Shown here one piece after another: positions 1 to 64,000 of a stretch of 64,000 bases of DNA. The translations under genes were made by a program, and so were the position numbers. This stretch comes from Candidatus Bathyarchaeota archaeon (GTDB taxonomy: Archaea > Thermoproteota > Bathyarchaeia > Bathyarchaeales > Bathycorpusculaceae). A model generated the notes under the pieces. It worked only from the letters and a program-made list of their open reading frames with translations, was not told where the DNA came from and ran no database searches. The stretch spans positions 64,001 through 128,000 of the forward strand of contig CAVZJV010000005.1 in NCBI GenBank assembly GCA_963775685.1, in the 5' to 3' direction. How positions within the stretch are numbered: position 1 is the first letter of the stretch; each line of letters starts with the position of its first letter.

Positions 1-54
1 TTGGTTGGCAACTTGAGCAGATTTGAGTCTGGCTGTATTTGAGAAAAGCTTGTT

Positions 55-339
55 CTACCGTGGAGTATTTTCTTTAAGTTTTTGTTTTGATTTCTCGATT
101 ATTTCACAGATTAGACCTGCGGTGTCGTCAAGCATTTTCTTGAGTTTCTTCATGTCTTCTTCAACAATTTCTCGGTTTTCTAGAAGCGGGTAGACGCTCA
201 CGTGTATTAGGTCGAATGTGGCTTTTATGTCAATTTTTCCGGTCCTTTTTTGATCCATGACCGACTTTAGTATTTTTTCTCTTTTTGCGATTTCCTCAAT
301 CTTTAACTTGGGTTTATCGCTACTTAGGCTTCTGCTCAT
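55..339 (-). CDS. Hypothetical helical protein, last visible gene of the isoprenoid/lipid cluster
   Basis: 94-aa ORF whose start directly abuts the stop of 340..1527. Confidence 0.6.
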   Translation of the reverse strand: MSRSLSSDKPKLKIEEIAKREKILKSVMDQKRTGKIDIKATFDLIHVSVYPLLENREIVEEDMKKLKKMLDDTAGLICEIIEKSKQKLKENTPR

Positions 340-1527
340 TTACATAACCACCTCAATCTCTGGAATTTTCATTCCACATAAGTTTAATCCCTTGATTTTG
401 ATTCCTTTTAAGACTAAGTTTAAGTCCAGCTGGTTGGCAATTGCGGAATCTGTGGTAACTGATCCGTTAAGATTTGAAAATTCCAAGCCACCTTTGACTC
501 TCATTATCATTTTGGTGATATGAAGAGTTAATGCCCCGGTAATGTGGGCTCTGTCTGCGTCGCCGTGGAGGGCAACTCCTGCGCCATACATTTTTTTGGA
601 AGTTGATATTGTCACTGGAGTCGTAGATTGTGCCTCGAACGCTTGGGTGGTGACAGAAGGAATTGTAACATTTAAGGCAGTTATGTTTTTCATTGAAGCT
701 TGTGGGCTTGAAATTCCAGTTGAATCCATTTCATCTATACTTGTTTGATCCGTTGCTATGTCGTTAGGACCCATGGGATTGGGTACAGGTAGACAAAGTC
801 CAATGCTAATTCCCAGAGGCGTATCAATAGGAATACTGGTGCATTTCATTTGAATATTTTCAGCGGTAACTTGGTCGATCTTTGTTCCTCTTATCGGATC
901 AGGCGTCATTGAGAACGGACCAATAGAAGTCAAGGAAGAAAGCATTGAAAATTGGCCAGTGCCAAACAAAACATCTCCCAAAGAATGTTTCTCAACATAA
1001 GAATCAAAATCCACCCCACCTGAGACGCCATAACAAAAATCTGACCAACAGATAGGCCAAGGCAGATCAATGTTACCTGAAAAGGTCGTGCTAATGGATA
1101 AAGTAATTTCTAACTCTACATTTTTTGCTTTGCAGGAATCATACTTAAAGGTCCCGCTAAAGTTTTTCAATCGAAGGCTTGGAATCGATATTTGCCCAAT
1201 CTCTATTTCAGCAACAGAGAGAGGCCCGCCAATGCTGGAAGCAATTTCTGACTGCGGTATAACTGCGCGGGTCGTAACCTTTTCTTGTCTAGGCCGACAG
1301 CGCATCGTAGGCGGAGGGCAATCGCAGCCTTTTGATGGTATCTTTGGTAAGTCAAAGCAAACTTTTTCTGTTTTTACATCTATTTTGGGTAAGTTTAGAC
1401 ATACTTTTTGAGTTTCGATGTTTGGCACTGGGATACAGATTTTTTGGTCTGTTGTGGTAGCGACAGAAGTTACTTCTTTGGAAATATTCTCTGGCAAAAC
1501 TTTTTTTGTTCTCGAGCTTTTGCTCAA
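340..1527 (-). CDS. Uncharacterised beta-strand-rich protein with N-terminal Cys-containing repeats
   Basis: 395-aa ORF with three tandem (Q/E)K(I/V)Cxx(L/V)PxI repeats, then alternating hydrophobic/polar strands. No signal peptide is obvious. Confidence 0.75.
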   Translation of the reverse strand: MSKSSRTKKVLPENISKEVTSVATTTDQKICIPVPNIETQKVCLNLPKIDVKTEKVCFDLPKIPSKGCDCPPPTMRCRPRQEKVTTRAVIPQSEIASSIGGPLSVAEIEIGQISIPSLRLKNFSGTFKYDSCKAKNVELEITLSISTTFSGNIDLPWPICWSDFCYGVSGGVDFDSYVEKHSLGDVLFGTGQFSMLSSLTSIGPFSMTPDPIRGTKIDQVTAENIQMKCTSIPIDTPLGISIGLCLPVPNPMGPNDIATDQTSIDEMDSTGISSPQASMKNITALNVTIPSVTTQAFEAQSTTPVTISTSKKMYGAGVALHGDADRAHITGALTLHITKMIMRVKGGLEFSNLNGSVTTDSAIANQLDLNLVLKGIKIKGLNLCGMKIPEIEVVM

Positions 1528-1630
1528 TTGCTTGACCCCATTTCTATGTATGACTTATTGTTATTTATCGTTTTTGTTAAGATGCTCGATTGGTAAATAA
1601 CGATGAGAACTATAGACGTTTTTACTGTTG

Positions 1631-2029
1631 CTAACGTAGTTTATATGTTAAGAAGTAGAATCGAGGTGACATTCTTGAAAGACGTAATATCTGCTCAAAA
1701 ATTTTATAGCATTTTAGCAGTGTTGCGGGTTCTCCAAATGCCTCAATTTTCCCTGATTGAAGTGCGTTGTCGAGGGTAATTCTGCCTTCAAGAAGGTCAA
1801 ACAGGCCTATCCTCGAAAGGATTATGTGTACATCAATTTTTTTGGGTTTATTTTTTTCTCCGATAACAACGTCGTCAGAGGTGACGTGAATTACAGTAAT
1901 CTCATTGTCGAGAGTTTGAAGCCAAGTTAAGCCTTGAGTATCCTTGACAATTTTTTGGAAGTACAGTGGATAATCTTGTTTCATTAACGCTATTAGTTCT
2001 CTAAGAAACTGTTCAAGCTTCAATTGCAT
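1631..2029 (-). CDS. SCP2 sterol/lipid-binding domain protein
   Basis: C-terminal 'LFDLLEGRITLDNALQSGKIEAFGE' fits the SCP2 pattern. The ATG at 2029 overlaps the end of the upstream gene. Confidence 0.7.
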   Translation of the reverse strand: MQLKLEQFLRELIALMKQDYPLYFQKIVKDTQGLTWLQTLDNEITVIHVTSDDVVIGEKNKPKKIDVHIILSRIGLFDLLEGRITLDNALQSGKIEAFGEPATLLKCYKIFEQILRLSRMSPRFYFLTYKLR

Positions 2030-3140
2030 AGCTGTTAACCCTCTTTCGTGGTCGAACTGACTCAAACCAGCAAGGAAGAACAGAATCATATTTTTGGCCA
2101 TTTATCTTCCCCCTGAGGTCTGCTTCACAGAACATTTCGTTGAAAACAACTTCTGAAGGACTCATGAGACTAGCGTTGACTACACTGCACACAGCTTTGG
2201 GGGTAAATGTAATTTTAAGTTTGTCGGCACCCTTAGAAGCGGCAAATGTCAAGTTCTTCGATATTGCAGGATGGTAATCTGGATAAAGCAATTGTGTAAT
2301 TGCCGGCATAATGCTCAGGTTACCATCATACTTCCCTTTTGTGGCTATTTGCATTTCTGCGTTATCAAAGAATTGTTTTTTCCCACTCTTGCTTTCAAAA
2401 AAGACTCCGCCATAGGAAAGATCGTCTGTGTCTCCGTAACGATAAATAAGAAAGTCTATCCTCTCCGGCTCCTGGGCAGCTAAGGGATCACAAAAGATGA
2501 CGCCAGTGTCCCAGCCCCAAGTCGTTCCTATGTCGAAACATCCACCTTCATGGTCCTGATACCCCTGGCTAGTTTTAATTTGATAAGTTTTTTTGTCGAG
2601 CTGTAATTTTCCTTTAACAAGTAATCTTGGTAGCTCCACCCAGTTTTCCCATTGGCGGTTCATTTCTTGGGCAGCCAGAAGCATCTTTGCTTTAGGATCT
2701 TGCACTTTGAGCACATCAATAAATATGTCTTTGTCCGTTACGGGAGGCAGAGCAACCTTAAAATTAAGGTCAAATGAAGTTTGCTCCATCTTCCCTATAA
2801 CTTTGAAAGAATTGTCTTTTAGCAAATTCACCGAGAAACTTTCACCAATAAAGTTTGGGTTGTAGGATGAAACCTCAAGATGATTCATGGGTATTAGCTT
2901 TATTTCAGAATAAATCTTTCCAGTGGGGTCGACAATGTACGCAAGTACTGAGCCCCAACCTCGTTTCGAATCGTAAGGATTGCCATGTATTCCAAAGTTT
3001 AAAAGACCGAATACCCGTTTTTTCCGGTCAAAAAACACGAAATCATGCCATTCCTGGTATAAGCTAACTTTTGTGTCAAAGATTGAGGGTAGAGTAAAAG
3101 CATCGACGCTGGCCGTGTCTTCTACACGGTATAAAGTCAT
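2013..3140 (-). CDS. CrtC/tocopherol-cyclase/AttH-like beta-barrel protein
   Basis: 'QEWHDF' near the N-terminus and 'GYQDHEGG...WGWD' resemble the EWxY and GYxDHxWG-type motifs of this fold. Confidence 0.55.
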   Translation of the reverse strand: MTLYRVEDTASVDAFTLPSIFDTKVSLYQEWHDFVFFDRKKRVFGLLNFGIHGNPYDSKRGWGSVLAYIVDPTGKIYSEIKLIPMNHLEVSSYNPNFIGESFSVNLLKDNSFKVIGKMEQTSFDLNFKVALPPVTDKDIFIDVLKVQDPKAKMLLAAQEMNRQWENWVELPRLLVKGKLQLDKKTYQIKTSQGYQDHEGGCFDIGTTWGWDTGVIFCDPLAAQEPERIDFLIYRYGDTDDLSYGGVFFESKSGKKQFFDNAEMQIATKGKYDGNLSIMPAITQLLYPDYHPAISKNLTFAASKGADKLKITFTPKAVCSVVNASLMSPSEVVFNEMFCEADLRGKINGQKYDSVLPCWFESVRPRKRVNSYAIEA

Positions 3141-3574
3141 TAGGACGACGGCTCGATGTTAGTCTCTTCAGGATTCGGAGCAGCTTTTTCTATGATATCA
3201 ACAGCCCTATTGGAAACTTTTTGCACAAGAGTTAAGAGCTCTGTATTGAATTGGATATAAAGACGCATCATGTCAGCAACAGAGTTGCTCACAAGCTCGG
3301 TCATTTCTTCGTTGTCTAGTTTGCCCATACGGGCGGTCACTTTGCTCAATCTTTGAGCTGTCTGAACAGTGTTGTTAACTGAAGCCTGAGTTAACTTGGT
3401 TAGTTGGTCTTTGTACTCAGGATTGTTTAGGGTAGAAACGATTTGGTCAATGGCTTTCTGCACAGTTTTTGGGTTTGGCATTACTGTTTTGGGATTTGCT
3501 TCTGCGGCATTTTTGGTCCTTGCACTTGCTTTTTTGGTTGTTTGAGCGCTCATTGTTATCTCCACTTTCATCAT
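3140..3574 (-). CDS. Hypothetical amphipathic helical protein
   Basis: 144-aa ORF, translationally coupled to 2013..3140. The start may be the ATG at 3553. Confidence 0.6.
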   Translation of the reverse strand: MMKVEITMSAQTTKKASARTKNAAEANPKTVMPNPKTVQKAIDQIVSTLNNPEYKDQLTKLTQASVNNTVQTAQRLSKVTARMGKLDNEEMTELVSNSVADMMRLYIQFNTELLTLVQKVSNRAVDIIEKAAPNPEETNIEPSS

Positions 3575-3589
3575 CTCTGTTGGTTGTAT

Positions 3590-4615
3590 TTATTTTTTCC
3601 GCTGAATCAGGTAGTTCGTCTGTTCGAGAAAGAAATCTTTCCACCTTTTTTCGACTATCCAGTCGCATTCATTTAGCAAAACGTTCTTTGCTTTGGTGGC
3701 GAATTGATTTGCAGTTTTTCTAGCATATTCAATGGAACCGTATTTTTGCATAAGATCTCTAACATACATCACATCCTCTTCTGTCTTGATTTCTCGAGGT
3801 GTTTCCAATATTTTTCGAATACGGTCTTTCTCTTCTTGAGTACAAGAGTTAAGAGTGTGAATAAGCATGAGAGTTCTTTTTCCTTCCAAAATATCGCCAT
3901 CGATCTCTTTGCCATAAAGGTCCTGAGACGCTGTAAGGTTCAGAGTGTCATCGGTTATCTGAAATGCTATTCCCGTGTAGAGAGCATACCTAGTTATGGC
4001 ATCTAATTGTTTAGGAGTTGCCTCATCTAACCCAATAATTATCCCTGTTCTGCATGGGGTAATAATGGTATACCAACAAGTTTTATTCTCGCAGATATAG
4101 TAATAATCTTCAGGCTTCAAATCAACCCGATTATCTCTAACAAAAGTTAACTCAGTTATCTGCCCTTCTACACTTCTTCTTGCGGTCTCCTGTATTTCCA
4201 TGATTATTTGCAAAGCTTTCCTAACGCCTATCGACGCCAAGTTGTCAACAAGTGGCGACATTGCAAGGATTTTCACCGCGTCCCCTGCATTCGCTGCCAA
4301 AGCAAGACCATACTTTCTGTTTAGAGTAAGGTCGCCGCGTCGATAAATCGATTGATCAACAATATCATCCTTTATTAGAAACGAATTGTGCAAAAGCTCA
4401 ATAGCCGTGGCAGTGTTTATCGCATTATTGTAGTCGCCACCCACTGATGCCGCCGCTGCAAGACAAAGCAAAGGACGAATCCCTTTTCCTGGTCTAGTGG
4501 GATAGTCAGCCAAGAGTTCGTATGCTAACGTTTTTGATCCAAAGTTACGTTTAAGATAGTACTGCATCCGAACAGCTACTTTTTTCTTCATCTTGGACAG
4601 AACTAATTCGCTCAA
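3590..4615 (-). CDS. Polyprenyl (isoprenyl) diphosphate synthase family
   Basis: GKGIRP, first Asp-rich motif DDIVD followed by RRG, GQ, KT, second motif variant FQITDDTLN, and DILEGKRT. Confidence 0.92.
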   Translation of the reverse strand: MSELVLSKMKKKVAVRMQYYLKRNFGSKTLAYELLADYPTRPGKGIRPLLCLAAAASVGGDYNNAINTATAIELLHNSFLIKDDIVDQSIYRRGDLTLNRKYGLALAANAGDAVKILAMSPLVDNLASIGVRKALQIIMEIQETARRSVEGQITELTFVRDNRVDLKPEDYYYICENKTCWYTIITPCRTGIIIGLDEATPKQLDAITRYALYTGIAFQITDDTLNLTASQDLYGKEIDGDILEGKRTLMLIHTLNSCTQEEKDRIRKILETPREIKTEEDVMYVRDLMQKYGSIEYARKTANQFATKAKNVLLNECDWIVEKRWKDFFLEQTNYLIQRKK

Positions 4616-4696
4616 GCGAAGACCAACCCCTCATAATACCCAATATTCATAGATAACCTTTGTCCAGTTATTTTAGGAGAATAAAGCATGCATAAG

Positions 4697-6190
4697 TTAG
4701 TTGGATTTCGCTTTCTCCTCGGTTTCTAAGTAGTTTGAAGACGATGCGATTGCAACGTTTATTGCGCTTGTAGCGGATTTAATGAACCAATTGATGAAGG
4801 CAGATGGGTTCTGGGTTGCTTGAACAGTTATTTCGAAGCCTGTTTGGAGAGCTTCCATTGTAGCTTTTGCCAAGGCATTTGGATCTTGGATTGCGTCGAG
4901 CAAATTTGTGGGCCCTTTTGATAATAGGGCTTGTTCAATTGTTCCCTGGGCGACCTCCAAGTTGGTAGCTTCGCTTTGAGGTACGGTTCCCATTAGGATG
5001 CCTCCGACGATATCAGCATATCTCGGATCCGCTTGTGAACGTGCAGCCATGAGTTCCATTGAACGGAGCCAAAGTGAATTGAAGCTTCGATTTCTTATCA
5101 ATTGAACTATTAGACTTGCAAGTGACATTCCGTATCGAAGTTCTTTCTCAACAAAACTTTGGTATGTCAACAAAGCTTCTTTGGATAAATCGTCGGCTAT
5201 CAAACAAGAGATTGCAACTTCGGAAGCCCATCTGCCACTAAGAAGGGCGTATTGAATTCCTTCTCCGTTTAGAGGATTCACTAAACCCGCGGCATCGCCT
5301 ACAAGCATTACTCGATTGTCAACCAATGATTGGTTTGCGTTATAGGTTGTTAAAGGCCAACCTTTTATCGGCCCGATCAATTTAGCGTTTCTAAGGCGTT
5401 TATGCAATGATAAATCATTCTCGATGAGTTGATTTAGAAGCTCGTTCAAGCGTTTACCAGAAGGTATGGTGTCTAAGACCATGCCGACTCCTACGTTAGC
5501 TTGGTTTTTGCCCGTTGGGAAAAGCCAGCAGTAACCGGGAAAACTTTCTTTGTTGAAGTGCAGGTCAGCATGATTTGAAGAACCATCTACGTCTTTGAAG
5601 TATCCGCGTATGGCAATTATTCTGTCTGCACTCGAAGGAGGGTGCCCCCTGACGAGTTTGGCAATGGTTGAGTTGCTGCCATCCGCACCGATTAAAAGGC
5701 GAGCTTTTAATATTTTTTTACCCGAAGGTCCCTCTACCTGTAACTCAACGATTTTGCGCTTTGTGTGCATACCTACTGCCTTTAATCCCTCAAAGAAAAC
5801 AGCCCCTTCTTTGATGGCTGCGTCTAAAAGTAGTTTATCCAAAATAAAACGAGGAACCACACGCCCGTATCTGGGAAGACCTTGAACCTTTGGCACGGAT
5901 CTGGAAATCAATTCGTTGCCATCCAGATAAACTGACGCTCTCCTAATGAGGTTTGACCTCTTAAATTCAGGAGAATTTGCAAGACCCAACCTTCCAAGCT
6001 CAATTTGTGCTACAGGACTCACAAAGTCACCGCAAACTTTGTCACGTGGAAATTTACACTTGTCAACGAGAATCACATCATAACCCGCAGATGCAAAGTA
6101 GTAAGCAGCAGCAGAGCCGCTAGGTCCAGCACCAACTACGATCACATCGCTATCATATTCTTGTTTTTTGTCTAATAGAATGATTATCAC
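4697..6190 (-). CDS. Geranylgeranyl reductase family FAD oxidoreductase with helical C-terminal extension
   Basis: GAGPSG, FPRDKVCGD, GADG, GYCWLFP and VGDAAGLVNPLNGEGI motifs. Confidence 0.9.
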   Translation of the reverse strand: MIIILLDKKQEYDSDVIVVGAGPSGSAAAYYFASAGYDVILVDKCKFPRDKVCGDFVSPVAQIELGRLGLANSPEFKRSNLIRRASVYLDGNELISRSVPKVQGLPRYGRVVPRFILDKLLLDAAIKEGAVFFEGLKAVGMHTKRKIVELQVEGPSGKKILKARLLIGADGSNSTIAKLVRGHPPSSADRIIAIRGYFKDVDGSSNHADLHFNKESFPGYCWLFPTGKNQANVGVGMVLDTIPSGKRLNELLNQLIENDLSLHKRLRNAKLIGPIKGWPLTTYNANQSLVDNRVMLVGDAAGLVNPLNGEGIQYALLSGRWASEVAISCLIADDLSKEALLTYQSFVEKELRYGMSLASLIVQLIRNRSFNSLWLRSMELMAARSQADPRYADIVGGILMGTVPQSEATNLEVAQGTIEQALLSKGPTNLLDAIQDPNALAKATMEALQTGFEITVQATQNPSAFINWFIKSATSAINVAIASSSNYLETEEKAKSN

Positions 6191-6632
6191 TCCTGATTAG
6201 GGGAAAGGAAAACGAGCCAAAGAGGAGTAATTTAGCATTAGAGCTTGGATCAAGCAAAACTCTGCACATAAGTTTTCATTTCCCGTTTGTTAATTATGAC
6301 TCTATAGAAGTAACTTTGTTAATAACTTTGCTTTTAACCTAAATACCACTCTTTTAGTTCCAACTAACTTTATCAAGGGAAATTCTCTCTTGTTTGGGAT
6401 TATCACGAACAGGACGCTGACCCCTTACATCCTACCTAACAACATTGACCCACAAATATAGACAGATGACCTCCAACCTTACCGCCACAGTTGAACATTT
6501 TGAGATTTATGGAAAAGAATGAGCCACGTGAATGGGCTTCTGTACTAGAAATCGGCAAATCCTTTATGTTTCTGACCAAAACGCAAATAGGCAAAACCGG
6601 CGACTTGTTTTGTATATTGGGGAAGAAATAAC

Positions 6633-7121
6633 TTGTCAGAATTAGCCAACAGCTGTGAATACTTAACAAGTGAGAAATTATGCTTAGCTGTTTTAGAAAG
6701 CGAGAAAGCAAAGGCAGCCAGGCAGGAGCGATGCAAAAATGAAGAGAAGACGACCTGTTGCTATCTTTGCATGTTCGTGTTTAACTGTGCCACTCCCTGT
6801 CGGTTTTTGGGAAAAGGGGAGAGCGAGCTAAACCAAATCGACTCTGAAAAAACCCGCATTGAAAACATATCCATAAGTGAACAAAAACCCGAAGAGCTCA
6901 AAACAAAAAATTCACCTGTAACCCGCTGCTTGTTATGTGACGTCGAGATGTCGCAAGCTCGAACTAAGTTTAAGATAGAGGGTTTGGAAAGATCAGGTCA
7001 AGAACTTTCTGAAGATGACTCAGGGCAATTGGAAAAGGAAGTGCTGCCTGTAATAGTTTATCTCTGTCCAAAATGTGGTAAAATCGAGTTTAAGGCGGAT
7101 GAAAAACTAAGCAAGGACTAA
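6633..7121 (+). CDS. Cys-rich zinc-binding protein
   Basis: N-terminal Cys cluster plus a C-terminal CxxC...CPKCG ribbon. Confidence 0.65.
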   Translation: MSELANSCEYLTSEKLCLAVLESEKAKAARQERCKNEEKTTCCYLCMFVFNCATPCRFLGKGESELNQIDSEKTRIENISISEQKPEELKTKNSPVTRCLLCDVEMSQARTKFKIEGLERSGQELSEDDSGQLEKEVLPVIVYLCPKCGKIEFKADEKLSKD

Positions 7122-7144
7122 TTGTATTTCAAACCTTTGCTAGG

Positions 7145-7288
7145 TTAAGGTTTTTCTTTTTTTGATGAAATAACCGTACCACACTCGGTACATTCCCAAC
7201 AAGTGAGTATCTTGTTCTTGTCATACACAGGAATCATTTCTTCTTCGCATTCAGGGCACAGTTTTTCCAGTTGATTCTTTTTTGACAT
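7145..7288 (-). CDS. Small zinc-ribbon protein (47 aa, below the ORF-track cutoff)
   Basis: Manual translation MSKKNQLEKLCPECEEEMIPVYDKNKILTCWECTECGTVISSKKEKP* has two CxxC pairs. Confidence 0.6.
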   Translation of the reverse strand: MSKKNQLEKLCPECEEEMIPVYDKNKILTCWECTECGTVISSKKEKP

Positions 7289-7657
7289 TTAAATTTCAGA
7301 CGTTTCAAGTGCCATTATGAAATATAAACCAACTGGTAACCAACTCTAAATCGCAATAGCCCCCACAGGGCCTTACGAATCAGGCTTCTATAATTCAAGA
7401 TAGAAAAAATATTAGATGCAGCAATAACGCGACATGAAAGAAAAAAGAGATTTTACATGGAGAACAATTCACTCGGTAGCATACTCAAATCCAGCGCCCA
7501 ACCACAACTATCTGACCAAATATTTACTGCTAAAATTATAATTTCTACCCTATTATTTCTCGTACAAATGTTAAGATTTAGTGAGATTCTGGCAAACCTT
7601 CTAATTTGAGTGTACACCCCAATAGGAAAACGCGATGTAAAATAGATCCTATGGAGT

Positions 7658-10600
7658 TTGACGCAGTTGGGAAGAAACCTCTTCGACACATTGAATAAAT
7701 TTATTATAAAGCGGCATCGCTTGATAATCATTGCCTGGATTATTGCTTTAATTGTTTCGTTAAGTTTGGTTCCCAGTTTTTTTGGGGCAGTTTCATACGA
7801 CATTACAGGCGGTTTTGCCGCTCCCACAAATAGCCAATCCGAAAAAACATCACACATACTAAAGGCTCAGTTTCCAAGTTCTCAAAACCAAAGCGCCAAC
7901 AGCATCCTACTTGTAGTTCATGGCACACAGCCGTATTCCGATGATTTAAGGAAAGCTATACTTGACCTAAACCAAACAATCTCAAAGGACCAAAGCATTG
8001 TGAACTTTACAGGGGAATCCAGCATCTACTCCACCGAGTACAGCTTACTTAATTCGTCAATTCCAAGCATTCTGCCACAAGTTGACGCCCTAGAAAATAA
8101 CATAAGCTCCATCAACACAGGCGTCTATTCATTAGCGACAAACTTGGCTCCACTAAACGCAAACATTTTTCAAACCATCGAAGGAATCAACCAGACCGCT
8201 CAACTGGTCTTTGGGATTCCAGCGGCTTTTGTGGAAGTGTGGCAGGGAATAACCAGTCAAGGATTAACTGACCCATACCTTGCAAACTTTCAAGCCAACG
8301 TAACCGCCTACCAAATCACAAACAATTTCGGAGACGACCCAAGCTCTATCGGCTACTACTCTGCATTCTTTAACGTCTGGAATGCCAGCTTCCTAAGCCT
8401 TCCAAGCAACGCTAGCTCTGTTCAAGACAGGGAAGCTTTGGCTATTAACCAATCAGTCACGCTTTTTTTGGGCAATACACAATTAGATGAACAAACTAAA
8501 CAAATCGTAACAGCAGTTGGTTCAGGCTTGACAGTTTCAAGTTGGAGCCAAAGCGAATCCATCACAAACTTAGCTAAGTCAACAATAGCCTCAAGCATTC
8601 CATCCGACCTGTCAACTCAACTGGCCATCACACCTCAAACCCTAATCAACCAACTCTACAGTTTGGGAGCCGCACCCTCAAACGCTACAATTTTGAAGTA
8701 TGCAATTAACTTGACTGTAAACTCGATGGGAAACCTTACAGACAGCGACATCGGTTTTTCGCCCTCACAACTTGTAAATGAAGCCGTCAACTTGGGTTCA
8801 TCTCCAAGCTTCAAACAGCAATGGATGCTTTCGTGCGAATTTATCGCAAACGCTACCCAAAGCGCATTCGTGGATTCTCCCCTTTTCTCAATTAATAGCT
8901 CTTCCTTAGCTACTTTGCTTTATGTTCTGCCACAAAGGGCCACCTTAACCGAAATCGATGCGGCAATCGAAAACACAATCGCATATCAAAACTATGTTAG
9001 CTACCCCTACAAACCAACCCATGCAATCACCCAAAACTTTGTTGGCACCGACAACAACACGGTGCTTATCATTTTGGGCTTCTCTTCAGAACCAGATGTC
9101 ACATCAATAGCTCAAATAAAGTCAGCCGTACAAAACTCAGAATTGCAAAACCTAGGAACAACCTACGTTACCGGGTCACCTGTTCTCGGTCGCGACATCG
9201 AAAACACCTTCATACCCGCACTTGAACTCACCGTAGGACCCGCGATCGCCATTTCTTTGTTGATTGTCGGACTCTTATTCTTGGCACCTTTAGCCGCGAT
9301 TATCCCGATCATTTTAGGAGGTTTTTCGACAGTTATTTCTCTTGCTTCGATCTATTTTGCAGTGGTTATAGTAGGTAAAGGCGACATAACATTCCTTACA
9401 CCCACTCTGACCATCCTTCTTCTGCTGGGATTAGCAGTTGACTACGCGGTCTTGCAGCTTAGACGAACAAGAGAAGAGAGACAACAAGGCAGATCGGTAG
9501 AAGAGAGCGTAGGGCTCTCCGTCCGTTGGGCTGGGCAAGCTGTGCTTACCGCAGGAATCACAGTCATCGTAGCGTACATAGTAATGGCAGTTGTTAACGT
9601 ACCTATATTCAGCGATGTGGGAACTGCTATTGCCATCAGCGTCTCCATTCTGCTTGCAGCCTCCTTAACGCTGCTACCTGCACTTGAAATCGCTTTGAAT
9701 GATAAAATTTTTTGGCCGGGACTAGGCAAAAACAAAAACATCTCCTCCAATTCGCCGCGTTTAAGAAACCTGGCGAAAAATATACTAAAAAAGAAAAAAG
9801 TAATAGCTATTCTAATAAGCGGGTTGGCTTTGGGCGCATTCTACTTTGAATATACAACACCCACCGGCTCAGACTTCCTAAAACTCATACCAAACTTTTC
9901 CAGCAACCAGGGCTTAACGGTTATATCGAACAGTTTTGGAGGCGCATCCATCAGTCCAACCACCATTGTGGTAACAACCCCCACTCCTGTATCCTACGGC
10001 AAAAACCAACTAAATCAAACTCTCATGGACCAACTTGAATTGGTAGCCATTTCAGTCGCTAACTCGCCCAATGTAGTCACAGTGATTGGCCCCACAAGAC
10101 CGTTTGGTTCCTCTTTCAACTATTCAGGGCTATCAAGCATGTCTGACACGCTTAAGCCGCAATATGAAAGCCAAATCTACTCTATGATAGGGAAAGACAA
10201 TATGACCGTTCGAATCACGGTGGGACTCGCTAACGAATCGCAAAGTCAGATTGCTATGACTTCGCTTCTTCAAATGGAAAAGAAAATTAATGCGCTGGTA
10301 CTTATTGACGGGGTCACAGTTAATTTTGGCGGAGAAACCCAATCCTCGATAGACAGCAAAGCCTTTATGGCAAACCTGCTGCCCGAAGTCGTCGTTATCC
10401 TCTCCGTTGCAGTGTACATAATCTTATTTGTGCAACTTCGGTCAGCCTTCACCCCTCTACGGCTAATTTTCACCATACTCTGCAGCGTAGCTTTTGCGAT
10501 AGCTATTCTCTCAGCAGTTTTCTTCTATGCCAGCAATTTGCCAATCCTCGACTTCGCACCCCTCTTTGTGGTAGTAACTATGCTAGGGGTAGGAATAGAC

Positions 10601-10924
10601 TACGACATATTCTTTGTAACCCGAATACGCGAAGAAGCACTCAAAGGAAACACAGACGATGAAGCCATAAAAACAGCCGTCGAAAAAGTTTGGGTAACCA
10701 TTCTGGGGTTGGGATTAGTTCTTGCCACCGTCTTTGCGTCCTTGATCATAACAGGCATCGCACTTTTGCAAGAAATCGCCTTAGCTGTATCAGCCGCCAT
10801 AATCATCGATGTTTTGGTGGTTATCCTGTTTTTTGTGCCTTCCCTGATGGGGTTAGCACAGAGACTTAACTGGTGGCCACATAAAACCTCAAAAACTCCA
10901 CAAGACACTACAGAAAACACCTAA
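7658..10924 (+). CDS. MmpL/RND family transporter
   Basis: 1088 aa with two membrane repeats carrying GLAVDY and GVGIDYDIF motifs and large extracytoplasmic loops. Confidence 0.9.
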   Translation: MTQLGRNLFDTLNKFIIKRHRLIIIAWIIALIVSLSLVPSFFGAVSYDITGGFAAPTNSQSEKTSHILKAQFPSSQNQSANSILLVVHGTQPYSDDLRKAILDLNQTISKDQSIVNFTGESSIYSTEYSLLNSSIPSILPQVDALENNISSINTGVYSLATNLAPLNANIFQTIEGINQTAQLVFGIPAAFVEVWQGITSQGLTDPYLANFQANVTAYQITNNFGDDPSSIGYYSAFFNVWNASFLSLPSNASSVQDREALAINQSVTLFLGNTQLDEQTKQIVTAVGSGLTVSSWSQSESITNLAKSTIASSIPSDLSTQLAITPQTLINQLYSLGAAPSNATILKYAINLTVNSMGNLTDSDIGFSPSQLVNEAVNLGSSPSFKQQWMLSCEFIANATQSAFVDSPLFSINSSSLATLLYVLPQRATLTEIDAAIENTIAYQNYVSYPYKPTHAITQNFVGTDNNTVLIILGFSSEPDVTSIAQIKSAVQNSELQNLGTTYVTGSPVLGRDIENTFIPALELTVGPAIAISLLIVGLLFLAPLAAIIPIILGGFSTVISLASIYFAVVIVGKGDITFLTPTLTILLLLGLAVDYAVLQLRRTREERQQGRSVEESVGLSVRWAGQAVLTAGITVIVAYIVMAVVNVPIFSDVGTAIAISVSILLAASLTLLPALEIALNDKIFWPGLGKNKNISSNSPRLRNLAKNILKKKKVIAILISGLALGAFYFEYTTPTGSDFLKLIPNFSSNQGLTVISNSFGGASISPTTIVVTTPTPVSYGKNQLNQTLMDQLELVAISVANSPNVVTVIGPTRPFGSSFNYSGLSSMSDTLKPQYESQIYSMIGKDNMTVRITVGLANESQSQIAMTSLLQMEKKINALVLIDGVTVNFGGETQSSIDSKAFMANLLPEVVVILSVAVYIILFVQLRSAFTPLRLIFTILCSVAFAIAILSAVFFYASNLPILDFAPLFVVVTMLGVGIDYDIFFVTRIREEALKGNTDDEAIKTAVEKVWVTILGLGLVLATVFASLIITGIALLQEIALAVSAAIIIDVLVVILFFVPSLMGLAQRLNWWPHKTSKTPQDTTENT

Positions 10925-11350
10925 TCAACTCTGTCTACCACCTTTTTGCAAGCTTCAACCATCTAAAGCATAGCCCCATCACATAGTTGCAATGAATGCG
11001 TAACAGGTAAATATTACCTGATTAACTAATTTTATTATTACCCTAAAGGAACATAAGAAAGCCCTGTGTGGTGGCGCAGAGAAGTTAATTATAGTTATTT
11101 CAACTGGCGTCTAATTTTTGTAATTGCTGGAGCAGCCACAACCTTTCAAGACCCTAACTTTCTGGGTTCAAGTCTTAGTTAAGTTACCCATTACTTCAAT
11201 TCATGGGACTTAAACAAATAGTCAAAGGCGGCATCTCTTCAGATGCATTCGTTGAGAAACAAGAACAAGGAAGGACTCATATTTAAAAGAATAATAAAAG
11301 AAAAACGGTCAATAACAAACTTCAAAGGGAAATAAAAATTCATGCCCTTC

Positions 11351-11600
11351 TTAAAGGACGAGTTCTGCGTCTGCACAACCGCTAATTAGGTTCGTTATTC
11401 TAATCTTTACATGTTCGTTAGCTTTGGCATTCTTTATGAAAACCGGAAAACCTTTGATTTTGGCGACGCCCTCCCCATTGGGACTCACATCTATAACATC
11501 CACGTCGAATTCTTCTCCAATTTCCATTGGATATTCAATGCCTCTGCCTCGGTTTTTGGCGTTTCTGGGGGTTCTTTTTTTGGGACTAAAAGCGCATCAT
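11351..11600 (-). CDS. Single-TRAM-domain RNA chaperone (one extra base near the 5' end)
   Basis: Manual translation ...PMEIGEEFDVDVIDVSPNGEGVAKIKGFPVFIKNAKANEHVKIRITNLISGCADAELVL*. The GAGGA-preceded ATG at 11600 is out of frame by one T in a T4 run. An in-frame ATG at 11527 would still give the whole domain. Confidence 0.8.
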
Positions 11601-11643
11601 TCCTCTTTCCAATACAATGTACTCTATCAACATAAGAGTTTTG

Positions 11644-12657
11644 TTATTCATCTAGATTTTTCAGCGTCTCCACCGCTTTTTCTGCCCACTGCGAATCCCC
11701 CCAAAACGCCCGCCCAACCGCTACCAAATCAATTTTGCCCTCACGCACCAGCATATCCGCATATTCGGGCTCTGTGATTCCGCCCACGCCGATAACTGGA
11801 ACTGTAACCGCCTTTTTAATCGTAGCAGCTTGCGGAACAAAATAGCCTTTAACTTGTCGTAGCTGCCTTGGTTCGCTGCCACACATGCCCCCGGAAACAT
11901 CCAGGATATCTACTCCAGATGCCTCGAGTCTCTTAGCGAACGTCACTGAATCTTCAATATGGGTTCCATATGGAGCTAAATCATCTGACCCTAACCTATA
12001 GAGCAATATTTTAGAGCCGAGGCATCTGCGCACTTTTTCGGCAACCAACAGCGGAAAACGCATCCTTTTCTCCAAAGAACCGCCAAACTCATCCTCACGC
12101 CTATTAAACAAAGGAGAATAAAACTGGTTTAACAGGTAGCCATGGGCGCCATGCAACTCAACCCCGTCAAACCCAGCCTTAACTGCACGCTCAGTCGCCA
12201 AAGCAAACTCATCAGCTAGTCTGAAAATTTCCGCTGCATCCAACATTCTGCTTTTATCTCTTGGGGAAGGACCTCCTGGTTCGACACCGATGACCCGTCG
12301 GTTCGTGACTGCGCCTGCATGTGAAATCTGCACGATTGCTGGTGCACCAACTTCATGCAGGGCGTTTGCGAGCTCTGCAAAACCGTCAATTACTGAGTCA
12401 TCGTGGATTCCGAGTTGTTTGGGTCCTATCTTCCCGGTGGGTGAAACATAAGAGTGCTCAACAATGGGTAACCCTAAAGCTGCTGAGCGGCGAACATAAA
12501 AGTTTATCAATCTGTTGGTTATTGCGCCCTCAAAGCTTGCTCTTCCCGTCTGCATAGGTGGCAAAACAATACGGTTGCGAAGAGTGTAACCCTTAACCTT
12601 TAAAGGCTCAAGTAAACCAAGCAAAGCAACACCGATGCAACAAAAAATAACCTGCAT
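11644..12657 (-). CDS. NADH:flavin oxidoreductase (old yellow enzyme family)
   Basis: LRNRIVLPPM, QISHAG, AGFDGVELHGAHGYLLNQF, NRREDEFGGS. The true start is probably about 10 codons downstream. Confidence 0.92.
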   Translation of the reverse strand: MQVIFCCIGVALLGLLEPLKVKGYTLRNRIVLPPMQTGRASFEGAITNRLINFYVRRSAALGLPIVEHSYVSPTGKIGPKQLGIHDDSVIDGFAELANALHEVGAPAIVQISHAGAVTNRRVIGVEPGGPSPRDKSRMLDAAEIFRLADEFALATERAVKAGFDGVELHGAHGYLLNQFYSPLFNRREDEFGGSLEKRMRFPLLVAEKVRRCLGSKILLYRLGSDDLAPYGTHIEDSVTFAKRLEASGVDILDVSGGMCGSEPRQLRQVKGYFVPQAATIKKAVTVPVIGVGGITEPEYADMLVREGKIDLVAVGRAFWGDSQWAEKAVETLKNLDE

Positions 12658-12804
12658 CTATATATGAACTTGCGGACGGAAAATTGAAAAAAGGCTGAAA
12701 ATGACGAGTTATGTTTTAGAAGAAATTTTTTATACTACATGCATCTGTTTGTATGTTGGGTAAACTCATTTCTTGCCCTAAAAAGTGTTTTAGGTTGAGT
12801 TTTT

Positions 12805-13545
12805 ATGGATGTCAAAGACAAAATAGCCATTATAACAGGAGCCTCATCTGGAATAGGGCTAGCAACTGCAAAACTACTCTCCATTAAGGGCGCCAAGGTG
12901 GCGCTGGTTTCACGTTCAAAAGACAAATTAGAGAATCTATCAAAAGAAATTCCCAACTCCATTGCAATTGCCGCTGATATGTCGAAGGTTTTTGAAGTCA
13001 AAAGGATGATTAAAGAAGTGTTTAACCGATTTGGCAAAATCGACTTGCTAATCAACAACGCTGGCGTTGGCTATGATGCTTTAACGGAAAAAATGGACCT
13101 TGACACCTTCCACTATATCTTCGACTTGGACTTGGTTGGACCAATCGCCGCGATGCAACAGGTTATTCCATTAATGAGGGCAGGGGGCGGAGGCACAATA
13201 GTTAACATAAGCTCAGCCGTTGCCTTGATGAACCTGGCAAACAACGCCCCTTACGCCTCAATAAAACGTGCCCTGTCAGTTGTAAGTTTAACCGCCAGAG
13301 AAGAACTCAAAAAAGAGAACATAACTGTAAGCGTAGTCTACCCCTACATTACACTTACCAACTTTGAAAGAAACACCATCCGAGACGTCCCAGTGCCCGA
13401 GAGCGAACTAGAACCTCACGGTCCATTCCCGCCTGACCCCGCAGAATACGCAGCGCATAAGATTATGGAAGGCATAGAAAGCGGTGAAGCGGAAATTTTC
13501 GCCCATGACTGGATAAGAGATAGGGCTCTAGGAAAAATTCATTAA
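12805..13545 (+). CDS. Short-chain dehydrogenase/reductase
   Basis: TGASSGIG, NNAG, NISS and YASIK motifs. Confidence 0.92.
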   Translation: MDVKDKIAIITGASSGIGLATAKLLSIKGAKVALVSRSKDKLENLSKEIPNSIAIAADMSKVFEVKRMIKEVFNRFGKIDLLINNAGVGYDALTEKMDLDTFHYIFDLDLVGPIAAMQQVIPLMRAGGGGTIVNISSAVALMNLANNAPYASIKRALSVVSLTAREELKKENITVSVVYPYITLTNFERNTIRDVPVPESELEPHGPFPPDPAEYAAHKIMEGIESGEAEIFAHDWIRDRALGKIH

Positions 13546-13557
13546 AAAAGAGCCTAC

Positions 13558-13580
13558 TTCATTCACCTTTTTTGAATGAA
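13558..13580. terminator. Short inverted repeat between convergent genes
   Basis: TTCATTCA-ccttttt-TGAATGAA just after the SDR stop. Confidence 0.3.
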
Positions 13581-13701
13581 CCTTCAAGCGGGAACATTCT
13601 GAGTTATTGTAATAACTAAAACACATACAATGAAAACTGCTACAATTACCCATTCTCCATCGAAAAGGTTCATGAAGATAAAACTGACACCGAAAGCAGA
13701 G

Positions 13702-14235
13702 TTAGGTATACTTTTCCAAGATTTCGCTGATTATATTCATGTTTCGAGTAGTTGCCTTCATTTTCAACTTTGACTCCAAAAAAGAATTAGGCAAAGCACC
13801 TTCGCCGCCACCGTGAGTCACACTAAAAACTTCAGTGCCCTTCGCCGAAATTACTTGCGCAGTGGATTTTGGAATTGTTAAGGGCAATTGAAGAGGGGAA
13901 GTGGTTGGCGCAGTTGCTAGAAAAGTCACCAGAAAACTTGCGCCTTCTCTGCTTTGACCTTTGAACTGGTCAAGATTGATTATGCCTTCGAGCTGGGAAA
14001 ATGTCCGTACAAACACGGCAACCGTGTATCCTAAGTCGTCAAAGAGTTTTTCTTCGATTTGGGCTTTCACTTCTTGAGAATCCGGAGAGTCAGCCTCAAA
14101 AACTACATTGCCGCTTTGTTTGTGAGTGGAAACGTTTTTGAAGCCTAAAGAAGTGAAGGCTTCTTTTAGTTTTTCTTTTACAACAATGTGTCCGCCCACA
14201 TTGATTGCTCTCAGGAAAGCCACAAAGCGATACAT
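13702..14235 (-). CDS. DUF1697 family protein
   Basis: FLRAINVGG, QSGNVVF and C-terminal TTRN motifs. Confidence 0.85.
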   Translation of the reverse strand: MYRFVAFLRAINVGGHIVVKEKLKEAFTSLGFKNVSTHKQSGNVVFEADSPDSQEVKAQIEEKLFDDLGYTVAVFVRTFSQLEGIINLDQFKGQSREGASFLVTFLATAPTTSPLQLPLTIPKSTAQVISAKGTEVFSVTHGGGEGALPNSFLESKLKMKATTRNMNIISEILEKYT

Positions 14236-14293
14236 AAAAAACCAGTGAAAGGGCACGCTTATAAAAATTTGTTTTTAGCCATGTGTCAGCGGT

Positions 14294-15403
14294 TTGATGT
14301 TTTTTAACGAATACAATAGCTTTTTTAATCAACGTTTCACCCTTATTTTGCGGTGTATTAAAACGGAAGAAGCTGATGTCTGGACTCCCATGGATGGAGA
14401 CACGTTTGTTACAAAAGACGGTTTTATCATGAACACGTTTGGGTACGAGCACCCTGACGACAGAGTTTTCGCGTTCCTCAAATACATCCCCGCTCAATAC
14501 AAGGGATTATTCGATGTTGAAATGCTCACTAGGACATGGCGGTTTGGCACAAACCCGCTTACTAGCCAACTGTTCCGTGCAGAAAAACTCTACACCGCCA
14601 AAAACTACCAAACCTTCATCGAAGCCTTCCGCAAAACCTTCCCAAGTTACCTCTATTTTGACCAGACACGCGGCAAAGAACTCATAACTGCCCCACTAGA
14701 CGCGATTGAACAGGTTTTCGTTCCCAAAGACCGCCTTGTTTGGCTCCAGACCCTTAAAAACCCAGATAGACTCCAAGCCATGTCACTTCGACTAATCGAT
14801 TTAATCTCCAAAGAGTCAGGTGTCCCCTGCAGCGACCTGGGCATCCACGGCTCCATTGCCCTGGAAATGCATGCACCAGAATCAGACATCGACTTTGTCG
14901 TCTATGGCTCAAACAACTTCCGAGTTGTCGAAGATGCCATACAACGGCTCGTAAACGAAAACAAGCTCACCTACATCGCGGGCAACCGCATTGAAGCCGC
15001 GCGAAAGTTCGTGGGCAAGTATCAGGGCAAAATCTGGATGTACAACGCAACCAAAAAACCCGAGGAAATCAAAACCCTTTATGGAGATTATACTTTCACC
15101 CCGCTAGCACAGCTCCGTTTTACAGCAACCGTTTGCGACGAAACAGAAACCATGTATCGACCAGCAATCTACCGAATTAGCAACTATCAACCCCAAGACC
15201 AACAAAGCGAAATCAGCCTCGAACAAACCCCAACCATTGTGACCTCAAACATAGGTTGCTACCGAAACGTCGCAAGAGCAGGACAGCAAATTAAAGTTGC
15301 AGGAACACTGGAGAAAGCCCAAAGCACAAAAGACGGCAGCGTCTTCTACCAAGCCGTCGTGGGAACAGCCACCTCGGAAGAAGAGTACATATGGCCAATC
15401 TAA
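14294..15403 (+). CDS. Pol-beta-superfamily nucleotidyltransferase, paralog 1 (COG1665-like)
   Basis: GIHGS...SDIDFVVYG motif, N-terminal GYEHP and a beta-rich C-terminal domain. Start uncertain. Confidence 0.8.
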
Positions 15404-16464
15404 AACTGCGTGATCGCGATGCCATCCAAACCGCAGAAGGCATAATTTTCCGTGTCTTCGGTTATAGCCACCCACAAAACTCCTACATATGCGACGCGGA
15501 ATACGCCTCATCCAAAATTTTTCATTCAAAAGATCCACGTGCACCAAGAACAGGAAGAAGGGAACTCTTCTACAAATTCTACAACGACGAAGGCATGAAA
15601 CTCGTCACCGAAAAATACCCACATTACCTTGTTTTGCATGAGATGCTGGGCCTAAAAATCGTTGGAGTACCACGTAATTTAATTGCACAAGCTAGACGAC
15701 CGCAGCCTCGCCTACAAGAACTACTTAAAGCAGGACCAACGGATTCACTGCTGGCAGCGATGGAACATGTTCTGGATTTAGCAACTCAAAAATCAGGAGT
15801 AACCGCCAAAAGTTTCGGGGTCTTCGGCTCGATGCTACATGGATTCCACCACCCAAAGTTCTCTGACATAGATTTTACCATTTACGGTAAAACTGAAAAT
15901 GTCAAAATGTGCCAAACCATGGCAGAATTATACGCTGACAACAGTTCAGGTTTAAGAAACGAGTTTGAATCCAACGATGCGATGAAGGGCAAAGATTGGC
16001 GATTCAAAAATTTTGATGTTGAAGATTTTGTTTGGCATCAGCGTCGCAAAATGATTTATGGCCTATACGACGACACCAAACACAGCGGCAGGGTAATAAA
16101 AGCCGAATTTGAACCCGTGAAAGCTTGGAGTGAAATCAAAAACGAATACGACCCACAAGCACACATCATGCAGAAAGGCTGGGTTAAACTAAAAGCCCGC
16201 GTCACCAAGGACGATGAGGCACCTTTTATTCCATCAATCTATGGTATCGAGCCCATTGAAGTTTTGGCTGGTCCTAAGGAGGCGCTTAAAGTGATACGGA
16301 TTTTCTCATACATGGAAGAGTTCAGGCAGCAGACAAAAAAAGACGAAACCGTGATCGTTGAGGGCAACCTAGAAGAAGTACAGTTGCCAGTGGGAAGCTT
16401 TTGGCAGATAACGTTGACCTATTGCCCATGCTACTACGAACAGGTCCTTAAAGTGTTGCACTAA
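15391..16464 (+). CDS. Pol-beta-superfamily nucleotidyltransferase, paralog 2
   Basis: GVFGS...SDIDFTIYG and GYSHP. Overlaps the end of paralog 1. Confidence 0.8.
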
Positions 16465-17478
16465 TGCAGAAGCACCATGTAATCGGACGGCTTGCTACCA
16501 ATAATTAGGCGGTAATGTTCACGCCCGCTTTTCTTGGCGGTTACAAGCTCCACTTTTCCCTGTGCCTCAACTTTTTCGTCTACTACCGCTTGTTCACAGA
16601 ATCTACCGCGAAAAGAAACGATTTCCTCGATTGGCGCCAATTTGGGTCCTTCAACAGTTGCCACTTCATGGAACTTGTAAGAGCAGGGCGTGAATAGTGA
16701 ATCGGATGCATCAGCTATCTTGGCGGTTATTTTTGCGTAGCCACTATTGCTATAGCACACCTCGCCATACTGCTCGATAGTTTCAGCCCAATCTTTCACG
16801 AAGCGTATGAAGTAGTCCGTGCCCATGAACATGCCCTGGAAAGCTTTGCGGCTTTCGACTAAAACAAAGTCTTCGAAGCTCATCTGGGTATCCTTCGAAC
16901 GGAAATCGAAGAGAGTCTGGAGCTCCTCACTGGCTGTAGGGTTTGAATCCTGAATCCTCCTCTTTTAGCAGTTCCTTCAGGGCAACGTAAGCTTTGTGGC
17001 TGTTCTTTACGCCGTAAACCAGCGGGTCGATATCTGATTTCTCAGTTGTTAAACCCGCCATTATCGAACCAGAAATGCCAATCGCACTCCATGAGATCCC
17101 TGCTTTTTCTTTTAACGCTGTCGCAAGATGTAGCCCTTTGCTTTCTAAGGCATTGAGGGTTTTGGATTTGCGCAATTCTGCAAGTTTCTCGGTCGGCAGA
17201 TAATGTTCAGCTATTTGCTCTATGGGGACCTCACACATTGTCTCCCCAAACACAGGGTCAAAAATGATGAGGTCTGGATGGTTCTTCCGCAAGTACTCGA
17301 ATCGGTCGCTTAGGCTGTAAACTTTGCCATAAAGCCCATCTTTGCTCCTTCGTATGCCTTCAGGCGAAGGGATGAAACGGGGAAACGCGACGATCTTGTT
17401 TGGTGGATGAACCAGGCCTTTAACATCGAAAACTACATTGCTTTTGGTTTTGACCAGGTCGCCTTCGCGTGCAATCAT
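16461..17478 (-). CDS. Pol-beta-superfamily nucleotidyltransferase, paralog 3 (split by a +1 frameshift near 16932)
   Basis: GLVHP and GISGS...SDIDPLVYG. Removing one base at about 16932 joins 16927..17478 to 16461..16883 (YSSEELQTLFDFRSKDTQMSFE). Confidence 0.78.
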
Positions 17479-17549
17479 GTCAATCAGGGCTTGTAGTTTT
17501 CAAAACTTTAATAAACCTTTTTAAAACCACATAGAGTCGGAGCATTCCG

Positions 17550-18497
17550 ATGAGCAACTGCAAAAAAGCCCAGCACATTTCAAAGTGCCTTCAGCTGGCG
17601 ATAATGCTTGAAGTCAGCGCCCAAAAACCAGGCAACGTCAGCTTCACCTCCAGCTTTGAAAAAACAAGGGTGGAGCATTTTTTGGCTTCAGCGGTTGCAG
17701 CGGGACCAAATTTTCAGGAAGCAGCATATCTTGGAACAAAAGTCGCAGAGAAGAGGCTTGATGCTGGCAAAGTTGGAGTGGGGCAACTTATCAAAGACTG
17801 CGCATTAGATGTTAAGGCTTGGCAGAGGGGCGGAAACACAATCTTAGGCACCGTTATGCTTTTTATTCCCATTGCAGTTGCCGCAGGAATGACACCTACA
17901 AAGGAAAATTACGCCTTTAATTTCTTTGAGATACGCAAAAACATCGATTTAGCAGTTAAATCAACCACAGCTTGGGATTCGGTTCATCTCTACGAAGCTG
18001 TTGATATCGCGAGCCCAAGTGGACTTGGCGAGGCACCAGACCTTGATGTTTCTGATCCTGCGTCTAAAGAAAGGTTGCTAACAGATAATATTGGGTTGTT
18101 TGAGGTTTTCAAAATCGCCCAAGGATACGACGACATATGCTACGAATGGGTCAACAACTACTCCATAACCTTTGACTTATCATACCCATATCTGATGAAA
18201 CAACTTGAAAACAAGCCCCTTAACAATGCGGTCGTCCACACTTTCCTTAAAATCCTCTCAGAGCGCGCCGACACCTTCATCGCCCGCAAAGTTAGCAAAC
18301 AAAAAGCTCTTGAAGTCTCACAAGAGGCAAAGGCAATTTTGGCGATAGGAGGCTTAGACACCGCTGAAGGGAAAAATAGCCTCACTGAGTTTGATCGGAC
18401 CCTTCGCTCATCTGGCAACTCCTGCAATCCAGGCACTACAGCAGACCTAACCGCGGTGGCATTGGCACTCTGTACCCTAAGCGGATACAGACCATAA
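17550..18497 (+). CDS. citG: CitG-like triphosphoribosyl transferase (H4MPT-linked type)
   Basis: LEV..KPGNV, GNTILG, DTFIARK and NPGTTADL motifs. Confidence 0.85.
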   Translation: MSNCKKAQHISKCLQLAIMLEVSAQKPGNVSFTSSFEKTRVEHFLASAVAAGPNFQEAAYLGTKVAEKRLDAGKVGVGQLIKDCALDVKAWQRGGNTILGTVMLFIPIAVAAGMTPTKENYAFNFFEIRKNIDLAVKSTTAWDSVHLYEAVDIASPSGLGEAPDLDVSDPASKERLLTDNIGLFEVFKIAQGYDDICYEWVNNYSITFDLSYPYLMKQLENKPLNNAVVHTFLKILSERADTFIARKVSKQKALEVSQEAKAILAIGGLDTAEGKNSLTEFDRTLRSSGNSCNPGTTADLTAVALALCTLSGYRP

Positions 18498-18569
18498 CAT
18501 TCCATTAACTCTGACGGTACCTTTAATATTTAAAAACCCGCCTGTAAAAGTACTCTAAGGTGAACGTTT

Positions 18570-19535
18570 ATGGGTAAAGCACTTAGCATAAACCAAATGG
18601 CTTGGAATATAGCGCAAAAATTTATCGATAACCCTGAATTCTACTGTGTTACAGTTTCAAAATCGGCTGCTGGAGCCACAATCATCGATTCAGGCGTAAA
18701 TGCCCCAGGCGGCTTTCAAGCAGGGAAAAAACTAACTGAACTTTGTCTAGGCGGCGCCGGCAAAGCGCAATTGGGCTTCAAAACTTATGGCGACCTAACT
18801 TTCCCATCCATCACTGTTACCTCAGATCATCCAGCGATTGCCATGTTGGGCTCTCAGTTTGCAGGGTGGCGCATCAAAGAACCAGACGGCTCCATAGCCA
18901 TAGGTTCAGGTCCCATCCGCGCCCTTGCGCTTAAACCCAAAGACATTTTCGAAGAGATAGCCTACAAGGACATAAGCGACAAAGCTGTCATCACACTGGA
19001 AAGCAACGTTTTACCTTCTGACGCGCTCATAGAAAAAGTGACAACTACCAGCGGTGTCTCAGCGCAGAACCTGATTGCAGTTGTCGCTCCAACCGCAAGC
19101 ATCGCAGGCTTAACTCAAGTTGCGGGTAGAGTAGTTGAAGTGGGCATCCATAAACTCCGTACTCTTGGTTTAAGCTCAAAGGTTATTCGTTATGCGATGG
19201 GTTACTGTCCAATTCCACCCGTTGGCATGGACTTTGAGGTTGCTATGGCAAGAACCAACGACACCATACTCTATGGTGGAACAGTCTATCTCACAGTTGA
19301 CTTTGACGATGAAGTTGCGCTTCAAAACATTATCAACCAAGCACCATCAATGGCTTCCAAAGATTACGGCAAGCCGTTCCTGCAGATTTTCCGCGAAGCC
19401 GACAAAGACTTCTACAAAATCGACCATGGCTTATTCGCCCCCGCTTTTTTAATGATTAATAATGCAAAAACAGGCAAAACTTTCAAAGCGGGAAAAATAA
19501 ACCCTAAGGTACTGGCAGAATCCTTAGGATTCTAA
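18570..19535 (+). CDS. mch: Methenyltetrahydromethanopterin cyclohydrolase
   Basis: CLGG, GSQFAGW, GSGPIRALA, APTASIAG..QV.GRVVE, RTND..LYGG, YGKPF and FYKID..LFAPA motifs. Confidence 0.95.
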   Translation: MGKALSINQMAWNIAQKFIDNPEFYCVTVSKSAAGATIIDSGVNAPGGFQAGKKLTELCLGGAGKAQLGFKTYGDLTFPSITVTSDHPAIAMLGSQFAGWRIKEPDGSIAIGSGPIRALALKPKDIFEEIAYKDISDKAVITLESNVLPSDALIEKVTTTSGVSAQNLIAVVAPTASIAGLTQVAGRVVEVGIHKLRTLGLSSKVIRYAMGYCPIPPVGMDFEVAMARTNDTILYGGTVYLTVDFDDEVALQNIINQAPSMASKDYGKPFLQIFREADKDFYKIDHGLFAPAFLMINNAKTGKTFKAGKINPKVLAESLGF

Positions 19536-19542
19536 ATTTTCT

Positions 19543-20178
19543 TCATTTTTGTGTTGGAACCGGACATTTTTCTACCTGTGGCATCGTTATATGCAGGACT
19601 TTTTGAACCCTGTGTGCAATCAACCAGCCTATCGGAATTGTATACAGCGCAAGAGTTGCGTTGAAGAAGGCGGCAAATGGTAGATATGCAATTGTTAATG
19701 CTTGGTCGAAGCCGAAGCTTTTGAAGCCTATTGGTGCTTCCTGAGGAAGCGCAAAGTATAGAACAAGTGACATGAATGCCACCCTGGTTAAGATCCCTAA
19801 GGTTGTTGCGACTGCCGCCCATTTGGCTTTAGAGAGTATATTCGTGTCTGGGTTTTTTGAGCAGAAAAATCTTTTGCCTAATGCTACCGCAGCAAAAATT
19901 CCAACTTGCATGGATAAGGTTGCGGCGAGGTTGTAGATTGGACCTGTAGGTAAGGCGCCGGGGAAGATTGCGAATAAGACAGCGGTATTCAAGAGTGATA
20001 CTCCTATTCCGGCTACTGGGCTGATTATTAGGAATGCGATTACTATGGGGATTTCCCATATTTGATAGATGAGCCCTTGCGCGAAGGGTGCAGCAAAGCT
20101 GATGTAGGTAAATGTTGGGTTTAGGGCTATTGCTAGGGCTGCGAAGACGATTGTTAGTGACAGCTTTTTAGTGTCCAA
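19543..20178 (-). CDS. ECF-transporter S-component-like membrane protein
   Basis: About 6 TM helices with an N-terminal AxxxA pattern and 'YQIWEIP'. Confidence 0.55.
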   Translation of the reverse strand: MDTKKLSLTIVFAALAIALNPTFTYISFAAPFAQGLIYQIWEIPIVIAFLIISPVAGIGVSLLNTAVLFAIFPGALPTGPIYNLAATLSMQVGIFAAVALGKRFFCSKNPDTNILSKAKWAAVATTLGILTRVAFMSLVLYFALPQEAPIGFKSFGFDQALTIAYLPFAAFFNATLALYTIPIGWLIAHRVQKVLHITMPQVEKCPVPTQK

Positions 20179-20316
20179 GATGTTTTCCTCTTAGGCTTGT
20201 TTTAACAGTTGTTACCTATTTAAGAGTAGCTACCCAAAATAGAGTACAAAATTGTGTACAAATCGGGCTAAAATTGATAAACAAGCCAACAAATAAAGTA
20301 GTACAGTGAAGCAGTA

Positions 20317-21570
20317 TTGACTGAAACAACCCTACAGTTCTCATCCTCAGACGAAGTGAAACGTTGGCTTGAAAACCAAACTAGCTCAATCCTCACACCT
20401 GTACATGCCCAAGCCAAAAAACTACGTGACGAAATGAATTTTTCCCTTCAAACTGTTGCAGATGTTAGCAGGCAGCTTTTTGACACCAGTTCAAAAGAGA
20501 TAGAAAAAAGGAACATGAAAGTTTACAACCGCGCTAGAGCCTTAAACAAATTAGCCCGATTATTTCTCGATCGACTCAAAAAACTCAGTCCTCCCGATCA
20601 AGTCTCCTATGAGAGTATGAGTAGGTATGTTCAGGAAACACAAAAAGTCCTATTGGTAACGGATATAGACATTAAAAATTGGTTTCCAAGAATCTCACCC
20701 TTCTTCATCATGGATAGAAGGAAATTCTTAGCCGTTTATGAGCGTGCCAAACAAGCATACAACACCCTAAACGACTACGTCACCAAGGAATATATCAAAA
20801 CTAAAACCTTGGAAGAAGCTCTCCAGCAAATAAACGAGCTTCAAAACATAGAAAAACAGTTAATTGCCTATGGCGAAGATAAGGAAAACCTAAGAAATGA
20901 GCGTAAGCCAATCGAGCAGGACATCGATACTTTAGAGGAAAAAATAAACGAACTAACAAGCAAAGGACCAATCGACAAACTCAATATGGTAACCTGTGAG
21001 ATTGAATCCTTAAGCAACGAGTTAAAGCATGATCTTAGGCACTTGCAGAAGCCTTTCATCAAAATGCAAGCCTTAGCCACTGGAGGCGGCGGAGGAGGAA
21101 TAACACCCGACGAACTAAACAAGATCAGCCAGTACCTTGAGAAGCCCTTTGACGCATTGGTATCAGAGAAACCGGGTTATCCCCTGCTTAAAGAGATTCT
21201 GCAGAGACTTGAAGAGCTATTAGCAGAGGATAAGCTAAAGTTGAAACCTGACAAGGCACGGAAAGCGACAGATTCTGTGGTTGAGATTCTGCATAAGGAT
21301 TCTTTAGTGAAGCTGCAACTAAGGTGCATAGAGATGGCGACGAATAAAGACCAGTTGCTAGCGTCATCGAGAATGGATGAAATAAATCAAACCCTGGCGC
21401 AATTCCAAGAACAAGTAAACCTTCTAAAAGTCAGAAAAACAAGCGTAGAAACACATGAAATCGTAAAAGAAAACGCTTACAAAGAAACAGAGGACAAAAT
21501 CAACAACCTAAAACGCACAATCGAGAAAAACATCTACAGTTCAATCGACAAAAAAATCCAGATAACATAG
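20317..21570 (+). CDS. Hypothetical coiled-coil protein
   Basis: 417-aa helical, K/E/L-rich ORF. Confidence 0.75.
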   Translation: MTETTLQFSSSDEVKRWLENQTSSILTPVHAQAKKLRDEMNFSLQTVADVSRQLFDTSSKEIEKRNMKVYNRARALNKLARLFLDRLKKLSPPDQVSYESMSRYVQETQKVLLVTDIDIKNWFPRISPFFIMDRRKFLAVYERAKQAYNTLNDYVTKEYIKTKTLEEALQQINELQNIEKQLIAYGEDKENLRNERKPIEQDIDTLEEKINELTSKGPIDKLNMVTCEIESLSNELKHDLRHLQKPFIKMQALATGGGGGGITPDELNKISQYLEKPFDALVSEKPGYPLLKEILQRLEELLAEDKLKLKPDKARKATDSVVEILHKDSLVKLQLRCIEMATNKDQLLASSRMDEINQTLAQFQEQVNLLKVRKTSVETHEIVKENAYKETEDKINNLKRTIEKNIYSSIDKKIQIT

Positions 21571-21918
21571 CTTCCAAAAGTAATTTTCTTTAATCTTTTT
21601 TTGGAAGATTTTGCCTTTTTGATGATTTTAGGGGTGTCTTGATTCCCGTTGATAGAGTTGGACGAGGAAGAACGTGGTTGAGAAGCCTGTTAAAGCTTGT
21701 ACTGGTTGTAAAAACAAAATTATGTATGCGAATGTTAACTGAGCAACATTATTCTAAGTCAGTTTGTTCACTTTCCCATATTAATCAGCTTCAAACGTCA
21801 AAACCAAATTATGCTAAGTCCTGTTTCTCCAATTCTACGTAAATAAAGCAGAATCAGCATGCTTTTATTGAACTGGCAACTATCCAATAACAAAAACCTC
21901 GTTGCGAAGGCAAAAAGG

Positions 21919-23448
21919 ATGGCTGAACTCAGAACCCAAGAACAACAACTCCTCTCGGCATTGGAGACGCTTGGCGGAAACGCAACCGTTGACCAACTAA
22001 TCCAAGCCTGCGGAATTCAAGATTCAGCCGTGATGCGCAACGCCCTAACGCTGCAAGAAAAAAACTTTGTAGCCATCCACGCAAAAATTCAAACCATCAT
22101 CAAATTAACTCCAGAGGGCGAAAAATACGCCAAAAATGGCTTACCTGAACGAAACCTAATCCTGGCTACCGCACAACTTGGCGGAACCGCAGACCTAAAA
22201 GAAGCGGCAGAAAAAGCTGGGCTCAAGGATCAGTTTGTTCAGATTGCACTTGGTTGGGTTATTAGAAAAAAATGGGCAATTTTCACGCCGCAAAGCAATA
22301 CACTTCATATAACTGAATTATTGCTGCACCAAACAGTTATCCCCGAAGGATGCGACGAAACCCTCCTAAAACATTTGCAGACAAAAAAGCAAGAACCCCA
22401 AGAAGACCTAAGCTTGGAACTTCAACAAGCAACTGAACAACTTAAAAAAAGAAAACTCCTAACCGTTGAGCCGAAAACTACACGCACTCTCCAAATCACC
22501 GCAGAAGGCAAAAAAACAGCCGCTGTAGCCACAATCGCGCCCCAAGAAGTCACCCAGTTGACCCCAGAACTCATAATTACAGGCAAATGGAAAAAGGTTA
22601 AGCTGCAAAAATATAACATAGAAGCGCCAGTGGCAAAAACTTTTTCTGGAAAGAAACATCCTTACTTGCAGTTTCTTGACGAGGTTCGTGCTAAACTGGT
22701 CCAGTTAGGTTTTCAGGAAATGATTGGAACTGCTGTTGAAACGGCATTCTTCAATTTTGACGCGCTTTATGTGCCACAGGACCATCCAGCTCGGGAACCC
22801 TCAGATATATACTACATTAAAGATCCGCAGTGTGGCGAATTAGCAAAACATGCTCAGGCACTCGAAAACGTAAAAGAGACACATGAAAATGGCTGGAAAA
22901 CGGGTTCTACAGGTTGGGGATACAACTACTCTCTTGGAGCTGCCCAACGTTTGCTGCTTCGTGGACACGGCACATGTCTTAGCGCAAGAACTCTTGAAGC
23001 AAAAAAGTTTGAGGCCCCTAGCAAACACTTCTCAATTGCAAGGGTTTACCGACCCGAAATAACGGACAAAACGCACCTCTCAGAATTTAATCAGGTCGAA
23101 GGCATCGTAATCGACAAAAACCTCAACCTAAAAGACCTGCTTGGCGTGTTAGGAAAGTTTGCCAAGGAAATAGCCGGAGCAGAAAAAATCCGCTTCAAAC
23201 CCGACTATTTCCCCTTCACTGAACCTAGCGTAGAACTCAGCGCTTACAAGGAAGGTTACGGCTGGGTGGAATTTGGCGGTTCAGGGATTTTCCGTCCCGA
23301 AGTCACCTTGCCACTAGGAGTTAAGGAGCCTGTGATTGCCTGGGGACTTGGCGTTGACCGCCTTTTCATGATGCGTGCGGGCATTGAGGATATACGCATG
23401 ATTTTTAGCCAAGACCTCAATTGGCTACGGAAAAAACAGGTGACTTAG
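21919..23448 (+). CDS. pheS: Phenylalanine--tRNA ligase alpha subunit
   Basis: FNFDALYVPQDHPARE, HLSEFNQVEG, YFPFTEPS, EFGGSGIFRPE and WGLGVDRL, with an archaeal N-terminal extension. Confidence 0.97.
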   Translation: MAELRTQEQQLLSALETLGGNATVDQLIQACGIQDSAVMRNALTLQEKNFVAIHAKIQTIIKLTPEGEKYAKNGLPERNLILATAQLGGTADLKEAAEKAGLKDQFVQIALGWVIRKKWAIFTPQSNTLHITELLLHQTVIPEGCDETLLKHLQTKKQEPQEDLSLELQQATEQLKKRKLLTVEPKTTRTLQITAEGKKTAAVATIAPQEVTQLTPELIITGKWKKVKLQKYNIEAPVAKTFSGKKHPYLQFLDEVRAKLVQLGFQEMIGTAVETAFFNFDALYVPQDHPAREPSDIYYIKDPQCGELAKHAQALENVKETHENGWKTGSTGWGYNYSLGAAQRLLLRGHGTCLSARTLEAKKFEAPSKHFSIARVYRPEITDKTHLSEFNQVEGIVIDKNLNLKDLLGVLGKFAKEIAGAEKIRFKPDYFPFTEPSVELSAYKEGYGWVEFGGSGIFRPEVTLPLGVKEPVIAWGLGVDRLFMMRAGIEDIRMIFSQDLNWLRKKQVT

Positions 23449-23449
23449 A

Positions 23450-25160
23450 ATGCCAACAATCGATGTAGATTATCCTGAACTGGAACGTTTGCTCAACGTG
23501 AAATTGAACGGTGATAGGGCAAAACTCGACGAAATCCTCGCTTACGTCAAAGCGGAAGTGAAAGGGTTCAACGAAAAAGAATGTACCGTTAGCATTGAAA
23601 TGAAAGACACCAACCGCCCCGACCTCTGGGGCGTCGAAGGCTTAAGCCGCGCATTGCAAGGCTACCTGAACAACACGAAGGGAATAAAACAATATTCTTT
23701 GGGCAAATCATCCATCGAAGTCAATGTTAACCCTCAATTGTACAACATTCGACCCTACATTTGTTGCTCCATAATCAAAGACATACACCTCTCAGACACC
23801 ACAATCAGAGGAATCATGCACCTGCAAGACAAACTAGACCAGACTAACGGTCGAAGCCGCCAAAAAACCTCCATCGGCATCTACAACTTGGACCTCATTA
23901 AGCCCCCAATCGAATACACCGCAGTTAAGCCTACGGATATAAGTTTTGTTCCTTTGGGCTTCAGTGAAAAAATGGGTTTAGACGAAATTCTCGAGCGCCA
24001 CCCAAAAGGCATCGAGTATGGTCAAATCGTTAAGAAAAACCCACTTTACCCAATGCTATTTGACAGCGAAGGCAAAGTGCTCTCGTTCCCTCCAATCATA
24101 AACTCGAATGATTTAGGCAAAATTACAGAGGATTCACGCAACCTACTAGTTGAAGTCACTGGAACACTGCATAAAACCGTTCTAAACACGCTTAACCTAG
24201 TTACTTTGGCGTTGATTGACCGCGGTGGAAAAGCATATTCGGCAACGATCAATTACCCTGCAAAGTCAAGTTATACAGAGAAAACCGTAATTACGCCTGA
24301 TTTTAACAACCGCAAGATACCTTTGAGCATTGAGTACACGAACAGGCTTTTGGGCTTAAAGTTGAATAGCAAACAAATTTCTGATTTGCTGCTCACCGCT
24401 GGATTGGAAGTTGAAAAGGTTTCAGGCGACTGTTTGTCGGTGCTGGTTCCATGCTACCGCGTAGATGTAATGCATCAAGTTGACATAATCGAAGACGTAG
24501 CCATCGCATACGGCTACAACAACATAGAGCCAACATGGCGCGAGATGCCAACTACAGGATGCGCAAAACCCGACCAACACTACATCGACGTCGCCCGCGA
24601 ACTCTATGGTTGGACTTGGATATCAAGAAACACTAAACACCACCCTAACCAACCAGGAAACACTTTTCCAAAAAATGAACACACCACCAACCAAAATCAT
24701 CGAACTCACCAACCCAAAAATAATAACTATGACCTGCATGCGCAACTGGCTCCTACCTAGCCTTATGGAATTCCTCAGCAACAACCCTTCAGTGGAGTTT
24801 CCGCAAAAAATCTTTGAACTGGGCAAAGTTACGTTACCCGATGAAACCCACGAAACACGAACACGCGATGAAGATTTGCTAGCCGCAGTAACCGCCCATC
24901 CACAGGCAAATTTCAGCGAAATCAAATCTGTCCTCGAGTCTTTTATGGCTAATTTTGGTGTTGATTGGCAAATAAAAGTAACCACTCACCCGAGCTTTAT
25001 AGAAGGCAGAGTAGGTAAAATCTGTGTTGGAGGCGTTGAAGTAGGCATTGTGGGTGAGGTTAATCCTTTGGTGCTAGAGGTTTGGAAACTTGAAAACCCG
25101 GTATCCTCTTTTGAGCTTAACTTAAAACAAATTCTTAGAAGCAAAATTAGTAAAAAATAA
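23450..25160 (+). CDS. pheT: Phenylalanine--tRNA ligase beta subunit (+1 frameshift near 24605)
   Basis: MPTI, NRPDLW..EG, SFPPIINS, YRVDVMHQVDIIEDVAIAYGYN, then MRNWLLPSL and PQKIFELG in the next frame. Deleting T24605 restores RELMVGLG. Confidence 0.93.
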
Positions 25161-25179
25161 AATTCTCGGATTTTCGCAC

Positions 25180-25615
25180 TCATCGTCCGTAGTCTTTGAT
25201 ATGTTTTTAAGACCTGAAAATGCCTTCTGTTTTTTCATACAATTTAGAATCGGATGTGATGAGTTGGTCTTTAATTTTTTGATCTAAGAAGAGATAAGTG
25301 GAATCATAAATTTCAATTTCTAGTTTGGCCCATGTGTTGAGTATTTGTGAAGCTTCGTTCCAATCAAACTTATGAAGACCCTATGTTGTTGTTACCAAGC
25401 ATTTTTAGCGCTTCTTGGGCGTTTTCTAGAGAAAGCCTTTTGAATTTTACTGCTTTTCACAAAACATTGGTGACTTCAATAGTAAGATAGTGGACGCGCA
25501 TAAACCGACTCTTTTAGAAATGTAGTAATCCTTAATTGTAAAGCATTTTTTTGGTAGGGTTCAATTGGTAGAACCCATTTTGCCACTACACCTTTGCTTC
25601 GACGACGTATTGAAT
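25180..25615 (-). pseudogene. Degraded VapC/PIN toxin
   Basis: Fragments YVVEAKVVAKWV, EVTNVL and IYDSTYL...LITSDSKL, broken by stops and frameshifts. Confidence 0.65.
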
Positions 25616-25620
25616 TAGAT

Positions 25621-25843
25621 TTATGTCTCTCTGCCTTCTTGAATCCAAGTTAATAATTCATCTTCTGATATTGGTTTGGCGCGCAACCTTATTTCACAAG
25701 AGCAGAAGCTTCTTTCATTTTTTGTTCATCTATCTTTTTTTAAACACACTCTCTAATGTATTCACTCCAGTTGACATCAACTTGCTTTATTTCTTTTTTG
25801 AGTTCAGTTGGGATTTTACAGTTATAATGTTTGTTTGACTCAA
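25621..25843 (-). pseudogene. Degraded VapB-type antitoxin
   Basis: Fragments ITVK/IPTELKKEIK..VNWSEYIRE and LLTWIQEGRE, with a stop and frameshifts. Lies directly upstream of the PIN remnant. Confidence 0.6.
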
Positions 25844-25945
25844 AATGTAAAATACCCAAAATATATACCGCACGTATATACTCTTAAAAGTCGTCACTCT
25901 GTGAATAAAAGCAAAGCCTCATCATGAAGGTATTTGCATTCTGTT

Positions 25946-26740
25946 TTAGAACCAGGAGAGGGTTCCGTTTTTCCTCGCCATTTTAAGGCACCAAGAGTAT
26001 GCCAGGTAACCGACAGGAAGAATTAGCGCGCACATCAGACCCAGAATTAATATATCCGGCAGAATCACTCCAATGGCTTGTCCAATCAACATAGGTCGAA
26101 TACAAGTGAAGAAGTAATACTGCGGCACAAAGAAGCTGATTATCTGAAGGGGAAGCGGCATAACAGAGATTGGGAAAAGCACGTTTCCAAACAGGTTGGT
26201 GGCTAAAGTGATGATTGTGGTAACAGGGTCGCCCTGTTTTGTTAAAATTAAAACTCCAGCACCTATCATGCTAAACCCGATGAATGTTCCAATCCCCAGC
26301 CCTACAACAATGATGGTTCCAATGATGTTGACACTTAAGATAACCCCAAAAGCAAAAACACCCACAGACAAGTAAATAACAATGACAAGCGTGCTCCAGA
26401 TGAACCCCCAAAGCGAACTGCCTACAATAAAGGTTACAAGTCCGGTGGGCGAAACCAACACTTCCTCAAGACTCCATGGGTTAATGGTTTTCTGAACTAG
26501 CGTAAGGCTCTGGGACAAGTATGTGTTAAAAGCAAGGCCAATGAGCAAGTAAGTTACAACGGGCATACCGAGATTCTGCACGCTCGGCATGGATGCGTTA
26601 GCTCCCCAAAATGCGTATGACAACGCTCCAAAAAGAGCACTTACGACGCTTAGCAAGATGTTTGTTTTGTAAGTTGAGAATGAAATGATGTCGCGTTTCA
26701 TGAAGTAGTAGATTTTGTCCAGTTCCTGAGTCAACCTCAT
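25946..26740 (-). CDS. ABC-2 type exporter permease
   Basis: About 6 TM helices with LEEVLVSP, FPISVMP and ARKNGTL. Confidence 0.88.
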   Translation of the reverse strand: MRLTQELDKIYYFMKRDIISFSTYKTNILLSVVSALFGALSYAFWGANASMPSVQNLGMPVVTYLLIGLAFNTYLSQSLTLVQKTINPWSLEEVLVSPTGLVTFIVGSSLWGFIWSTLVIVIYLSVGVFAFGVILSVNIIGTIIVVGLGIGTFIGFSMIGAGVLILTKQGDPVTTIITLATNLFGNVLFPISVMPLPLQIISFFVPQYYFFTCIRPMLIGQAIGVILPDILILGLMCALILPVGYLAYSWCLKMARKNGTLSWF

Positions 26741-27754
26741 CGGCTCGTACCAGCATCTGTTAGCTCAATAAATGCATCCTCCAATGTGGGCTCTTCCTGG
26801 CGAAAGTTAACAAGCTTGATTTTCTCGCGGAAAAAGAAATCTAACACAATCGGCAACGAGTCCACGTTCTCCAAGCGCACCCGTAGGCGCGTCTGCCCAA
26901 GAACTGAATCCTGCACTTCTGAAGCTAAACCTGCAACCCCAGCCAAACCACGCAACGCATTCACCTGTGCTTGGGACATGTTTTTAACAACGAAATCTGC
27001 GACTTCGTTTTTCTTTGCCATGCCCTTTAATGCGTTAGGTGTGTCTAACGCAACGATTTTACCCTTGTTCATGATGCCAACTCTGTCGCACATCTGGGAA
27101 ACCTCCTCGATGTAATGCGTCGTGTAAAGTACTGTCTTTGCCGTGTTTTTTGCTAAGGTCATTTTTTATGAAATCGCGAATGTTCCTAGACGAAGTAACG
27201 TCTAGCCCTGTGGTTGGCTCATCCAGAAGAAGAATAGGCGGGTCTGCCAACAAAGCTCTTGCCAGGGCAAGCTTTCTTTTCATTCCACCTGAATACTTCT
27301 GGAAAAGCACATCTGCCTTCTCCTTCAAATCCACCAGCTCCAGAACCTCCATGATTCGCTTTTGTCTGGTACTTCGAGGAACGTTGTTTATAGCGGCAAA
27401 GAACTCCAAGTTGCGGTAACCGCTGAGCCTCCAGAAGAAACCGCGTTCTCCCACGCTGAAAAGAGTGCCTATAGACTGTTTTACTTTCATCTGCTGCTTG
27501 ACTACATCAAAGCCGTTTACTGTGGCGGTGCCTTGGTCTGGCGGCAGAAGTGTGCAGAGTATCTTGACAAGGGTTGTTTTACCTGCTCCGTTGGGTCCAA
27601 GGAGCCCGAAGAGTTCGCCTCTTTTAATTAGTAGGTTAAGGTTGTCGATAGCGTTGATAGATTGGGTTTTATTGTTGAACAGGCTGTTGTTTGGTGTTTT
27701 GAATTTGTATGCTTTTGTGAGGTTAATTGTTTGGATGGCAGTTTCACTTTGCAA
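26737..27754 (-). CDS. ABC exporter ATP-binding protein (+1 frameshift near 27138)
   Basis: GPNGAGKTT, YSGGMK and LLLDEPT. Removing one A restores GKTVLYTTHYIEE and the C-terminal EPTLEDAF. Confidence 0.88.
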
Positions 27755-28358
27755 CAGTAAATCACTTTGTGAATTTGTTTACAAAAAATTTCTAGTAACT
27801 CTTTAGCGTTAACGCGGCAATTAAGTATTTCTGCTAAGCATAGCTAAATTGGGAGAGGAAATTACCTATTCAGTAGAAAATTGGGAAAATAATAAAGGAG
27901 AGTTATTTGAGCTTCTCAAAAGAATTAACTAACCTAATTAACAAGAAATTTTCTTGTTTTCTTTTTTTTGGATTAATAATTATTTTGTCGTAGTACCGTC
28001 AAGTCAAATTCCTCAGTTACTGCAGGAAAATTTGTCGCCATTTATTGTGAACCTAAACCTTAAACCGTATTCAACTTTTTGCTTTAACCAATTTACCCCG
28101 CGCTTGAATAATTTCTTTTTCACTTGAAAACCAGTCTGTACCTTCTTGCAGATCGTGACAGAAACTCTAATGCTCCTATACCCCCTAAACCTTAACATAG
28201 AACTATAAACGGGACGCAAACAACACTTTTGACTATACATATAATTATTTATTTTGCAAATCATCTGAAACCCCCTCAAGTATTATTGTGGTTGCTTGAT
28301 CCCACACACATATTTTTTTATCCTTTACGCATAATAGTAATTTGGTTATTCACAATTG

Positions 28359-28511
28359 GTGATTGATTTTCAAGGTCTTGCGTTAATTATCAGTTGTCCA
28401 AACTGTGGAAAGAATATAGATAGACCTGATAAGAAAATAGAGAACACTCACTTCTGCTTAGCATCTTACATTTGCCCAGAATGCGGCAACCATTTTAAAA
28501 AATCAGACTAA
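28359..28511 (+). CDS. Small zinc-ribbon protein (50 aa)
   Basis: Manual translation contains CPNCG...CPECG. Confidence 0.55.
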   Translation: MIDFQGLALIISCPNCGKNIDRPDKKIENTHFCLASYICPECGNHFKKSD

Positions 28512-28807
28512 CAGTTTCTAGCAATCAATTAACCAAATCATATATCCCGATTCTAAGTTGTTGCTTCAATCTGAGACAACATCATTTTATATCATTTAGA
28601 CTCGTAACGAGTACTAAGAACAAATAAGTTAATACACCCTCGTTATGCGGGTCTGGCTGCTAACACGAGATAAAGTGTCTCCCCTCTTGACTTTTGCACT
28701 TTATCGATGTTGGCACGTGGCTTGGTTCGCTTAACCCTCCCTTTTTGCCCCTAACAAAGCGAAAGTGGGAAGAAGCTTTTTTAAACTTACAAGTCAGTTT
28801 AGAAGCT

Positions 28808-29329
28808 ATGTCGCTAAGAGCCCTTGCAAACACATTTCGTAGCAGACGATTTTGGGTTTGGCAGATAGGAGGCGCTTTCATTTATGCCATACCAGCGACG
28901 ATTCGGCTTGCTACCGGCAACGTCCACCTACCAATCTTAAGCGCATTTATGCCGCCATGGACAACCCCTTTTGTGCCCCGCAACATCGTTGAAAAAGTTT
29001 TGGTTAATGCTTTTTTCCCTGGAGGCGCCGGAGCGATTGCAGGAGAGGTCTTTTACACAAACAAAAACCAGAATCTTAGTAGAAAAAAGAAGTATCTGGC
29101 GCGTCTTGGCGGCGCGTGGGTTCAAACCGCATTATGGTCACTGTTCCAATTCGTTGGTTACATACAAAATATAAATGGTTCCTATGGTGGCAACCTCTTT
29201 GAATCCACATATGTTTTTCCACTTAACTTCACTTTGGCATCACTCGCCATTTTTACCCCCGATGTTGTGGGCTTCCTAAAAAGCAAACTTCTCAACACTT
29301 ATCAAAAACTACACCACAAAAAAAGTTAA
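28808..29329 (+). CDS. Hypothetical membrane protein
   Basis: Hydrophobic ORF. ATG at 28808 is the likely start. Confidence 0.65.
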   Translation: MSLRALANTFRSRRFWVWQIGGAFIYAIPATIRLATGNVHLPILSAFMPPWTTPFVPRNIVEKVLVNAFFPGGAGAIAGEVFYTNKNQNLSRKKKYLARLGGAWVQTALWSLFQFVGYIQNINGSYGGNLFESTYVFPLNFTLASLAIFTPDVVGFLKSKLLNTYQKLHHKKS

Positions 29330-29356
29330 TATTACTTTACCCATTAGAATCAAAGC

Positions 29357-29836
29357 ATGTCTTTTCATGTTAGACGCAAAGAACGAGAAATCACCGATGA
29401 CAAAGAGATGCAACAGATTTTGAAGAAAACAAAATACGTCACCATTGCCCTCTGCATGAACAACGAGCCATATCTGGTTGCACTAAATCACGGCTACGAC
29501 CAAGATAAAAACTGTCTCTATTTCCACTGTGCACCTGAAGGCAAAAAACTCATTTACGCACAGGCAAACCCAAATGTTTGGGGACAAGCAGTTCTGAATT
29601 TTGGCGTTACCGATGAGTGTGATTATGCCTACACTTCGGTGCATTTCCAAGGCACAATAAGCCTAATTTCTGATTCAGCAGAAAAACGACATGCCCTTGA
29701 AGTTATAGTGAGACAAGTCACCCTAAATCCTGAGTCAAAGCTTGCAAAGATCAAACCTGAAAAAATAGATAAGACCACAATGTTCAAAATAGAAATCACT
29801 TACATCAGCGGCAAGAAGCGTCAAGCTACGCCATAA
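29357..29836 (+). CDS. Pyridoxamine 5'-phosphate oxidase-like (NimA-type) flavin-binding protein
   Basis: RRKEREI, PYLV.LN, LYFHCA.EGKK, Y.SV..QG and I.GK motifs. Confidence 0.88.
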   Translation: MSFHVRRKEREITDDKEMQQILKKTKYVTIALCMNNEPYLVALNHGYDQDKNCLYFHCAPEGKKLIYAQANPNVWGQAVLNFGVTDECDYAYTSVHFQGTISLISDSAEKRHALEVIVRQVTLNPESKLAKIKPEKIDKTTMFKIEITYISGKKRQATP

Positions 29837-29849
29837 AACCAGCCTAACT

Positions 29850-29875
29850 ATACATGGAAGACCCTATTAAATCGC
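29850..29875 (+). repeat. Left terminal inverted repeat
   Basis: ATACATGGAAGACCCTATTAAATCGC matches the reverse complement of 39402..39427 at 22 of 26 positions. Confidence 0.75.
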
Positions 29876-29986
29876 CTAATTTATAGAGGTTTGTAGATAT
29901 TGCGATTAAATCGCATTTCGGTTTTTTGGTTGTTTTTTGGGTCATTTTTTCACACACTCAATTTTTTAATCTGTTGTTTAAAAAAA

Positions 29987-31060
29987 CTATTCGGGAAAGA
30001 GAATATCTTCACTGTCTAAACTCATTAATCCGTCTGAGTCGTTAAGGTCTCTCTCTTCTTTTTGGTCTTCGTTGTTCATTTCGTCTAAGCCTTGAGAAAT
30101 GCGTCTTTCGTCTCTCTGGGTTTGTGCTTTTGTTCGCTGTTTGTTTAGCCAGTCGTTTATTTTCTCTGAGAGGGTTTTCTTTTTTGGCAAACTTGAGAGC
30201 CATTTCTGTTTTAAAGTTTCGTTGATTATAAACGGTTTTCCATTGCCTTGGCTGAATGTTGGAGACAAAAACGTTTTTCCATCATAAAACCAAGTTTGTG
30301 GTTTCATTTCTGCAAAACTGAGACCTTGAGATTTTTCTATTTTTCTAAGAAATGGCGTTATGTCTTCATTGCTTAATTTACCAATTACGCTTAACTGTTT
30401 GCTTCTAATCGTTTTTGAGAAGTCATTTAAACGCTGGCTTGCAGTGAAGAAACTCTCTTTTTGGTTTCGTGCTTCATTGAAAACACTAAGGAAGGTCTCC
30501 GTTTCCTTGCTGGCTGTGGTGCGGTTTGTAAATATCCCTTGAGCCTCTTCTAAAATATAGGCTATGGCTTGTTTTGGTTCGTGGCTCTCTGAGGTTGTCT
30601 TTTCTACTCTCTGCTTTTGGTCTAAGTAGTTAACCACGGAACGAACAAAAAACGCTTTTTTGCTTGGTTGTCGGGTCTTGAATCTAAACAGTAAATCTTT
30701 TTCAGTATCTAAAGCCATTCTTAAGAGGTTAGCGTTTCTTAGTGTGTACTTTTCGAAGGCTTGAGAATTTCGTCTTTCACTCTCTAAAATGTCCCTTTCC
30801 GAGACGTTATAAACTGGAATTCGAGACGCTTTATAAATCCAAGTTTCGGAACTGTCAAAAGCTAAGACCCTTATGTTTTCTTGTTTTTGCAGTGCTTGAG
30901 CTATAGAGAACAAAAGAAATGTCTTTCCGTGGCTCTTGTTTGCTACGATATGAGACCCACCACACTTTAAGCCTTCAAAAAGCATAGTTTCAAACGTGTT
31001 TTCCATATGTTGTCTTATGTCGGCTTGCTTTAGCTCTGTGTTTTGTTTTTCGTTTGACAT
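29987..31060 (-). CDS. HerA/FtsK/VirB4-superfamily P-loop ATPase
   Basis: Walker A variant ANKSHGKT, 'AFDSS', Walker B YILEEAQ, and EARN...FFTASQR. ATG at 31060 is the likely start. Confidence 0.75.
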   Translation of the reverse strand: MSNEKQNTELKQADIRQHMENTFETMLFEGLKCGGSHIVANKSHGKTFLLFSIAQALQKQENIRVLAFDSSETWIYKASRIPVYNVSERDILESERRNSQAFEKYTLRNANLLRMALDTEKDLLFRFKTRQPSKKAFFVRSVVNYLDQKQRVEKTTSESHEPKQAIAYILEEAQGIFTNRTTASKETETFLSVFNEARNQKESFFTASQRLNDFSKTIRSKQLSVIGKLSNEDITPFLRKIEKSQGLSFAEMKPQTWFYDGKTFLSPTFSQGNGKPFIINETLKQKWLSSLPKKKTLSEKINDWLNKQRTKAQTQRDERRISQGLDEMNNEDQKEERDLNDSDGLMSLDSEDILFPE

Positions 31061-31104
31061 AGATGTTTCAATCCGTGGGTTTAACCGTGAAAATCGAAGG
31101 TATA

Positions 31105-31320
31105 TATGCAGTATGGCAAAAAGACCATACTTTTTATAAAAAGTGACTGAAATGCGGCTCAAATTAGGCTTATTTTGGGTTGTCTTCGAATAGTTTTCGA
31201 CCAAGTCTAAGGCTTTTTTGCCGAAATAATCAGTTTTGAGCCTTATTTCAAGGGTTTATCATTCAAAAAACGGAGTAAATTTTTGGATTTTTGAAAATTC
31301 CCTTTTGCATACTATGCATA
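31105..31320. repeat. Long nested imperfect inverted repeat
   Basis: 31105-31123 pairs with 31302-31320, and 31148-31163 pairs with 31235-31250 (14/16). Confidence 0.6.
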
Positions 31321-31580
31321 GAAGGGTTTGGAAAGGTTCGACTCTGAGATTGTAATTCATTTTAAAACCACTAAAAAAAGTTGATAATCTGATGTGAAAA
31401 TCGAATCCCTTTGAGTTTGGTTTCTGAAATAATGTTCTAAGAGTCTCATAAGGGGATTTTAATTTAGCTACTTTTTGAAAACGTCTTTTTGGAAATGGCA
31501 AAAAAATTGAAAAATTCCCAGATGGGGGGGGTTATATCTGAAAGGCGTATTTTCTTTTTTCTGGCGTTACATTCTTTTGC

Positions 31581-31814
31581 CTATTTAGTGCGAAGTGTCA
31601 TACGTCTAAAGAGTAAGCCCATTTGCGAAACAACTTTCTCGTTAGCATAGTATTTTTGGAAGCATTGTTCACAAATAGCCTTCATTTTCTGTGAATCTGG
31701 AATAAACCCTTCAATGTTAGAGTAAACCGTTTCACCTTTTTCAATGGTTCGGTCACACTTACCGCATTTACCAGAGAACAACGCCTTTCCTTTTGTCCAA
31801 ACCATCTTTACCAC
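31581..31814 (-). CDS. Small zinc-finger protein
   Basis: CGKC...CEQC. Confidence 0.65.
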   Translation of the reverse strand: MVKMVWTKGKALFSGKCGKCDRTIEKGETVYSNIEGFIPDSQKMKAICEQCFQKYYANEKVVSQMGLLFRRMTLRTK

Positions 31815-31997
31815 CAGAAGTGATGATATTGGTTATGTTAGCTTTTATGTTTTTGCATCTCTCAGCTTTTTCTAAGTCCCATTTGGTTTCCATAATTTAA
31901 AGGAAACGTTGAAGGAAGATGAGGCGTTATAAGAAGCAAATAGGTAACCATTAAAATGATAAGTAAACAAACCCAAATTATAAAAGATTTTTTTCTA

Positions 31998-32714
31998 CTA
32001 AATTTCTTGTTCAGAAACGTCTTTTTGGAATAATTTTGAGCGAAGTTTGCATATTTCTTTCTCAATAGTAGCAAACTCTTCCAGCTCTTTCGAATACAAT
32101 TCTCCAACCCTTTGATAAAACCATTTGTAAAAATCTTTGATTAAACATTGATATTGATTTAATACAACCTTCAAGTCAACCTCTTGATTGACACGGATGT
32201 ACCTTTTAGAACCAGCACTCAATTTCTTTGAAGGTAACCTTTGCTTTTCCAACAGTATGCTTTGTTTAATTTGCTGCTCTTCTCTGGAAAAATGTGTTAA
32301 CAAGTAGGGAAATTCAATATGTTGGGTAATATTTCGCAAGTCTTTTATAAAAACGTAACAATCGTTAGGCTCTAAAGCGTTGACTCTTGCATCATATTCT
32401 TCTTTTAGTTTTGAGTATTTCTCACAAAATCTTGAATTATGTCTAATCAAACTGAAAGTACTGGAAAGATAATTATGCAGTAGTCTTGAAAGTTCTCTAA
32501 AAAAGAGAGTACGTTCTTTTCCACTATTCCACAATGCTGAGTTGCCTTCGTAATTTGCCATTGCTAAGGATAATTCTTGATAGTTTCTGTTTACTGCATA
32601 ATGAGTACTTTTAAATTGTCTAAGCATTATAACGATTTTTGTGCCTTCTAACGTTTCTTGCTTGTCAGTAAGTTCATTTAATCTTTCAACAATTTCAAAT
32701 TGTTCTTGACTCAT
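31998..32714 (-). CDS. HEPN-like helical protein (candidate RNase/toxin)
   Basis: All-alpha character with an Rx4H motif (LRNITQH) and upstream 'LHNYLSS'. Confidence 0.55.
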   Translation of the reverse strand: MSQEQFEIVERLNELTDKQETLEGTKIVIMLRQFKSTHYAVNRNYQELSLAMANYEGNSALWNSGKERTLFFRELSRLLHNYLSSTFSLIRHNSRFCEKYSKLKEEYDARVNALEPNDCYVFIKDLRNITQHIEFPYLLTHFSREEQQIKQSILLEKQRLPSKKLSAGSKRYIRVNQEVDLKVVLNQYQCLIKDFYKWFYQRVGELYSKELEEFATIEKEICKLRSKLFQKDVSEQEI

Positions 32715-32848
32715 TATTTTTCAACATATCCTTAGTCTGTCTGACATTTAGGAACGCGCTAATATTCAGTTTTAAGTTTTTTGGCTATTTCTACGCTGTT
32801 ACAAATTTAAGACTTATTACGTTTTCAAAAAACAAAATGAGGAAAGGG

Positions 32849-33565
32849 CTATTTCTTGGCTTTTCTCCTTTTGATAAATACAATTGACAATAATGATGCA
32901 ACTACGAGTATTGGCAGAATTAACCACGATGGAAACTCTGGAACTGTAGGTGTAGGAGTTGGGTTCTGGGAAGAATAAGGCGTAGCTGTCGGGTCTTGTG
33001 TTGGTGTTGCTGTCGGAGTTGCTGTAGGTGTTGGGGCAACTGTTGATGTTGGACTTGGACTTGGAGTGGTGTTATCCACGGAAGGTGACACATAAAGCAC
33101 CCAATCATCAACGTTGGTAGTGAGGAAATAAATCTTGTAGCCTTGGCTACCTATCTGTGAATTCTTTAGACTGTAAGGATAAGGGTTGATTAAATCAATG
33201 CCAGTTGTGCCTGCGTTGGCGTAGCCATCATTGCCGCTGTCGCCTACCATAACATTGGTAGCTACATCATAAATACTGTATTTTACCCATGTATATTCAT
33301 AGTAACCGCTGGTGTAGTTGCAGTCCCATTGCATCCACCACATACCATTAGGGTTGGTCGCCGTCTTAGGTATGAAAACTGTAGGCACAGCATAATCTGT
33401 ATTTTTGAAAGTATAGGTCGGCGAGGTCAGCGGGGAATCGGGTTGTGGATTTATCCATGGAAGAAGAGGAAAAGCATCTGCAGGTGCAATCATACAAACC
33501 GCAAAAAAGACTAATACGACAGTTACCAAACTACAAATAACCAATACTTTGTTTGCTAAACGCAT
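32849..33565 (-). CDS. Cell-surface protein with PEF-CTERM-type sorting signal
   Basis: N-terminal signal peptide, Pro/Thr linker, VPEF, TM helix and basic tail KRRKAKK. Confidence 0.85.
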   Translation of the reverse strand: MRLANKVLVICSLVTVVLVFFAVCMIAPADAFPLLPWINPQPDSPLTSPTYTFKNTDYAVPTVFIPKTATNPNGMWWMQWDCNYTSGYYEYTWVKYSIYDVATNVMVGDSGNDGYANAGTTGIDLINPYPYSLKNSQIGSQGYKIYFLTTNVDDWVLYVSPSVDNTTPSPSPTSTVAPTPTATPTATPTQDPTATPYSSQNPTPTPTVPEFPSWLILPILVVASLLSIVFIKRRKAKK

Positions 33566-33594
33566 AACTACCGCTTCTCCCCAGTTGTAGTGTT

Positions 33595-33804
33595 ATGTTT
33601 TTAGCTATTAATAATTTTAGTAATAGTACTCACAATATACTCTACGATTCATTCTCAAATAGTACTATGAACTTACCGAAAGAAATGAAGGAAACTTTAG
33701 GCATAACTGAGATAAAAGGCAAAATATTGTTTATCTTAGAAGGCTCTCAAGTCATAGTGCAAAAAGCCTATTTTTATCTGTCAATTTTGACCATTAAAAA
33801 ATGA
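33595..33804 (+). CDS. Possible AbrB/SpoVT-like small protein or remnant
   Basis: 'LPKEMKETLGI...GKILFILEGSQVIVQK' resembles a swapped-hairpin domain. The N-terminus is atypical. Confidence 0.35.
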   Translation: MFLAINNFSNSTHNILYDSFSNSTMNLPKEMKETLGITEIKGKILFILEGSQVIVQKAYFYLSILTIKK

Positions 33805-33848
33805 CAGAGAGATATCGGTTTTCTCCATAAAAAAATATATATATGCAC

Positions 33849-34406
33849 TTATCCAGCGTACAATTCCCTTAACCTTTTGCTCTCTTCACACTTAACAATC
33901 TTGGAATATTCAACAATAAACTCTCTAATTTCACTATAATTAAGAGAGGTTACACGTTCCTTATTGTTAATATCACTATTATGAGTAGTAGTATATTGAG
34001 AGGTTAATAGTAATTGTATTAATTGTTCTAATTGTGAAAAACCGCAAATTTGAATTTTGTCGGCTTGAGCAAGGTCTATAACGCTGTTATAGTTTTGTGG
34101 TCTATTGGTTAATAATACGTGGATGTGAAATTTATCGGCTATGTGGCAATCTTGGAATCTGGGTTTAACGCTGTCTAAATACCATTGCGTTCTTATGGGA
34201 TAATCTGCTTCGCAATGTTTGTTTTCCACGTAAATTTTATATGAGCCAACAGTAAAAATAAAATCTACTCCGACCCCTCTTTCCCTTTTCCATAGGTGTG
34301 GAATCCAAGAATTGTGATAAGTTAAATATTTGCTTAGTTTTTTGGCTTGAGTTTTTTTGAAAATAGAGTACTCTTGGTTTATGCCTATCGTGTCGAATTT
34401 GCTCAA
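33849..34406 (-). CDS. PD-(D/E)xK nuclease-like protein
   Basis: GVDF...IYVENK matches the D...ExK catalytic pattern. Confidence 0.6.
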   Translation of the reverse strand: MSKFDTIGINQEYSIFKKTQAKKLSKYLTYHNSWIPHLWKRERGVGVDFIFTVGSYKIYVENKHCEADYPIRTQWYLDSVKPRFQDCHIADKFHIHVLLTNRPQNYNSVIDLAQADKIQICGFSQLEQLIQLLLTSQYTTTHNSDINNKERVTSLNYSEIREFIVEYSKIVKCEESKRLRELYAG

Positions 34407-34453
34407 GTATTGGCTTGTTATCGTTTTTTAGCACTCTCCCTTTTTAGGGTGTC

Positions 34454-34617
34454 ACACTACTATATAAACTTTACGTTTGTAAATGTTTTGGTTGTCATAT
34501 GTAAAGGTTCAGCATCCATCCACTTTTTAATCAAGTGATTAAAAAACGAACCCTAAAAGCCTTTACATATGTAAAAGGTTTAGTTTACATAAAACCATAA
34601 CATTTATATATTAGTGT
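34454..34617. promoter_or_regulatory. Long palindromic divergent control region
   Basis: Nested arms of 14/15, 13/14, 12/12 and 10/10 bp, with TATA-like TTTATATA in both orientations between divergent genes. Confidence 0.65.
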
Positions 34618-34646
34618 ATGCATTATAGTGCATAGAGGTTTACACT

Positions 34647-34991
34647 ATGTCAAGTAAAACTAATCAAACAGTTTATGTTCGTAAAGGCTCTCAAGCAGTT
34701 TTGAAACAATTAAGTGAAAAGACCCGATTAAGTCAGAGTGAAATTTTGGCTAATTGGCTCTCTGCTATAGAGGTAGTTATGAACCGTTTTTCAGACTTGT
34801 CATATGACCGTTTAAGTTTTGCTTCATATCCGACAGAGAGAAAAGAAGTCAAAACGCTGTTAGCACCTATAATTAGTGGTGAAGTTCAATTCCAGCTTGA
34901 TAACACAAGCGAATCTGTAAATGAGGCGAGAGCAGACCACGCAGTGACTAAAGACCTTGAAAGAATAGCTCAAAAGGCAAAGGTGAACTAA
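34647..34991 (+). CDS. Putative ribbon-helix-helix DNA-binding protein
   Basis: N-terminal QTVYV strand followed by helices LKQLSEKTRLSQSEIL. Confidence 0.55.
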   Translation: MSSKTNQTVYVRKGSQAVLKQLSEKTRLSQSEILANWLSAIEVVMNRFSDLSYDRLSFASYPTERKEVKTLLAPIISGEVQFQLDNTSESVNEARADHAVTKDLERIAQKAKVN

Positions 34992-34992
34992 A

Positions 34993-35667
34993 ATGACCCC
35001 TGAAGAAATTGCAGAACAATGGAAAAAAGAAGGCGAAGCACGAATTAACGGTCAACAGCGAACCGAAGTTATAAAAATTAACGTTGATAATCAAGCCATT
35101 ACCGATACAATCAACGAAAACAAGAAACTTAAAGCAGAAATTGAAGAGGGAAAGGATGCAACAGACTTATTTACTGAATTAAAAGAAAAAGCAAGCGTAG
35201 AATTAACGTCTCTCGGTGTGAATACTGAGGTCTCAGATTTAAAGAGCAAAAACGATTTAGATAGAGCAATAACGACAATTCAGAAATTAAAGGCTGGAAA
35301 AGGCTCAAATTCTAATTATCCAAGCATCCCAAGTGGAACAGTGCCGTTATCAAGCCAAACGCCTGCTAAAAAGTCTGGATATTCAAACGTTGAACAAATG
35401 GTGGATGACGCAAACCAGAACAAGGAAATAAGAAACGCATTGCTCTCTAAATGCTTAAAAGGCGTAAAAGAAGGGCATTTAATTCTCAAAAGCTATGAGT
35501 TGCCACTACCAGAAACTCAAACCTCAGATTTAATTGAGAATGGGAAATTATCAAAAAAACCTGACGTTCTCGGAATTCAACATATGCACCGAACTAAGAA
35601 ACTAAGGGAACGTGCTGAAAAAGGCGACTCTCAAGCAATTGACCTTTTGAACAGTGGAAATTATTAA
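34993..35667 (+). CDS. Hypothetical coiled-coil protein (element)
   Basis: 224 aa, preceded by an AGGTGA Shine-Dalgarno-like motif and tightly coupled to its neighbours. Confidence 0.7.
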   Translation: MTPEEIAEQWKKEGEARINGQQRTEVIKINVDNQAITDTINENKKLKAEIEEGKDATDLFTELKEKASVELTSLGVNTEVSDLKSKNDLDRAITTIQKLKAGKGSNSNYPSIPSGTVPLSSQTPAKKSGYSNVEQMVDDANQNKEIRNALLSKCLKGVKEGHLILKSYELPLPETQTSDLIENGKLSKKPDVLGIQHMHRTKKLRERAEKGDSQAIDLLNSGNY

Positions 35668-35670
35668 AAG

Positions 35671-36162
35671 GTGTTATGTATGGGTAAAAGACAAAAAATA
35701 GCATTTAACGAAAATAGCGAAGTGGTTTTTCTAACCATTGACACAAACACAAACGAAACCATTGAGACGAAAACCCCTTTAGAAATGGGTCTCTGGAAAA
35801 GCAGAGAATTCTATTACATTTTTAAGAGATGTGCCTTAAATCCAGTTTCACTTCAAAACATAGAAGGATTTTTCATTCAAAAAGTGCTTTTTCGTTGTCC
35901 TAATAAAGACGGTCTCGAATTCCATTACTTTTACTTCGAAAAAGGGTTTAGTTTGCCTTGTTGTAGAATCTTAGACCCACGGTTAAACAATTTGTGCGGT
36001 TTAACTTTCCAAGTTTCGACAAATGACCCAACATTCACTAAAAATATAGGTAAACCTAAACGTTTGTCTAATACAATCGTTAAAAAAGCGATAATTGACA
36101 AAAAATATAATGGCATTGATGTTTTAGGATGCTATAGTGAAGACGGCTCGGAGAGGGTTTAA
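35671..36162 (+). CDS. Hypothetical protein (element)
   Basis: 163-aa operonic ORF. Confidence 0.65.
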   Translation: MLCMGKRQKIAFNENSEVVFLTIDTNTNETIETKTPLEMGLWKSREFYYIFKRCALNPVSLQNIEGFFIQKVLFRCPNKDGLEFHYFYFEKGFSLPCCRILDPRLNNLCGLTFQVSTNDPTFTKNIGKPKRLSNTIVKKAIIDKKYNGIDVLGCYSEDGSERV

Positions 36163-36271
36163 AGTGACTGTGTTTAGCTGTGTCTCTTTGGTTTCTTTGA
36201 GTCATATCGGGTTTCACCTATTTCACTACACGGCTAAGCACTTCACAATTTAAAATTAAGGTGATTAGTCT

Positions 36272-36640
36272 ATGCCTTTAAAAAATTGCAAAAAGTGCGG
36301 AAAGCCATTTCGGGCTAATACTGGTCAAACGCATTGCCATAATCCTTGTTACCCAGAGAGTGAAAAAACTTTCAATCATTGCAGTGAGTGCGGTAGAAAA
36401 CTAATTAATGGTTTTTGGTCTCGAAAACCTGAAAGTGAAAGGATATGCAGTTTTTGCGATGACCGACATAAAAAATTAAGGGTAACTCAAAAAGAAGACG
36501 CACGGAAAAAAACGCTTAGAAAATGCTCAGAATGTGGTGAATATTCGTATTTAGTGCTTAAAGAATCGCTTTGCCGTGCTTGTTTCAGAAAAAAAGAGAA
36601 TCCCAGAATTATATCAATAAAAGAGGTTAAAAATTTATGA
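36272..36640 (+). CDS. Multi-zinc-finger protein
   Basis: Five CxxC pairs plus one CxxxC, preceded by AGGTGA. Confidence 0.75.
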   Translation: MPLKNCKKCGKPFRANTGQTHCHNPCYPESEKTFNHCSECGRKLINGFWSRKPESERICSFCDDRHKKLRVTQKEDARKKTLRKCSECGEYSYLVLKESLCRACFRKKENPRIISIKEVKNL

Positions 36641-36762
36641 GTGAAATTCAAAAAGAAAAATGCGTTTGTGGTTACTCTGAGACCACTTTAAAACTAACTG
36701 AATGCACTCAATTAGAAGTTTGCAGTTATTGCGGCTCTATTAGAAGGAAATTTCAGTTTTGA
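36637..36762 (+). CDS. Small zinc-ribbon protein (41 aa)
   Basis: ATGA overlap with the upstream gene. MSEIQKEKCVCG...CSYCG. Confidence 0.55.
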   Translation: MSEIQKEKCVCGYSETTLKLTECTQLEVCSYCGSIRRKFQF

Positions 36763-36773
36763 GAGTGGTAAAT

Positions 36774-36923
36774 ATGGAAGACATAAACAATTTAGAACCT
36801 AAAAAACAGAAAAAAGCTAAAACGTTTGAAGAGTGGGAAGCATCTCACAACTTTAAAGACGTTGACCCCAAATTAGTTTCTAAGGCAATTTTAGCTGAAT
36901 ATGATAATCGAGAGCAGTCTTGA
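36774..36923 (+). CDS. Small hypothetical protein (49 aa)
   Basis: Manual ORF MEDINNLEPKK..., operonic spacing. Confidence 0.45.
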   Translation: MEDINNLEPKKQKKAKTFEEWEASHNFKDVDPKLVSKAILAEYDNREQS

Positions 36924-36983
36924 AAAATTTCACGTATATTTTGACGTAGGGCTTTATAAGTGACTGTTAAGAGTCAAGATATT

Positions 36984-37052
36984 TAGTGGTTGACTAATCG
37001 CCTCAAGGTTTCTGTAAAACTTTAGTCAATTGTGAAGGTTAGTCAACCACTA
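36984..37052. repeat. Perfect 14-bp inverted repeat
   Basis: TAGTGGTTGACTAA (36984-36997) and TTAGTCAACCACTA (37039-37052), with an extra TTAGTCAA at 37022. Confidence 0.7.
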
Positions 37053-37078
37053 TATTATTGAATTAAACAAAAAGTGAG

Positions 37079-37303
37079 GTGAAAACTATGCAAAAAATAC
37101 AAAGTTTCGAATTTGTCTCCGTTAATCACACAAGAAAAACCGTGACCTTAGTTCTCACTCACATCTATAACCCTCAATGCAAAGGTTGCAGAGAGAATTT
37201 AGTTGAAGCAAAACAGATTGCGAAAGATTACGGTTATACATTCATTCTGAAAGAGCCAAAAGAAGATTTGCCTTTTCTCAGAAGTGATTTCAATGAACGT
37301 TAA
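37079..37303 (+). CDS. Small hypothetical protein
   Basis: 74 aa containing CxxC. GAGGTGA precedes the ATG at 37088. Confidence 0.55.
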   Translation: MKTMQKIQSFEFVSVNHTRKTVTLVLTHIYNPQCKGCRENLVEAKQIAKDYGYTFILKEPKEDLPFLRSDFNER

Positions 37304-37515
37304 CTCTTAGTTTTTTAACATCCACTCTAATTTTTTTTGCCAAACTAAAACCCCATTTCATTAAGTATTAATCCATAAACACATATTGTGAAATTAAACC
37401 CAAAATAATCCCTATTACGATATTAGACCTAATTATGTACCTATGGACTACTGAACTCTCGAATTCAAGTCGAATCTAATTGGCGGGGGGGTATTTAGCC
37501 TTTTTTCAACCAATA

Positions 37516-37778
37516 GACCCCAAATTACAAATACTTTTCTCTTGAAGTTTAAATATTTTACTTCGAAACCTTTGTTTAATGTCCCTCTACTAAGAGAGAC
37601 CCTCATTAAATAGTAGTTTTCTACAGTTTATGACACGCGGAATATTATTTAACATCCATCATAAGAGACCATTAACAGAGACATACACGGCTCTTTTTAT
37701 GGTAACAATTAGAAACTTAACGGTCTTAGACTGTAGTTAATAGGGGTTTAATGAATGGTCTCGGCTCTGTTTGGGGTC
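37516..37778. repeat. Long nested imperfect inverted repeat (structured non-coding region)
   Basis: Four nested stems downstream of the recombinase gene. Confidence 0.6.
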
Positions 37779-37860
37779 AACCTTAGCCAAAAAAATTAAT
37801 TTAACATCCACTTGAGAAACTTGGACAAATAAGAAGAGAAAAGAGAGCCTAAAAAAAGGC

Positions 37861-39102
37861 TTAATCAATCTTCACTTTTTCGTTTTGCTGTTCTTTCAGT
37901 GCTTCTAAGACTATTCTCTTTATCGTGTTTGGGTCTGTTGCTGTGTTGTTTCTTATGAAGTCTTCAAGTTTAGCGATTCTTTCCAAGTCGGCTTTTCTCT
38001 CGGCTTTTCGTGTTTCTATTTCGACTTGCTGAGAGCCTATCAGGTTGTTTAGGTTTTCCTTGATTTTTACTAAGTCTTCTCTGCTCTGCATTCCGTTGAT
38101 TGAGACGAATTCAAAAGCCTTAGTGTAAGCGTCTTTTATGGTTTGTTCGTCATAGCCATAGTGACCCCTTGAGCCTAAACGCTGGTGACCCATCATAAGG
38201 TCTTTAACTTCGCTTTTTATGTCGGCTCTGAGCAATGCCGAATTATAGAGACTTCTTAGATGCTTAGTTTTGAATTCTTTTGCTCTCTCTGAGCCTAAAG
38301 CCTTCTCTGCTAAGTTTTTCATTGATTCGTGAATTCGTCTAACCTCAATAGGTGCGTCAATTTCTGTTTTCTCTTTTGTCTCTGGGTCTATGTCTTCAAT
38401 TTTTGCGTTTTTGGTTTGAGAAGTGAAGATAAAGCCTTTTTTCGGATTGCCTTTTTCGGCTAATAGGTCTCTTAAATCGTGTACTGCTTCGAAACTTAAA
38501 CAAGTGGCTTGTATTTCGCCAGTTTTTTCTCTGGGTTTCTCTAAAAAGTAGTGTGTGCTTATTGGGGTTTCATAGAATCCTTTCAAGTCTTCAATGCGAA
38601 ACTCTGTTACGTCAACCTCAGAAAAACCCGACTGACTGAGAGCCAACAATAAGCAACGGTCTCTTAATGAGCCGTGGCTATACATTGCTTTAACATCATC
38701 CAGCTTTAGAGTCAATTTGTTTTTTATTCTGGTTGACTGAGTGCTGTTCCAGTCTCCACGTCTTAAATTTAGTTTTCCAGTGGTACGACCAAAAAAAGAC
38801 GCTATTGTTCTTAGCTCTGATTTTATGCTTAGTGGTGCTAAAGTGGTTTCTGTCTCTCGTTTCTGTTTGTATTCTCTGAATTTCGACTCAAAAAAAGACC
38901 GTGCGGCTAAGTCTTTTGAATTCAAGTCTTCAATGCGTCTTTTTATTTGCTCTGTTGGGGTCATTTCGATAAAGTCATTCCAGCTTAAAATCCCTCTTAA
39001 ATAATTGCCTTTTGACTTTTCAGTGAGACCGTTAAGCCACTGGTTAACGTATTGGTCTTTTAGCAGTTCTGCAATTTTTGCCTTTATTTCAGTGTTGACC
39101 AT
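37861..39102 (-). CDS. Tyrosine recombinase/integrase, atypical active-site motifs
   Basis: LRDRCLLLALSQSGFS, REKTG, KHLRS, LMMGH, HY, with an N-terminal core-binding-like domain and a coiled-coil tail. Confidence 0.9.
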   Translation of the reverse strand: MVNTEIKAKIAELLKDQYVNQWLNGLTEKSKGNYLRGILSWNDFIEMTPTEQIKRRIEDLNSKDLAARSFFESKFREYKQKRETETTLAPLSIKSELRTIASFFGRTTGKLNLRRGDWNSTQSTRIKNKLTLKLDDVKAMYSHGSLRDRCLLLALSQSGFSEVDVTEFRIEDLKGFYETPISTHYFLEKPREKTGEIQATCLSFEAVHDLRDLLAEKGNPKKGFIFTSQTKNAKIEDIDPETKEKTEIDAPIEVRRIHESMKNLAEKALGSERAKEFKTKHLRSLYNSALLRADIKSEVKDLMMGHQRLGSRGHYGYDEQTIKDAYTKAFEFVSINGMQSREDLVKIKENLNNLIGSQQVEIETRKAERKADLERIAKLEDFIRNNTATDPNTIKRIVLEALKEQQNEKVKID

Positions 39103-39267
39103 CTAAGCCACTCCGAGAGCCTTTAGAAATTTGGCTTTATTGAATTTCTTATTATCTATTTCGAAATGTAGCATTAAATCTTTTGTGAATTCTTGCTTAG
39201 TGTTTGCAGTGGTTGACTTTAGGAATTCGGCAAAAAAGCAATAGTGTCTTTTTGTGAAATAGGTCAT
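39103..39267 (-). CDS. Small protein directly upstream of the integrase (54 aa)
   Basis: MTYFTKRHY...FEIDNKKFNKAKFLKALGVA*. Its stop abuts the integrase ATG, and both genes are preceded by GGAGTGGCTTA. Confidence 0.7.
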   Translation of the reverse strand: MTYFTKRHYCFFAEFLKSTTANTKQEFTKDLMLHFEIDNKKFNKAKFLKALGVA

Positions 39268-39401
39268 TTTAAGCCACTCCATAAGCCTTTAAAACTGCTT
39301 TTCTTGTTTTGGGGTCTAATTGGTAACGGCTCAATTTAACTCTAAAATCTATAGAATTAGAGAGACGTTGATTTAATAGCAAAAAACTATTAAGAGTTTT
39401 A

Positions 39402-39427
39402 GCGATTAAATAGGCTGTTCCATATAT
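39402..39427 (-). repeat. Right terminal inverted repeat
   Basis: GCGATTAAATAGGCTGTTCCATATAT, the inverted partner of 29850..29875. Confidence 0.75.
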
Positions 39428-39443
39428 GAAAGAAAAAAAGGGG

Positions 39444-39857
39444 TTATCCTTGCGTTTTCAGTTTTTTCCAGTCAAGATACGAAATAACAACCAATATTAC
39501 TGTCCAGATTGCCCAGAAGGCGAAGGCGGGACTGATAAAATACAGTGGCAAAGCTATTACGCGGTTAGCAATTGAAGCAGCTATTACCAGCAGAGGAGCC
39601 CAAGCAAGTTTCTTTAGCAGCCCAAACAAAGCCACACCATACACGGCTGAAACTAATAGCAGAATCACAGTTCCCGCAATCAACGCACTATAATTGCCTA
39701 TAACAGTTGCGATATAGCCTGTGTTTAGTGAAGAGTCTCGAGAAGCAGCGTTAACCCACCAGAATGCTACGTTGCCGATGTCACCGATTATGTTGATGGC
39801 AACAAAAATGATCAAGACTGTGTGCAATTTATCTAATTTTTCAATCTTTGTTTTCAT
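39444..39857 (-). CDS. Hypothetical membrane protein
   Basis: About 4 TM helices. Confidence 0.7.
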   Translation of the reverse strand: MKTKIEKLDKLHTVLIIFVAINIIGDIGNVAFWWVNAASRDSSLNTGYIATVIGNYSALIAGTVILLLVSAVYGVALFGLLKKLAWAPLLVIAASIANRVIALPLYFISPAFAFWAIWTVILVVISYLDWKKLKTQG

Positions 39858-39904
39858 AGATTACCGTTTCGCCCTCTTCTATATTTAAAACTTGCTAGCA
39901 GATG

Positions 39905-41758
39905 CTAACTTCCCATCATGGAGTAGTCCACTTGGTAGATGCGCAGGTTGCTATCAGAGTAGACAGTTGTCAAAAACCCCACAGAGTCAAAATGCGATAT
40001 ACAATTTGATGTGTAGTAGCTGATTTCTTCGTTACCGACATACACATAAGACACGTTGAATTCTCGAATTACCGACGCTAATTCTGTTATAGTACCATTG
40101 TAAGCTGAGTCGATTTCTTTTTCGCGCTGCCACACTTGATCCAAAGGTATTCCATGACCATATGGCCAATAAATATACGACGACACTCGCACCCGACCCG
40201 CAATCATAGTTGGAGGCTCATGAATACCATAATAAGTCAAAAACACCGAGTTCTGCGGCGTGTTGTCCCGAACCCACAAACCAAGTTGGTATTCACTCCA
40301 ACTAACACCTGTGTAGTCGGTCCCAACATTGTATACTATAACGCTCGATGTTGTGATGACTGAAAACAAAACCAACGCCACCACCAAAATACGCCTGGTT
40401 TTAGCCAACATGATGCCGCTAAGCACTGCGATGAGTACCCAGGCAAACATGAAGAACTTGTACATGTCCCAGCTCCAAGGCGTCAACAAAAGCATATTTG
40501 GAATTAAGAAAAGTATCAACAGAGTGATTTTGAGGTATTGGTGTCCGCGTTTGAAGAAAGAGATGATTGCCAAGGCAAAGGGGATTCCTAGATTTAGTGG
40601 GTAAAAAACAAAGGGATTATTATGAACATAGGTGGCAAAAAAGTCCAGGTTAAAACTAATCGAGAACGATGACCCGCTAAAAAGGATGAAAGGCAAGGCA
40701 AAGATAGTGGGTAACAAAAAATACAGGTAACTAAGTTTGATTTTGCGTAGGTTAATCAGCAGACAAATGGCGTAGACGACGTAGCAACAGAAGAACGCAA
40801 CATTGTGGAATTCATACGCTAAACCTGTCAAGACTCCTGCGAGAATTAAGCGATTTCTGTCATCCATATCCCGTAGCAAAGCCAGAACCAAAGCAAACGC
40901 TGGCAACCCAATAAGCAAGGGGCGCTGCTGCAAGAGATTATCAAACATTGAGGGCAACCCAAAGGTTTGGCCAAACTGATAGATGTAATTCTGCGTTGGA
41001 GTAAACGTGCCATTGAGAAGGGCTGAGAACAAACCTAAATAGCTCAATCCCCAACCGAAAACGCTGATAACTGTAGCAACAACTGCCGCCCGCCGACCAT
41101 AAGGTCGCGCCAACGCGTAAACCGCAAAACCAAAAAACAGAATGAACAAAGCATTAAGGACAGGCATCAAGGTAGGCAGGTATCCGTAGACTTTTTCAAG
41201 GATAGCCGTATGGAAGTCGACAAAGTAGTGGTAGCTAAGAGGTGTACCCAAATAGTTTGGGTTTTGAGGTGGGAAGTTGCCGTTGTTTAAGCTTTCGATA
41301 ATTTCGTAATGGAAAGGTGTGTCCTGCCAGTTAGAGCCCGTGACGACTATGCCGTACTGGTCGCCCCGCCAAACACTGAGACCCAACAAGGCAATTGAAA
41401 CAAGAAATATAACTGCGAAGAGAAGCAAGCTGGTTTTCTTAATCTGTCTCACTTTAAAAAACATCTGGGGTTTTAGTGGTTCGCCCTTCTTGTAAACTAC
41501 CCAAGCATACAACGTTGTTAAAGCCAGAAAACAAACGAGTATAGTTTGGCTTGAGTAACCTGCTGCCAACGACGCGTAATAGATGAGTTGGACGGACACT
41601 AAAACACTAAAGAGAGGTATAAAAGCCCATGTTTCATAGGATTTCAAGCGGAAAAAACGGATACCAATTAGACCTGGAACCAGAAAAGTGAAGAGAAAGG
41701 CGGCCACAAGACCAACGATGAATGAACCAAACCCCGCAGAAGTCAACACTAAAAACAC
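39905..41758 (-). CDS. GT-C-like polytopic membrane glycosyltransferase
   Basis: 'WQDTPFH...PPQNP....LSYHYF' loop, more than 10 TM helices, and C-terminal 'WVRDNTP' and 'VSYVYVG'. Confidence 0.65.
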   Translation of the reverse strand: MFLVLTSAGFGSFIVGLVAAFLFTFLVPGLIGIRFFRLKSYETWAFIPLFSVLVSVQLIYYASLAAGYSSQTILVCFLALTTLYAWVVYKKGEPLKPQMFFKVRQIKKTSLLLFAVIFLVSIALLGLSVWRGDQYGIVVTGSNWQDTPFHYEIIESLNNGNFPPQNPNYLGTPLSYHYFVDFHTAILEKVYGYLPTLMPVLNALFILFFGFAVYALARPYGRRAAVVATVISVFGWGLSYLGLFSALLNGTFTPTQNYIYQFGQTFGLPSMFDNLLQQRPLLIGLPAFALVLALLRDMDDRNRLILAGVLTGLAYEFHNVAFFCCYVVYAICLLINLRKIKLSYLYFLLPTIFALPFILFSGSSFSISFNLDFFATYVHNNPFVFYPLNLGIPFALAIISFFKRGHQYLKITLLILFLIPNMLLLTPWSWDMYKFFMFAWVLIAVLSGIMLAKTRRILVVALVLFSVITTSSVIVYNVGTDYTGVSWSEYQLGLWVRDNTPQNSVFLTYYGIHEPPTMIAGRVRVSSYIYWPYGHGIPLDQVWQREKEIDSAYNGTITELASVIREFNVSYVYVGNEEISYYTSNCISHFDSVGFLTTVYSDSNLRIYQVDYSMMGS

Positions 41759-41991
41759 TAAAACAAGCCAATATTTTTTCAGAAACGCTGAGTAAGGTGC
41801 TTTCGCAGTGATTTTCCTGTTCCCCTTCGCCTCGAATTGGTAACAGTTAATTGTTTACTGAAATGTATTAAGATTGCCGCAGAATTATTTTTCGCTCTGG
41901 CTTCTTTATCGTCTTAGAGCTACTTGTTCATTGCAAAATCCGAGAAAGCTTAATTAACTGAATTATCGTGTATGTGTTGCGGCGCTTAGTT

Positions 41992-42069
41992 GCCCAGGTA
42001 GTATAGTTAGGTCTAGTATATGCGGCTGTCGCCCGCAGGACCCGGGTCCAAATCCCGGCCTGGGCGCCA
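41992..42069 (+). tRNA. tRNA-Asp(GTC)
   Basis: Acceptor stem GCCCAGG/CCTGGGC, anticodon arm TGCGG-CTGTCGC-CCGCA, encoded CCA. The T-loop reads TCCAAAT. Confidence 0.9.
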
Positions 42070-42179
42070 TCTCTTCTTCACTTCTAACCACAGACGTTTA
42101 CTTGGGGGATTTTTAATACAAATAATTACTCAATATTTCCTTTTCACAAATGATAAATCAAGCTTGAAACAACGAGTAT

Positions 42180-42380
42180 ATGATTGTCATGGAACATCAA
42201 GTAGAAATTCCCTGTGCCTCCTGTCAATCATGGAACGGCAAACATAAAAAATTTTTCTGCAATCCTAACTCCTGCAAAGAACTGGCTGCATGGCTACTTG
42301 AACATGGTCATCAACCAAGCACGACTACGGCGCAAATACAGGTACGACTACCAGAAAACGCACTTCAATATCTGGTCTAG
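42180..42380 (+). CDS. Small Cys-containing hypothetical protein
   Basis: CASC...CNPNSC. Confidence 0.45.
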   Translation: MIVMEHQVEIPCASCQSWNGKHKKFFCNPNSCKELAAWLLEHGHQPSTTTAQIQVRLPENALQYLV

Positions 42381-42588
42381 TCACAAATCGAATCTCAACT
42401 CAGTTATAGTTGAGCGCCTTTCTTCAAGTATAATTTAAAGATTAGAGTTTCTTTATACACTCACAGGTCTTGTTTTGCCCTACACCTTTAGGAGTAACTA
42501 ATCATTGATTTTAGCTAAACTAATTAAATTATTGAGTGCAATTTTACATTTTGAATTTTCTTTTTTAGAAAACTTTTTATGAATACAA

Positions 42589-43176
42589 ATGCCCAGAACA
42601 AAAGAAGCAAACCAACAAATCCACGAACAACAACAAACAAAAATCCTCCAAGCAGCCACAAAAGTTTTCGCAGAAAAAGGCAAAGCAGCCACCATGGCTG
42701 ACGTAGTCGCTCAAGCACAAGTCAGCCAGGGCTTAGCTTATCGGTACTTTGAAAGCCATGGTAAAACAAGCAGCCAAACGGGTGGTGGACCAGCCCACCG
42801 CATAAAGCAAATTCACGGAACCCCCGGCACCCGCCTATCAATTCTAGTTTCACACATCTTAAAGGACAGACAAGAAAAACCTGGACACTACCAACTCTTT
42901 AATCAAGTTTTGGCTGATGACTCAACACCTTATGGGCTACGGCAACTCATACTAAAAAATAATCATATTATCCAAGACATAATTCGTCAGCTAATAGTAG
43001 AAGGTCAAGAATCAGGTGAAATCGCCAAAGATGACCCAGACCAGTTGACGGCAGCATTGATGGCATGTTTCGAGTGGTTGCTCAAAAGAAACAGCCGGCT
43101 TGACCCCACACGTGCAAAAGAATATTTTCCCGACGCTAAAATTATTCTACGAATGCTTAAGCCAGATCTAAAGTAA
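42589..43176 (+). CDS. TetR/AcrR family regulator (possibly with an internal deletion)
   Basis: ILQAATKVFAEKG...GLAYRYF HTH. The helix usually following YF appears to be missing. Confidence 0.8.
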   Translation: MPRTKEANQQIHEQQQTKILQAATKVFAEKGKAATMADVVAQAQVSQGLAYRYFESHGKTSSQTGGGPAHRIKQIHGTPGTRLSILVSHILKDRQEKPGHYQLFNQVLADDSTPYGLRQLILKNNHIIQDIIRQLIVEGQESGEIAKDDPDQLTAALMACFEWLLKRNSRLDPTRAKEYFPDAKIILRMLKPDLK

Positions 43177-43187
43177 GGTGTAAAGCA

Positions 43188-44227
43188 ATGATTCGAAGGG
43201 GAGTAAGCTACGATGTGGGTCGTGTTTACTATTTCAATTGGCGCCCAGTTTTTGAGCCAAAGGTTGTGCATCGTGAGCTTGAAATCACCAAAAACGATTT
43301 GCATTGTAATGCCATCAGAATCTGCAGTTTCAGCATTGACCGGTTGGTGATTGCTGCCGAGGATGCTTTGAGGCAGGGACTGGAAATTTGGTTGTCGCCT
43401 GAGATGTGGGATAAAAGACCCCAGCAAACAATTGATTATCTAATTAAAGCGGCTTTAGCAGCAGAAAAACTGCGCCTGTCATGGCCTGACAAAATAGTAT
43501 TCAGCGTAGGTTCAGAGCTAACGCTTTTTTTGCGAGGCATCATAGAAGGCAAGAACGTTGGGAAGCGAATTGGGAACCTAAGAACTGGGCAAAAATCAAG
43601 GAGGGAGAATACAACAAGCAGCTCAACGAATTCTTGGCAAAAGCAACCACAGCGGTAAGGAAATAATTTCACGGAAACTCACTTACACGTCGCTGATTTG
43701 GGAAGCTGTTGATTGGAGACTCTTTGATTTGTAGGCGTAGACCATACCGAGTCGCCCAAATTAAAGATAGGTATATACAGATGCTAAAACCCCTGTTTGC
43801 GTTTGGCAAGCCAATTGTCATCACCGAATTTGGGTAAACCTACCAAGAAGCAGCAATCACTCCCGAGGGCATAGGCGGAGACATAGTCGATCATAAATCA
43901 GAGTTCCTTCACCATCTACCGTTGTTGGGACGATTTGTTCGCCCAAAAATAAAAGGCACTATATACGCGACGAGGAATCACAAGCACTAGAACTTGTCGA
44001 CCAACTCAGCGTACTGGATAAAGCAGCAGGTGTGAATGAGCTTTCATCATGACCTTTGTCTCAACGCTCTCCACTTTCGACGACAACCCCAAATATGACC
44101 TTGACATGGCAAGCTACAGCATAGTCAAAAGCTATGGCGGCAATAGACATGGCCTAACTTACCCTAATATGACCTGAGAACCCAAAGAATCTTTCAAGGC
44201 AGCAGCCGAATACTATGCAAACATTAG
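43188..44227 (+). pseudogene. Disrupted glycoside-hydrolase-like TIM-barrel protein
   Basis: GVSYDVG, DLHCNAIR, GSELT, then GVDHY, KPIVITEFG and DLDMASY fragments across frames with several stops and frameshifts. Confidence 0.7.
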
Positions 44228-44433
44228 AAAAAGAGAAGACGTCAGTTTTAAATCAGGCAACAGTTAAGTTCTGATTTTGTTTTAGGTCTACTATTATCGA
44301 CACTACCAAATCATTCCACTAAAAATGATTCAACAAAATCGAGACTTTGAAAAAACACAGAAAAGCAACCGTTTTTGGCATTTTCATGTAGAAAAAACCA
44401 TATGAGACAACAGTTACATTAATCCAAGCATAC

Positions 44434-45777
44434 ATGATGCTAATCCAAAAACCACAAAATTTAACAAACCCAAACAACTGGCTAGTCGATATTATAAATA
44501 AAGTCAACAGCAATGCCATCGACCAGCAGCAAATAACAATGCGTGCCAGAAACGACAGTCTCTGTGTCCTTTGCAAAGGCGCACGAGCACTGTGTGGTAA
44601 AACCCGATGCCCGATAATGGTCAAAGTAAACTATTTCCTCAAAAGCGCCCCATTAATGGCAACTGAAGATATCGATGGCAGCTCACCGCCAAGCGTTTTT
44701 ATCGGAAGAATCGGATACCCTAACGTTTACGTTGGGCCCCTTGTACCACCCGTTCATGAGGATACAAGCATTTACGATTTGCCCGAGCAGTGGTTTGGAA
44801 AATCCATGGATGAGATCGTGGGTTTCCGCAGTTTACTTATTCGCGGAAAGCATCGGGTTAATGTCCAGAAGTTTATAGGTGAAGGCAAGATTTTGGATCA
44901 GACATGTGAATTAGCCCTGGCTGACAGCAGCGTAGACATCGAACTTAACCTCACAAAAAAACCCAAAGGCTCTATTTTTCTTGATGACAACGTACAACCT
45001 TTCGGTCCCTCAGCACCCATTCGCGACCTTCACGTTGGCAACGCACGCTACGACGACAAAATAGAGAAAGCATATTATGACACTGATTTGCGAGCGACAC
45101 AAGCAGTAATAGACCTCTACAATAGAGGCGTCTTAGTATCCAAAATTCAGAAAGCCTTCAGCGTAGGTGCATTTGGAATAGAAAAGAAGCGGCGCCTTGT
45201 TCCAACGCGATGGAGCATAACGGCGGTCGACGACATCTTATCTAAGAACCTTAAAGAAAAAGTCAAAACGTTCCCAGAAATTAATGAGTACCGCGTCTAT
45301 GAATCCATCTATATGGACAATGTTTTTGAGATTTTAATGATCCCCCAGCAGTGGAGCTACGAGTCCATGGAAGCATGGTACCCAGGCACAGTTTGGAACC
45401 CAGCAGGAACCAACATCGCAATCTTCTCCGATTGGGAAGGCAACAGTGGACGCACAACCTATGCTCAAATCGGTGGCTGCTACTACTCCGCGCGCTTAGC
45501 CGTCTGCGAACAACTAATAAGAGAAAGACGACAAGCGACGGCAATAGTACTCAGAGAAGCCCGCCCAGGGTACATAATGCCAATCGGCGTATGGCAAGTC
45601 CGCGAAAACGTACGAAATGCCATGCACCAAAAACCCTACATGTTCAAAAACCTCGCAGAATCACTACAATTTATCAGCAGCAGGTTCGAGATTCCAATGC
45701 AGCAATGGATATCGCAAAGCGAATTGTTAAAGAGAGCATTATTTCAGAAAAAAATAACCGATTTCTTTAAGAGCTGA
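44434..45777 (+). CDS. nreA: Nre family archaeal DNA repair protein
   Basis: CxxCKG...CG...CP, SPPSVFIGR.GYP, LVPTRWSITAVD, GVWQVRE and a C-terminal PIP box QKKITDFF. Confidence 0.92.
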   Translation: MMLIQKPQNLTNPNNWLVDIINKVNSNAIDQQQITMRARNDSLCVLCKGARALCGKTRCPIMVKVNYFLKSAPLMATEDIDGSSPPSVFIGRIGYPNVYVGPLVPPVHEDTSIYDLPEQWFGKSMDEIVGFRSLLIRGKHRVNVQKFIGEGKILDQTCELALADSSVDIELNLTKKPKGSIFLDDNVQPFGPSAPIRDLHVGNARYDDKIEKAYYDTDLRATQAVIDLYNRGVLVSKIQKAFSVGAFGIEKKRRLVPTRWSITAVDDILSKNLKEKVKTFPEINEYRVYESIYMDNVFEILMIPQQWSYESMEAWYPGTVWNPAGTNIAIFSDWEGNSGRTTYAQIGGCYYSARLAVCEQLIRERRQATAIVLREARPGYIMPIGVWQVRENVRNAMHQKPYMFKNLAESLQFISSRFEIPMQQWISQSELLKRALFQKKITDFFKS

Positions 45778-45828
45778 CCGATGGCAACTTTTAAAAAAAG
45801 CATTAAGTCTATACCTTGACAGACAGTT

Positions 45829-47442
45829 ATGTTAACCTCTGCAACAAAACGGTTCATTCTTCCCTTCTCAAACCAAAAGCAAAATCTGCCCGAGACCGAG
45901 GCAGCAGCCGTTTTTGCCGTTGCAGATTTTGAAAGAAGCAAACGCGGAGGCTTTTTAAATAAGCAACTTGAAGAAAAATTGGTTTTTATATCGATGATTT
46001 TCTATCCCATATGGCTGTTTCCTGAAAACACTATGGGATTTGTTTTCGACGGTTTTGGCGATTCCAGCTATCGCGTGTCTTATGTTGAACTCCCACCTGT
46101 TAAACAATTCATAGAAAGCTTTGAAGCAAATTCTATACCTATAGAAAATTATGCAGCATTCCTCTCAGATCACACCAACTACTTCCAACAATCCATTAAA
46201 GAGAAACAGTATGTGTTTAGGGGCTTAATCGCTGATTTGGATTTTAAGAATGAGTTTAATGTTTACCGCAAGGAAGCAACAGAAATAATTTCACAGCCAG
46301 GAGCAATACTTTCATTAACCCTTGAAGAAACGACAATTTACTCTATGCTATCAGAATTTGACAAATTGCGGCTATCTTTTAGGGAAGAAGATGAAAAACT
46401 TTTAGAATACACAAGGCGCATAAACAAAACAACAAAGCAATACCTAACCGAACTCGACTATGAAACAGCTGCCGCAAAAGAAGAAGCCGACGCTAAAATC
46501 AAAGCACAAGAAGAACTCGTTAATCCCCAAGTAGCTAAATTGAACAAGGAGTACAACCGCAAAATCAAGGATTTGACCGAAAGCTTCTATGAGGAAATGG
46601 AGAGTCTAAAAAAAAGCAGGACAAAAACTTTAAAATCCATAGAAATCTGTGAACTAAAAATTAAGAGCTACGAACGCGAGGCAAAAGCTCAAGCTATAAA
46701 AAAACATGCAATTTATGAGAAAAGATGGAAGGAAAAAATCAAGCAAACAAAAAAGGACCTGAAAAGCCTCAGAAAAGAAATAAAGAATATAGAGAGACCC
46801 CTTAAAAAAATAAGCAAACAAAAAACACAGGGGATTTACGAATTAGATGTTGAACTTGATGCTGAAATCAAGTTAGTTCGACAACCACTGCAACAACTTG
46901 AGGTCACCCTTAAAGACAAAATACTTTTCTTCAAACAGGAAACCGAAAAACTTCTCAAAAAAGAAAAACCTGTCCTTGAAAGTCTCAGCAAAAGCATCAA
47001 ATTAAGGGAAGACAACAAAGCCATGTTTGAAGGGTTGGGAATTCAGAGTGTAGACTTGAAGGGTCCAGCTCTGTTTTACGTTCCATTTTATGTGGCAGGC
47101 TATGAAACTGGCCTGACAAGGCGCTACTATATGCTGCCGCCTTCAACGATTGCAGCACTAGATTTTTCGGCCAAGCTCAAAGGAGCCTTTGGTTTGTCAA
47201 AAATCAGAGAGCTTTTTGTGCCACGCTACAAATCAATTTCTAGCTTAATTAGCAATGTTCAAGTTTTAACCAGGCAAAACAGCATGTTTGAAAGCCAGAT
47301 GTATAATTTATGTTATAGAAACAATCTATTGAACAACAGTTTGTTCATGGAAAATGTTCAGAAAGGGTTGGTTTACCTGAATCATCTGGGAAGGCTCTCA
47401 GACAAGGACCAGAAGGTTTTAAGCAACCGATCAACAGCATAA
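45829..47442 (+). CDS. Hypothetical protein with a long coiled coil
   Basis: 537 aa with a central K/E-rich coiled coil flanked by YPxW and YVPFY globular segments. Confidence 0.75.
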   Translation: MLTSATKRFILPFSNQKQNLPETEAAAVFAVADFERSKRGGFLNKQLEEKLVFISMIFYPIWLFPENTMGFVFDGFGDSSYRVSYVELPPVKQFIESFEANSIPIENYAAFLSDHTNYFQQSIKEKQYVFRGLIADLDFKNEFNVYRKEATEIISQPGAILSLTLEETTIYSMLSEFDKLRLSFREEDEKLLEYTRRINKTTKQYLTELDYETAAAKEEADAKIKAQEELVNPQVAKLNKEYNRKIKDLTESFYEEMESLKKSRTKTLKSIEICELKIKSYEREAKAQAIKKHAIYEKRWKEKIKQTKKDLKSLRKEIKNIERPLKKISKQKTQGIYELDVELDAEIKLVRQPLQQLEVTLKDKILFFKQETEKLLKKEKPVLESLSKSIKLREDNKAMFEGLGIQSVDLKGPALFYVPFYVAGYETGLTRRYYMLPPSTIAALDFSAKLKGAFGLSKIRELFVPRYKSISSLISNVQVLTRQNSMFESQMYNLCYRNNLLNNSLFMENVQKGLVYLNHLGRLSDKDQKVLSNRSTA

Positions 47443-47523
47443 TGCTTGTATGTTCAAAAAACTTATTGTACTCCTCATAGAAGATATTACATGCGTTAAC
47501 GTGCCATTTATTGCAGTTGAAAG

Positions 47524-48228
47524 GTGATTATTGTGGCGGAAAGCAAAGACTATATATTGAAAGTTTCGAACCTTGGCGTAAAACTACAAAATCAAATCTT
47601 ACTAGACCATATCACCTTCAACGTTAAGAAGGGAACAACATTAGCTATCCTTGGACCCAACGGGGCGGGGAAAACAATCTTGCTCAAAACACTTCTAAAC
47701 CTTGTTTCCCACACTGGATCCATGGAGTGGACTGAAAAAGTTAAAATCGGCTACGTGCCCCAATACGTCGCTGTTTCGGATATTCCAATGTCGGTTAGAG
47801 AGTTTCTTTCAATCGGAAATGGGGCTGATGTAGAAAACGCGCTAAAAAAGGTAAGATTAAACGACAATAGCATCTTGAACAAACGTTTAGGAGTACTCTC
47901 GGGCGGGCAGTTGAGACGAGTTTTGATTGCTTGGGCATTAAACGACAACCCCAACGTGCTGCTTTTGGATGAACCCACAACCGGCGTGGACATGGATAGT
48001 GAAGAACCAATCTATCTAATGCTTAACGAAATCAAGAAATTCCAGAAAATAACGATTTTCCTAATAACGCACAACATCCACATCGTCCAAGAATACGCGG
48101 ATGCTTTACTGGCGATAAATAAATGCGTAACCTTCTGTGGAGCAGCATCAGAAATAGCTAAACCAGACATTCAAAGACAGATTTATGGCGAAACAGTCTG
48201 CGTGGAAACAGAAAGAGGAGAAAACTAA
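47524..48228 (+). CDS. Metal (Zn/Mn) ABC transporter ATP-binding protein
   Basis: GPNGAGKT, IGYVPQ, LSGGQ and LDEPTTGVD. Confidence 0.9.
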   Translation: MIIVAESKDYILKVSNLGVKLQNQILLDHITFNVKKGTTLAILGPNGAGKTILLKTLLNLVSHTGSMEWTEKVKIGYVPQYVAVSDIPMSVREFLSIGNGADVENALKKVRLNDNSILNKRLGVLSGGQLRRVLIAWALNDNPNVLLLDEPTTGVDMDSEEPIYLMLNEIKKFQKITIFLITHNIHIVQEYADALLAINKCVTFCGAASEIAKPDIQRQIYGETVCVETERGEN

Positions 48229-48232
48229 GCGC

Positions 48233-49039
48233 ATGCTCGACACCACACTCTACAGCCTGTTTCTATCAATTTTCGTCGGCGTCGCCACAGGCTACTTGGG
48301 GTCACTGATGGTTCTCGAGAAGATGGCGCTAGTTGGCGATGCACTCTCACACGTTGCCCTTCCAGGCTTAGCTATTGGGATTACGTTTCATTTTGACCCG
48401 TTCCTTGGCGCTTTTGCCTTTTTGTTTGTTTCAGCAGCTATAATTTGGCAAATTCAAAGGACAACAAAAATCTCTTTCGAAGCGCTCGTCGGCGCAATGT
48501 TTACTTTGGCATTGGCAATCGGTATTCTGATCTACGGGGATAATTTAGATGCGCTTGAGGCAGCTCTTTTCGGCGACATCTCCCAAGTTACCCTACAAAG
48601 CACTACGATCGCTGTAGCAGTTTGTGTTGTAGCCATCATCCTCACTAAATTAATCTATGACAAACTTGTTTTGGCAATGATTTCCGAGGACCTTGCAATC
48701 TCAAAAGGCATCAAAGTTGCAAGAGTAAACCTACTTTACCTTTTCCTTGTCTCCGTGGTCGTCGCCATCGGCATCCAAATAGTTGGAACATTGCTTGTTG
48801 GATTTCTAGTTATAGTGCCTGCGATAGCAGCTAAAAACTTGAGCTCCCACATGCGAAGATACTCGATGCTCAGCGCAGTTTTCGGTGCCGCCGCAGGGTT
48901 CTCAGGTGTATTTTTCTGGAGCGTCTTTTTTGGTCCAGGGACATCTATTCCATTCTCGGGTCCGCTGGTTGTTTTCTCAGGCATCATAATCTTCTCCGTA
49001 AGTATAGTTATTAACTGGAGATACAAGTTAACGACTTAG
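48233..49039 (+). CDS. Metal (Zn/Mn) ABC transporter permease
   Basis: GDALSHVALPG, LFGDI and VGTLLV. Confidence 0.9.
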   Translation: MLDTTLYSLFLSIFVGVATGYLGSLMVLEKMALVGDALSHVALPGLAIGITFHFDPFLGAFAFLFVSAAIIWQIQRTTKISFEALVGAMFTLALAIGILIYGDNLDALEAALFGDISQVTLQSTTIAVAVCVVAIILTKLIYDKLVLAMISEDLAISKGIKVARVNLLYLFLVSVVVAIGIQIVGTLLVGFLVIVPAIAAKNLSSHMRRYSMLSAVFGAAAGFSGVFFWSVFFGPGTSIPFSGPLVVFSGIIIFSVSIVINWRYKLTT

Positions 49040-49050
49040 GAGCGGAAAAA

Positions 49051-49464
49051 ATGAAGAAGTACACGGGTAAAACCTCAACCGCCATAATACCCTACATAGG
49101 CAATAAGATTTTGCTGATTAAACGTAACACGATTCCATTTAAGGGGTACTGGGCGTTGCCTGGCGGCAGAATGGATCCTGGCGAAACCATCGAGCAAACC
49201 ATAGTTAGGGAAGTAAAGGAGGAAACAGGACTCGACACCGTTATTGTAAGCAAATTGGGCGAGTATGTTGAGAAAGGTGTTAAAGATGATGTTGAATACG
49301 AGTATTACCCGACGTGTTTTGTAGTTAAGCCTGTGAGCGGAGAAATCAAGAAGCAGGACAGCGAAATCCAGGAAATCAAGCTCTTCCACCTAAACGAGTT
49401 GCCTAAACCGTTGGCCTTTGAACATGACCAGATGATTAAGGATTACCTGCATCCATCAAAGTAA
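49051..49464 (+). CDS. NUDIX hydrolase
   Basis: WALPGG.....E......REVKEETGL and LAFEH. Confidence 0.92.
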   Translation: MKKYTGKTSTAIIPYIGNKILLIKRNTIPFKGYWALPGGRMDPGETIEQTIVREVKEETGLDTVIVSKLGEYVEKGVKDDVEYEYYPTCFVVKPVSGEIKKQDSEIQEIKLFHLNELPKPLAFEHDQMIKDYLHPSK

Positions 49465-49468
49465 TGCC

Positions 49469-50956
49469 TCAAATCTTTTTGTCGTCGACTCTTGGCGCCT
49501 CTTTGGGTATTTTGGAGTTAGCCAGGGCATCCTCGATGGTTTTTCCTTCGCTTATCTTCATGTCGTAAGCTGAGGCATAATTTCGGGCATTTTCAGTCAG
49601 ACCGGGTATAACAAATATCAGCGAATCACATTCAATATCATTTATCATGCCGTAGATTCGGGTCATTTCTCGCACATCAAGGGGTTTGCTGGAAATTAAA
49701 ACTTCAATGACGGTGTTGCCATTATCTTTCCGCAATGCAGATTTTCTTATAATCGGGTTAAAGGGCTCTATCCACCCAACTCTGCCTAACACAAGAATAT
49801 CAAACAAGTGCTGAGTGCCAGACCTTCCGCTCACAAACGCCGGAGTAACAATAGTATATCCTAAAGACTTGAAGAAATTAGCACAGACTTCAATGGGTTT
49901 TATCTGCTGTAGTTCCTGCATGGTCAATTCAGAGTTTGCAGTATACTCGTAGAGGAGCACTTCAGGTTCTTCATCGAGTTGAGCTGTTGATCCACAGTCG
50001 TCGCATTTAACCACCAGCAAAGGTTCCTTGCTTCGAACGTTACAATTAAGACATGTGTACGCAGTAGGCAACACTCGGTAATCTGAGCCAACAAGCTGTA
50101 ATTTGTCTTTGCATTTGGGACACACAAGGTCTTTATTTGCAGTTTCAAATACAGTTTGTGTATCTATAGTTCCGCAAGAGAGGTGTTCTATGATTCCTTC
50201 TTTGCGTAACCTCAACGATAAACATTCAGGACACAACTTCTTGATTCTAACGCTTGCAGAGGCACATGCCACGCAAACGACAACTTTGTCTATGAGCTCT
50301 GCTTTTAGGAACCCCTTTCGAACAAGGGAGTTAAGTGTCTGTCTTGCCCTTTTAGTATCCCAATCCAACTGGGGAAAACCATCATAGAAATAGCCCTCGG
50401 GTCTTGACGAGTCGGCGATAGGCACAATTTCTTTAACCTTTCCGTAGAGGAAAAGCTCCATTAGGTTCTGTTCATCTTTCCGCAATCCTTGCTCATCAAC
50501 AAAATCTGTGATTTCTTGATTTTTTGGCAACATCGATGTCGAGGTCCCGCCATTCATAAAGGTAACCTCGTTACCGTTATTGCTGAATCCATTGCTTGGT
50601 TTTTTGGAACTTTTTAACTCAGGAATTTTCAACTTATTTTTGCGTTTACTACGTAATTCATCTATCCTCAATGCCACTACAAAGCCTACGGATAAAGAAG
50701 TCTCTAGAATCAATATCAATATTATTGCTACCATAAATGGGGCGTTTGACCCAAGGCCGGTCAAGGACGTTAATGCATAGTAGAAACTGTCAAAGAAATA
50801 GATGGAAACTATACTTGCACTATAATAAAATGCGGGTATGGAAAGTCCAATTCCTGAAATAATTGAAAAAACGTATAAGGCCAAAACTTTTCTTTTCAAA
50901 GTCTTAATCGGAACTACCTTAAATACGAACCCTAGAAGGAGTCCTATAAGAAGCAT
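49469..50956 (-). CDS. Membrane-anchored multi-zinc-finger (TackOD1-like) protein with a C-terminal restriction-endonuclease-like fold
   Basis: N-terminal TM helices, a CxxC/HxxCG/CPKC array, and 'GRSGTQHLFDI'. Confidence 0.6.
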   Translation of the reverse strand: MLLIGLLLGFVFKVVPIKTLKRKVLALYVFSIISGIGLSIPAFYYSASIVSIYFFDSFYYALTSLTGLGSNAPFMVAIILILILETSLSVGFVVALRIDELRSKRKNKLKIPELKSSKKPSNGFSNNGNEVTFMNGGTSTSMLPKNQEITDFVDEQGLRKDEQNLMELFLYGKVKEIVPIADSSRPEGYFYDGFPQLDWDTKRARQTLNSLVRKGFLKAELIDKVVVCVACASASVRIKKLCPECLSLRLRKEGIIEHLSCGTIDTQTVFETANKDLVCPKCKDKLQLVGSDYRVLPTAYTCLNCNVRSKEPLLVVKCDDCGSTAQLDEEPEVLLYEYTANSELTMQELQQIKPIEVCANFFKSLGYTIVTPAFVSGRSGTQHLFDILVLGRVGWIEPFNPIIRKSALRKDNGNTVIEVLISSKPLDVREMTRIYGMINDIECDSLIFVIPGLTENARNYASAYDMKISEGKTIEDALANSKIPKEAPRVDDKKI

Positions 50957-51274
50957 GAATAGGGGTGCAACAGGAAAGAGAATATTTGCTATTCTTGGTC
51001 ACCTTTCAAACTTTATCCATTAGGGCTTGCTTCTAAGATAAGCATTTTTGAGAAACAGAATTTACCTATTTTTCCAATTTTAATTCAGCCAAGAAGATTC
51101 AGATAAAATGAATGCGAAATTACCTTATCTAAATTAGAAAAGTATAATTCTCATATAAATAAAAAAGTTGATGGCTAGAAAAATCAATATGAAAAACACC
51201 AAGCGGATTTACTCTATTTTAGCTCTAAAATAAGTCTTAGTTACAGTCATATTGCATCATGTTTATCCTTACAT

Positions 51275-51670
51275 CTATTTGATGGTTTTCTGAGTCGGCG
51301 GAGGAGGTACAGGTAGCACGGTCGCTTTTGAAAGGTTTTCTTGCTCATTAAGGATTAGCGAAATTGCCTTGCCTTCAGGTACAATTATCTTAGTGTTGTT
51401 CTGCAGTGATGCTGAAATCGTATCCAGTTGCTTAAAGGTGATGGCGCTGTCTTTGAAGTACGTGGTTAGTGCCTCATTTCTCAACTTGGTGGCTTGCGCG
51501 TCCCCTTCAGCTATGGCAATAGTTGCGGTTTTCTGACCCTCGGCTTGCAAGATGGCGGCTTGTTTTTGGCCTTCAGCAACTTGAATCGCAGCGTTTTTCT
51601 GTCCACTTGCCAACGTGGCCTGAGCTATAGCTGTTTTTTCCGCAGCTTGTCTTTCGTTGTCCCGAACAAC
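51275..51670 (-). pseudogene. C-terminal fragment of an SPFH/band-7 protein
   Basis: AEKTAIA and repeated AEGQK.AAI units. The N-terminal SPFH domain is absent. Confidence 0.65.
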
Positions 51671-51958
51671 TCATGTTGCTGAAGAATTTTGAACTTCACG
51701 ACAAACACAAATCCAGATGGACACGTAAAATCATACCAGAAAACAAAGCATAATTCTCAAAGGCAACCACATAGTCATAACCCGAGTAATAGAGTTGTTC
51801 GAGTCAACCATGCCTGGAGCATTAATGCTAGATGAACTCGAAGCATGGTTCTTCAAATTTGATTTCCATAATTTCTGGGCGCAGAGGATAGAGTGCCAAA
51901 AAAACTTGAAGAAAAGGAAATAAAGAAAGGCAAACTTAAACATTAAGAGAAGGCCGCT

Positions 51959-52159
51959 TTGAACTCAAAAATTGGATTTTTAGTTACCATAATCGTCACA
52001 ATCATCATTGGAGTTTATGGCATAGAATTGGGTATTCGTGTTGCAACAGGCAGCGGACAACCAGAATACTTAACTGTGGTTTTGATAGTGTTGGCATTAC
52101 TGACGCTTACCGACATTATACTTTATCGACGTTTGCACAGCATCAAAACCGATCTTTAG
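51959..52159 (+). CDS. Small two-TM protein
   Basis: Two hydrophobic helices. Confidence 0.5.
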   Translation: MNSKIGFLVTIIVTIIIGVYGIELGIRVATGSGQPEYLTVVLIVLALLTLTDIILYRRLHSIKTDL

Positions 52160-52262
52160 TATTTGAAACAGAGTTTGTTGCCTATATAATAAGGAGCAGT
52201 CCGAGACAAACACACATAACCGTTTCATGCAGTACATTTCAACCTAAACTATTATTGATTGC

Positions 52263-52682
52263 ATGAAGCTTATATCGGCAGATTACAAAAGTAATATGAT
52301 TGCAATGTGTCCATTTCAAATAGAAAAGTGCCAAGTTGTTTGGTCTAAAGATTCTCCTTCAGAAAATGATAGACAATCAATAATCAAAGAATTAAGAGAT
52401 ATGTCTTTTGAAATCCAAGAAGCGGTTAATTTCACTAAAGAATTAAGCGAAGTCAAAATGAATGAAGTCAAGTTTTGGCTAAGTACAGAAGGTGAAATTG
52501 GCTATACTTTATCGATTTACTATGATGTTCATGCTAGAGCATGGGGTATGATGCTTGAAGAAAATGAAGCAAAAGATAATTCCCCTAAAGTCTTGGGTGA
52601 AATTGCCTGTACAGATCCTATGACCTTAAGCTTTATTACACCTGAAAATATTCTAAAAACGGAACCTCTTTCCAATATTTAG
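52263..52682 (+). CDS. Hypothetical protein
   Basis: 139-aa ORF. Confidence 0.5.
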   Translation: MKLISADYKSNMIAMCPFQIEKCQVVWSKDSPSENDRQSIIKELRDMSFEIQEAVNFTKELSEVKMNEVKFWLSTEGEIGYTLSIYYDVHARAWGMMLEENEAKDNSPKVLGEIACTDPMTLSFITPENILKTEPLSNI

Positions 52683-52870
52683 AATACTTATTGTCTTTAA
52701 CTTTATTTTTGGGTTAACGCCTAAAATTTTTCAAGCGTTTTCTCATCGATCTTTTCAGCTGAGGACAGATTTCAAGCAGCCGCATAAATAATGAGATAAG
52801 GGATAGTCTGAGCCGAAACCGAATAAGCATTTCTATGCAATACGTTTCTGTGAATCCTCAAATTTAGAAA

Positions 52871-53227
52871 TTAACCAATCCTAGCATTAAATGCAACTAA
52901 ACCGTCTTCCGTTTTGCTGGAAACAAAAAATGGAATAACAGCTTTTAACTCAACGAAATATGCCCTCAGCAGACTCTGCCCTTTCTTTGTAATTCGGTAT
53001 TGCTTGCGGGCTTTTCCTAAGAGCGAACTCCCAGTTTGAACCTATGAGTCCATGTTTCTCTAAACGTTTAAGTTCAGGGTATATTGTCGATGCGCCCAAA
53101 CGTATTCCGAATTTTTTATGCACTGCCGTTAAGATTGCGTAGCCGTAAGTCCGCGGTCGGAAGTGTCGTTTATGAGGTTTAGCAGGATGCTTTCGAGAAT
53201 AGCGCCATGAAAGATTTTTTTGATCAT
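52871..53227 (-). pseudogene. PadR-like winged-helix regulator, frameshifted
   Basis: Fragments ESILLNLI, KKFGIRLGASTIYPELKRLEKHGLI and YRITKKG in different frames. Confidence 0.7.
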
Positions 53228-53802
53228 AATTCTTGCTCCTTAAATCGTTTCAAAACTCGAACTAACTGATATATTTAGAGTGAAGATTAAATATATAAAA
53301 CCATGTTGTAGCAAAGCAACTACAACAACCTGCAAGGGCTTCCTGCGGTTGACGAAATAATGAAATCGATGATTTCTGACCTAAGAAAAGACATTTACCG
53401 CCAATGATAAAAAAAGGCAGGAGTTAGAGCGACTGCTTGATGGAGCATGAGAGTTCAAAGCAAATATCGTAAACCTCATGTGTGTTTGAGAGTAAGCTTG
53501 ACCCATGCTGCACTGTAATTACCTAATGTGACTTTAACAAGCGTTGCTCCACATCTTGGCAAATTCCCTGTCGTATTGCTGCCTGTTTTTTCTGTGAGAC
53601 TTTTTCTCCGTACTCTGTAGATTTTTTAGCGGAAAATGTTTCTTAAAATACCAAACAAAGAATAGAACGCCATTCCCAGCATTATTTGCCTTCTGAAACA
53701 GGAATCTAAAAGCTACATTTTTAATTTTGGGAAAAAATTTTGTGCAAAAAAATTAGTGCGAATCAAAAAATGCTAAACGTATTCAGACTATTTCATTTCA
53801 AT

Positions 53803-55556
53803 TTAATTAAACATCCGAACTTGCGGGAACTCACTTCTTGGAAGCTTGATAGGCAAGTTAATAGTGATAGTTGTTCCTATACCAACCGCGCTTTTTACAG
53901 CAATCTTTCCGCCATGGGCTTCCACAATCCGCTTGCATATTGCCAGGCCCATTCCCATTCCTTTTGCCTTGGTGGTTACAAGGGGGGAGAAAATCTTTGG
54001 CAAAATGTCCGCAGGTATGCCTCTACCCGAATCAGTGAAAGCTATTTCGATATCTTTTTCCTTCAATACATTTTGTATTTTTATTATTCCTTTTTCCGGT
54101 TGAGCGTCTACGGCGTTTTTTATAATGCTAGTGAAAACTTTCTCTATTCTTTGCGCATCAAGAAACATTTTGTTTTCACTCGTTGCGTCGTTTATTATGT
54201 TAATGCGATCTGGAACTTGAATAGCTGATAGGGAATGCAGTACAAGCGAATTAGGTGTGCACTGCTCCGGCTGCAAAAATAGTTCGCTCGCTAATCTACT
54301 AAACTGCTGATGATTCTATTCGAGTCTTCAATTGCGATGTCCATAGTTGCCAAAGTCGCATGCATTTCAGTTTCCGTGAGTCGCCCGCTTTTCTTTCTCA
54401 GAATGTATACGGAGTTTTTGAGTCCTGCTAATGGGTTACGTAGGTCATGTCCAACCTGCCCTGCTAGTTCGCCAATGGATGCAAGCCTTTCAGCTTTAAC
54501 GAGCATTTCCTCCATCTTTTTGTGTTCAGTAATGTCGTGAATGATGCATGCCATCCCGATGGCTCGTCCCGTTTTGCTATGGACGATGGAGCCAGAAAAA
54601 AGTACATGCCGTTTCTCTCCTGATTTAGTTTGGAAAATTAGTTCATGGTTTCGGATGATTTCTTTTTCCGAAAACACTTTCAAAACTTTCTTACAGGATG
54701 TTGCTTGGGTTTCGTCACACAACTGCACGATTGATTTGTCGATCAATTCTTTATCTGAATAACCCAAGAAATCCATTAACCGTTCATTCACTCTAAGAAT
54801 TTTTGACTCCGTATCCGCTAAGATTAGAGAGTCAGGTATCGTTGAAAGAATGTTGTCTGCTGCTAATGCCGCGTCAAAAGTAAATAAGTCATACTTAACA
54901 ACCGCGTATCCAACAAAACAGCTAAAAAACAAGGTAGCTATGAACCCAAGATTTGGAATATCCATGTCAATCATTCGCGCCACCATGTTGGTACTTATGA
55001 ATGCGGCAATAGGGATAGCGAAGCCTATCGTAACATATTTTCTCCGCTGCCTTTGAAGGGTGTCATTTGCCTGACGATAGTATCTGAAACATAAAACAAA
55101 GGCCAAAATTGGCAGCGCTATGGTCCAAATAATGGAACCATAATAAATCCAACTTCCTGAAGCAACGTCATTATACCCCCAATACTCCATGACTGGAGAT
55201 CTATTTATTAGGCTAGTGGAAAAATCGATAAGCCAAAATGCCACAGCGGGTAAAAATAAGATTAGGTAGTTTAGCTTGTTTTTTATCCATTTGTTTTCTG
55301 TGAAAACCAGTCCTAAAGTAGCTACTAGAGCTACGAAAAAAGGCCATATGGTGCCCATCTTGTTCCAGAAAGACGCACTTGCTAAGTCGGTTGCTGTCCA
55401 CATCATAACTGTCGTGAATGAATAGAAAAAAGCAGCTAAAGCTGTCAAAAGGAAGATTTTGTTGAGAATTGATTTTCTGTTAAATGAGTATACGATTATG
55501 CCTAGAAACAAGCAACTAATGCTTGCGAATAACGAAAGCGCAGCAAATATGTTCAC
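53803..55556 (-). CDS. Membrane sensor histidine kinase (7TM-PAS-HisKA-HATPase), split by a one-base deletion near 54291
   Basis: About 7 TM helices, PAS, HDLRNPL. Restoring TAC gives VDYASELFLQPE, in frame with the N, G1, F and G2 boxes (DSGRGI, TTKAKGMGMGL). Confidence 0.85.
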
Positions 55557-56212
55557 CGATTGTTTATCTCCTACAGTTTAATCAAATTTTCACATCAATG
55601 ACTCATCATACGTTCGATCTTGATTTTGACTCTTTTTCACAGAATATAAATAGGCTATAAAATTGGATTTAAAACATATGAATTACTAATTAATATCCGG
55701 TGCTTCAAAGCAATCTTGGGCTCAAGAAACAATCCCTTCCTTCCCCTACTGCACAACCACCCCATTTTGTTTCCCTACGCGTTTGTCAACTCTGGAGCCT
55801 TTTCAAATCGTGGCTGTCGTCACCGTTTCAGGAGCATTGATTTGCGATGATGGTATGTTGGCCTAACTCAATAAAAAAGAAGCTAACCGAGGCATTCCAA
55901 AATCTGGGTCCCATAGAAGGAGAAGCTTTTCAGGTTTTATCTTATCATCAGAAATTAAAAATCAAATAAATAAAATCTAACATATCTACTCTTTACCCGG
56001 CAGTTTCCGGCAGACCTTTGCCCTTACAATGTACCTGGTATGGCGACATTGGCGAAACTATATTTTGATAAAAAAGATGGATTTGAACGTACGCAGCGAC
56101 TCAAGAATAAACAACTAAATATAAGACAACCTTAGCAGAAAACGCATTACCTTCTTAGTACAGTATATTTAAACTACGCATTAAAACTAATTCAGAAGCA
56201 TAAAAAACTGTT

Positions 56213-56365
56213 TTACTTCTTTGAATTATCGGCTTGGGTCTGTCTCGAACGATTATCGTTGGCTTGCTTCTGCCTCGAACTATTGGCAGCATTTGCTCTT
56301 CTTGCTATACTGCTCCTATTTGGAGAAGAGGTTGTCGATCCTTCTGGTCTGTGTTGTTTACGCAA
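56213..56365 (-). CDS. Possible small disordered peptide with an internal repeat
   Basis: GGTGA precedes a TTG start. MRKQHRPEG...NSSRQKQANDNRSRQTQADNSKK*. Confidence 0.3.
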   Translation of the reverse strand: MRKQHRPEGSTTSSPNRSSIARRANAANSSRQKQANDNRSRQTQADNSKK

Positions 56366-56813
56366 AAATATTCACCTAAATTATATAGCACTTTGTTCTT
56401 AATTTGTCTTACATTGAAACCCGAAACGTGTAATTTTGATTTTTTTTTACTTAATGCAGCCAATATTTGACCGGAAATAGCTGATCATACTGCAAGAATA
56501 TTTACAATAAGACTGCAGATAAGTGTCCCCATTGCGGAGCAAAAGTCTAATTCTATTCCGCCCACTAGGAATAACTAAGAATATCATTGTTGATTCTTGG
56601 TTGATTGGGTCCAATTGACCTAATGATCTGAATAAAAACTAAATTTTCCGTAATGATGCCTGTCTTTCAAATGAGCCAGTTGGTATAGCTACAACATATT
56701 CTAAGAAATGTTAGCTCTTCAGCCTTCCTTTTTTAACTGTCTCTCCATTACGGGTGTTAGTCGTTTAAACGTTTTGCTTTTTAAAGTCGTCAGGAAATAG
56801 CCATGTGAGTTTT

Positions 56814-56984
56814 ATGGTTGATTGTCTAGAGCCTTGTGATGCTTTCGGCAAATACATAGGCGGCGGGTTCCATTGTTGCAGAAAATGCAAGATTTACTTC
56901 TGTTTCTACTGCTCGCTCTAACTTCCAACAATTCAAAATACAATAAAGAGAAAATGTCCTATGTGTGGTGAAAAATTCAAGTAG
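56814..56984 (+). pseudogene. Small RING-like Cys-rich gene with an internal TAA
   Basis: MVDCLEPCD...CCRKCKIYFCFYCSL*...CPMCGEKFK*. Confidence 0.55.
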
Positions 56985-57282
56985 CTGCCACACTCCATAT
57001 GCAAGTTAAATACTTCCCAAACAAAAAGCCCTTCTTCATGTTAAAGAGCAACCCTCAGATTATGTAGGGCAACATGAAAAATTGGAAGATAACGCGCTAT
57101 GGACACACGGGCAAAGCAAAAGAGAACACAAGAATAAACTCTGAAATCAAAAGGCAGCCTTAGCCGAAAAAGGATAACTGTCTCTATGCAGTTTGTTCCG
57201 ACAAAAAGAGGTTTACTCCATTAAGAAAGCCTTGCAATCCAAAGTGTTAAATACCCCATAACATTTATGTACTTAAGCACAT

Positions 57283-57296
57283 ATGCTTATAAGCAT
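57283..57296. promoter_or_regulatory. Palindromic operator candidate
   Basis: Perfect 14-bp palindrome ATGCTTATAAGCAT next to TTTATATA, upstream of the RHH gene. Confidence 0.4.
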
Positions 57297-57408
57297 GTAT
57301 ACACATATATGTTTATATAAATAAGCGAACTCAAGCGAATGAAAAATGGTAAAAACCTGCAATTGTAAATAACTCGCTTATTTCAAAAATAGTGACACGT
57401 GACTAAAA

Positions 57409-57552
57409 ATGGGCCGAATTAACGTTGACATTCAAGATGAATTAGAAAGACAGCTAAGACTAAAAACTGTGGAGAAATTCGGCGGCAAAAAAGGCGACTT
57501 ATCCAAAGCAGTCCAAGAAGCAGTAAGAACATGGATTAACATCAAACAATAA
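57409..57552 (+). CDS. Ribbon-helix-helix protein (47 aa)
   Basis: MGRINVDIQDELERQLR...KKGDLSKAVQEAVRTW. Confidence 0.75.
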   Translation: MGRINVDIQDELERQLRLKTVEKFGGKKGDLSKAVQEAVRTWINIKQ

Positions 57553-57762
57553 AGTCGCCTCCTCAAAATACTGATAACTATATTATAAGAAGCCTATGTA
57601 AAAGCCTGGGCAATCCAGTTAGCCTGGAACATCCTCGTATGAGGGTTATGGGCAATATATCTGGAAAGTTCCCATTGCAAAATAGTTCAAAGCAAAGCTA
57701 CAACATTATTGTTAGCCCGCTCAGAAAGAAAATTCGAGAATATTCTCGCAGATTAATATTAA

Positions 57763-58755
57763 TTGAATGGAGTCAGAAAAATGAGTATAACCCAAATGAG
57801 TATAACTAAAGAAGTTCCATTAATTCATTCGCACTCAGTTGATAAGTGCCCTGAATGCATAAGCAAAAATCTCGTTCACGACAACGACTCCGGCGAAACT
57901 ATCTGTGGTGACTGCGGCTTAGTTGTCTATGAACAAATGATGGATAAAGGTCCTGAGTGGCGCGCTTTTACTTCAGAAGAAAAAGCGTCAAGAAGCCGCG
58001 TCGGCATGCCAACATCATATTCGATTCATGATAAAGGATTATCAACAGTCATAAGCCAAGTTGACAGAGACGCATTTGGAAGAAAATTGCCGATGTCTAC
58101 TAGATTGCAGATGTGGCGTCTTAGGAAATGGCAAATACGCAGCCGGGTACATTCATCCACCGACCGAAATCTCGCACAAGCAATGTCTGAACTTGAACGT
58201 TTATCAAGCAAAGTAAACATTTCAGCACCAATCAAAGAAAAAGCCGCCGTCGCTTACAGAAAAGCACTTGAAAAAGGCTTAGTCCGAGGAAGATCAATCA
58301 ACGCAATCGCCGCAGCAGCACTATATGCCGCATGCCGCAAAAGCGGATCACCCAAAACCCTTAGCGAAATCTCGCAAGCAAGTCTAGTGAACAAGAAAGA
58401 TGTAGCCAGATGCTATCGACTGCTGCTGCAAAAACTCGATTTTCACATGCCAATTTCCGACCCCCTAACATACGTTTCAAAAATTGCAGAAAAAACAGGA
58501 ATCTCAGGCAAAACACAAGGCGCAGCTATAGCAATACTCAGAGAGGCTAGACAAAAACGATTTTCAGCAGGAAAAGATCCAATGGGATTAGCTGCAGCCG
58601 CACTCTATATCGCATGCCTACAGAACGCCGAAAAAAACACACAAGAAAACATCGCAAAAGCATCCGGAGTCACCGAAGTTACAGTCAGAAACAGATACAA
58701 GAACCTAATAAAGCAGCTTCACATAGAAATACCCGACCGAAAAACTTGTTTCTAG
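57763..58755 (+). CDS. tfb: Transcription initiation factor IIB (TFB)
   Basis: CPEC..CGDCG Zn ribbon, GPEWRAF, HDKGLST, two cyclin repeats and VTEVTVRNRYK. Confidence 0.96.
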   Translation: MNGVRKMSITQMSITKEVPLIHSHSVDKCPECISKNLVHDNDSGETICGDCGLVVYEQMMDKGPEWRAFTSEEKASRSRVGMPTSYSIHDKGLSTVISQVDRDAFGRKLPMSTRLQMWRLRKWQIRSRVHSSTDRNLAQAMSELERLSSKVNISAPIKEKAAVAYRKALEKGLVRGRSINAIAAAALYAACRKSGSPKTLSEISQASLVNKKDVARCYRLLLQKLDFHMPISDPLTYVSKIAEKTGISGKTQGAAIAILREARQKRFSAGKDPMGLAAAALYIACLQNAEKNTQENIAKASGVTEVTVRNRYKNLIKQLHIEIPDRKTCF

Positions 58756-58878
58756 TTTTCTTTGCATTTTCTTATTATTTTCAACAGAAACAGGTTCCAA
58801 CACAAGCTCAAATGTCCAATATTAAAGTTGAAAAGAAAAAATTCATAACACCGAATCAATTTCTTATGTGTAGAGAAA

Positions 58879-59848
58879 ATGAATTTTTATAAGCCAATGC
58901 TTGGTAAACCAATTTCTAAGCCTTTTTCTGGAAAGAGATTGGATTTTTGAGACTAAATGGGATGGTTTTCGAGCCATTGCTTACGTGAAAGATAATTTGT
59001 TTACAATTCAAAGTAGAAATGGCAACGAGTTTAAACGTAATTTTCCCGAGATTGAAGAAATCACTCAGTTAGCTAAAAATGTGGTTATTGACGGCGAAAT
59101 CGTTGTAATGAAACAGAGCAAGGTTGATTTTCATTCACTCCAGGAGAGAGGTCATCTTATTTCGGGCAAAGATATTAAGAAGTTACAGCGCGCCTTCCCT
59201 GCAACCTATATTGTGCTTGATTTTTTAGAAAAAGATGGCAAAACCTTTCGTTGACTTGTCGGTATTAGAAGAAAAGCTATTCTAAAAGAGTCAGTTAGAG
59301 AAGGCTCCCATTTAATCCTCAATGATTATGTCGAGGAGAAAGGCGAAAAATTCTACATAGCGATTTTGCAGCATGATCTTGAAGGGATGGTTGCCAAACG
59401 CAAGGACAGCACCTATGAGCAAGGGTTAAGAACCGGCAGCTGGTTGAAAGTCAAGAATTTGAAAACCTGCGACCGCGTAATTTTTGGCTATTCAAGAGGG
59501 TAAGGTGCAAGAGAATCAACTTTGGGCGCTCTAATAGTGGGAGTATACGATAATCAAGGAAAACCAGTTTACGTTGTTCATGTCGGCACCGGTTTCACCC
59601 AGCAATTGCTTGACTCTCTACTGGTTGAGTTTAAGAAAATCAAAACTAATGTTGCACCTTTTAGCGTTCGTGGAATGGAAGGGGTGACGTGGCTTGAGCC
59701 TAAGCTTGTTTGCGAAGTAATCTATCAGGTTGTGACAAAGGATTGCAGGTTAAGGATGCCACGCCTGCATACGTTAAGATTTGATAAAAATCCTGAGGAG
59801 TTCTCCATTGATCAAATTGAAGGAAAGGGTAAATGCTTCATAAAATAA
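58879..59848 (+). pseudogene. LigD-type ATP-dependent DNA ligase, disrupted
   Basis: KPML, ETKWDGFRA, IDGEIV, EGMVAKR, WLKVK, VGTGF and RMP motifs, with at least two frameshifts and an in-frame TAA near 59500. Confidence 0.85.
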
Positions 59849-59918
59849 TTCAAGGACAAATAAAAAAAAACCAGCTCTTAGCCTTCCACTTTTAACTATC
59901 CCTACACTATGGGTGTTA

Positions 59919-60029
59919 TGTTGTTTGAAATGTAAGATTTATTTTTGTTTCTTTTGTTCAATTCAACTTTCAGCGATGCAAAAGAAACCAAAGAAAGAAT
60001 GCCCTATGTGAGGTGGAAAATTCGAGTAA
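59919..60029 (+). pseudogene. Second remnant of the RING-like Cys-rich gene
   Basis: CCLKCKIYFCFFCSIQ...CPM*GGKFE*. Confidence 0.5.
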
Positions 60030-60522
60030 TACCCTTGTTCTTTCTATAGCTTGATTTAGTTATTTGGGAATTTGAAGTTGTAGTAAAGTAGAATAAATAA
60101 AGGAAAAAAATAGTGAACAAAAATAAATCACTGAAAAGAAGAAGAATTGTTGATTGCTGAGGCTCTGGAAGGGATTAAAGGGGAAAGGAAGAAAACTGCA
60201 AAACTTAACTATGACAATCCAGAGCCTTTTCAGCCATCTTTCCCAGTTCTCCCTGTGCCTTATTGGACTCTTTTGTAAATAAATTCTGTTAATTTCGAAT
60301 ATGAATCTAAATCAAGCAAAGCAAAAAAGAAAAAATTGGTTTATTCGATGCTTAAGTTCTTTTTAGTAGATGCTCTGTTGCGGGGTGCAAGTTTAACTCA
60401 GCGATCCCTACGTCAATTAGTCAAGTCAAATTTCATGCGAGAATTTGAGGGCGCTAGGAATATAAGTTGAATTTTAGATAGTAAAAACCATAAAGACTGC
60501 AAAAGATGGAGAGATGTTTTAG

Positions 60523-60837
60523 TTGAGTTCGACACCAAGTGAGTCTGAAAAGAAAGAGCAAGAACCAAGTCCAGTTGACATATCTTCTTTAGACATATAC
60601 CAGCTTATAGAAGTGTTTATCATGCTATTGAGCGAAAAAGCATGGCGTTATATAGGATTAAGGGTTGATCCGCGCACTAACAAAATAGATAAAGATCTCG
60701 CAAAAGCTAACGTTGCCATAGATTGTATAATCTCACTTGTCGACAAAATTGAGCCTAACCTAGTTAATGTAGAGATAGAACGTTTGCGAAGACTAATAAC
60801 AGATCTACAATTAAACTACGCTGAACAGCTGAAATAA
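60523..60837 (+). CDS. DUF1844-like protein
   Basis: AW..IGL..DP......DL..A..AID...L.DLQLNY pattern. Confidence 0.7.
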   Translation: MSSTPSESEKKEQEPSPVDISSLDIYQLIEVFIMLLSEKAWRYIGLRVDPRTNKIDKDLAKANVAIDCIISLVDKIEPNLVNVEIERLRRLITDLQLNYAEQLK

Positions 60838-61189
60838 TTAGCTAAGGACCTAAACAAGAAAAGTCATAATGGCTGTTTGCGCCAATTTGTTGGGCGCATT
60901 CTGGTTTTTTTCCCATTCTGAATAGCCAAGGATGACTCTGTTGAGTTCTTGTTTGCGTTGATCCCATTGAGGCATGTATGATTTAGTAAGCAGCTCAAAT
61001 TGTTAGTTATGGTGCTTATCTTTTAGATGAGTCATTTCATTGACTATCACGTATTCTAAACAACGGGGCGATTCCTTGGCAAGCCCAAGACTGATCTGAG
61101 TACAAAAACTGTTTCATAAACTGTTTCAGTTTTGTTTCAGCCAACTGCCATAAGCCTCCATGCACATATGGTAATATGGTGATAAACAC

Positions 61190-61495
61190 ATGCAAAAAAC
61201 AAAAATCACAATCTCCCTGGTCGCTGTGGCGGCGTTGACCTTGGTGCTCGTTGGGTTGGCTTCAGCCCAAATCGCAGCTAACCAAACCTACACTGAAACA
61301 AGTGCAGACCCGAGTACTCCAACACCTAACAATGGCTTTTGGGGATGGATTGGCAACTGTTTTGGCTACGGAGCAAACCAAGCCTACGGTAACGGTTATG
61401 CAGCGCCTCAAGCGCCAACAGACGGCTCAACTCCTGCACCCAATCAAGGCAGCTATGGCTACGGATACGGCTATGGACCCTGCTGGGCAAGATAA
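61190..61495 (+). CDS. Secreted Gly/Tyr-rich small protein
   Basis: Signal peptide and a GYGYGYGPCW tail. Confidence 0.75.
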   Translation: MQKTKITISLVAVAALTLVLVGLASAQIAANQTYTETSADPSTPTPNNGFWGWIGNCFGYGANQAYGNGYAAPQAPTDGSTPAPNQGSYGYGYGYGPCWAR

Positions 61496-61708
61496 ATAAA
61501 ACTAAAACTCTTGCTCTGTGTTTTCCCCTTTTTTAGTTTTAATTTGGTTGTAATAGAATAATCATCTTACTAAAGACGCTTTCAGCGACTGTGCAATCAC
61601 CTGCAAAAACAAGAAAGACTTTGAAAATCCCAGCTGCAGAATCTGGGCAGTTAACTTAAACAGCTAATTCGACAGGAGGATTCAGTGTAAAATGCTCTTC
61701 TGGAAAAA

Positions 61709-61784
61709 CGGGTCCGGAGGGATTTGAACCCTCGATCTCCGGCTCCGAAGGCCGACACCTTAATCCGTGCTAGGCTACGAACCC
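61709..61784 (-). tRNA. tRNA-Arg(TCG)
   Basis: Cloverleaf on the minus strand, anticodon loop CT-TCG-GA, GTTCAAATC. CCA is not encoded. Confidence 0.92.
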
Positions 61785-61883
61785 AACTTAAACCTAACAA
61801 CTCATTAATGGGGTTGCATTAAAAGATTTACGGCAATTCTTATAAACCCACATAATATTAGATTTGTGTCATCTCAAAAATGG

Positions 61884-61961
61884 GGGCCGGTAGCTCAGCT
61901 TGGCTGGAGCGTTCGACTGATAATCGAAAGGTCGGCAGTTCAAATCCGCCTCGGCCCACCA
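61884..61961 (+). tRNA. tRNA-Ile(GAT)
   Basis: GGGCCGG...TTCGA-CTGATAA-TCGAA...GTTCAAATC...TCGGCCCACCA. Confidence 0.92.
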
Positions 61962-62169
61962 TTTCCCAATCTTCTGAAACACCAAAGAGTTGTATGTGAC
62001 TGCGATCAGCCTACCACAAACGTTTATGTTGAAACCACTCTAATAAATAGAGTAAATACTTTCTCACAAGTCATCCGATGGAAGATTTAGATTATGAAGA
62101 AAATTCAAGATTCTAAGTTGAAAAGTCATAAAGAAAAAGATGCAATATAATAAAGTATCTTGTTCAAGA

Positions 62170-62337
62170 ATGCCCATCATCAAATGTGATTGTGGAGCAA
62201 GAATCTTGGTGGTTCCTGACTTAGCTGCGATGGATAGAGCAATAAAAGCCCATCTTTCTGAGCATAAAGGCGCTGACGAACATTTCTTAGTTAAGCAAAT
62301 TCTTAGTATTGCAAGCAAACAAACGATATTAATTTAA
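62170..62337 (+). CDS. Small CxC/HxxxH zinc-binding protein
   Basis: KCDCG...HLSEH. Confidence 0.6.
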   Translation: MPIIKCDCGARILVVPDLAAMDRAIKAHLSEHKGADEHFLVKQILSIASKQTILI

Positions 62338-62382
62338 GAACTAGATCCATACAATAATCTTTCATATCGTTAATTAAATTGA

Positions 62383-62754
62383 GTGAATAATATTTGTTGG
62401 GTGCTTGACTTGACTGAGAAAAAACCTAAACCTCAAGAAAACCATGATGCTTGTGTTAGAGCTGTTGCCGAAGAATTGAAGCGAGATAATTGGACAGTTA
62501 AGGCGGATTTAGAGGGCTATCAGAAACCTTCTGTTTTGGTTAAAGGTTACATGCCTGATGTTCAGGCTGAAAAGAAAGGGTGCATCACCCGAATTTGCGA
62601 AATAGCAACCCCCGAAATGTTTGAAGGCAACACACAAAAATACATTGAATTCAAGAACTACTGTAACGAATACGATTTCCAAATGTACGTTGTGGATAAA
62701 GATGGAAAACGCAAGCGGATTGATCCTCAGACTTTTGGAAAAAATAGCCCTTAA
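62383..62754 (+). CDS. Hypothetical protein with a PD-(D/E)xK-like fold
   Basis: 'H...V...L...W.V' followed by MPDV...ICEI. Confidence 0.55.
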   Translation: MNNICWVLDLTEKKPKPQENHDACVRAVAEELKRDNWTVKADLEGYQKPSVLVKGYMPDVQAEKKGCITRICEIATPEMFEGNTQKYIEFKNYCNEYDFQMYVVDKDGKRKRIDPQTFGKNSP

Positions 62755-62889
62755 ATATAAGCACCATTCATCAATAAATATTGACTAAAAATATTTTTTT
62801 GTAAGATCTTTAAGAAAAATGGTATTTTTATCTTACGTGAGAACAGTCTTAAATCGAAAGGCTTAATAGTTAAAAATGTTCAATCTACC

Positions 62890-63189
62890 ATGAAAGGAAG
62901 CGAACAGTTGGCGCTGTCTAGAATGGAAATGTACCTCGCCATAATCAGGGTCTTAGACCGCGGGGACTCTATTACGCAGCAACAAGTTACACGTAAAGCA
63001 GGTCTTGGATTTGCCTTATCAAAAGAATTCTTCAACTTTCTAGTTAATTTGAACATAATAGTAGAAAAGACTGCGGGGTCAAAAATAGTCTACACCCTCA
63101 CTGACAAGGGACAAAGATTATGCACCTATTTTGGTTTAGACGACGACAACCCAATTTTTCGCGGAACTGGAATATTTCGAATTGACTAA
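62890..63189 (+). CDS. Winged helix-turn-helix regulator
   Basis: SRMEMY..II...YTLTDKG. Confidence 0.8.
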   Translation: MKGSEQLALSRMEMYLAIIRVLDRGDSITQQQVTRKAGLGFALSKEFFNFLVNLNIIVEKTAGSKIVYTLTDKGQRLCTYFGLDDDNPIFRGTGIFRID

Positions 63190-63211
63190 AAAGAGAACTT
63201 TACGAATAAAT

Positions 63212-63514
63212 TTAGAGGAGGTTTTCCTCAATAGAAACTGGCAAGAATTTGCTTTCTTCTTTTACGGGAAGTTTTTTGTCTTCGCCAAAGAACCGGATAA
63301 CCGCTGATCCTCGATTGGTGTTTCCGTAAGCAATATTTTTTTTCTCCAGTGATATCTCTTCAATTAATCCTTGTTTTATCAGAAAGCCAATGTTTTCTAA
63401 GAGAATGTTGCAAGTTAAGTTTGTTTCATGCATGATATTTGGAAGCTGCAAAGGTCCTTTTTGTGCTAAAACCTTCATTATTTCAACCTGCATTTCTAGT
63501 TTAGAGCGTCTCAT
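63212..63514 (-). CDS. Winged helix-turn-helix regulator
   Basis: MRRSKLEM...IM..TNL...LIKQGLIEE...T.RG. Confidence 0.8.
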   Translation of the reverse strand: MRRSKLEMQVEIMKVLAQKGPLQLPNIMHETNLTCNILLENIGFLIKQGLIEEISLEKKNIAYGNTNRGSAVIRFFGEDKKLPVKEESKFLPVSIEENLL

Positions 63515-63661
63515 ATTGAACCCTTCATAGAGGGTAGACACAATTCCGTATTAACAATTTGTGTGTAGAAAATATATACTCAATTCAAAGCCACATTCAA
63601 CTAAACAGCTTCTGGACAAATCCCCATTTTCCCTAAACTCAATCTTTGAGATCTTATTCGT

Positions 63662-64000
63662 CTACTTTTTCTTATTGGGTGTCTCATCGGTTTCAAATTC
63701 ATCCTTTGTCGCTTCCTCTATTATCTCAGCAACTTTCTGGAGAGGATGAATGATTCTGTCGACAGACGCAGGCAAATGGTGAATTGCATGGTGCTTAACG
63801 GTGATGGCATAAACTTTAGAGACTTCTGATCCGAAGAGAACAATCAGGTTTAAAACAAAGATCCAAATCAAAATAATCAGCAACACACCTGCCGCCCCGA
63901 CGATTGTTGTGACGATGAATATTTGAATATACGTTCCAAAAATATAGTTTGCTACAGTGAATGCAGTACCAGTCACTATGGATGCTACTTTAACGTCTTG
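63662..64000 (-). CDS. YihY/BrkB family membrane protein, C-terminal part (runs off the window)
   Basis: GAAG.LLIILIWIF....IVLFGSE. Confidence 0.75.
   Translation of the reverse strand, partial: QDVKVASIVTGTAFTVANYIFGTYIQIFIVTTIVGAAGVLLIILIWIFVLNLIVLFGSEVSKVYAITVKHHAIHHLPASVDRIIHPLQKVAEIIEEATKDEFETDETPNKKK

Follow-up and report, generated by a model that had tools for sequence, protein, structure and literature searches.

A conserved seven-gene archaeal cassette with a predicted prenyl diphosphate synthase and AttH/CrtC-fold protein, and its possible role in isoprenoid modification

The seven genes at positions 55 to 6,190 of the window (the whole stretch of 64,000 nucleotides analysed from a Candidatus Bathyarchaeota archaeon) form a conserved unit. 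The gene order of this block is found again in 28 other loci, and because the identical order recurs in this way, the block is more than a chance arrangement. Three archaeal lineages and, putatively, soil bacteria share its three core genes. We assign a probability of about 0.5 to the reading that the block is a self-contained accessory cassette that makes a modified isoprenoid in the cytoplasm, where a synthase would supply the chain, an AttH-fold protein and its SCP2 partner would modify it, and, in Bathyarchaeia, a geranylgeranyl reductase would saturate it.

Layout and conservation of the cassette

The genes of the block are as follows.

g1, 4697..6190, minus strand, 497 aa: geranylgeranyl-reductase (GGR)-family flavoprotein with a helical C-terminal extension of ~110 aa
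g2, 3590..4615, minus strand, 341 aa: predicted trans-isoprenyl diphosphate synthase (IPPS), GGPPS-like, of a cassette-specific subfamily
g3, 3140..3574, minus strand, 144 aa: protein without known family; Lys-rich N-terminus, conserved core at residues 35-135
g4, 2013..3140, minus strand, 375 aa: predicted AttH/CrtC-fold protein
g5, 1631..2029, minus strand: predicted SCP2-fold partner of g4; its longest ORF, 1631-2101, encodes 156 aa
g6, 340..1527, minus strand, 395 aa: beta-rich protein
g7, 55..339, minus strand, 94 aa: protein without known family, helical by sequence pattern

As described in an earlier note on this DNA, all seven genes are co-directional (minus-strand ORFs in the ORF listing) and overlap or lie close together. 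The spacers given by the coordinates are 81 nt (g1-g2), 15 nt (g2-g3), and 103 nt (g5-g6), g6 and g7 abut, and base 3140 is common to g3 and g4, such that the g3 stop overlaps the g4 start. The overlap of g4 with g5 amounts to 89 nt for the longest g5 ORF and to 17 nt for a start at position 2029. This second start corresponds to Met25, where the conserved protein begins in an alignment of 15 homologues, and the 1631-2029 form of g5 is therefore more likely. The earlier suggestion that the operon might continue past the left window edge was refuted: the next gene leftward (G000:C5 62625-63854), which is flavodiiron-like (ODP beta-lactamase E 1.8e-28 plus flavodoxin), is on the plus strand and convergent with the block, and so the block ends inside the window.

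Co-conservation was checked in 29 loci; wherever a related locus was long enough to contain them, g2-g3-g4-g5 were in synteny. Individually, g2 and g3 are each present in 28/29 loci, g5 in 27/29, and g6 in 26/29, and the absences of these four genes all fall at contig or locus ends. Searches by tblastn detected g7 in 20 of the 29 loci, and clustering added two more (L038 and L042); this gene always directly follows g6, including at loci where the g6-g7 pair is inverted. The flanks are not conserved, and every other ORF cluster occurs in at most 4 of the 29 loci. The hosts of the 29 loci are Bathyarchaeia, Methanoperedens, and non-AOA Thaumarchaeota, and each of these three lineages forms its own g4 clade (tree support 100/99 for Bathyarchaeia and 100/100 for Methanoperedens). 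Distribution within the genus is patchy: g4 occurs in 12 of 81 genomes, exactly those that carry g1 orthologs (at least 70% identity), and some genus copies (G067, G063, and G077) contain in-frame stops. No g4 was found in the 16 genomes from other families of the order.

Soil-metagenome contigs contain related g4-like loci, which we read as bacterial because of their Atlas taxa and their G+C-rich, Ala/Arg/Pro-rich ORFs. Of the 41 such loci that span 5 kb or more, 19 have a polyprenyl synthase upstream, 16 carry SCP2 as a separate ORF, and 24 have an FAD protein of 650-1130 aa downstream. The soil-metagenome IPPS is 37% identical to g2, and DDxLN and KT(C/S)WY are common to both. What is kept in archaea and in these putatively bacterial loci is the trio of IPPS, AttH-like, and SCP2 proteins.

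The synthase, the reductase, and the proteins of no recognised family

The earlier prenyl synthase label for g2 was borne out by its match to PF00348 (E 2.9e-55). The nearest solved structures are GGPP synthases, with 1WMW of T. thermophilus at the top (E 1.4e-44); g2 and 1WMW have a DDxxN second motif in common, and the g2 motifs DDIVD and DDTLN are invariant in the alignment. The g2 proteins are 68-75% identical between phyla, with a mean column identity of 82%, and form a discrete subfamily known solely from within the cassette, the best 120 database matches all being at least 68% identical. All NCBIfam equivalog cut-offs lie above the g2 score (top match IdsA, 186 bits versus 468). These sequence features mark g2 as a trans-prenyl diphosphate synthase that is complete and nearest to GGPP synthases. 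As a rule, an aromatic residue before the first Asp-rich motif is linked to short products; one such residue (F at -4) precedes this motif in g2, and the product chain is probably C20.

The synthase and reductase of the block are not the only copies in the genome, where four PF00348 and four TIGR02032 genes score above cut-off. These extra copies, together with a separate, housekeeping GGPPS elsewhere that adjoins an FMN_dh-type (IDI-2-like) gene, imply that the cassette is not housekeeping.

The assignment of g1 as a reductase was likewise upheld (TIGR02032, 215.1 bits versus a cut-off of 158.8; GGR_cat E 3.2e-10), and its nearest solved structure is the DGGGPL reductase 3OZ2 (E 4.6e-26). It is a member of the Bathyarchaeia version of the cassette (13/29 loci, Bathyarchaeota without exception), but not of the other versions. 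Five Methanoperedens or Thaumarchaeota cassette genomes have only GGR paralogs that are at most 34% identical to g1, and a GGR_cat-like gene is present in 4 Thaumarchaeota loci. No reductase was found within 9 kb in the Methanoperedens loci, which places reduction outside the core chemistry. We conclude that g1 is a cassette-specific GGR paralog that travels with the cassette in Bathyarchaeia only.

For g3, g6, and g7, which make up half of the conserved set, no role could be assigned and no enzyme family was recognisable. The g3 protein, whose gene always sits between g2 and g4, has no Pfam match at cut-off; just 4 of the 17 family members matched Phasin_2, the lowest E being 0.032. The cassette-specific g6 belongs to a family of 114 unnamed proteins from the same taxa as the cassette and without a Pfam family. 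Its description as beta-rich agrees with an AF2 model that is almost all strand (pLDDT 58; residues 110-210 and 280-370 form long, well-predicted strands). Fold comparison gave no convincing match; the highest of the weak rows were secretin barrels, which are oligomeric (Z 4-5.3, rmsd 9-11 Å). A Cys-rich N-terminal extension of ~90 aa is restricted to the Bathyarchaeia and Methanoperedens forms of g6. No Pfam match was found for g7.

The AttH/CrtC-fold protein and its SCP2-fold partner

The label "CrtC/cyclase-like" that g4 had been given stood at the fold level and failed at the sequence level. No significant sequence match was found to CrtC (PF07143), other Pfam families (DUF2804 at E 0.0077 is under cut-off), or PDB sequences, and every one of the 113 proteins of the g4 family is named "hypothetical". 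The nearest Pfam-defined sequence relatives are DUF7064/DUF7065 (g4-family profile E ≈1e-3; Atlas 0.94). The AF2 model of g4 (pLDDT 81, pTM 0.84) matched 2ICH (E 1e-12), kievitone hydratase (2.5e-10), and 25-phosphosteroid lyase (25-PSL; 1.5e-9) in Foldseek. In VIA-align comparisons, Z was 24.9 to 2ICH (3.4 Å, 296 aa), 23.0 to 7A0Q, and 20.6 to 9G4C, compared to 8.7 for the next unrelated fold; AttH, kievitone hydratase, decalin-forming pericyclases, and 25-PSL all gave Z 20-25 over 273-304 residues. As modelled, g4 carries the entire two-barrel AttH/CrtC fold, which fits the hydration or cyclisation proposed in the earlier note.

Residues E30, W31, D196, H197, W210, and E360 of g4 are invariant across 27 distant relatives (<20% identity). 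In CrtC, D268 is described as protonating the substrate and W110/W283/W285 as stabilising the cation (PMC12402844); for 25-PSL, elimination of a tertiary phosphate with formation of an alkene is described (PMC11061730), and for the hydroxy-GDGT synthase Hgs, hydration of GDGT double bonds (bioRxiv 10.1101/2025.10.20.683597). The hydratases and the lyase among the structural relatives of g4 work at the tertiary carbon of an isoprene unit. We presume that g4 is the catalytic core of the cassette, acting as a hydratase, cyclase, or lyase on an isoprene unit, a function read from the fold and the conserved residues. Pericyclases also have the AttH fold, as do proteins whose only activity is ligand binding.

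For g5, the SCP2 label is weak in the window protein alone (E 0.0084; 16.9 bits versus 21.3), but its homologues bear the label out: Alkyl_sulf_C was matched by 15 of 15 (best 1.1e-5) and SCP2 by 14 of 15 (best 2.4e-6). Among the best 150 g4-profile hits, 4 are proteins of 470-502 aa with an extra C-terminal domain. The N-terminal part of these fused proteins aligns with g4 (Prob 99.1, E 1.4e-18) and the fused bacterial C-terminal domain with g5 (hhalign, Prob 94.8, E 5.1e-8, 127 columns); in one fused protein (P0459), this domain passes the Pfam SCP2 cut-off (22.2 bits versus 21.3). These alignments indicate that g5 has the SCP2 fold and that some bacteria have its counterpart fused to g4-like proteins, and because of these fusions, the earlier idea of a carrier fits.

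Proposed chemistry, alternatives, and known systems

None of the curated NCBIfam equivalogs was matched at cut-off, and the literature searched contained no description of the cluster. The dedicated pathway proposed in the earlier note, which would make, modify, and carry a terpenoid or lipid, was thus supported in all three tests (co-conservation, additional copies in the genome, and matches to known pathways); its chemistry is what we infer. In the scheme that we favour, the all-trans prenyl chain provided by g2 would be short (probably C20), and g5 would bind this hydrophobic chain and offer it to g4. A conserved acid of g4 (D196/H197, with E30 or E360) would protonate a trisubstituted double bond, and tryptophans W31 and W210 would stabilise the tertiary carbocation, which water could quench, forming a tertiary alcohol, or an internal nucleophile could trap, closing a ring. 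In Bathyarchaeia, g1 would then saturate the remaining double bonds, while g3, g6, and g7 may serve as scaffold or product-binding partners. The product would be either a membrane lipid or a free metabolite. The cassette has no obvious consumer of prenyl diphosphate (phosphatase, UbiA/GGGPS-type transferase, or class I terpene synthase), and the handling of the diphosphate is therefore unexplained by this mechanism.

The lack of another diphosphate consumer among the cassette genes favours an alternative that we consider unlikely, in which g4 and g5 would constitute a new non-canonical terpene synthase that accepts the g2 product directly and removes or displaces its diphosphate by carbocation chemistry. 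The result would be a terpene, either an alcohol or a hydrocarbon and either acyclic or cyclic, which the other proteins would bind or store. That archaea and putatively bacterial soil loci have the trio in common is consistent with this idea, as is the cleavage of C-O-P on an isoprenoid side chain by the AttH fold of 25-PSL (Z 20.6), as described in PMC11061730. However, the 25-PSL substrate is a tertiary monophosphate, not a primary allylic diphosphate, and the hydratases among the structural relatives of g4 have alkenes as substrates.

Membrane-lipid tailoring, which we rank next and also think improbable, would make g4 an Hgs-like hydratase that places tertiary hydroxyls onto archaeol/GDGT chains or unsaturated precursors, with the dedicated IPPS and GGR setting the pool and saturation of the chain to be hydrated. 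Hgs is the only archaeal AttH-like enzyme known to have been characterised, and its homologues are reported to be mainly from ANME/other Methanobacteriota and Bathyarchaeota (bioRxiv 10.1101/2025.10.20.683597), overlapping the g4 hosts; the linked GGR paralog of Bathyarchaeia and the GGR_cat-like gene of the Thaumarchaeota loci agree with such a role. By contrast, the gene for a B12-radical-SAM desaturase (the Hgs partner ted) is neither conserved in the 29 loci nor present in the window, inspection of the cassette translations revealed no recognisable membrane segments, and the cassette also occurs in putatively bacterial loci, whose hosts are expected to lack GDGTs.

It is more doubtful still that g4 is non-enzymatic and that the cassette binds, transports, or stores an isoprenoid from g2, with the AttH-fold, SCP2-fold, and beta-rich proteins as soluble lipid carriers or the coat of a lipid particle. 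An enzyme signature is missing from 4 of 6 core proteins, and AttH NE1406 is proposed in PMC2954199 only as a lipid-binding calycin-like protein. The faint phasin-like matches of g3 (4/17), and the long strands of g6 with its weak secretin-barrel rows, would suit this role, but both sets of matches are within noise, and the invariant Asp-His, Glu, and Trp of g4 at <20% identity are typical of a catalytic site. Modification of a prenylated quinone or quinol by chromanol-type ring closure (tocopherol cyclase) or side-chain saturation (MenJ) is very improbable: although 23% of members of an ESM-Atlas neighbour cluster of g4 have Tocopherol_cycl (score 0.95; the Atlas is a lead only) and MenJ ranks second among the NCBIfam rows of g1 (E 4e-45), the MenJ match reaches 154 bits versus a cut-off of 700, and no aromatic prenyltransferase or quinone-pathway gene was found in the window or among ORF clusters common to the 29 loci.

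The modified-isoprenoid cassette that we favour resembles several known systems in part. Like T. thermophilus GGPPS and archaeal IdsA/GGPPS, g2 has a full PF00348 domain, DDxxD and DDxxN motifs, and the conserved IPP-binding Lys/Arg; unlike them, it belongs to a cassette-only subfamily below the equivalog cut-offs. SCP2-assisted systems include UbiJ/UbiT in ubiquinone synthesis, and the C-terminal domain of alkylsulfatase (PF14864) is, like g5, a small SCP2-fold module beside or fused to the enzyme of a very hydrophobic substrate. Unlike in these systems, the enzyme partner of g5 has a predicted AttH fold, and only some g5 homologues, not window g5, reach the Pfam SCP2 cut-off. 25-PSL (9FZN/9G4C) and the DUF7064/DUF7065 proteins have the same fold as the g4 model (Z 20.6), but they have a kinase or PEP-utilising partner and a degradative role, whereas g4 is paired with an SCP2 protein and an IPPS of biosynthetic type. 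Hgs (Garcia et al., bioRxiv 10.1101/2025.10.20.683597), which we compared with g4 by description only, is described as archaeal, AttH-like, and acting on an isoprenoid chain, in hosts that overlap those of g4 (Bathyarchaeota and ANME-related); its gene is described as overlapping the B12-rSAM desaturase gene ted near grs, whereas g4 always lies between g3 and g5, with the IPPS upstream and without an rSAM partner. Unlike CrtC, g4 is probably soluble, and its genetic links are to a prenyl synthase and an SCP2 partner of its own, not to carotenoid genes; PF07143 matched neither in g4 nor anywhere in the genome, and neither crtB nor crtI is in the window. Like CrtC and kievitone hydratase (7A0Q/7A0T), g4 is predicted to have the full-length two-barrel AttH-like fold (Z 23.0 to kievitone hydratase, 3.5 Å, 288-290 residues) and would be expected to act on isoprene-unit substrates independently of a cofactor, through a conserved acid and tryptophans.

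Layout and distribution of the cassette

Seven minus-strand ORFs separated by no more than 103 nt make up the cassette, in agreement with the earlier note, which had described seven co-directional genes with overlaps or short gaps:

4697-6190, minus strand: g1, geranylgeranyl-reductase (GGR)-family flavoprotein, 497 aa
3590-4615, minus strand: g2, prenyl diphosphate synthase (IPPS), 341 aa
3140-3574, minus strand: g3, orphan protein, 144 aa
2013-3140, minus strand: g4, predicted AttH/CrtC-fold protein, 375 aa
1631-2101 as the longest ORF, minus strand: g5, putative SCP2-like protein, 156 aa
340-1527, minus strand: g6, beta-rich orphan protein, 395 aa
55-339, minus strand: g7, orphan protein, 94 aa

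Gaps of 81 nt (g1-g2), 15 nt (g2-g3), and 103 nt (g5-g6) separate three of the gene pairs; g3 and g4 overlap by 1 nt, g4 and g5 also overlap, and g6 abuts g7 (0 nt). The G+C content of the cassette (0.39-0.44) is unremarkable. Because aligned g5 homologues begin at the residue corresponding to Met25, g5 is better taken as 1631-2029, which overlaps g4 by 17 nt. The cassette does not continue beyond the left window edge, as had been thought possible; in the 14 kb examined leftward, the next gene is of flavodiiron type, on the plus strand, and convergent to g7, and the block therefore ends at g7.

A 1088-aa MMPL/RND transporter (7658-10924, plus strand; PF03176, E 8e-71; weak HpnN/BstA-like rows) is divergent from g1 and starts 1.5 kb upstream of it. 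Of the 28 other loci, just one (L027) has such a gene close to the cassette; the transporter was therefore ruled out as a member and is probably not part of the system. Also divergent from g1 is a 162-aa Cys-rich ORF (6633-7121, plus strand) with several CxxC pairs and a zinc-ribbon-like C-terminus, which had no Pfam or NCBIfam match and no tblastn counterpart in the other loci. A TackOD1 'Thaumarchaeal output domain' protein (49469-50956, minus strand; E 4.9e-36) and a 7TM-PAS sensor protein (54291-55556, minus strand) are unrelated to the cassette. Sigma-70 promoter and terminator scans, which apply a sigma-70 model unsuited to archaea, gave results at or below shuffle expectation. No RNA run was listed as containing the sequence, and three soil DNA runs from one study contained 6-8% of the words sampled.

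Scanning 185,579 species genomes yielded 29 loci, labelled Bathyarchaeota (13), Methanoperedens (5), Thaumarchaeota/Nitrososphaerota including Ca. Gagatemarchaeum (10), and 'uncultured archaeon' (1). By tblastn with the window proteins, g2 and g3 were each found at 28/29 loci, g5 at 27/29, g6 at 26/29 (with identity of 30-31% in two Thaumarchaeota loci), and g7 at 20/29, to which clustering added 2; all misses of g2, g3, g5, and g6 were at contig or locus ends (L036, L040, L041). The order g2-g3-g4-g5 is invariable, and g6-g7 follow g5 directly or, in Thaumarchaeota, lie inverted a few hundred bases away. The neighbourhood search thus bore out co-conservation of the genes elsewhere. Flanking genes are not conserved, and no other ORF cluster occurred in more than 4 of the 29 loci.

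The g4 gene was absent from all 16 genomes sampled from other families of the order (0/16), and among 301 genomes sampled evenly across the class the g4 profile matched only the source genome and two weak DUF7064/65 proteins. In a g4 tree of 27 rows, from which five fragmentary ORFs of <330 aa were omitted, Bathyarchaeia and Methanoperedens each formed one clade with full support and Thaumarchaeota formed two; given this clade pattern, transfers between phyla look few and old. The cassette is a mobile, self-contained unit. Some copies in the genus contain in-frame stops: many in G067:C1:201589-205765, two TAA in g1 of G063 (G063:C9:31226-32703), and one TAG in g4 of G077 (G077:C8:52640-53749). 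These stops may reflect either an accessory cassette in decay or errors in long-read assemblies.

Prenyl synthase and reductase

The g2 protein contains a complete PF00348 domain (187.6 bits, gathering cut-off 27; E 2.9e-55). Its first Asp-rich motif, DDIVD, is invariant, as is the second, DDTLN, in 10/10 aligned sequences, and the DDxxN form of the second motif also occurs in the solved GGPPS of T. thermophilus, 1WMW. GGPP synthases are the nearest solved relatives (1WMW, E 1.4e-44; 1WY0, E 8.2e-39), and g2 falls below the GGPP synthase equivalog cut-offs (NF041003, 169.9 bits vs 500; IdsA NF040698, 186.2 vs 468). The protein is a functional-looking short-chain IPPS, for which we infer a C20-type product. 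Assignment to the family 2 encapsulin cargo polyprenyl transferases was rejected (NF041169, 164.1 bits vs 450). The synthase is the best conserved member of the cassette, with between-phyla identity of 68-75% compared to ~40-59% for the other genes (tblastn, 29 loci), and its 120 best database matches are all at least 68% identical.

For g1, the TIGR02032 score (215.1 bits) is above the subfamily cut-off of 158.8, a GGR_cat domain (PF22578) was detected at E 3.2e-10, and the closest solved relative in a PDB sequence search is the Thermoplasma DGGGPL reductase 3OZ2. The stretches KVCGD and YCWLFP, which we take to be the GGR catalytic motifs, are readable in its sequence. Every NCBIfam equivalog cut-off was missed, the best score being to MenJ (154.4 bits vs 700), with DGGGPL reductases at 101-109 vs 580-780. 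Orthologues of g1 at ≥70% identity were found in 12/81 genomes of the genus, and g4 in exactly those 12 at adjacent coordinates; the remaining 69/81 had paralogs of ≤45% identity (~30% in most of those matched) or no match at the threshold.

Outside Bathyarchaeota the reductase is not a fixed component. By tblastn, g1 was present at 13/29 loci, all Bathyarchaeota. A distinct GGR_cat-like gene of 350 aa (E 2.8e-5) is present at four Thaumarchaeota loci, and no reductase lies within 9 kb of the cassette at the Methanoperedens loci. In five Methanoperedens and Thaumarchaeota genomes with the cassette, no g1 orthologue was found anywhere, all matches being ≤34% identical.

The cassette is not housekeeping. 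Profile searches of the source genome found four PF00348 genes and four TIGR02032-level genes, and a separate 356-aa GGPPS-type gene, whose translation shows the canonical motifs DDIED and DDILD, adjoins an FMN_dh-type, IDI-2-like gene on another contig. The concern that g1 and g2 might be the only housekeeping copies is thereby removed. Elsewhere in this genome (G000:C14:1062725-1065800), a short PF00348 ORF (259 aa; 57.8 bits) and a GGR-family gene of 348 aa (176.5 bits) form a second pair, ~1.6 kb apart.

The AttH-like protein, its SCP2-like partner, and the orphan proteins

An AF2 model of g4 built from 20 homologues (pLDDT 81, pTM 0.84) predicts a two-barrel AttH-like fold over the whole protein. 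The best match was AttH NE1406 (2ICH; Foldseek E 1e-12; VIA-align Z 24.9, 3.4 Å, 296/323 residues), followed by kievitone hydratase (E 2.5e-10; Z 23.0), the CghA/Fsa2/Phm7 pericyclases (E about 1e-9; Z 21-22.5), and 25-phosphosteroid lyase (E 1.5e-9; Z 20.6), and the next unrelated fold reached a VIA-align Z of only 8.7. At the sequence level, the Pfam match of g4 to DUF2804 is sub-threshold, and the g4 profile had 0 matches to PDB sequences at E ≤10. PF07143 (CrtC) was absent from g4 at E ≤0.01, from the source genome at E ≤0.001, and from all 301 Bathyarchaeia genomes. Hence the 'CrtC/cyclase-like' label of the earlier note stands for the fold and fails for the CrtC family. A collection of 5.8 billion proteins contains 113 members of the g4 family, all ~375 aa long, at least 43% identical, named 'hypothetical', and in no Pfam family.

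In CrtC, an acid (D268) protonates a prenyl double bond at the chain end, and tryptophans (W110/W283/W285) stabilise the carbocation (PMC12402844). Across 27 relatives of g4, down to 15-20% identity, E30, W31, G177, D196, H197, G200, W210, P279, and E360 are invariant; of these, D196, H197, E30, E360, W31, and W210 may be counterparts of the CrtC set in the inter-barrel cavity.

At two other Bathyarchaeia loci, L048 (1165-3128; G317) and L047 (1192-2932; G228), the gene for a PEP-utilizers mobile-domain protein (E about 1e-25) is immediately followed by one for a protein with faint g4 similarity (349 and 323 aa). The 349-aa protein matches DUF7065 and DUF7064 (E 1e-11 and 2e-9), and the pairing recalls the kinase and 25-phosphosteroid-lyase logic of anaerobic sterol side-chain activation.

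Window g5 alone scores below the cut-offs for SCP2 (PF02036, 16.9 bits vs 21.3) and Alkyl_sulf_C (PF14864, 21.1 vs 27). Its homologues matched SCP2 in 14/15 cases (best 2.4e-6) and Alkyl_sulf_C in 15/15 (best 1.1e-5) at E ≤1, so that g5 is classed as SCP2-like by its homologous family and not by the window protein alone. A g4 profile search over 1.84 billion representatives returned 296 proteins at E ≤1e-3 and 133 at ≤1e-10. No Pfam family was found in 24 of the 25 matches scanned; the other, P0459 (501 aa), carries an SCP2 domain at its C-terminus. Among the best 150 of the 296 are four proteins of 470-502 aa, whose N-terminal part aligns with g4 (hhalign Prob 99.1, E 1.4e-18) and whose C-terminal part aligns with whole-length g5 (Prob 94.8, E 5.1e-8). 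Judged by these alignments, the four proteins are gene fusions in the same order as g4-g5, and they provide the strongest evidence for g4 and g5 working as a single unit.

Scanning metagenomes with the fused g4-like forms gave 429 relatives, from which 80 loci on soil-metagenome contigs were kept (L049-L128). The taxa of g4 neighbours in the Atlas and the G+C-rich sequences suggest that these loci are bacterial. Among the 41 loci ≥5 kb long, a polyprenyl synthase precedes the g4-like gene in at least 19, a separate SCP2 ORF follows it in at least 16, and a 650-1130-aa FAD-motif protein lies downstream in at least 24; these counts are minimum values, as antisense shadow ORFs on G+C-rich contigs hid some genes from the crude gene calling. 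Identity between g2 and the IPPS encoded at these loci is 37%, and both contain DDxLN and KT(C/S)WY. The pattern (e.g. L108, 5466-12810) starts with IPPS and a 200-290-aa ORF that has an N-terminal helix and is rich in strands over its C-terminal half; a small ORF and the AttH-like gene come next, then SCP2, either fused or as an ORF of its own, and the FAD-motif protein. Some loci have an additional ORF of ~200 aa. The extra proteins all lack a Pfam or NCBIfam family, and in the large flavoprotein only the N-terminal FAD-binding motif is recognisable, with no PDB sequence match.

The orphan proteins g3, g6, and g7 matched no Pfam or NCBIfam family and had no detectable counterpart in the metagenome loci. 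Pfam searches were inconsistent across 17 members of g3 (MNE1, 7/17; Phasin_2, 4/17) and 18 members of g6 (LmeA, 2/18; DUF4097, 1/18). We considered whether g3 might be a HexA/HepS-type small subunit of a heteromeric prenyl synthase, which would bind the catalytic subunit. The heptaprenyl-synthase subunit-1 family was not among the 25 listed of the 46 families matched by members of the g3 alignment (E ≤1), and complex prediction for g2 with g3 residues 30-144, run without controls, returned no verdict either for or against, at a score of 0.00 vs a mark of 0.32. Similarity between the 'DLMRAYLQFN' helix of g3 and a helix in the ORF after the metagenome IPPS was not significant (hhalign E 0.045, Prob 1.2), and another small ORF of those loci gave E 0.19.

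The sole orphan modelled was g6 (pLDDT 58). Its model had no convincing structural relative in the PDB by Foldseek (best E 9.3e-3, TM about 0.1), by wide VIA-align search (best Z 5.3, rmsd 11.5 Å, to secretins), or in BFVD (TM ≤0.12), and no usable match was obtained in the ESM Atlas. Comparisons of g6 with the large flavoprotein and with the ORF after IPPS in metagenome loci gave E 0.39 and 0.51. With 114 members, the g6 family occurs in the taxa that hold the g4 family. In Bathyarchaeia, the N-terminal ~90 aa of g6 (window 1258-1527) contain three 'KVCxxLPKIxV'-type repeats followed by CDCPPP..RC, and at four Thaumarchaeota loci (e.g. L037, 10586-10921) a separate 111-aa Cys-rich ORF with 'LPKIQI' lies between g5 and g6. 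The two may be one module that has been split.

Proposed function and comparison with known systems

We propose, with a probability of roughly 0.5, that the cassette makes and modifies an isoprenoid. In this scheme, g2 would form a C20-type chain, which g5 would shield and pass to g4; g4 would protonate a trisubstituted double bond, after which the tertiary cation would be quenched by water or an internal group; in Bathyarchaeia, g1 would saturate the rest of the chain. Among the structural relatives of g4, kievitone hydratase performs tertiary-carbon chemistry on an isoprene unit. The same kind of chemistry is described for CrtC (PMC12402844), hydroxy-GDGT synthase (Hgs; bioRxiv 10.1101/2025.10.20.683597), and 25-phosphosteroid lyase (PMC11061730).

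The weak point of this proposal is that no cassette gene obviously handles the diphosphate. For this reason we keep open a second reading, which we nonetheless consider unlikely: g4 and g5 would together constitute a novel type of terpene synthase. An extended form, to which we give little credence, is that g4 and g5 represent an unrecognised terpene synthase/cyclase class acting directly on the g2 product in archaea and, if the metagenome loci are bacterial, in soil bacteria, with g3, g6, and g7 assembling in archaea into a soluble protein-lipid particle for storage or delivery of the terpenoid.

Membrane-lipid tailoring of the Hgs kind is also improbable. Hgs is likewise AttH-like. Its gene overlaps that of the B12-rSAM desaturase ted, whereas no rSAM gene is conserved beside g4 in the 29 loci; the sole rSAM-like neighbour there, present at 3 Methanoperedens loci, is an ORF of 535 aa whose sequence reads as Elp3-like. 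The preprint recognises Hgs by BLASTP at E 1e-80 or better (bioRxiv 10.1101/2025.10.20.683597). Our search of the 301 Bathyarchaeia genomes for an AttH/CrtC or Hgs-like gene gave no Hgs candidate by PF07143, PF17186 (0/301), or the g4 profile. A non-catalytic carrier system, suggested by the SCP2-like partner, is more doubtful still for a cassette whose g4 keeps the putative acid and tryptophan set. Quinone tailoring, to which the sub-cut-off MenJ score of g1 might point, is very improbable.

Assuming that the cassette does make and modify an isoprenoid, its product, once found, could provide a new lipid or terpenoid marker for the hosts, which are uncultured archaea of soil, peat, and groundwater (Bathyarchaeia, Methanoperedens, and non-ammonia-oxidising Thaumarchaeota) whose lipids serve as biomarkers. 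The system could also yield a new enzyme that hydrates or cyclises alkenes regioselectively and needs no cofactor, and the small core (g2 to g5, about 3 kb) makes a direct test by heterologous expression feasible. These prospects should interest specialists in archaeal lipids and terpenoids. Outside the core ether-lipid pathway, the mapping of archaeal isoprenoid chemistry is still under way.

The earlier note's view that the cluster matches no known pathway was upheld: no curated model names the proteins, we found no published description of the cluster, and the nearest published item was the 2025 Hgs preprint. The parts are of known kinds, namely IPPS, GGR, AttH fold, and SCP2. What appear to be undescribed are their combination, an orphan AttH-like sequence family with an obligate or fused SCP2 partner, a private IPPS subfamily, and three orphan proteins. 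The private, highly conserved synthase and the three orphan families, one without a recognisable fold, likewise have no curated family or function, and no function has been described for the obligate SCP2 partner, which in some bacteria is fused to the putative enzyme. The first archaeal AttH-type lipid hydratase was reported only in that 2025 preprint (bioRxiv 10.1101/2025.10.20.683597); the cassette, without a curated family or described function for g4, defines a second, sequence-orphan AttH-fold family.

Follow-up and report, generated by a model that had tools for sequence, protein, structure and literature searches.

An archaeal integrated element with inverted termini and a single tyrosine recombinase between convergent host genes

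Features of the locus

The features are listed with their coordinates in the window, the whole 64,000-nucleotide stretch of Bathyarchaeia DNA that was analysed.

29357..29836, plus strand: left host gene, PNPOx-like (Pfam Pyridox_ox_2, E 5.4e-18), which stops 13 nt short of the element
29849..39428, no strand: the whole integrated element, about 9.58 kb, absent between the same two host genes in 6 of 9 same-genus loci
29850..29875, plus strand: left, integrase-distal terminus, ATACATGGAAGACCCTATTAAATCGC read inward, closing with the box ATTAAATCGC
29902..29914, no strand: extra palindromic terminal box, GCGATTAAATCGC, lying 27 nt inward of the left terminus
29987..31060, minus strand: P-loop ATPase of the FtsK/HerA superfamily (the listed ORF reaches 31204)
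31259..31501, minus strand: backbone ORF of 80 aa, with a counterpart of 86% identity in a second element of this genome
32849..33565, minus strand: secreted or membrane-anchored protein, as judged from its translation, with a linker rich in Pro and Thr and an anchor at the C terminus
33849..34406, minus strand: backbone protein of 185 aa, with 89% identity in the second element
34647..34991, plus strand: possible ribbon-helix-helix regulator (Pfam RHH_3, E 0.0062, under the cut-off)
36272..36640, plus strand: Cys-rich zinc-ribbon backbone protein, with 51% identity in the second element; its zinc-ribbon matches are weak
37861..39102, minus strand: tyrosine recombinase (integrase) of 413 aa (PHROG 216 integrase, 8.9e-7)
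39103..39282, minus strand: ORF of 59 aa between the integrase and the right terminus
39402..39427, minus strand: right, integrase-proximal terminus, ATATATGGAACAGCCTATTTAATCGC read inward
39444..39857, minus strand: right host gene, encoding a 137-aa membrane protein, with 15-16 nt between its end and the element

The integrase gene is a single intact frame, and the original observation of an unsplit recombinase holds. The protein scores 22.3 bits against Pfam Phage_integrase, under the cut-off of 27.1, and the profile of its family matches archaeal XerA (4a8e) at 1.2e-11. Its AlphaFold2 model (pLDDT 88.4) has Foldseek matches to XerA, IntI, lambda Int, Cre, and the integrase of Tn1549, the last of which (6emy at 2.9e-4, 6en2 at 5.4e-4) scores worse than the other four. 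XerA is the best match by both sequence and fold. In the model, the N-terminal half is all-helical and lacks a small arm-binding domain. The integrase is a divergent, simple tyrosine recombinase of the XerA/Cre-like type. The canonical first catalytic arginine is missing across the family, with Ser161 in the aligned position, and the recombinase is therefore only assumed to be catalytically active. The 59-aa ORF has tblastn matches with 42-55% identity adjoining integrase homologs at three loci (L047, L151, and L169) and no family match in NCBIfam. It is possible, as a guess, that it is an accessory or directionality factor.

Homologs of the ATPase align from about residue 49, so that its start is probably at 31060 and not at 31204. 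Pfam provides a weak match to AAA_14 (E 0.02), and PF01935 is carried by one of 120 ATPase homologs among the matches listed. The AlphaFold2 model (pLDDT 85.6) matches the ATPase of haloarchaeal virus PH1 (1.5e-8), the packaging NTPase B204 of STIV2 (2e-7), and HerA (1e-6). The predicted fold resembles those of A32/B204 packaging ATPases and HerA, which backs the HerA/FtsK-type assignment made previously at the level of the superfamily. The secreted or membrane-anchored protein has weak matches to PHROG 15511 (3.5e-5) and Heimdall-CTERM (E 0.079). The 185-aa protein has relatives with 26-36% identity at five loci (L047, L052, L114, L116, and L134), and its sequence can be read as containing a candidate D...ExK nuclease-like motif. 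As had been claimed, Rep, relaxase, and capsid proteins have no match among the sequence profiles of Pfam, PHROGs, and NCBIfam. This genome's second element combines the same backbone with an unrelated integrase, which is only 25% identical, and small members of the family (2.7-4.5 kb) consist of the recombinase and one or two genes. In the 9.6-kb element, the integration module is thus coupled to a backbone of plasmid- or virus-like type, made up of the packaging-type FtsK/HerA ATPase, the 80-aa and 185-aa proteins, and the zinc-ribbon protein.

Termini and empty sites

The inverted termini of 26 bp were recomputed: positions 29850-29875 are identical to the reverse complement of 39402-39427 at 22/26 positions, and a longer inverted pairing of 29850-29879 with 39398-39427 reaches 24/30. 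Among 2000 dinucleotide-preserving shuffles, an inverted match of 22/26 was attained in none for the 100-nt junction zones and in one for wider zones (221 x 371 nt). The pair is not among the 25 longest of 100 inverted pairs reported for the region by a general repeat finder and is therefore not the longest inverted repeat there; its weight comes from position and significance, not from length. A weight matrix derived solely from termini elsewhere in the family, none of them from the window, was used to scan both strands of the 3.06-Mb genome, in which the right terminus ranks first (score 24.4) and the left terminus seventh (15.8). The right terminus is also identical at 21/26 positions to the terminus adjoining the G020 integrase, which is 70% identical to that of the window, and at 21/26 to the terminus adjoining a broken integrase copy of G064. 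The motif GCGATTWAAT occurs four times in the 64-kb window, each time at the element ends, against an expectation of 0.43 and a count of four in 0/100 shuffles. The additional box copy at 29902..29914 may be bound by protein.

The change in composition that had been described at the termini is clear at the right end but only modest at the left. GC content is 0.31-0.40 in 19 of the 20 500-nt windows of 29500-39499, the exception being 33000-33499 with 0.45. It is 0.41-0.46 in the right flank (39500-41999), and in the mixed left flank (26000-29499) it is 0.41-0.47 apart from 0.35-0.37 at 27500-28499.

Nine same-genus loci containing the PNPOx-like gene of the left flank were compared with the window. 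In six of them (L002-L007) the element is absent, and the PNPOx-like and 137-aa genes are convergent neighbours 40-80 nt apart. Orthologs of the left host gene in relatives have 71-81% identity, and those of the right host gene in six relatives 56-65%. The best-aligning empty site, L003, reads ...CTAAC followed directly by AAAGAAAAAAAG, whereas the filled site reads ...CTAAC (ending at 29848), T, the block ATACATGG...CCATATAT, G, and AAAGAAAAAAAG (39429-39440). The alignment places the insertion at 29849-39428, with the tips of the inverted repeat 1-2 nt away, so that the inserted block opens and closes with the inverted repeat within this distance. The empty sites all come from species only about 72% identical, which limits the precision of the boundary to 1-2 nt. 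The run at 39429-39440 (plus strand), which is the T-run of the right host gene read as an A-run, is present in the L003 empty site and is host sequence outside the element. The segment 29849-39428 is an insertion between the two convergent host genes, as originally described, with inverted repeats at its tips. Soil metagenome contigs, the only runs with this DNA (share 0.06-0.07), contained neither a circle junction nor a same-species empty site.

The reported absence of attL/attR direct repeats and of a target duplication was borne out. No direct repeat is visible in the comparison with L003, none was found between the end zones at 12/12, 13/14, 14/16, or 17/20, and the only exact direct repeat of at least 6 nt in the roughly 30 nt around the junctions is ATTAAAT, a self-complementary sequence that belongs to the inverted repeat. 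No target-site duplication was found at the element ends. There is no tRNA target at the insertion either; the closest tRNA gene, tRNA-Asp (41992-42069), is 2.5 kb away.

Inverted recombination sites together with a tyrosine recombinase are typical of invertons, and the 9.6-kb block might be a phase-variation switch or shufflon that is flipped by the recombinase without moving. This is barely credible: the entire block is missing from the orthologous site in six relatives, its GC content is below that of the right flank, neither a promoter nor a gene is split by a terminus, and family members are positioned at unrelated loci with unrelated cargo.

Relatives of the recombinase and their insertion sites

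Two features define the family: its single, divergent tyrosine recombinase and a pair of imperfect inverted termini, each about 26 bp long. The recombinase is encoded in 17/101 genomes of the same genus (E<=1e-10), in 24/332 genomes of the same taxonomic family (E<=1e-40), and in 5/401 genomes of a phylum-wide sample, all five from the same order. Its homologs form at least 250 protein clusters and occur on 128 metagenome contigs; IMG/VR viral contigs yielded no relatives. None of 80 metagenome contigs with homologs is circular, and at 37 of 80 metagenome loci the match to the integrase begins 52-436 nt from a contig end, where the assembly breaks. The family occurs in an order of soil and sediment archaea, probably Bathyarchaeia.

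Read inward, the family terminus is made up of ATATATGGA(A/G), then letters that vary, then a box of the TATTWAATCGC kind. Where homologs of the recombinase lie at unrelated loci, this type of terminus precedes the gene by about 90 nt, in agreement with the expectation that relatives would share the termini. In 51 metagenome loci outside the matrix set, a terminus with a score of at least 14 within 500 nt upstream of the integrase was found on the inward strand in 26 and on the opposite strand in none. The median distance between integrase and terminus is 90 nt in the loci that scored, 36 out of 62. Sixteen further elements of 2.7-10.1 kb possess both inverted termini; their sites are unrelated, without exception intergenic, and flanked by pyrimidine-rich sequence.

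DDE transposons, casposons, and linear genomes that have terminal proteins likewise typically end in terminal inverted repeats. It is conceivable, if very improbable, that such a mechanism (a DDE transposase, a Cas1 casposon, or a linear protein-primed virus or plasmid) mobilizes the element and that the recombinase is cargo or a dimer resolvase. The ten ORFs scanned per database have no match to a transposase, Cas1, or polymerase in Pfam, PHROGs, or NCBIfam, a target-site duplication is absent, and the distance between terminus and recombinase is fixed across elements that have no other gene in common.

One near-identical element end is found in five different flanks (L118, L119, L128, L129, and L143), and two different elements occupy one and the same flank (L119 and L127). 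The terminus is identical in L041 and L042, and divergence of their flanks starts precisely at tt|ATATAT. The genome G065 contains two copies at different loci. Read toward the element, the flanks are rich in pyrimidines, and their last two letters are almost always YY, most often CT. A YY ending was found in 52 of 54 flanks (random mean 15, maximum 27 in 2000 draws), with T at position -1 in 45/54 and a purine in 0/54. Eleven insertions have an ORF on either side, and each of them is intergenic. No tRNA gene was predicted beside the integrase in 26 scanned genome loci; among 50 scanned metagenome loci, four have a tRNA gene 73-135 nt from the terminus, and none has an overlap. In 13 of 16 pairs, one flank but not the other has a C-run, and in 10 of these 13 it is the flank on the integrase side, which suggests that the target is more specific and oriented than "transposon" implies.

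Some members have conserved sequence beyond the integrase-side terminus, such as 47 nt common to both G065 copies. The 18-nt motif GGAAAAGACTATAGCCCC lies 1-3 nt outside 6/40 proximal termini, and the tip-like CCTATAGGG about 30 nt inside the true end in L074, L080, and L081. The tip, ATATAT, reads the same on both strands; a 6-bp core repeated directly at both ends would look identical.

Proposed integration mechanism and related systems

The favoured explanation, considered probable, is that the element is a mobile member of this recombinase and inverted-termini family, whose circle pairs with unlike intergenic targets and leaves no recognisable direct repeat. The recombinase is predicted to have two domains folded as in Cre/XerA, to lack an arm-binding domain, and to carry a coiled coil at its C terminus. 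It would recognise the inner box of each terminus as a core-type site, pair the two ends, and make staggered cuts at or beside the AT-rich tip. The junction of the excised circle would be near-palindromic (...TTCC-ATATAT/ATATAT-GGAA...), resembling a lox/dif-like site. The circle would then recombine into intergenic targets of the pyrimidine-run|purine-run type that share little or no sequence with it. Such use of targets without homology would resemble that of Tn916/Tn1549 and CTnDOT.

A less likely explanation, which nevertheless carries some weight, is a classical site-specific integrative plasmid or provirus whose many sites would have a degenerate attB in common, and in which the inverted repeats would correspond to C and C', the core-type arms of attP. 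The overlap region common to attP and attB would be the palindromic hexamer ATAYAT, and a 6-bp direct repeat would be hidden because ATAYAT reads alike on both strands. As established from lambda, Cre, and Xer, insertions by simple-core tyrosine recombinases always have inverted arms just inside attL/attR. Furthermore, ATACAT (29850-29855) and ATATAT (39422-39427) match in direct orientation at 5/6 positions, within an imperfect direct match ATA[C/T]ATG[G/A]AAGA (29850-29862 and 39422-39434, 10/13), and the non-random, asymmetric flanks fit an attB. In Thaumarchaeota, an att site may measure as little as 8 bp (PMC6563490). However, ATAYAT is absent between the host genes in 6/6 empty sites, albeit from other species; the five flanks of one element end have just a YCT-like ending in common; the C-run flank is found in both orientations (10 versus 3); and arms of 26 bp are long for core sites.

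Pairing of the circle with unlike targets, the preferred explanation, has a bacterial parallel in Tn916/Tn1549-type conjugative transposons. These have a tyrosine recombinase, imperfect inverted ends (26 bp in Tn916), and many targets that are AT-rich or of the pyrimidine|purine type, and no true direct repeat remains after their insertion, since coupling sequences without homology are tolerated in strand exchange. The archaeal element shares the recombinase type, the inverted ends, the many targets, and the lack of a direct repeat; however, it has no recognised Xis homolog or conjugation module. Since its integrase lacks a Tn916-type arm-binding domain, the likeness to Tn916 proposed originally applies to behaviour and not to membership.

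The pNOB8- and SSV-type elements, thaumarchaeal integrated elements, and the Asgard element Yucahu-i have direct att repeats as their limits; many of them reside in tRNA genes, and SSV-type integrases are split upon integration. They resemble the window element in being archaeal, about 10 kb long, sometimes intergenic, and plasmid- or virus-like, with a tyrosine recombinase. In contrast, the window element has no direct repeat, no tRNA target, an intact integrase gene, and inverted ends. Cre/loxP and XerA/dif resemble it in their simple two-domain enzymes and in the predicted circle junction, with inverted binding elements around an AT-rich centre. They recombine two identical sites, whereas the genomic target of the present element does not replicate the element's own site. 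Its arms also span about 26 bp, and its recombinase has another residue in place of the first catalytic arginine. The dif layout is 11-6-11, and direct att repeats of archaeal integrative elements range from 8 to more than 100 bp (PMC8371274). Yucahu-i (10.9 kb; PMC11529989) is delimited by an 11-bp direct att repeat, in contrast to the window element, and thaumarchaeal proviruses combine packaging ATPases with integrases (PMC6563490).

The bacterial elements SE, GInt, RIT, and Tn554 lack a classical long att repeat, have a target preference, and use tyrosine recombinases as their sole strand-transfer enzymes; inverted termini are 13-19 bp in SE and 34 bp in RIT (PMC10214605). They share these traits with the archaeal element but require two to four recombinase-related proteins (IntA/Tfp/IntB/Srap, GinA-D, RitA-C, and TnpA-C, respectively), whereas the archaeal element has one, accompanied by the 59-aa ORF in some members. 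Table 1 of the same source gives archaeal hosts solely for ICEs/IMEs (PMC10214605). In the portion of the literature covered by full-text searches, no archaeal counterpart of such tyrosine-recombinase transposons was described, and the family is apparently undescribed, which supports the initial proposal. It is a real family, a variant of tyrosine-recombinase transposons carried by archaea, and it seems to be a widespread one in which a single unusual tyrosine recombinase moves elements among many intergenic sites.

Termini and boundaries of the element

The element ends in 26-bp inverted termini and occupies an inserted block of about 9.58 kb. The left terminus (29850-29875) has the inward-reading sequence ATACATGGAAGACCCTATTAAATCGC, and the right terminus (39402-39427, reverse complement) has ATATATGGAACAGCCTATTTAATCGC. 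The two sequences match in inverted orientation at 22 of 26 positions, as described in the original prediction, and at 24 of 30 when extended. Dinucleotide-preserving shuffles reached this match in 0 of 2000 draws for 100-nt junction zones and in 1 of 2000 for zones of 221 x 371 nt, which rules out a chance inverted repeat. The pair is absent from the 25 longest inverted pairs of a generic repeat finder and therefore stands out by position, not by length. The box GCGATTWAAT has four copies in the window, all at the element ends, compared with 0.43 expected.

No direct repeat between the end zones passes the thresholds of 12/12, 13/14, 14/16 or 17/20, and the junctions contain no exact direct repeat of at least 6 nt except a self-complementary heptamer within the inverted repeat. 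The tRNA genes of the whole window are positioned at 41992, 61708 and 61884, the nearest 2.5 kb from the element. These searches agree with the predicted lack of a tRNA target and of a direct repeat. A composition shift at the termini, which was also predicted, is present on the right, where the GC content of 0.31-0.40 in 19 of 20 intervals across 29500-39499 rises to 0.41-0.46, whereas the left flank is mixed.

The element is located between a PNPOx-like gene (29357-29836, plus strand) and the gene of a 137-aa membrane protein (39444-39857, minus strand). Of 41 related genomes searched at the DNA level with the left flank, 20 had matches, and nine loci of other genomes were fetched. In six of the nine (L002-L007), the two genes are directly convergent and 40-80 nt apart, confirming that the element separates two convergent host genes and providing six relatives without the insert. 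One of these loci, L003, aligns on both sides of the insertion: ...GGTCTAAC is followed directly by AAAGAAAAAAAG, whereas the window has ...GCCTAAC (to 29848), T, the element, G, and AAAGAAAAAAAG (39429-39440). This places the inserted block at 29849-39428, with the inverted repeat starting one base inside each end, so the empty-site boundaries fall at the repeat tips. The precision of the boundaries is 1-2 nt because the relatives with the empty site are only about 72% identical. The T-rich run beside the right end (an A-run on the plus strand) belongs to the host.

Recombinase, ATPase and exchangeable backbone

Recombinase and ATPase genes of the element
37861-39102, minus strand: tyrosine recombinase (integrase), 413 aa; Pfam 22.3 bits (cut-off 27.1), PHROG 216
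29987-31060, minus strand: ATPase with the fold of the FtsK/HerA superfamily; AlphaFold2 pLDDT 85.6

The integrase alone has no match among PDB sequences, and its recognition by Pfam and PHROG 216 is weak. A profile of 68 family members matches archaeal XerA (4a8e, 1.2e-11; 5hxy, 4.4e-5). The AlphaFold2 model of the integrase (pLDDT 88.4) has a two-domain tyrosine recombinase fold composed of a helical core-binding domain and a catalytic domain. Foldseek matches the model with a probability of 1.00 to XerA (4a8e, 7.5e-8), IntI (2a3v), lambda Int, and Cre; Tn1549 Int is also among the fold matches. Helices make up the whole N-terminal half of the model, residues 1-120 included, and no small arm-binding domain is present; the C-terminus carries an additional long helix (342-406).

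In the HMMER alignment to XerA, the expected catalytic residues are found at Lys193, Arg283, His306, and Tyr315, which also belong to the invariant columns of two family alignments (18 and 68 sequences). Ser161, likewise invariant in both family alignments, takes the place of the first catalytic arginine, and the nearly invariant Lys280 that of the first catalytic histidine. Arg191 is invariant and family-specific, and it is possible that it replaces the first catalytic arginine. The gene was predicted to be unsplit; it is a single intact 413-aa frame, colinear with its homologs, and the SSV-type split on integration was not encountered. It is the one integrase gene of the element, and small family members also hold one. 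None of the ORFs scanned matches a Xis family in Pfam, PHROGs or NCBIfam. The remaining tblastn matches to the integrase in the same genome are all on another contig. The genome contains a decayed family integrase (L187, contig C14 702704-703785), 34-36% identical and interrupted by in-frame stops.

The ATPase has no family match above threshold. Foldseek matches its predicted structure to the ATPase of haloarchaeal virus PH1 (1.5e-8), to B204 (4kfr, 2e-7, TM to target 0.60), which is the packaging NTPase of STIV/STIV2, and to HerA (4d2i, 1.1e-6), in support of the proposed HerA/FtsK type. Like the A32/B204-like packaging ATPases, it has the P-loop fold of the FtsK/HerA superfamily, and the Walker A GK46 residues are invariant. 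ATPase homologs are encoded 7.5-9 kb downstream of integrase homologs in four loci (L111, L116, L138, and L144), as in the window; L141 has a fifth homolog, about as far away but on the opposite strand. Searches of three HMM libraries (Pfam, PHROGs, and NCBIfam) identified no Rep, relaxase or capsid protein, as anticipated. It is possible that one of the other ORFs encodes a jelly-roll capsid protein.

A second element of about 9.3 kb is present in the same genome (L186:5400-14800; contig C14 1357558-1366676, within about 1357400-1366800). It shares the ATPase (58% identical), the 80-aa protein (31259-31501 in the window; 86%), the 185-aa protein (33849-34406; 89%), and the zinc-ribbon protein (36272-36640; 51%), whereas its integrase is only 25% identical to that of the window. 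The backbone is therefore separable from its integration module. The ends of the second element have a possible imperfect direct repeat (13/16), TA[G/A]GG[T/C]TTATGAATT, at L186 5435-5450 and 14756-14771.

In small family members, the recombinase is accompanied by one or two genes, and several of these encode N-terminal signal or membrane segments. ORFs with an N-terminal hydrophobic segment are found at L043:12383-12922, L044:5237-5779, and L054:1073-1909, that of L043 continuing into a Pro/Thr-rich stretch. A comparable protein, secreted, Pro/Thr-rich and anchored at its C-terminus, is encoded in the window at 32849-33565. Judging from these sequences, surface proteins may be the usual cargo of the family.

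Distribution of the family and its insertion sites

At E<=1e-10, 17 of 101 genomes of the genus have integrase homologs; at E<=1e-40, so do 24 of 332 genomes of the taxonomic family. In a phylum-wide sample the count is 5 of 401, all in the same order. The homologs form at least 250 protein clusters and occur on 128 metagenome contigs (80 were kept); two of the homologs have source names pointing to Bathyarchaeia. Searches of IMG/VR viral contigs with the protein and with the alignment returned no relative.

The 70%-identical integrase of one related genome (G020) and a broken copy in another (G064) have an identical terminus, which resembles that of the window at 21 of 26 positions, and their flanks part exactly at tt/ATATAT. 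A family weight matrix derived from 32 termini at other loci was scanned over the 3.06-Mb genome of the window; the right terminus ranks first and the left seventh, and the best matches beyond these two have no integrase nearby. Among 51 metagenome loci outside the matrix, 26 have an inward-strand site scoring at least 14 within 500 nt upstream of the gene, and none has an opposite-strand terminus. The subfamily of the window (L107, L109, and L110) lies, by eye, just below the matrix threshold. Sixteen further elements, 2.7-10.1 kb long, have both inverted termini. Recombinase homologs at unrelated loci share this type of terminus, which the original prediction had proposed as a check.

Extra or solo termini in the genome of the window were rejected, as 26-mers matching at 19 or more positions occur at about chance level (an estimated 9 or so per query). 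A sequence at 13150-13175 (minus strand) matches the left terminus at 19 of 26 positions and has a C-rich flank, ccgccccctgccctc/ATTAATGGAATAACC..., and no integrase nearby; by the same estimate, it is probably a chance match. Another terminus-like sequence, AAATATGGAAGACATAAACAATTTAGAAC, at 36769-36797 (plus strand), shares 11 of its first 13 nucleotides with the left tip. From the integrase gene it is 1.1 kb downstream, and its orientation would suit a 2.66-kb sub-element. Counted as a third, internal terminus at about 36769 (AAATATGGAAGAC...), it would make the element composite; this reading was rejected based on a family matrix score below 11. In L115, L117, L127, and L143, sequences resembling the tip are located 1.4-1.7 kb from the proximal terminus (the one next to the integrase); they match at only 14-18 of 24 positions, and might mark integrase-only units. 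In L123:1-4514, the far terminus occurs twice (outer bases 3375 and 4419), and the second copy has a flank that reads as the reverse complement of the near-terminus flank; either an artefact of assembly or a rearrangement of the element may explain this.

One near-identical element end is found in five different flanks (L118, L119, L128, L129, and L143), and the same flank holds two different elements in L119 and L127. Genome G065 has two copies at different loci, whose similarity is confined to the integrase (91.7% over 1614 nt) and the far terminus. In 37 of 80 metagenome loci, 52-436 nt separate a contig end from the start of the integrase match, the pattern to be expected of assemblies that break at a polymorphic or repeated boundary. 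Each of the 11 insertions flanked by ORFs on both sides is intergenic, between convergent (5), divergent (3) or tandem (3) gene pairs. None of 76 family loci scanned has a tRNA gene overlapping a terminus; in four metagenome loci, a tRNA gene is 73-135 nt from one. The recurrent flank GGTTCAATCT was considered as a tRNA T-arm and dismissed, as ARAGORN predicts no tRNA there.

When flanks are read inward, the two final bases are pyrimidines in 52 of 54, compared with a mean of 15 and a maximum of 27 in 2000 random draws. The final base is T in 45 of the 54 and a purine in none, and the last ten nucleotides include 7.4 pyrimidines on average, compared with 5.0. A C-run is present on exactly one side in 13 of 16 pairs, ten times on the integrase side, and the side opposite often resembles GTTCAAYCT. 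The window flanks fit this pattern, with CCCC TTTTTTTCTTTC (host) on the integrase side and GCCTAACT on the other. From the flanking sequences, the target looks like a loose, oriented junction of a pyrimidine run and a purine run, not a fixed att site.

The 18-nt motif GGAAAAGACTATAGCCCC is located 1-3 nt outside the proximal terminus in 6 of 40 flanks (L054, L126, L136, L146, L175, and L178), compared with 0 of 16 distal flanks and 17 of 20000 random 40-mers. Within the motif is a second half-site resembling TGGAAAAG, oriented like the tip. A repeated host sequence was rejected as its source, since the genome of the window has a single weak copy. Beyond the proximal terminus, 47 nt are common to both G065 copies, and L074, L080, and L081 have a tip-like motif 30 nt inside the real end. 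Possible sources of these sequences are preferred targets, element sequence that extends beyond the repeat, and remnants left by earlier insertions.

Empty sites were sought for other members. The far-side genes of the two G065 copies are not within 1.5 kb in 11 and 11 relatives, and no ORF of the element beside the seryl-tRNA synthetase gene in G040 adjoins that gene in 11 relatives. Three contigs (L190, G719:C120; L194, G726:C12; and L197, G720:C4) end 59-121 nt past the seryl-tRNA synthetase gene, on the side where their relative G040 carries the family member. The neighbourhood of this gene may be an insertion hot spot. A distant integrase (25% identical; G013:C1:106114-107798) is encoded directly upstream of the PNPOx-like ortholog in a different species of the genus, and this neighbourhood may be a recurrent landing place of mobile elements.

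Proposed integration mechanism and relation to known systems

The element has inverted ends, an intact tyrosine recombinase beside one terminus, many intergenic sites, and no direct repeat. It resembles Tn916/Tn1549 in its imperfect inverted ends, lack of a direct repeat, and many targets, but its integrase has no N-terminal arm-binding domain and it has no Xis match. SSV-type elements have the att site within an integrase gene that is split on integration, whereas the gene here is intact. Classical and pNOB8-type elements have direct attL/attR repeats, often in a tRNA gene, unlike the window element. In contrast to RIT, SE, GInt, and Tn554, which have two or three tandem recombinase-fold genes, it has one. 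It also differs from casposons and DDE transposons, as the ORFs scanned have no Cas1 or DDE transposase match in Pfam, PHROGs or NCBIfam and its junctions have no target-site duplication.

We consider a transposon-like, homology-independent and Tn916-like reading of the element to be probable, in support of the inference made in the original prediction. The recombinase would bind the inner boxes (GCGATTWAAT) of both termini, pair the ends, and cut at the AT-rich tips. The excised circle, with a near-palindromic joint, would recombine with non-homologous pyrimidine/purine targets. Tn916/Tn1549 and CTnDOT recombine their circle joint with non-homologous targets. The main alternative is a classical reaction, in which the 6-bp palindromic overlap ATAYAT is present in both partners. 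The products of such a reaction would look identical; however, the hexamer is found in none of the six empty sites, which belong to other species, and we regard the classical reaction as rather unlikely.

Only four soil-metagenome runs, stored as contigs, contain 6-7% of the sampled words. Their contigs on 28700-40500 cover the element in pieces, mainly 31900-33650, and contain no circle or joint across 29849/39428. Tn916/Tn1549-type elements form a circular intermediate with a heteroduplex coupling joint, and the four runs showed no such joint. The match of one 249-nt contig of run X3 begins at 29854 and is preceded by about 30 unmatched letters. None of the 80 metagenome loci has the terminal overlap of a circular contig.

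The available sections of a paper on prokaryotic tyrosine-recombinase transposons distinguish five groups, ICE/IMEs, SEs, GInts, RITs, and Tn554, and give archaea as hosts for ICE/IMEs only (PMC10214605). The inverted ends described there are 13-19 bp in SEs and 34 bp in RITs, both of which need several recombinase-like proteins. In the corresponding sections of a review of archaeal tyrosine recombinases (PMC8371274) and a thaumarchaeal survey (PMC6563490), att sites are defined as direct repeats, and archaeal integrated elements are delimited almost entirely by such repeats and tRNA targets. Yucahu-i of an Asgard study has an 11-bp att motif (PMC11529989), and the available sections of that study and of a Bathyarchaeia virus survey (PMC10848311) contain nothing like the family. 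Full-text searches, supplements aside, yielded no archaeal tyrosine-recombinase element with inverted ends, in support of the proposal that the family is undescribed.

Elements with inverted ends and no direct repeat would be missed or wrongly bounded by att- or tRNA-based screens. The family is common in one soil/sediment order, and assemblies often break at its terminus. It shows a virus- or plasmid-like backbone swapping integration modules. The compact recombinase, 26-bp ends, and loose target needs make it a possible tool for archaeal genetics. Homology-independent tyrosine-recombinase transposition is, to our knowledge, so far known from bacterial Tn916/CTnDOT, SE, GInt, RIT, and Tn554, and the proposed mechanism would widen this range to include archaea and a one-enzyme system whose active site is unusual. 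More tentatively, a single Cre-like recombinase without the canonical first catalytic arginine could be a true transposase in Bathyarchaeia, cutting out inverted-repeat cassettes (2.7-10 kb) and pasting them without homology, in either orientation, into intergenic sites between a pyrimidine run and a purine run, while also serving as a swappable module for the backbone. If this is true, the family would be the first one of tyrosine-recombinase transposons in archaea and, with its single enzyme, the simplest known.
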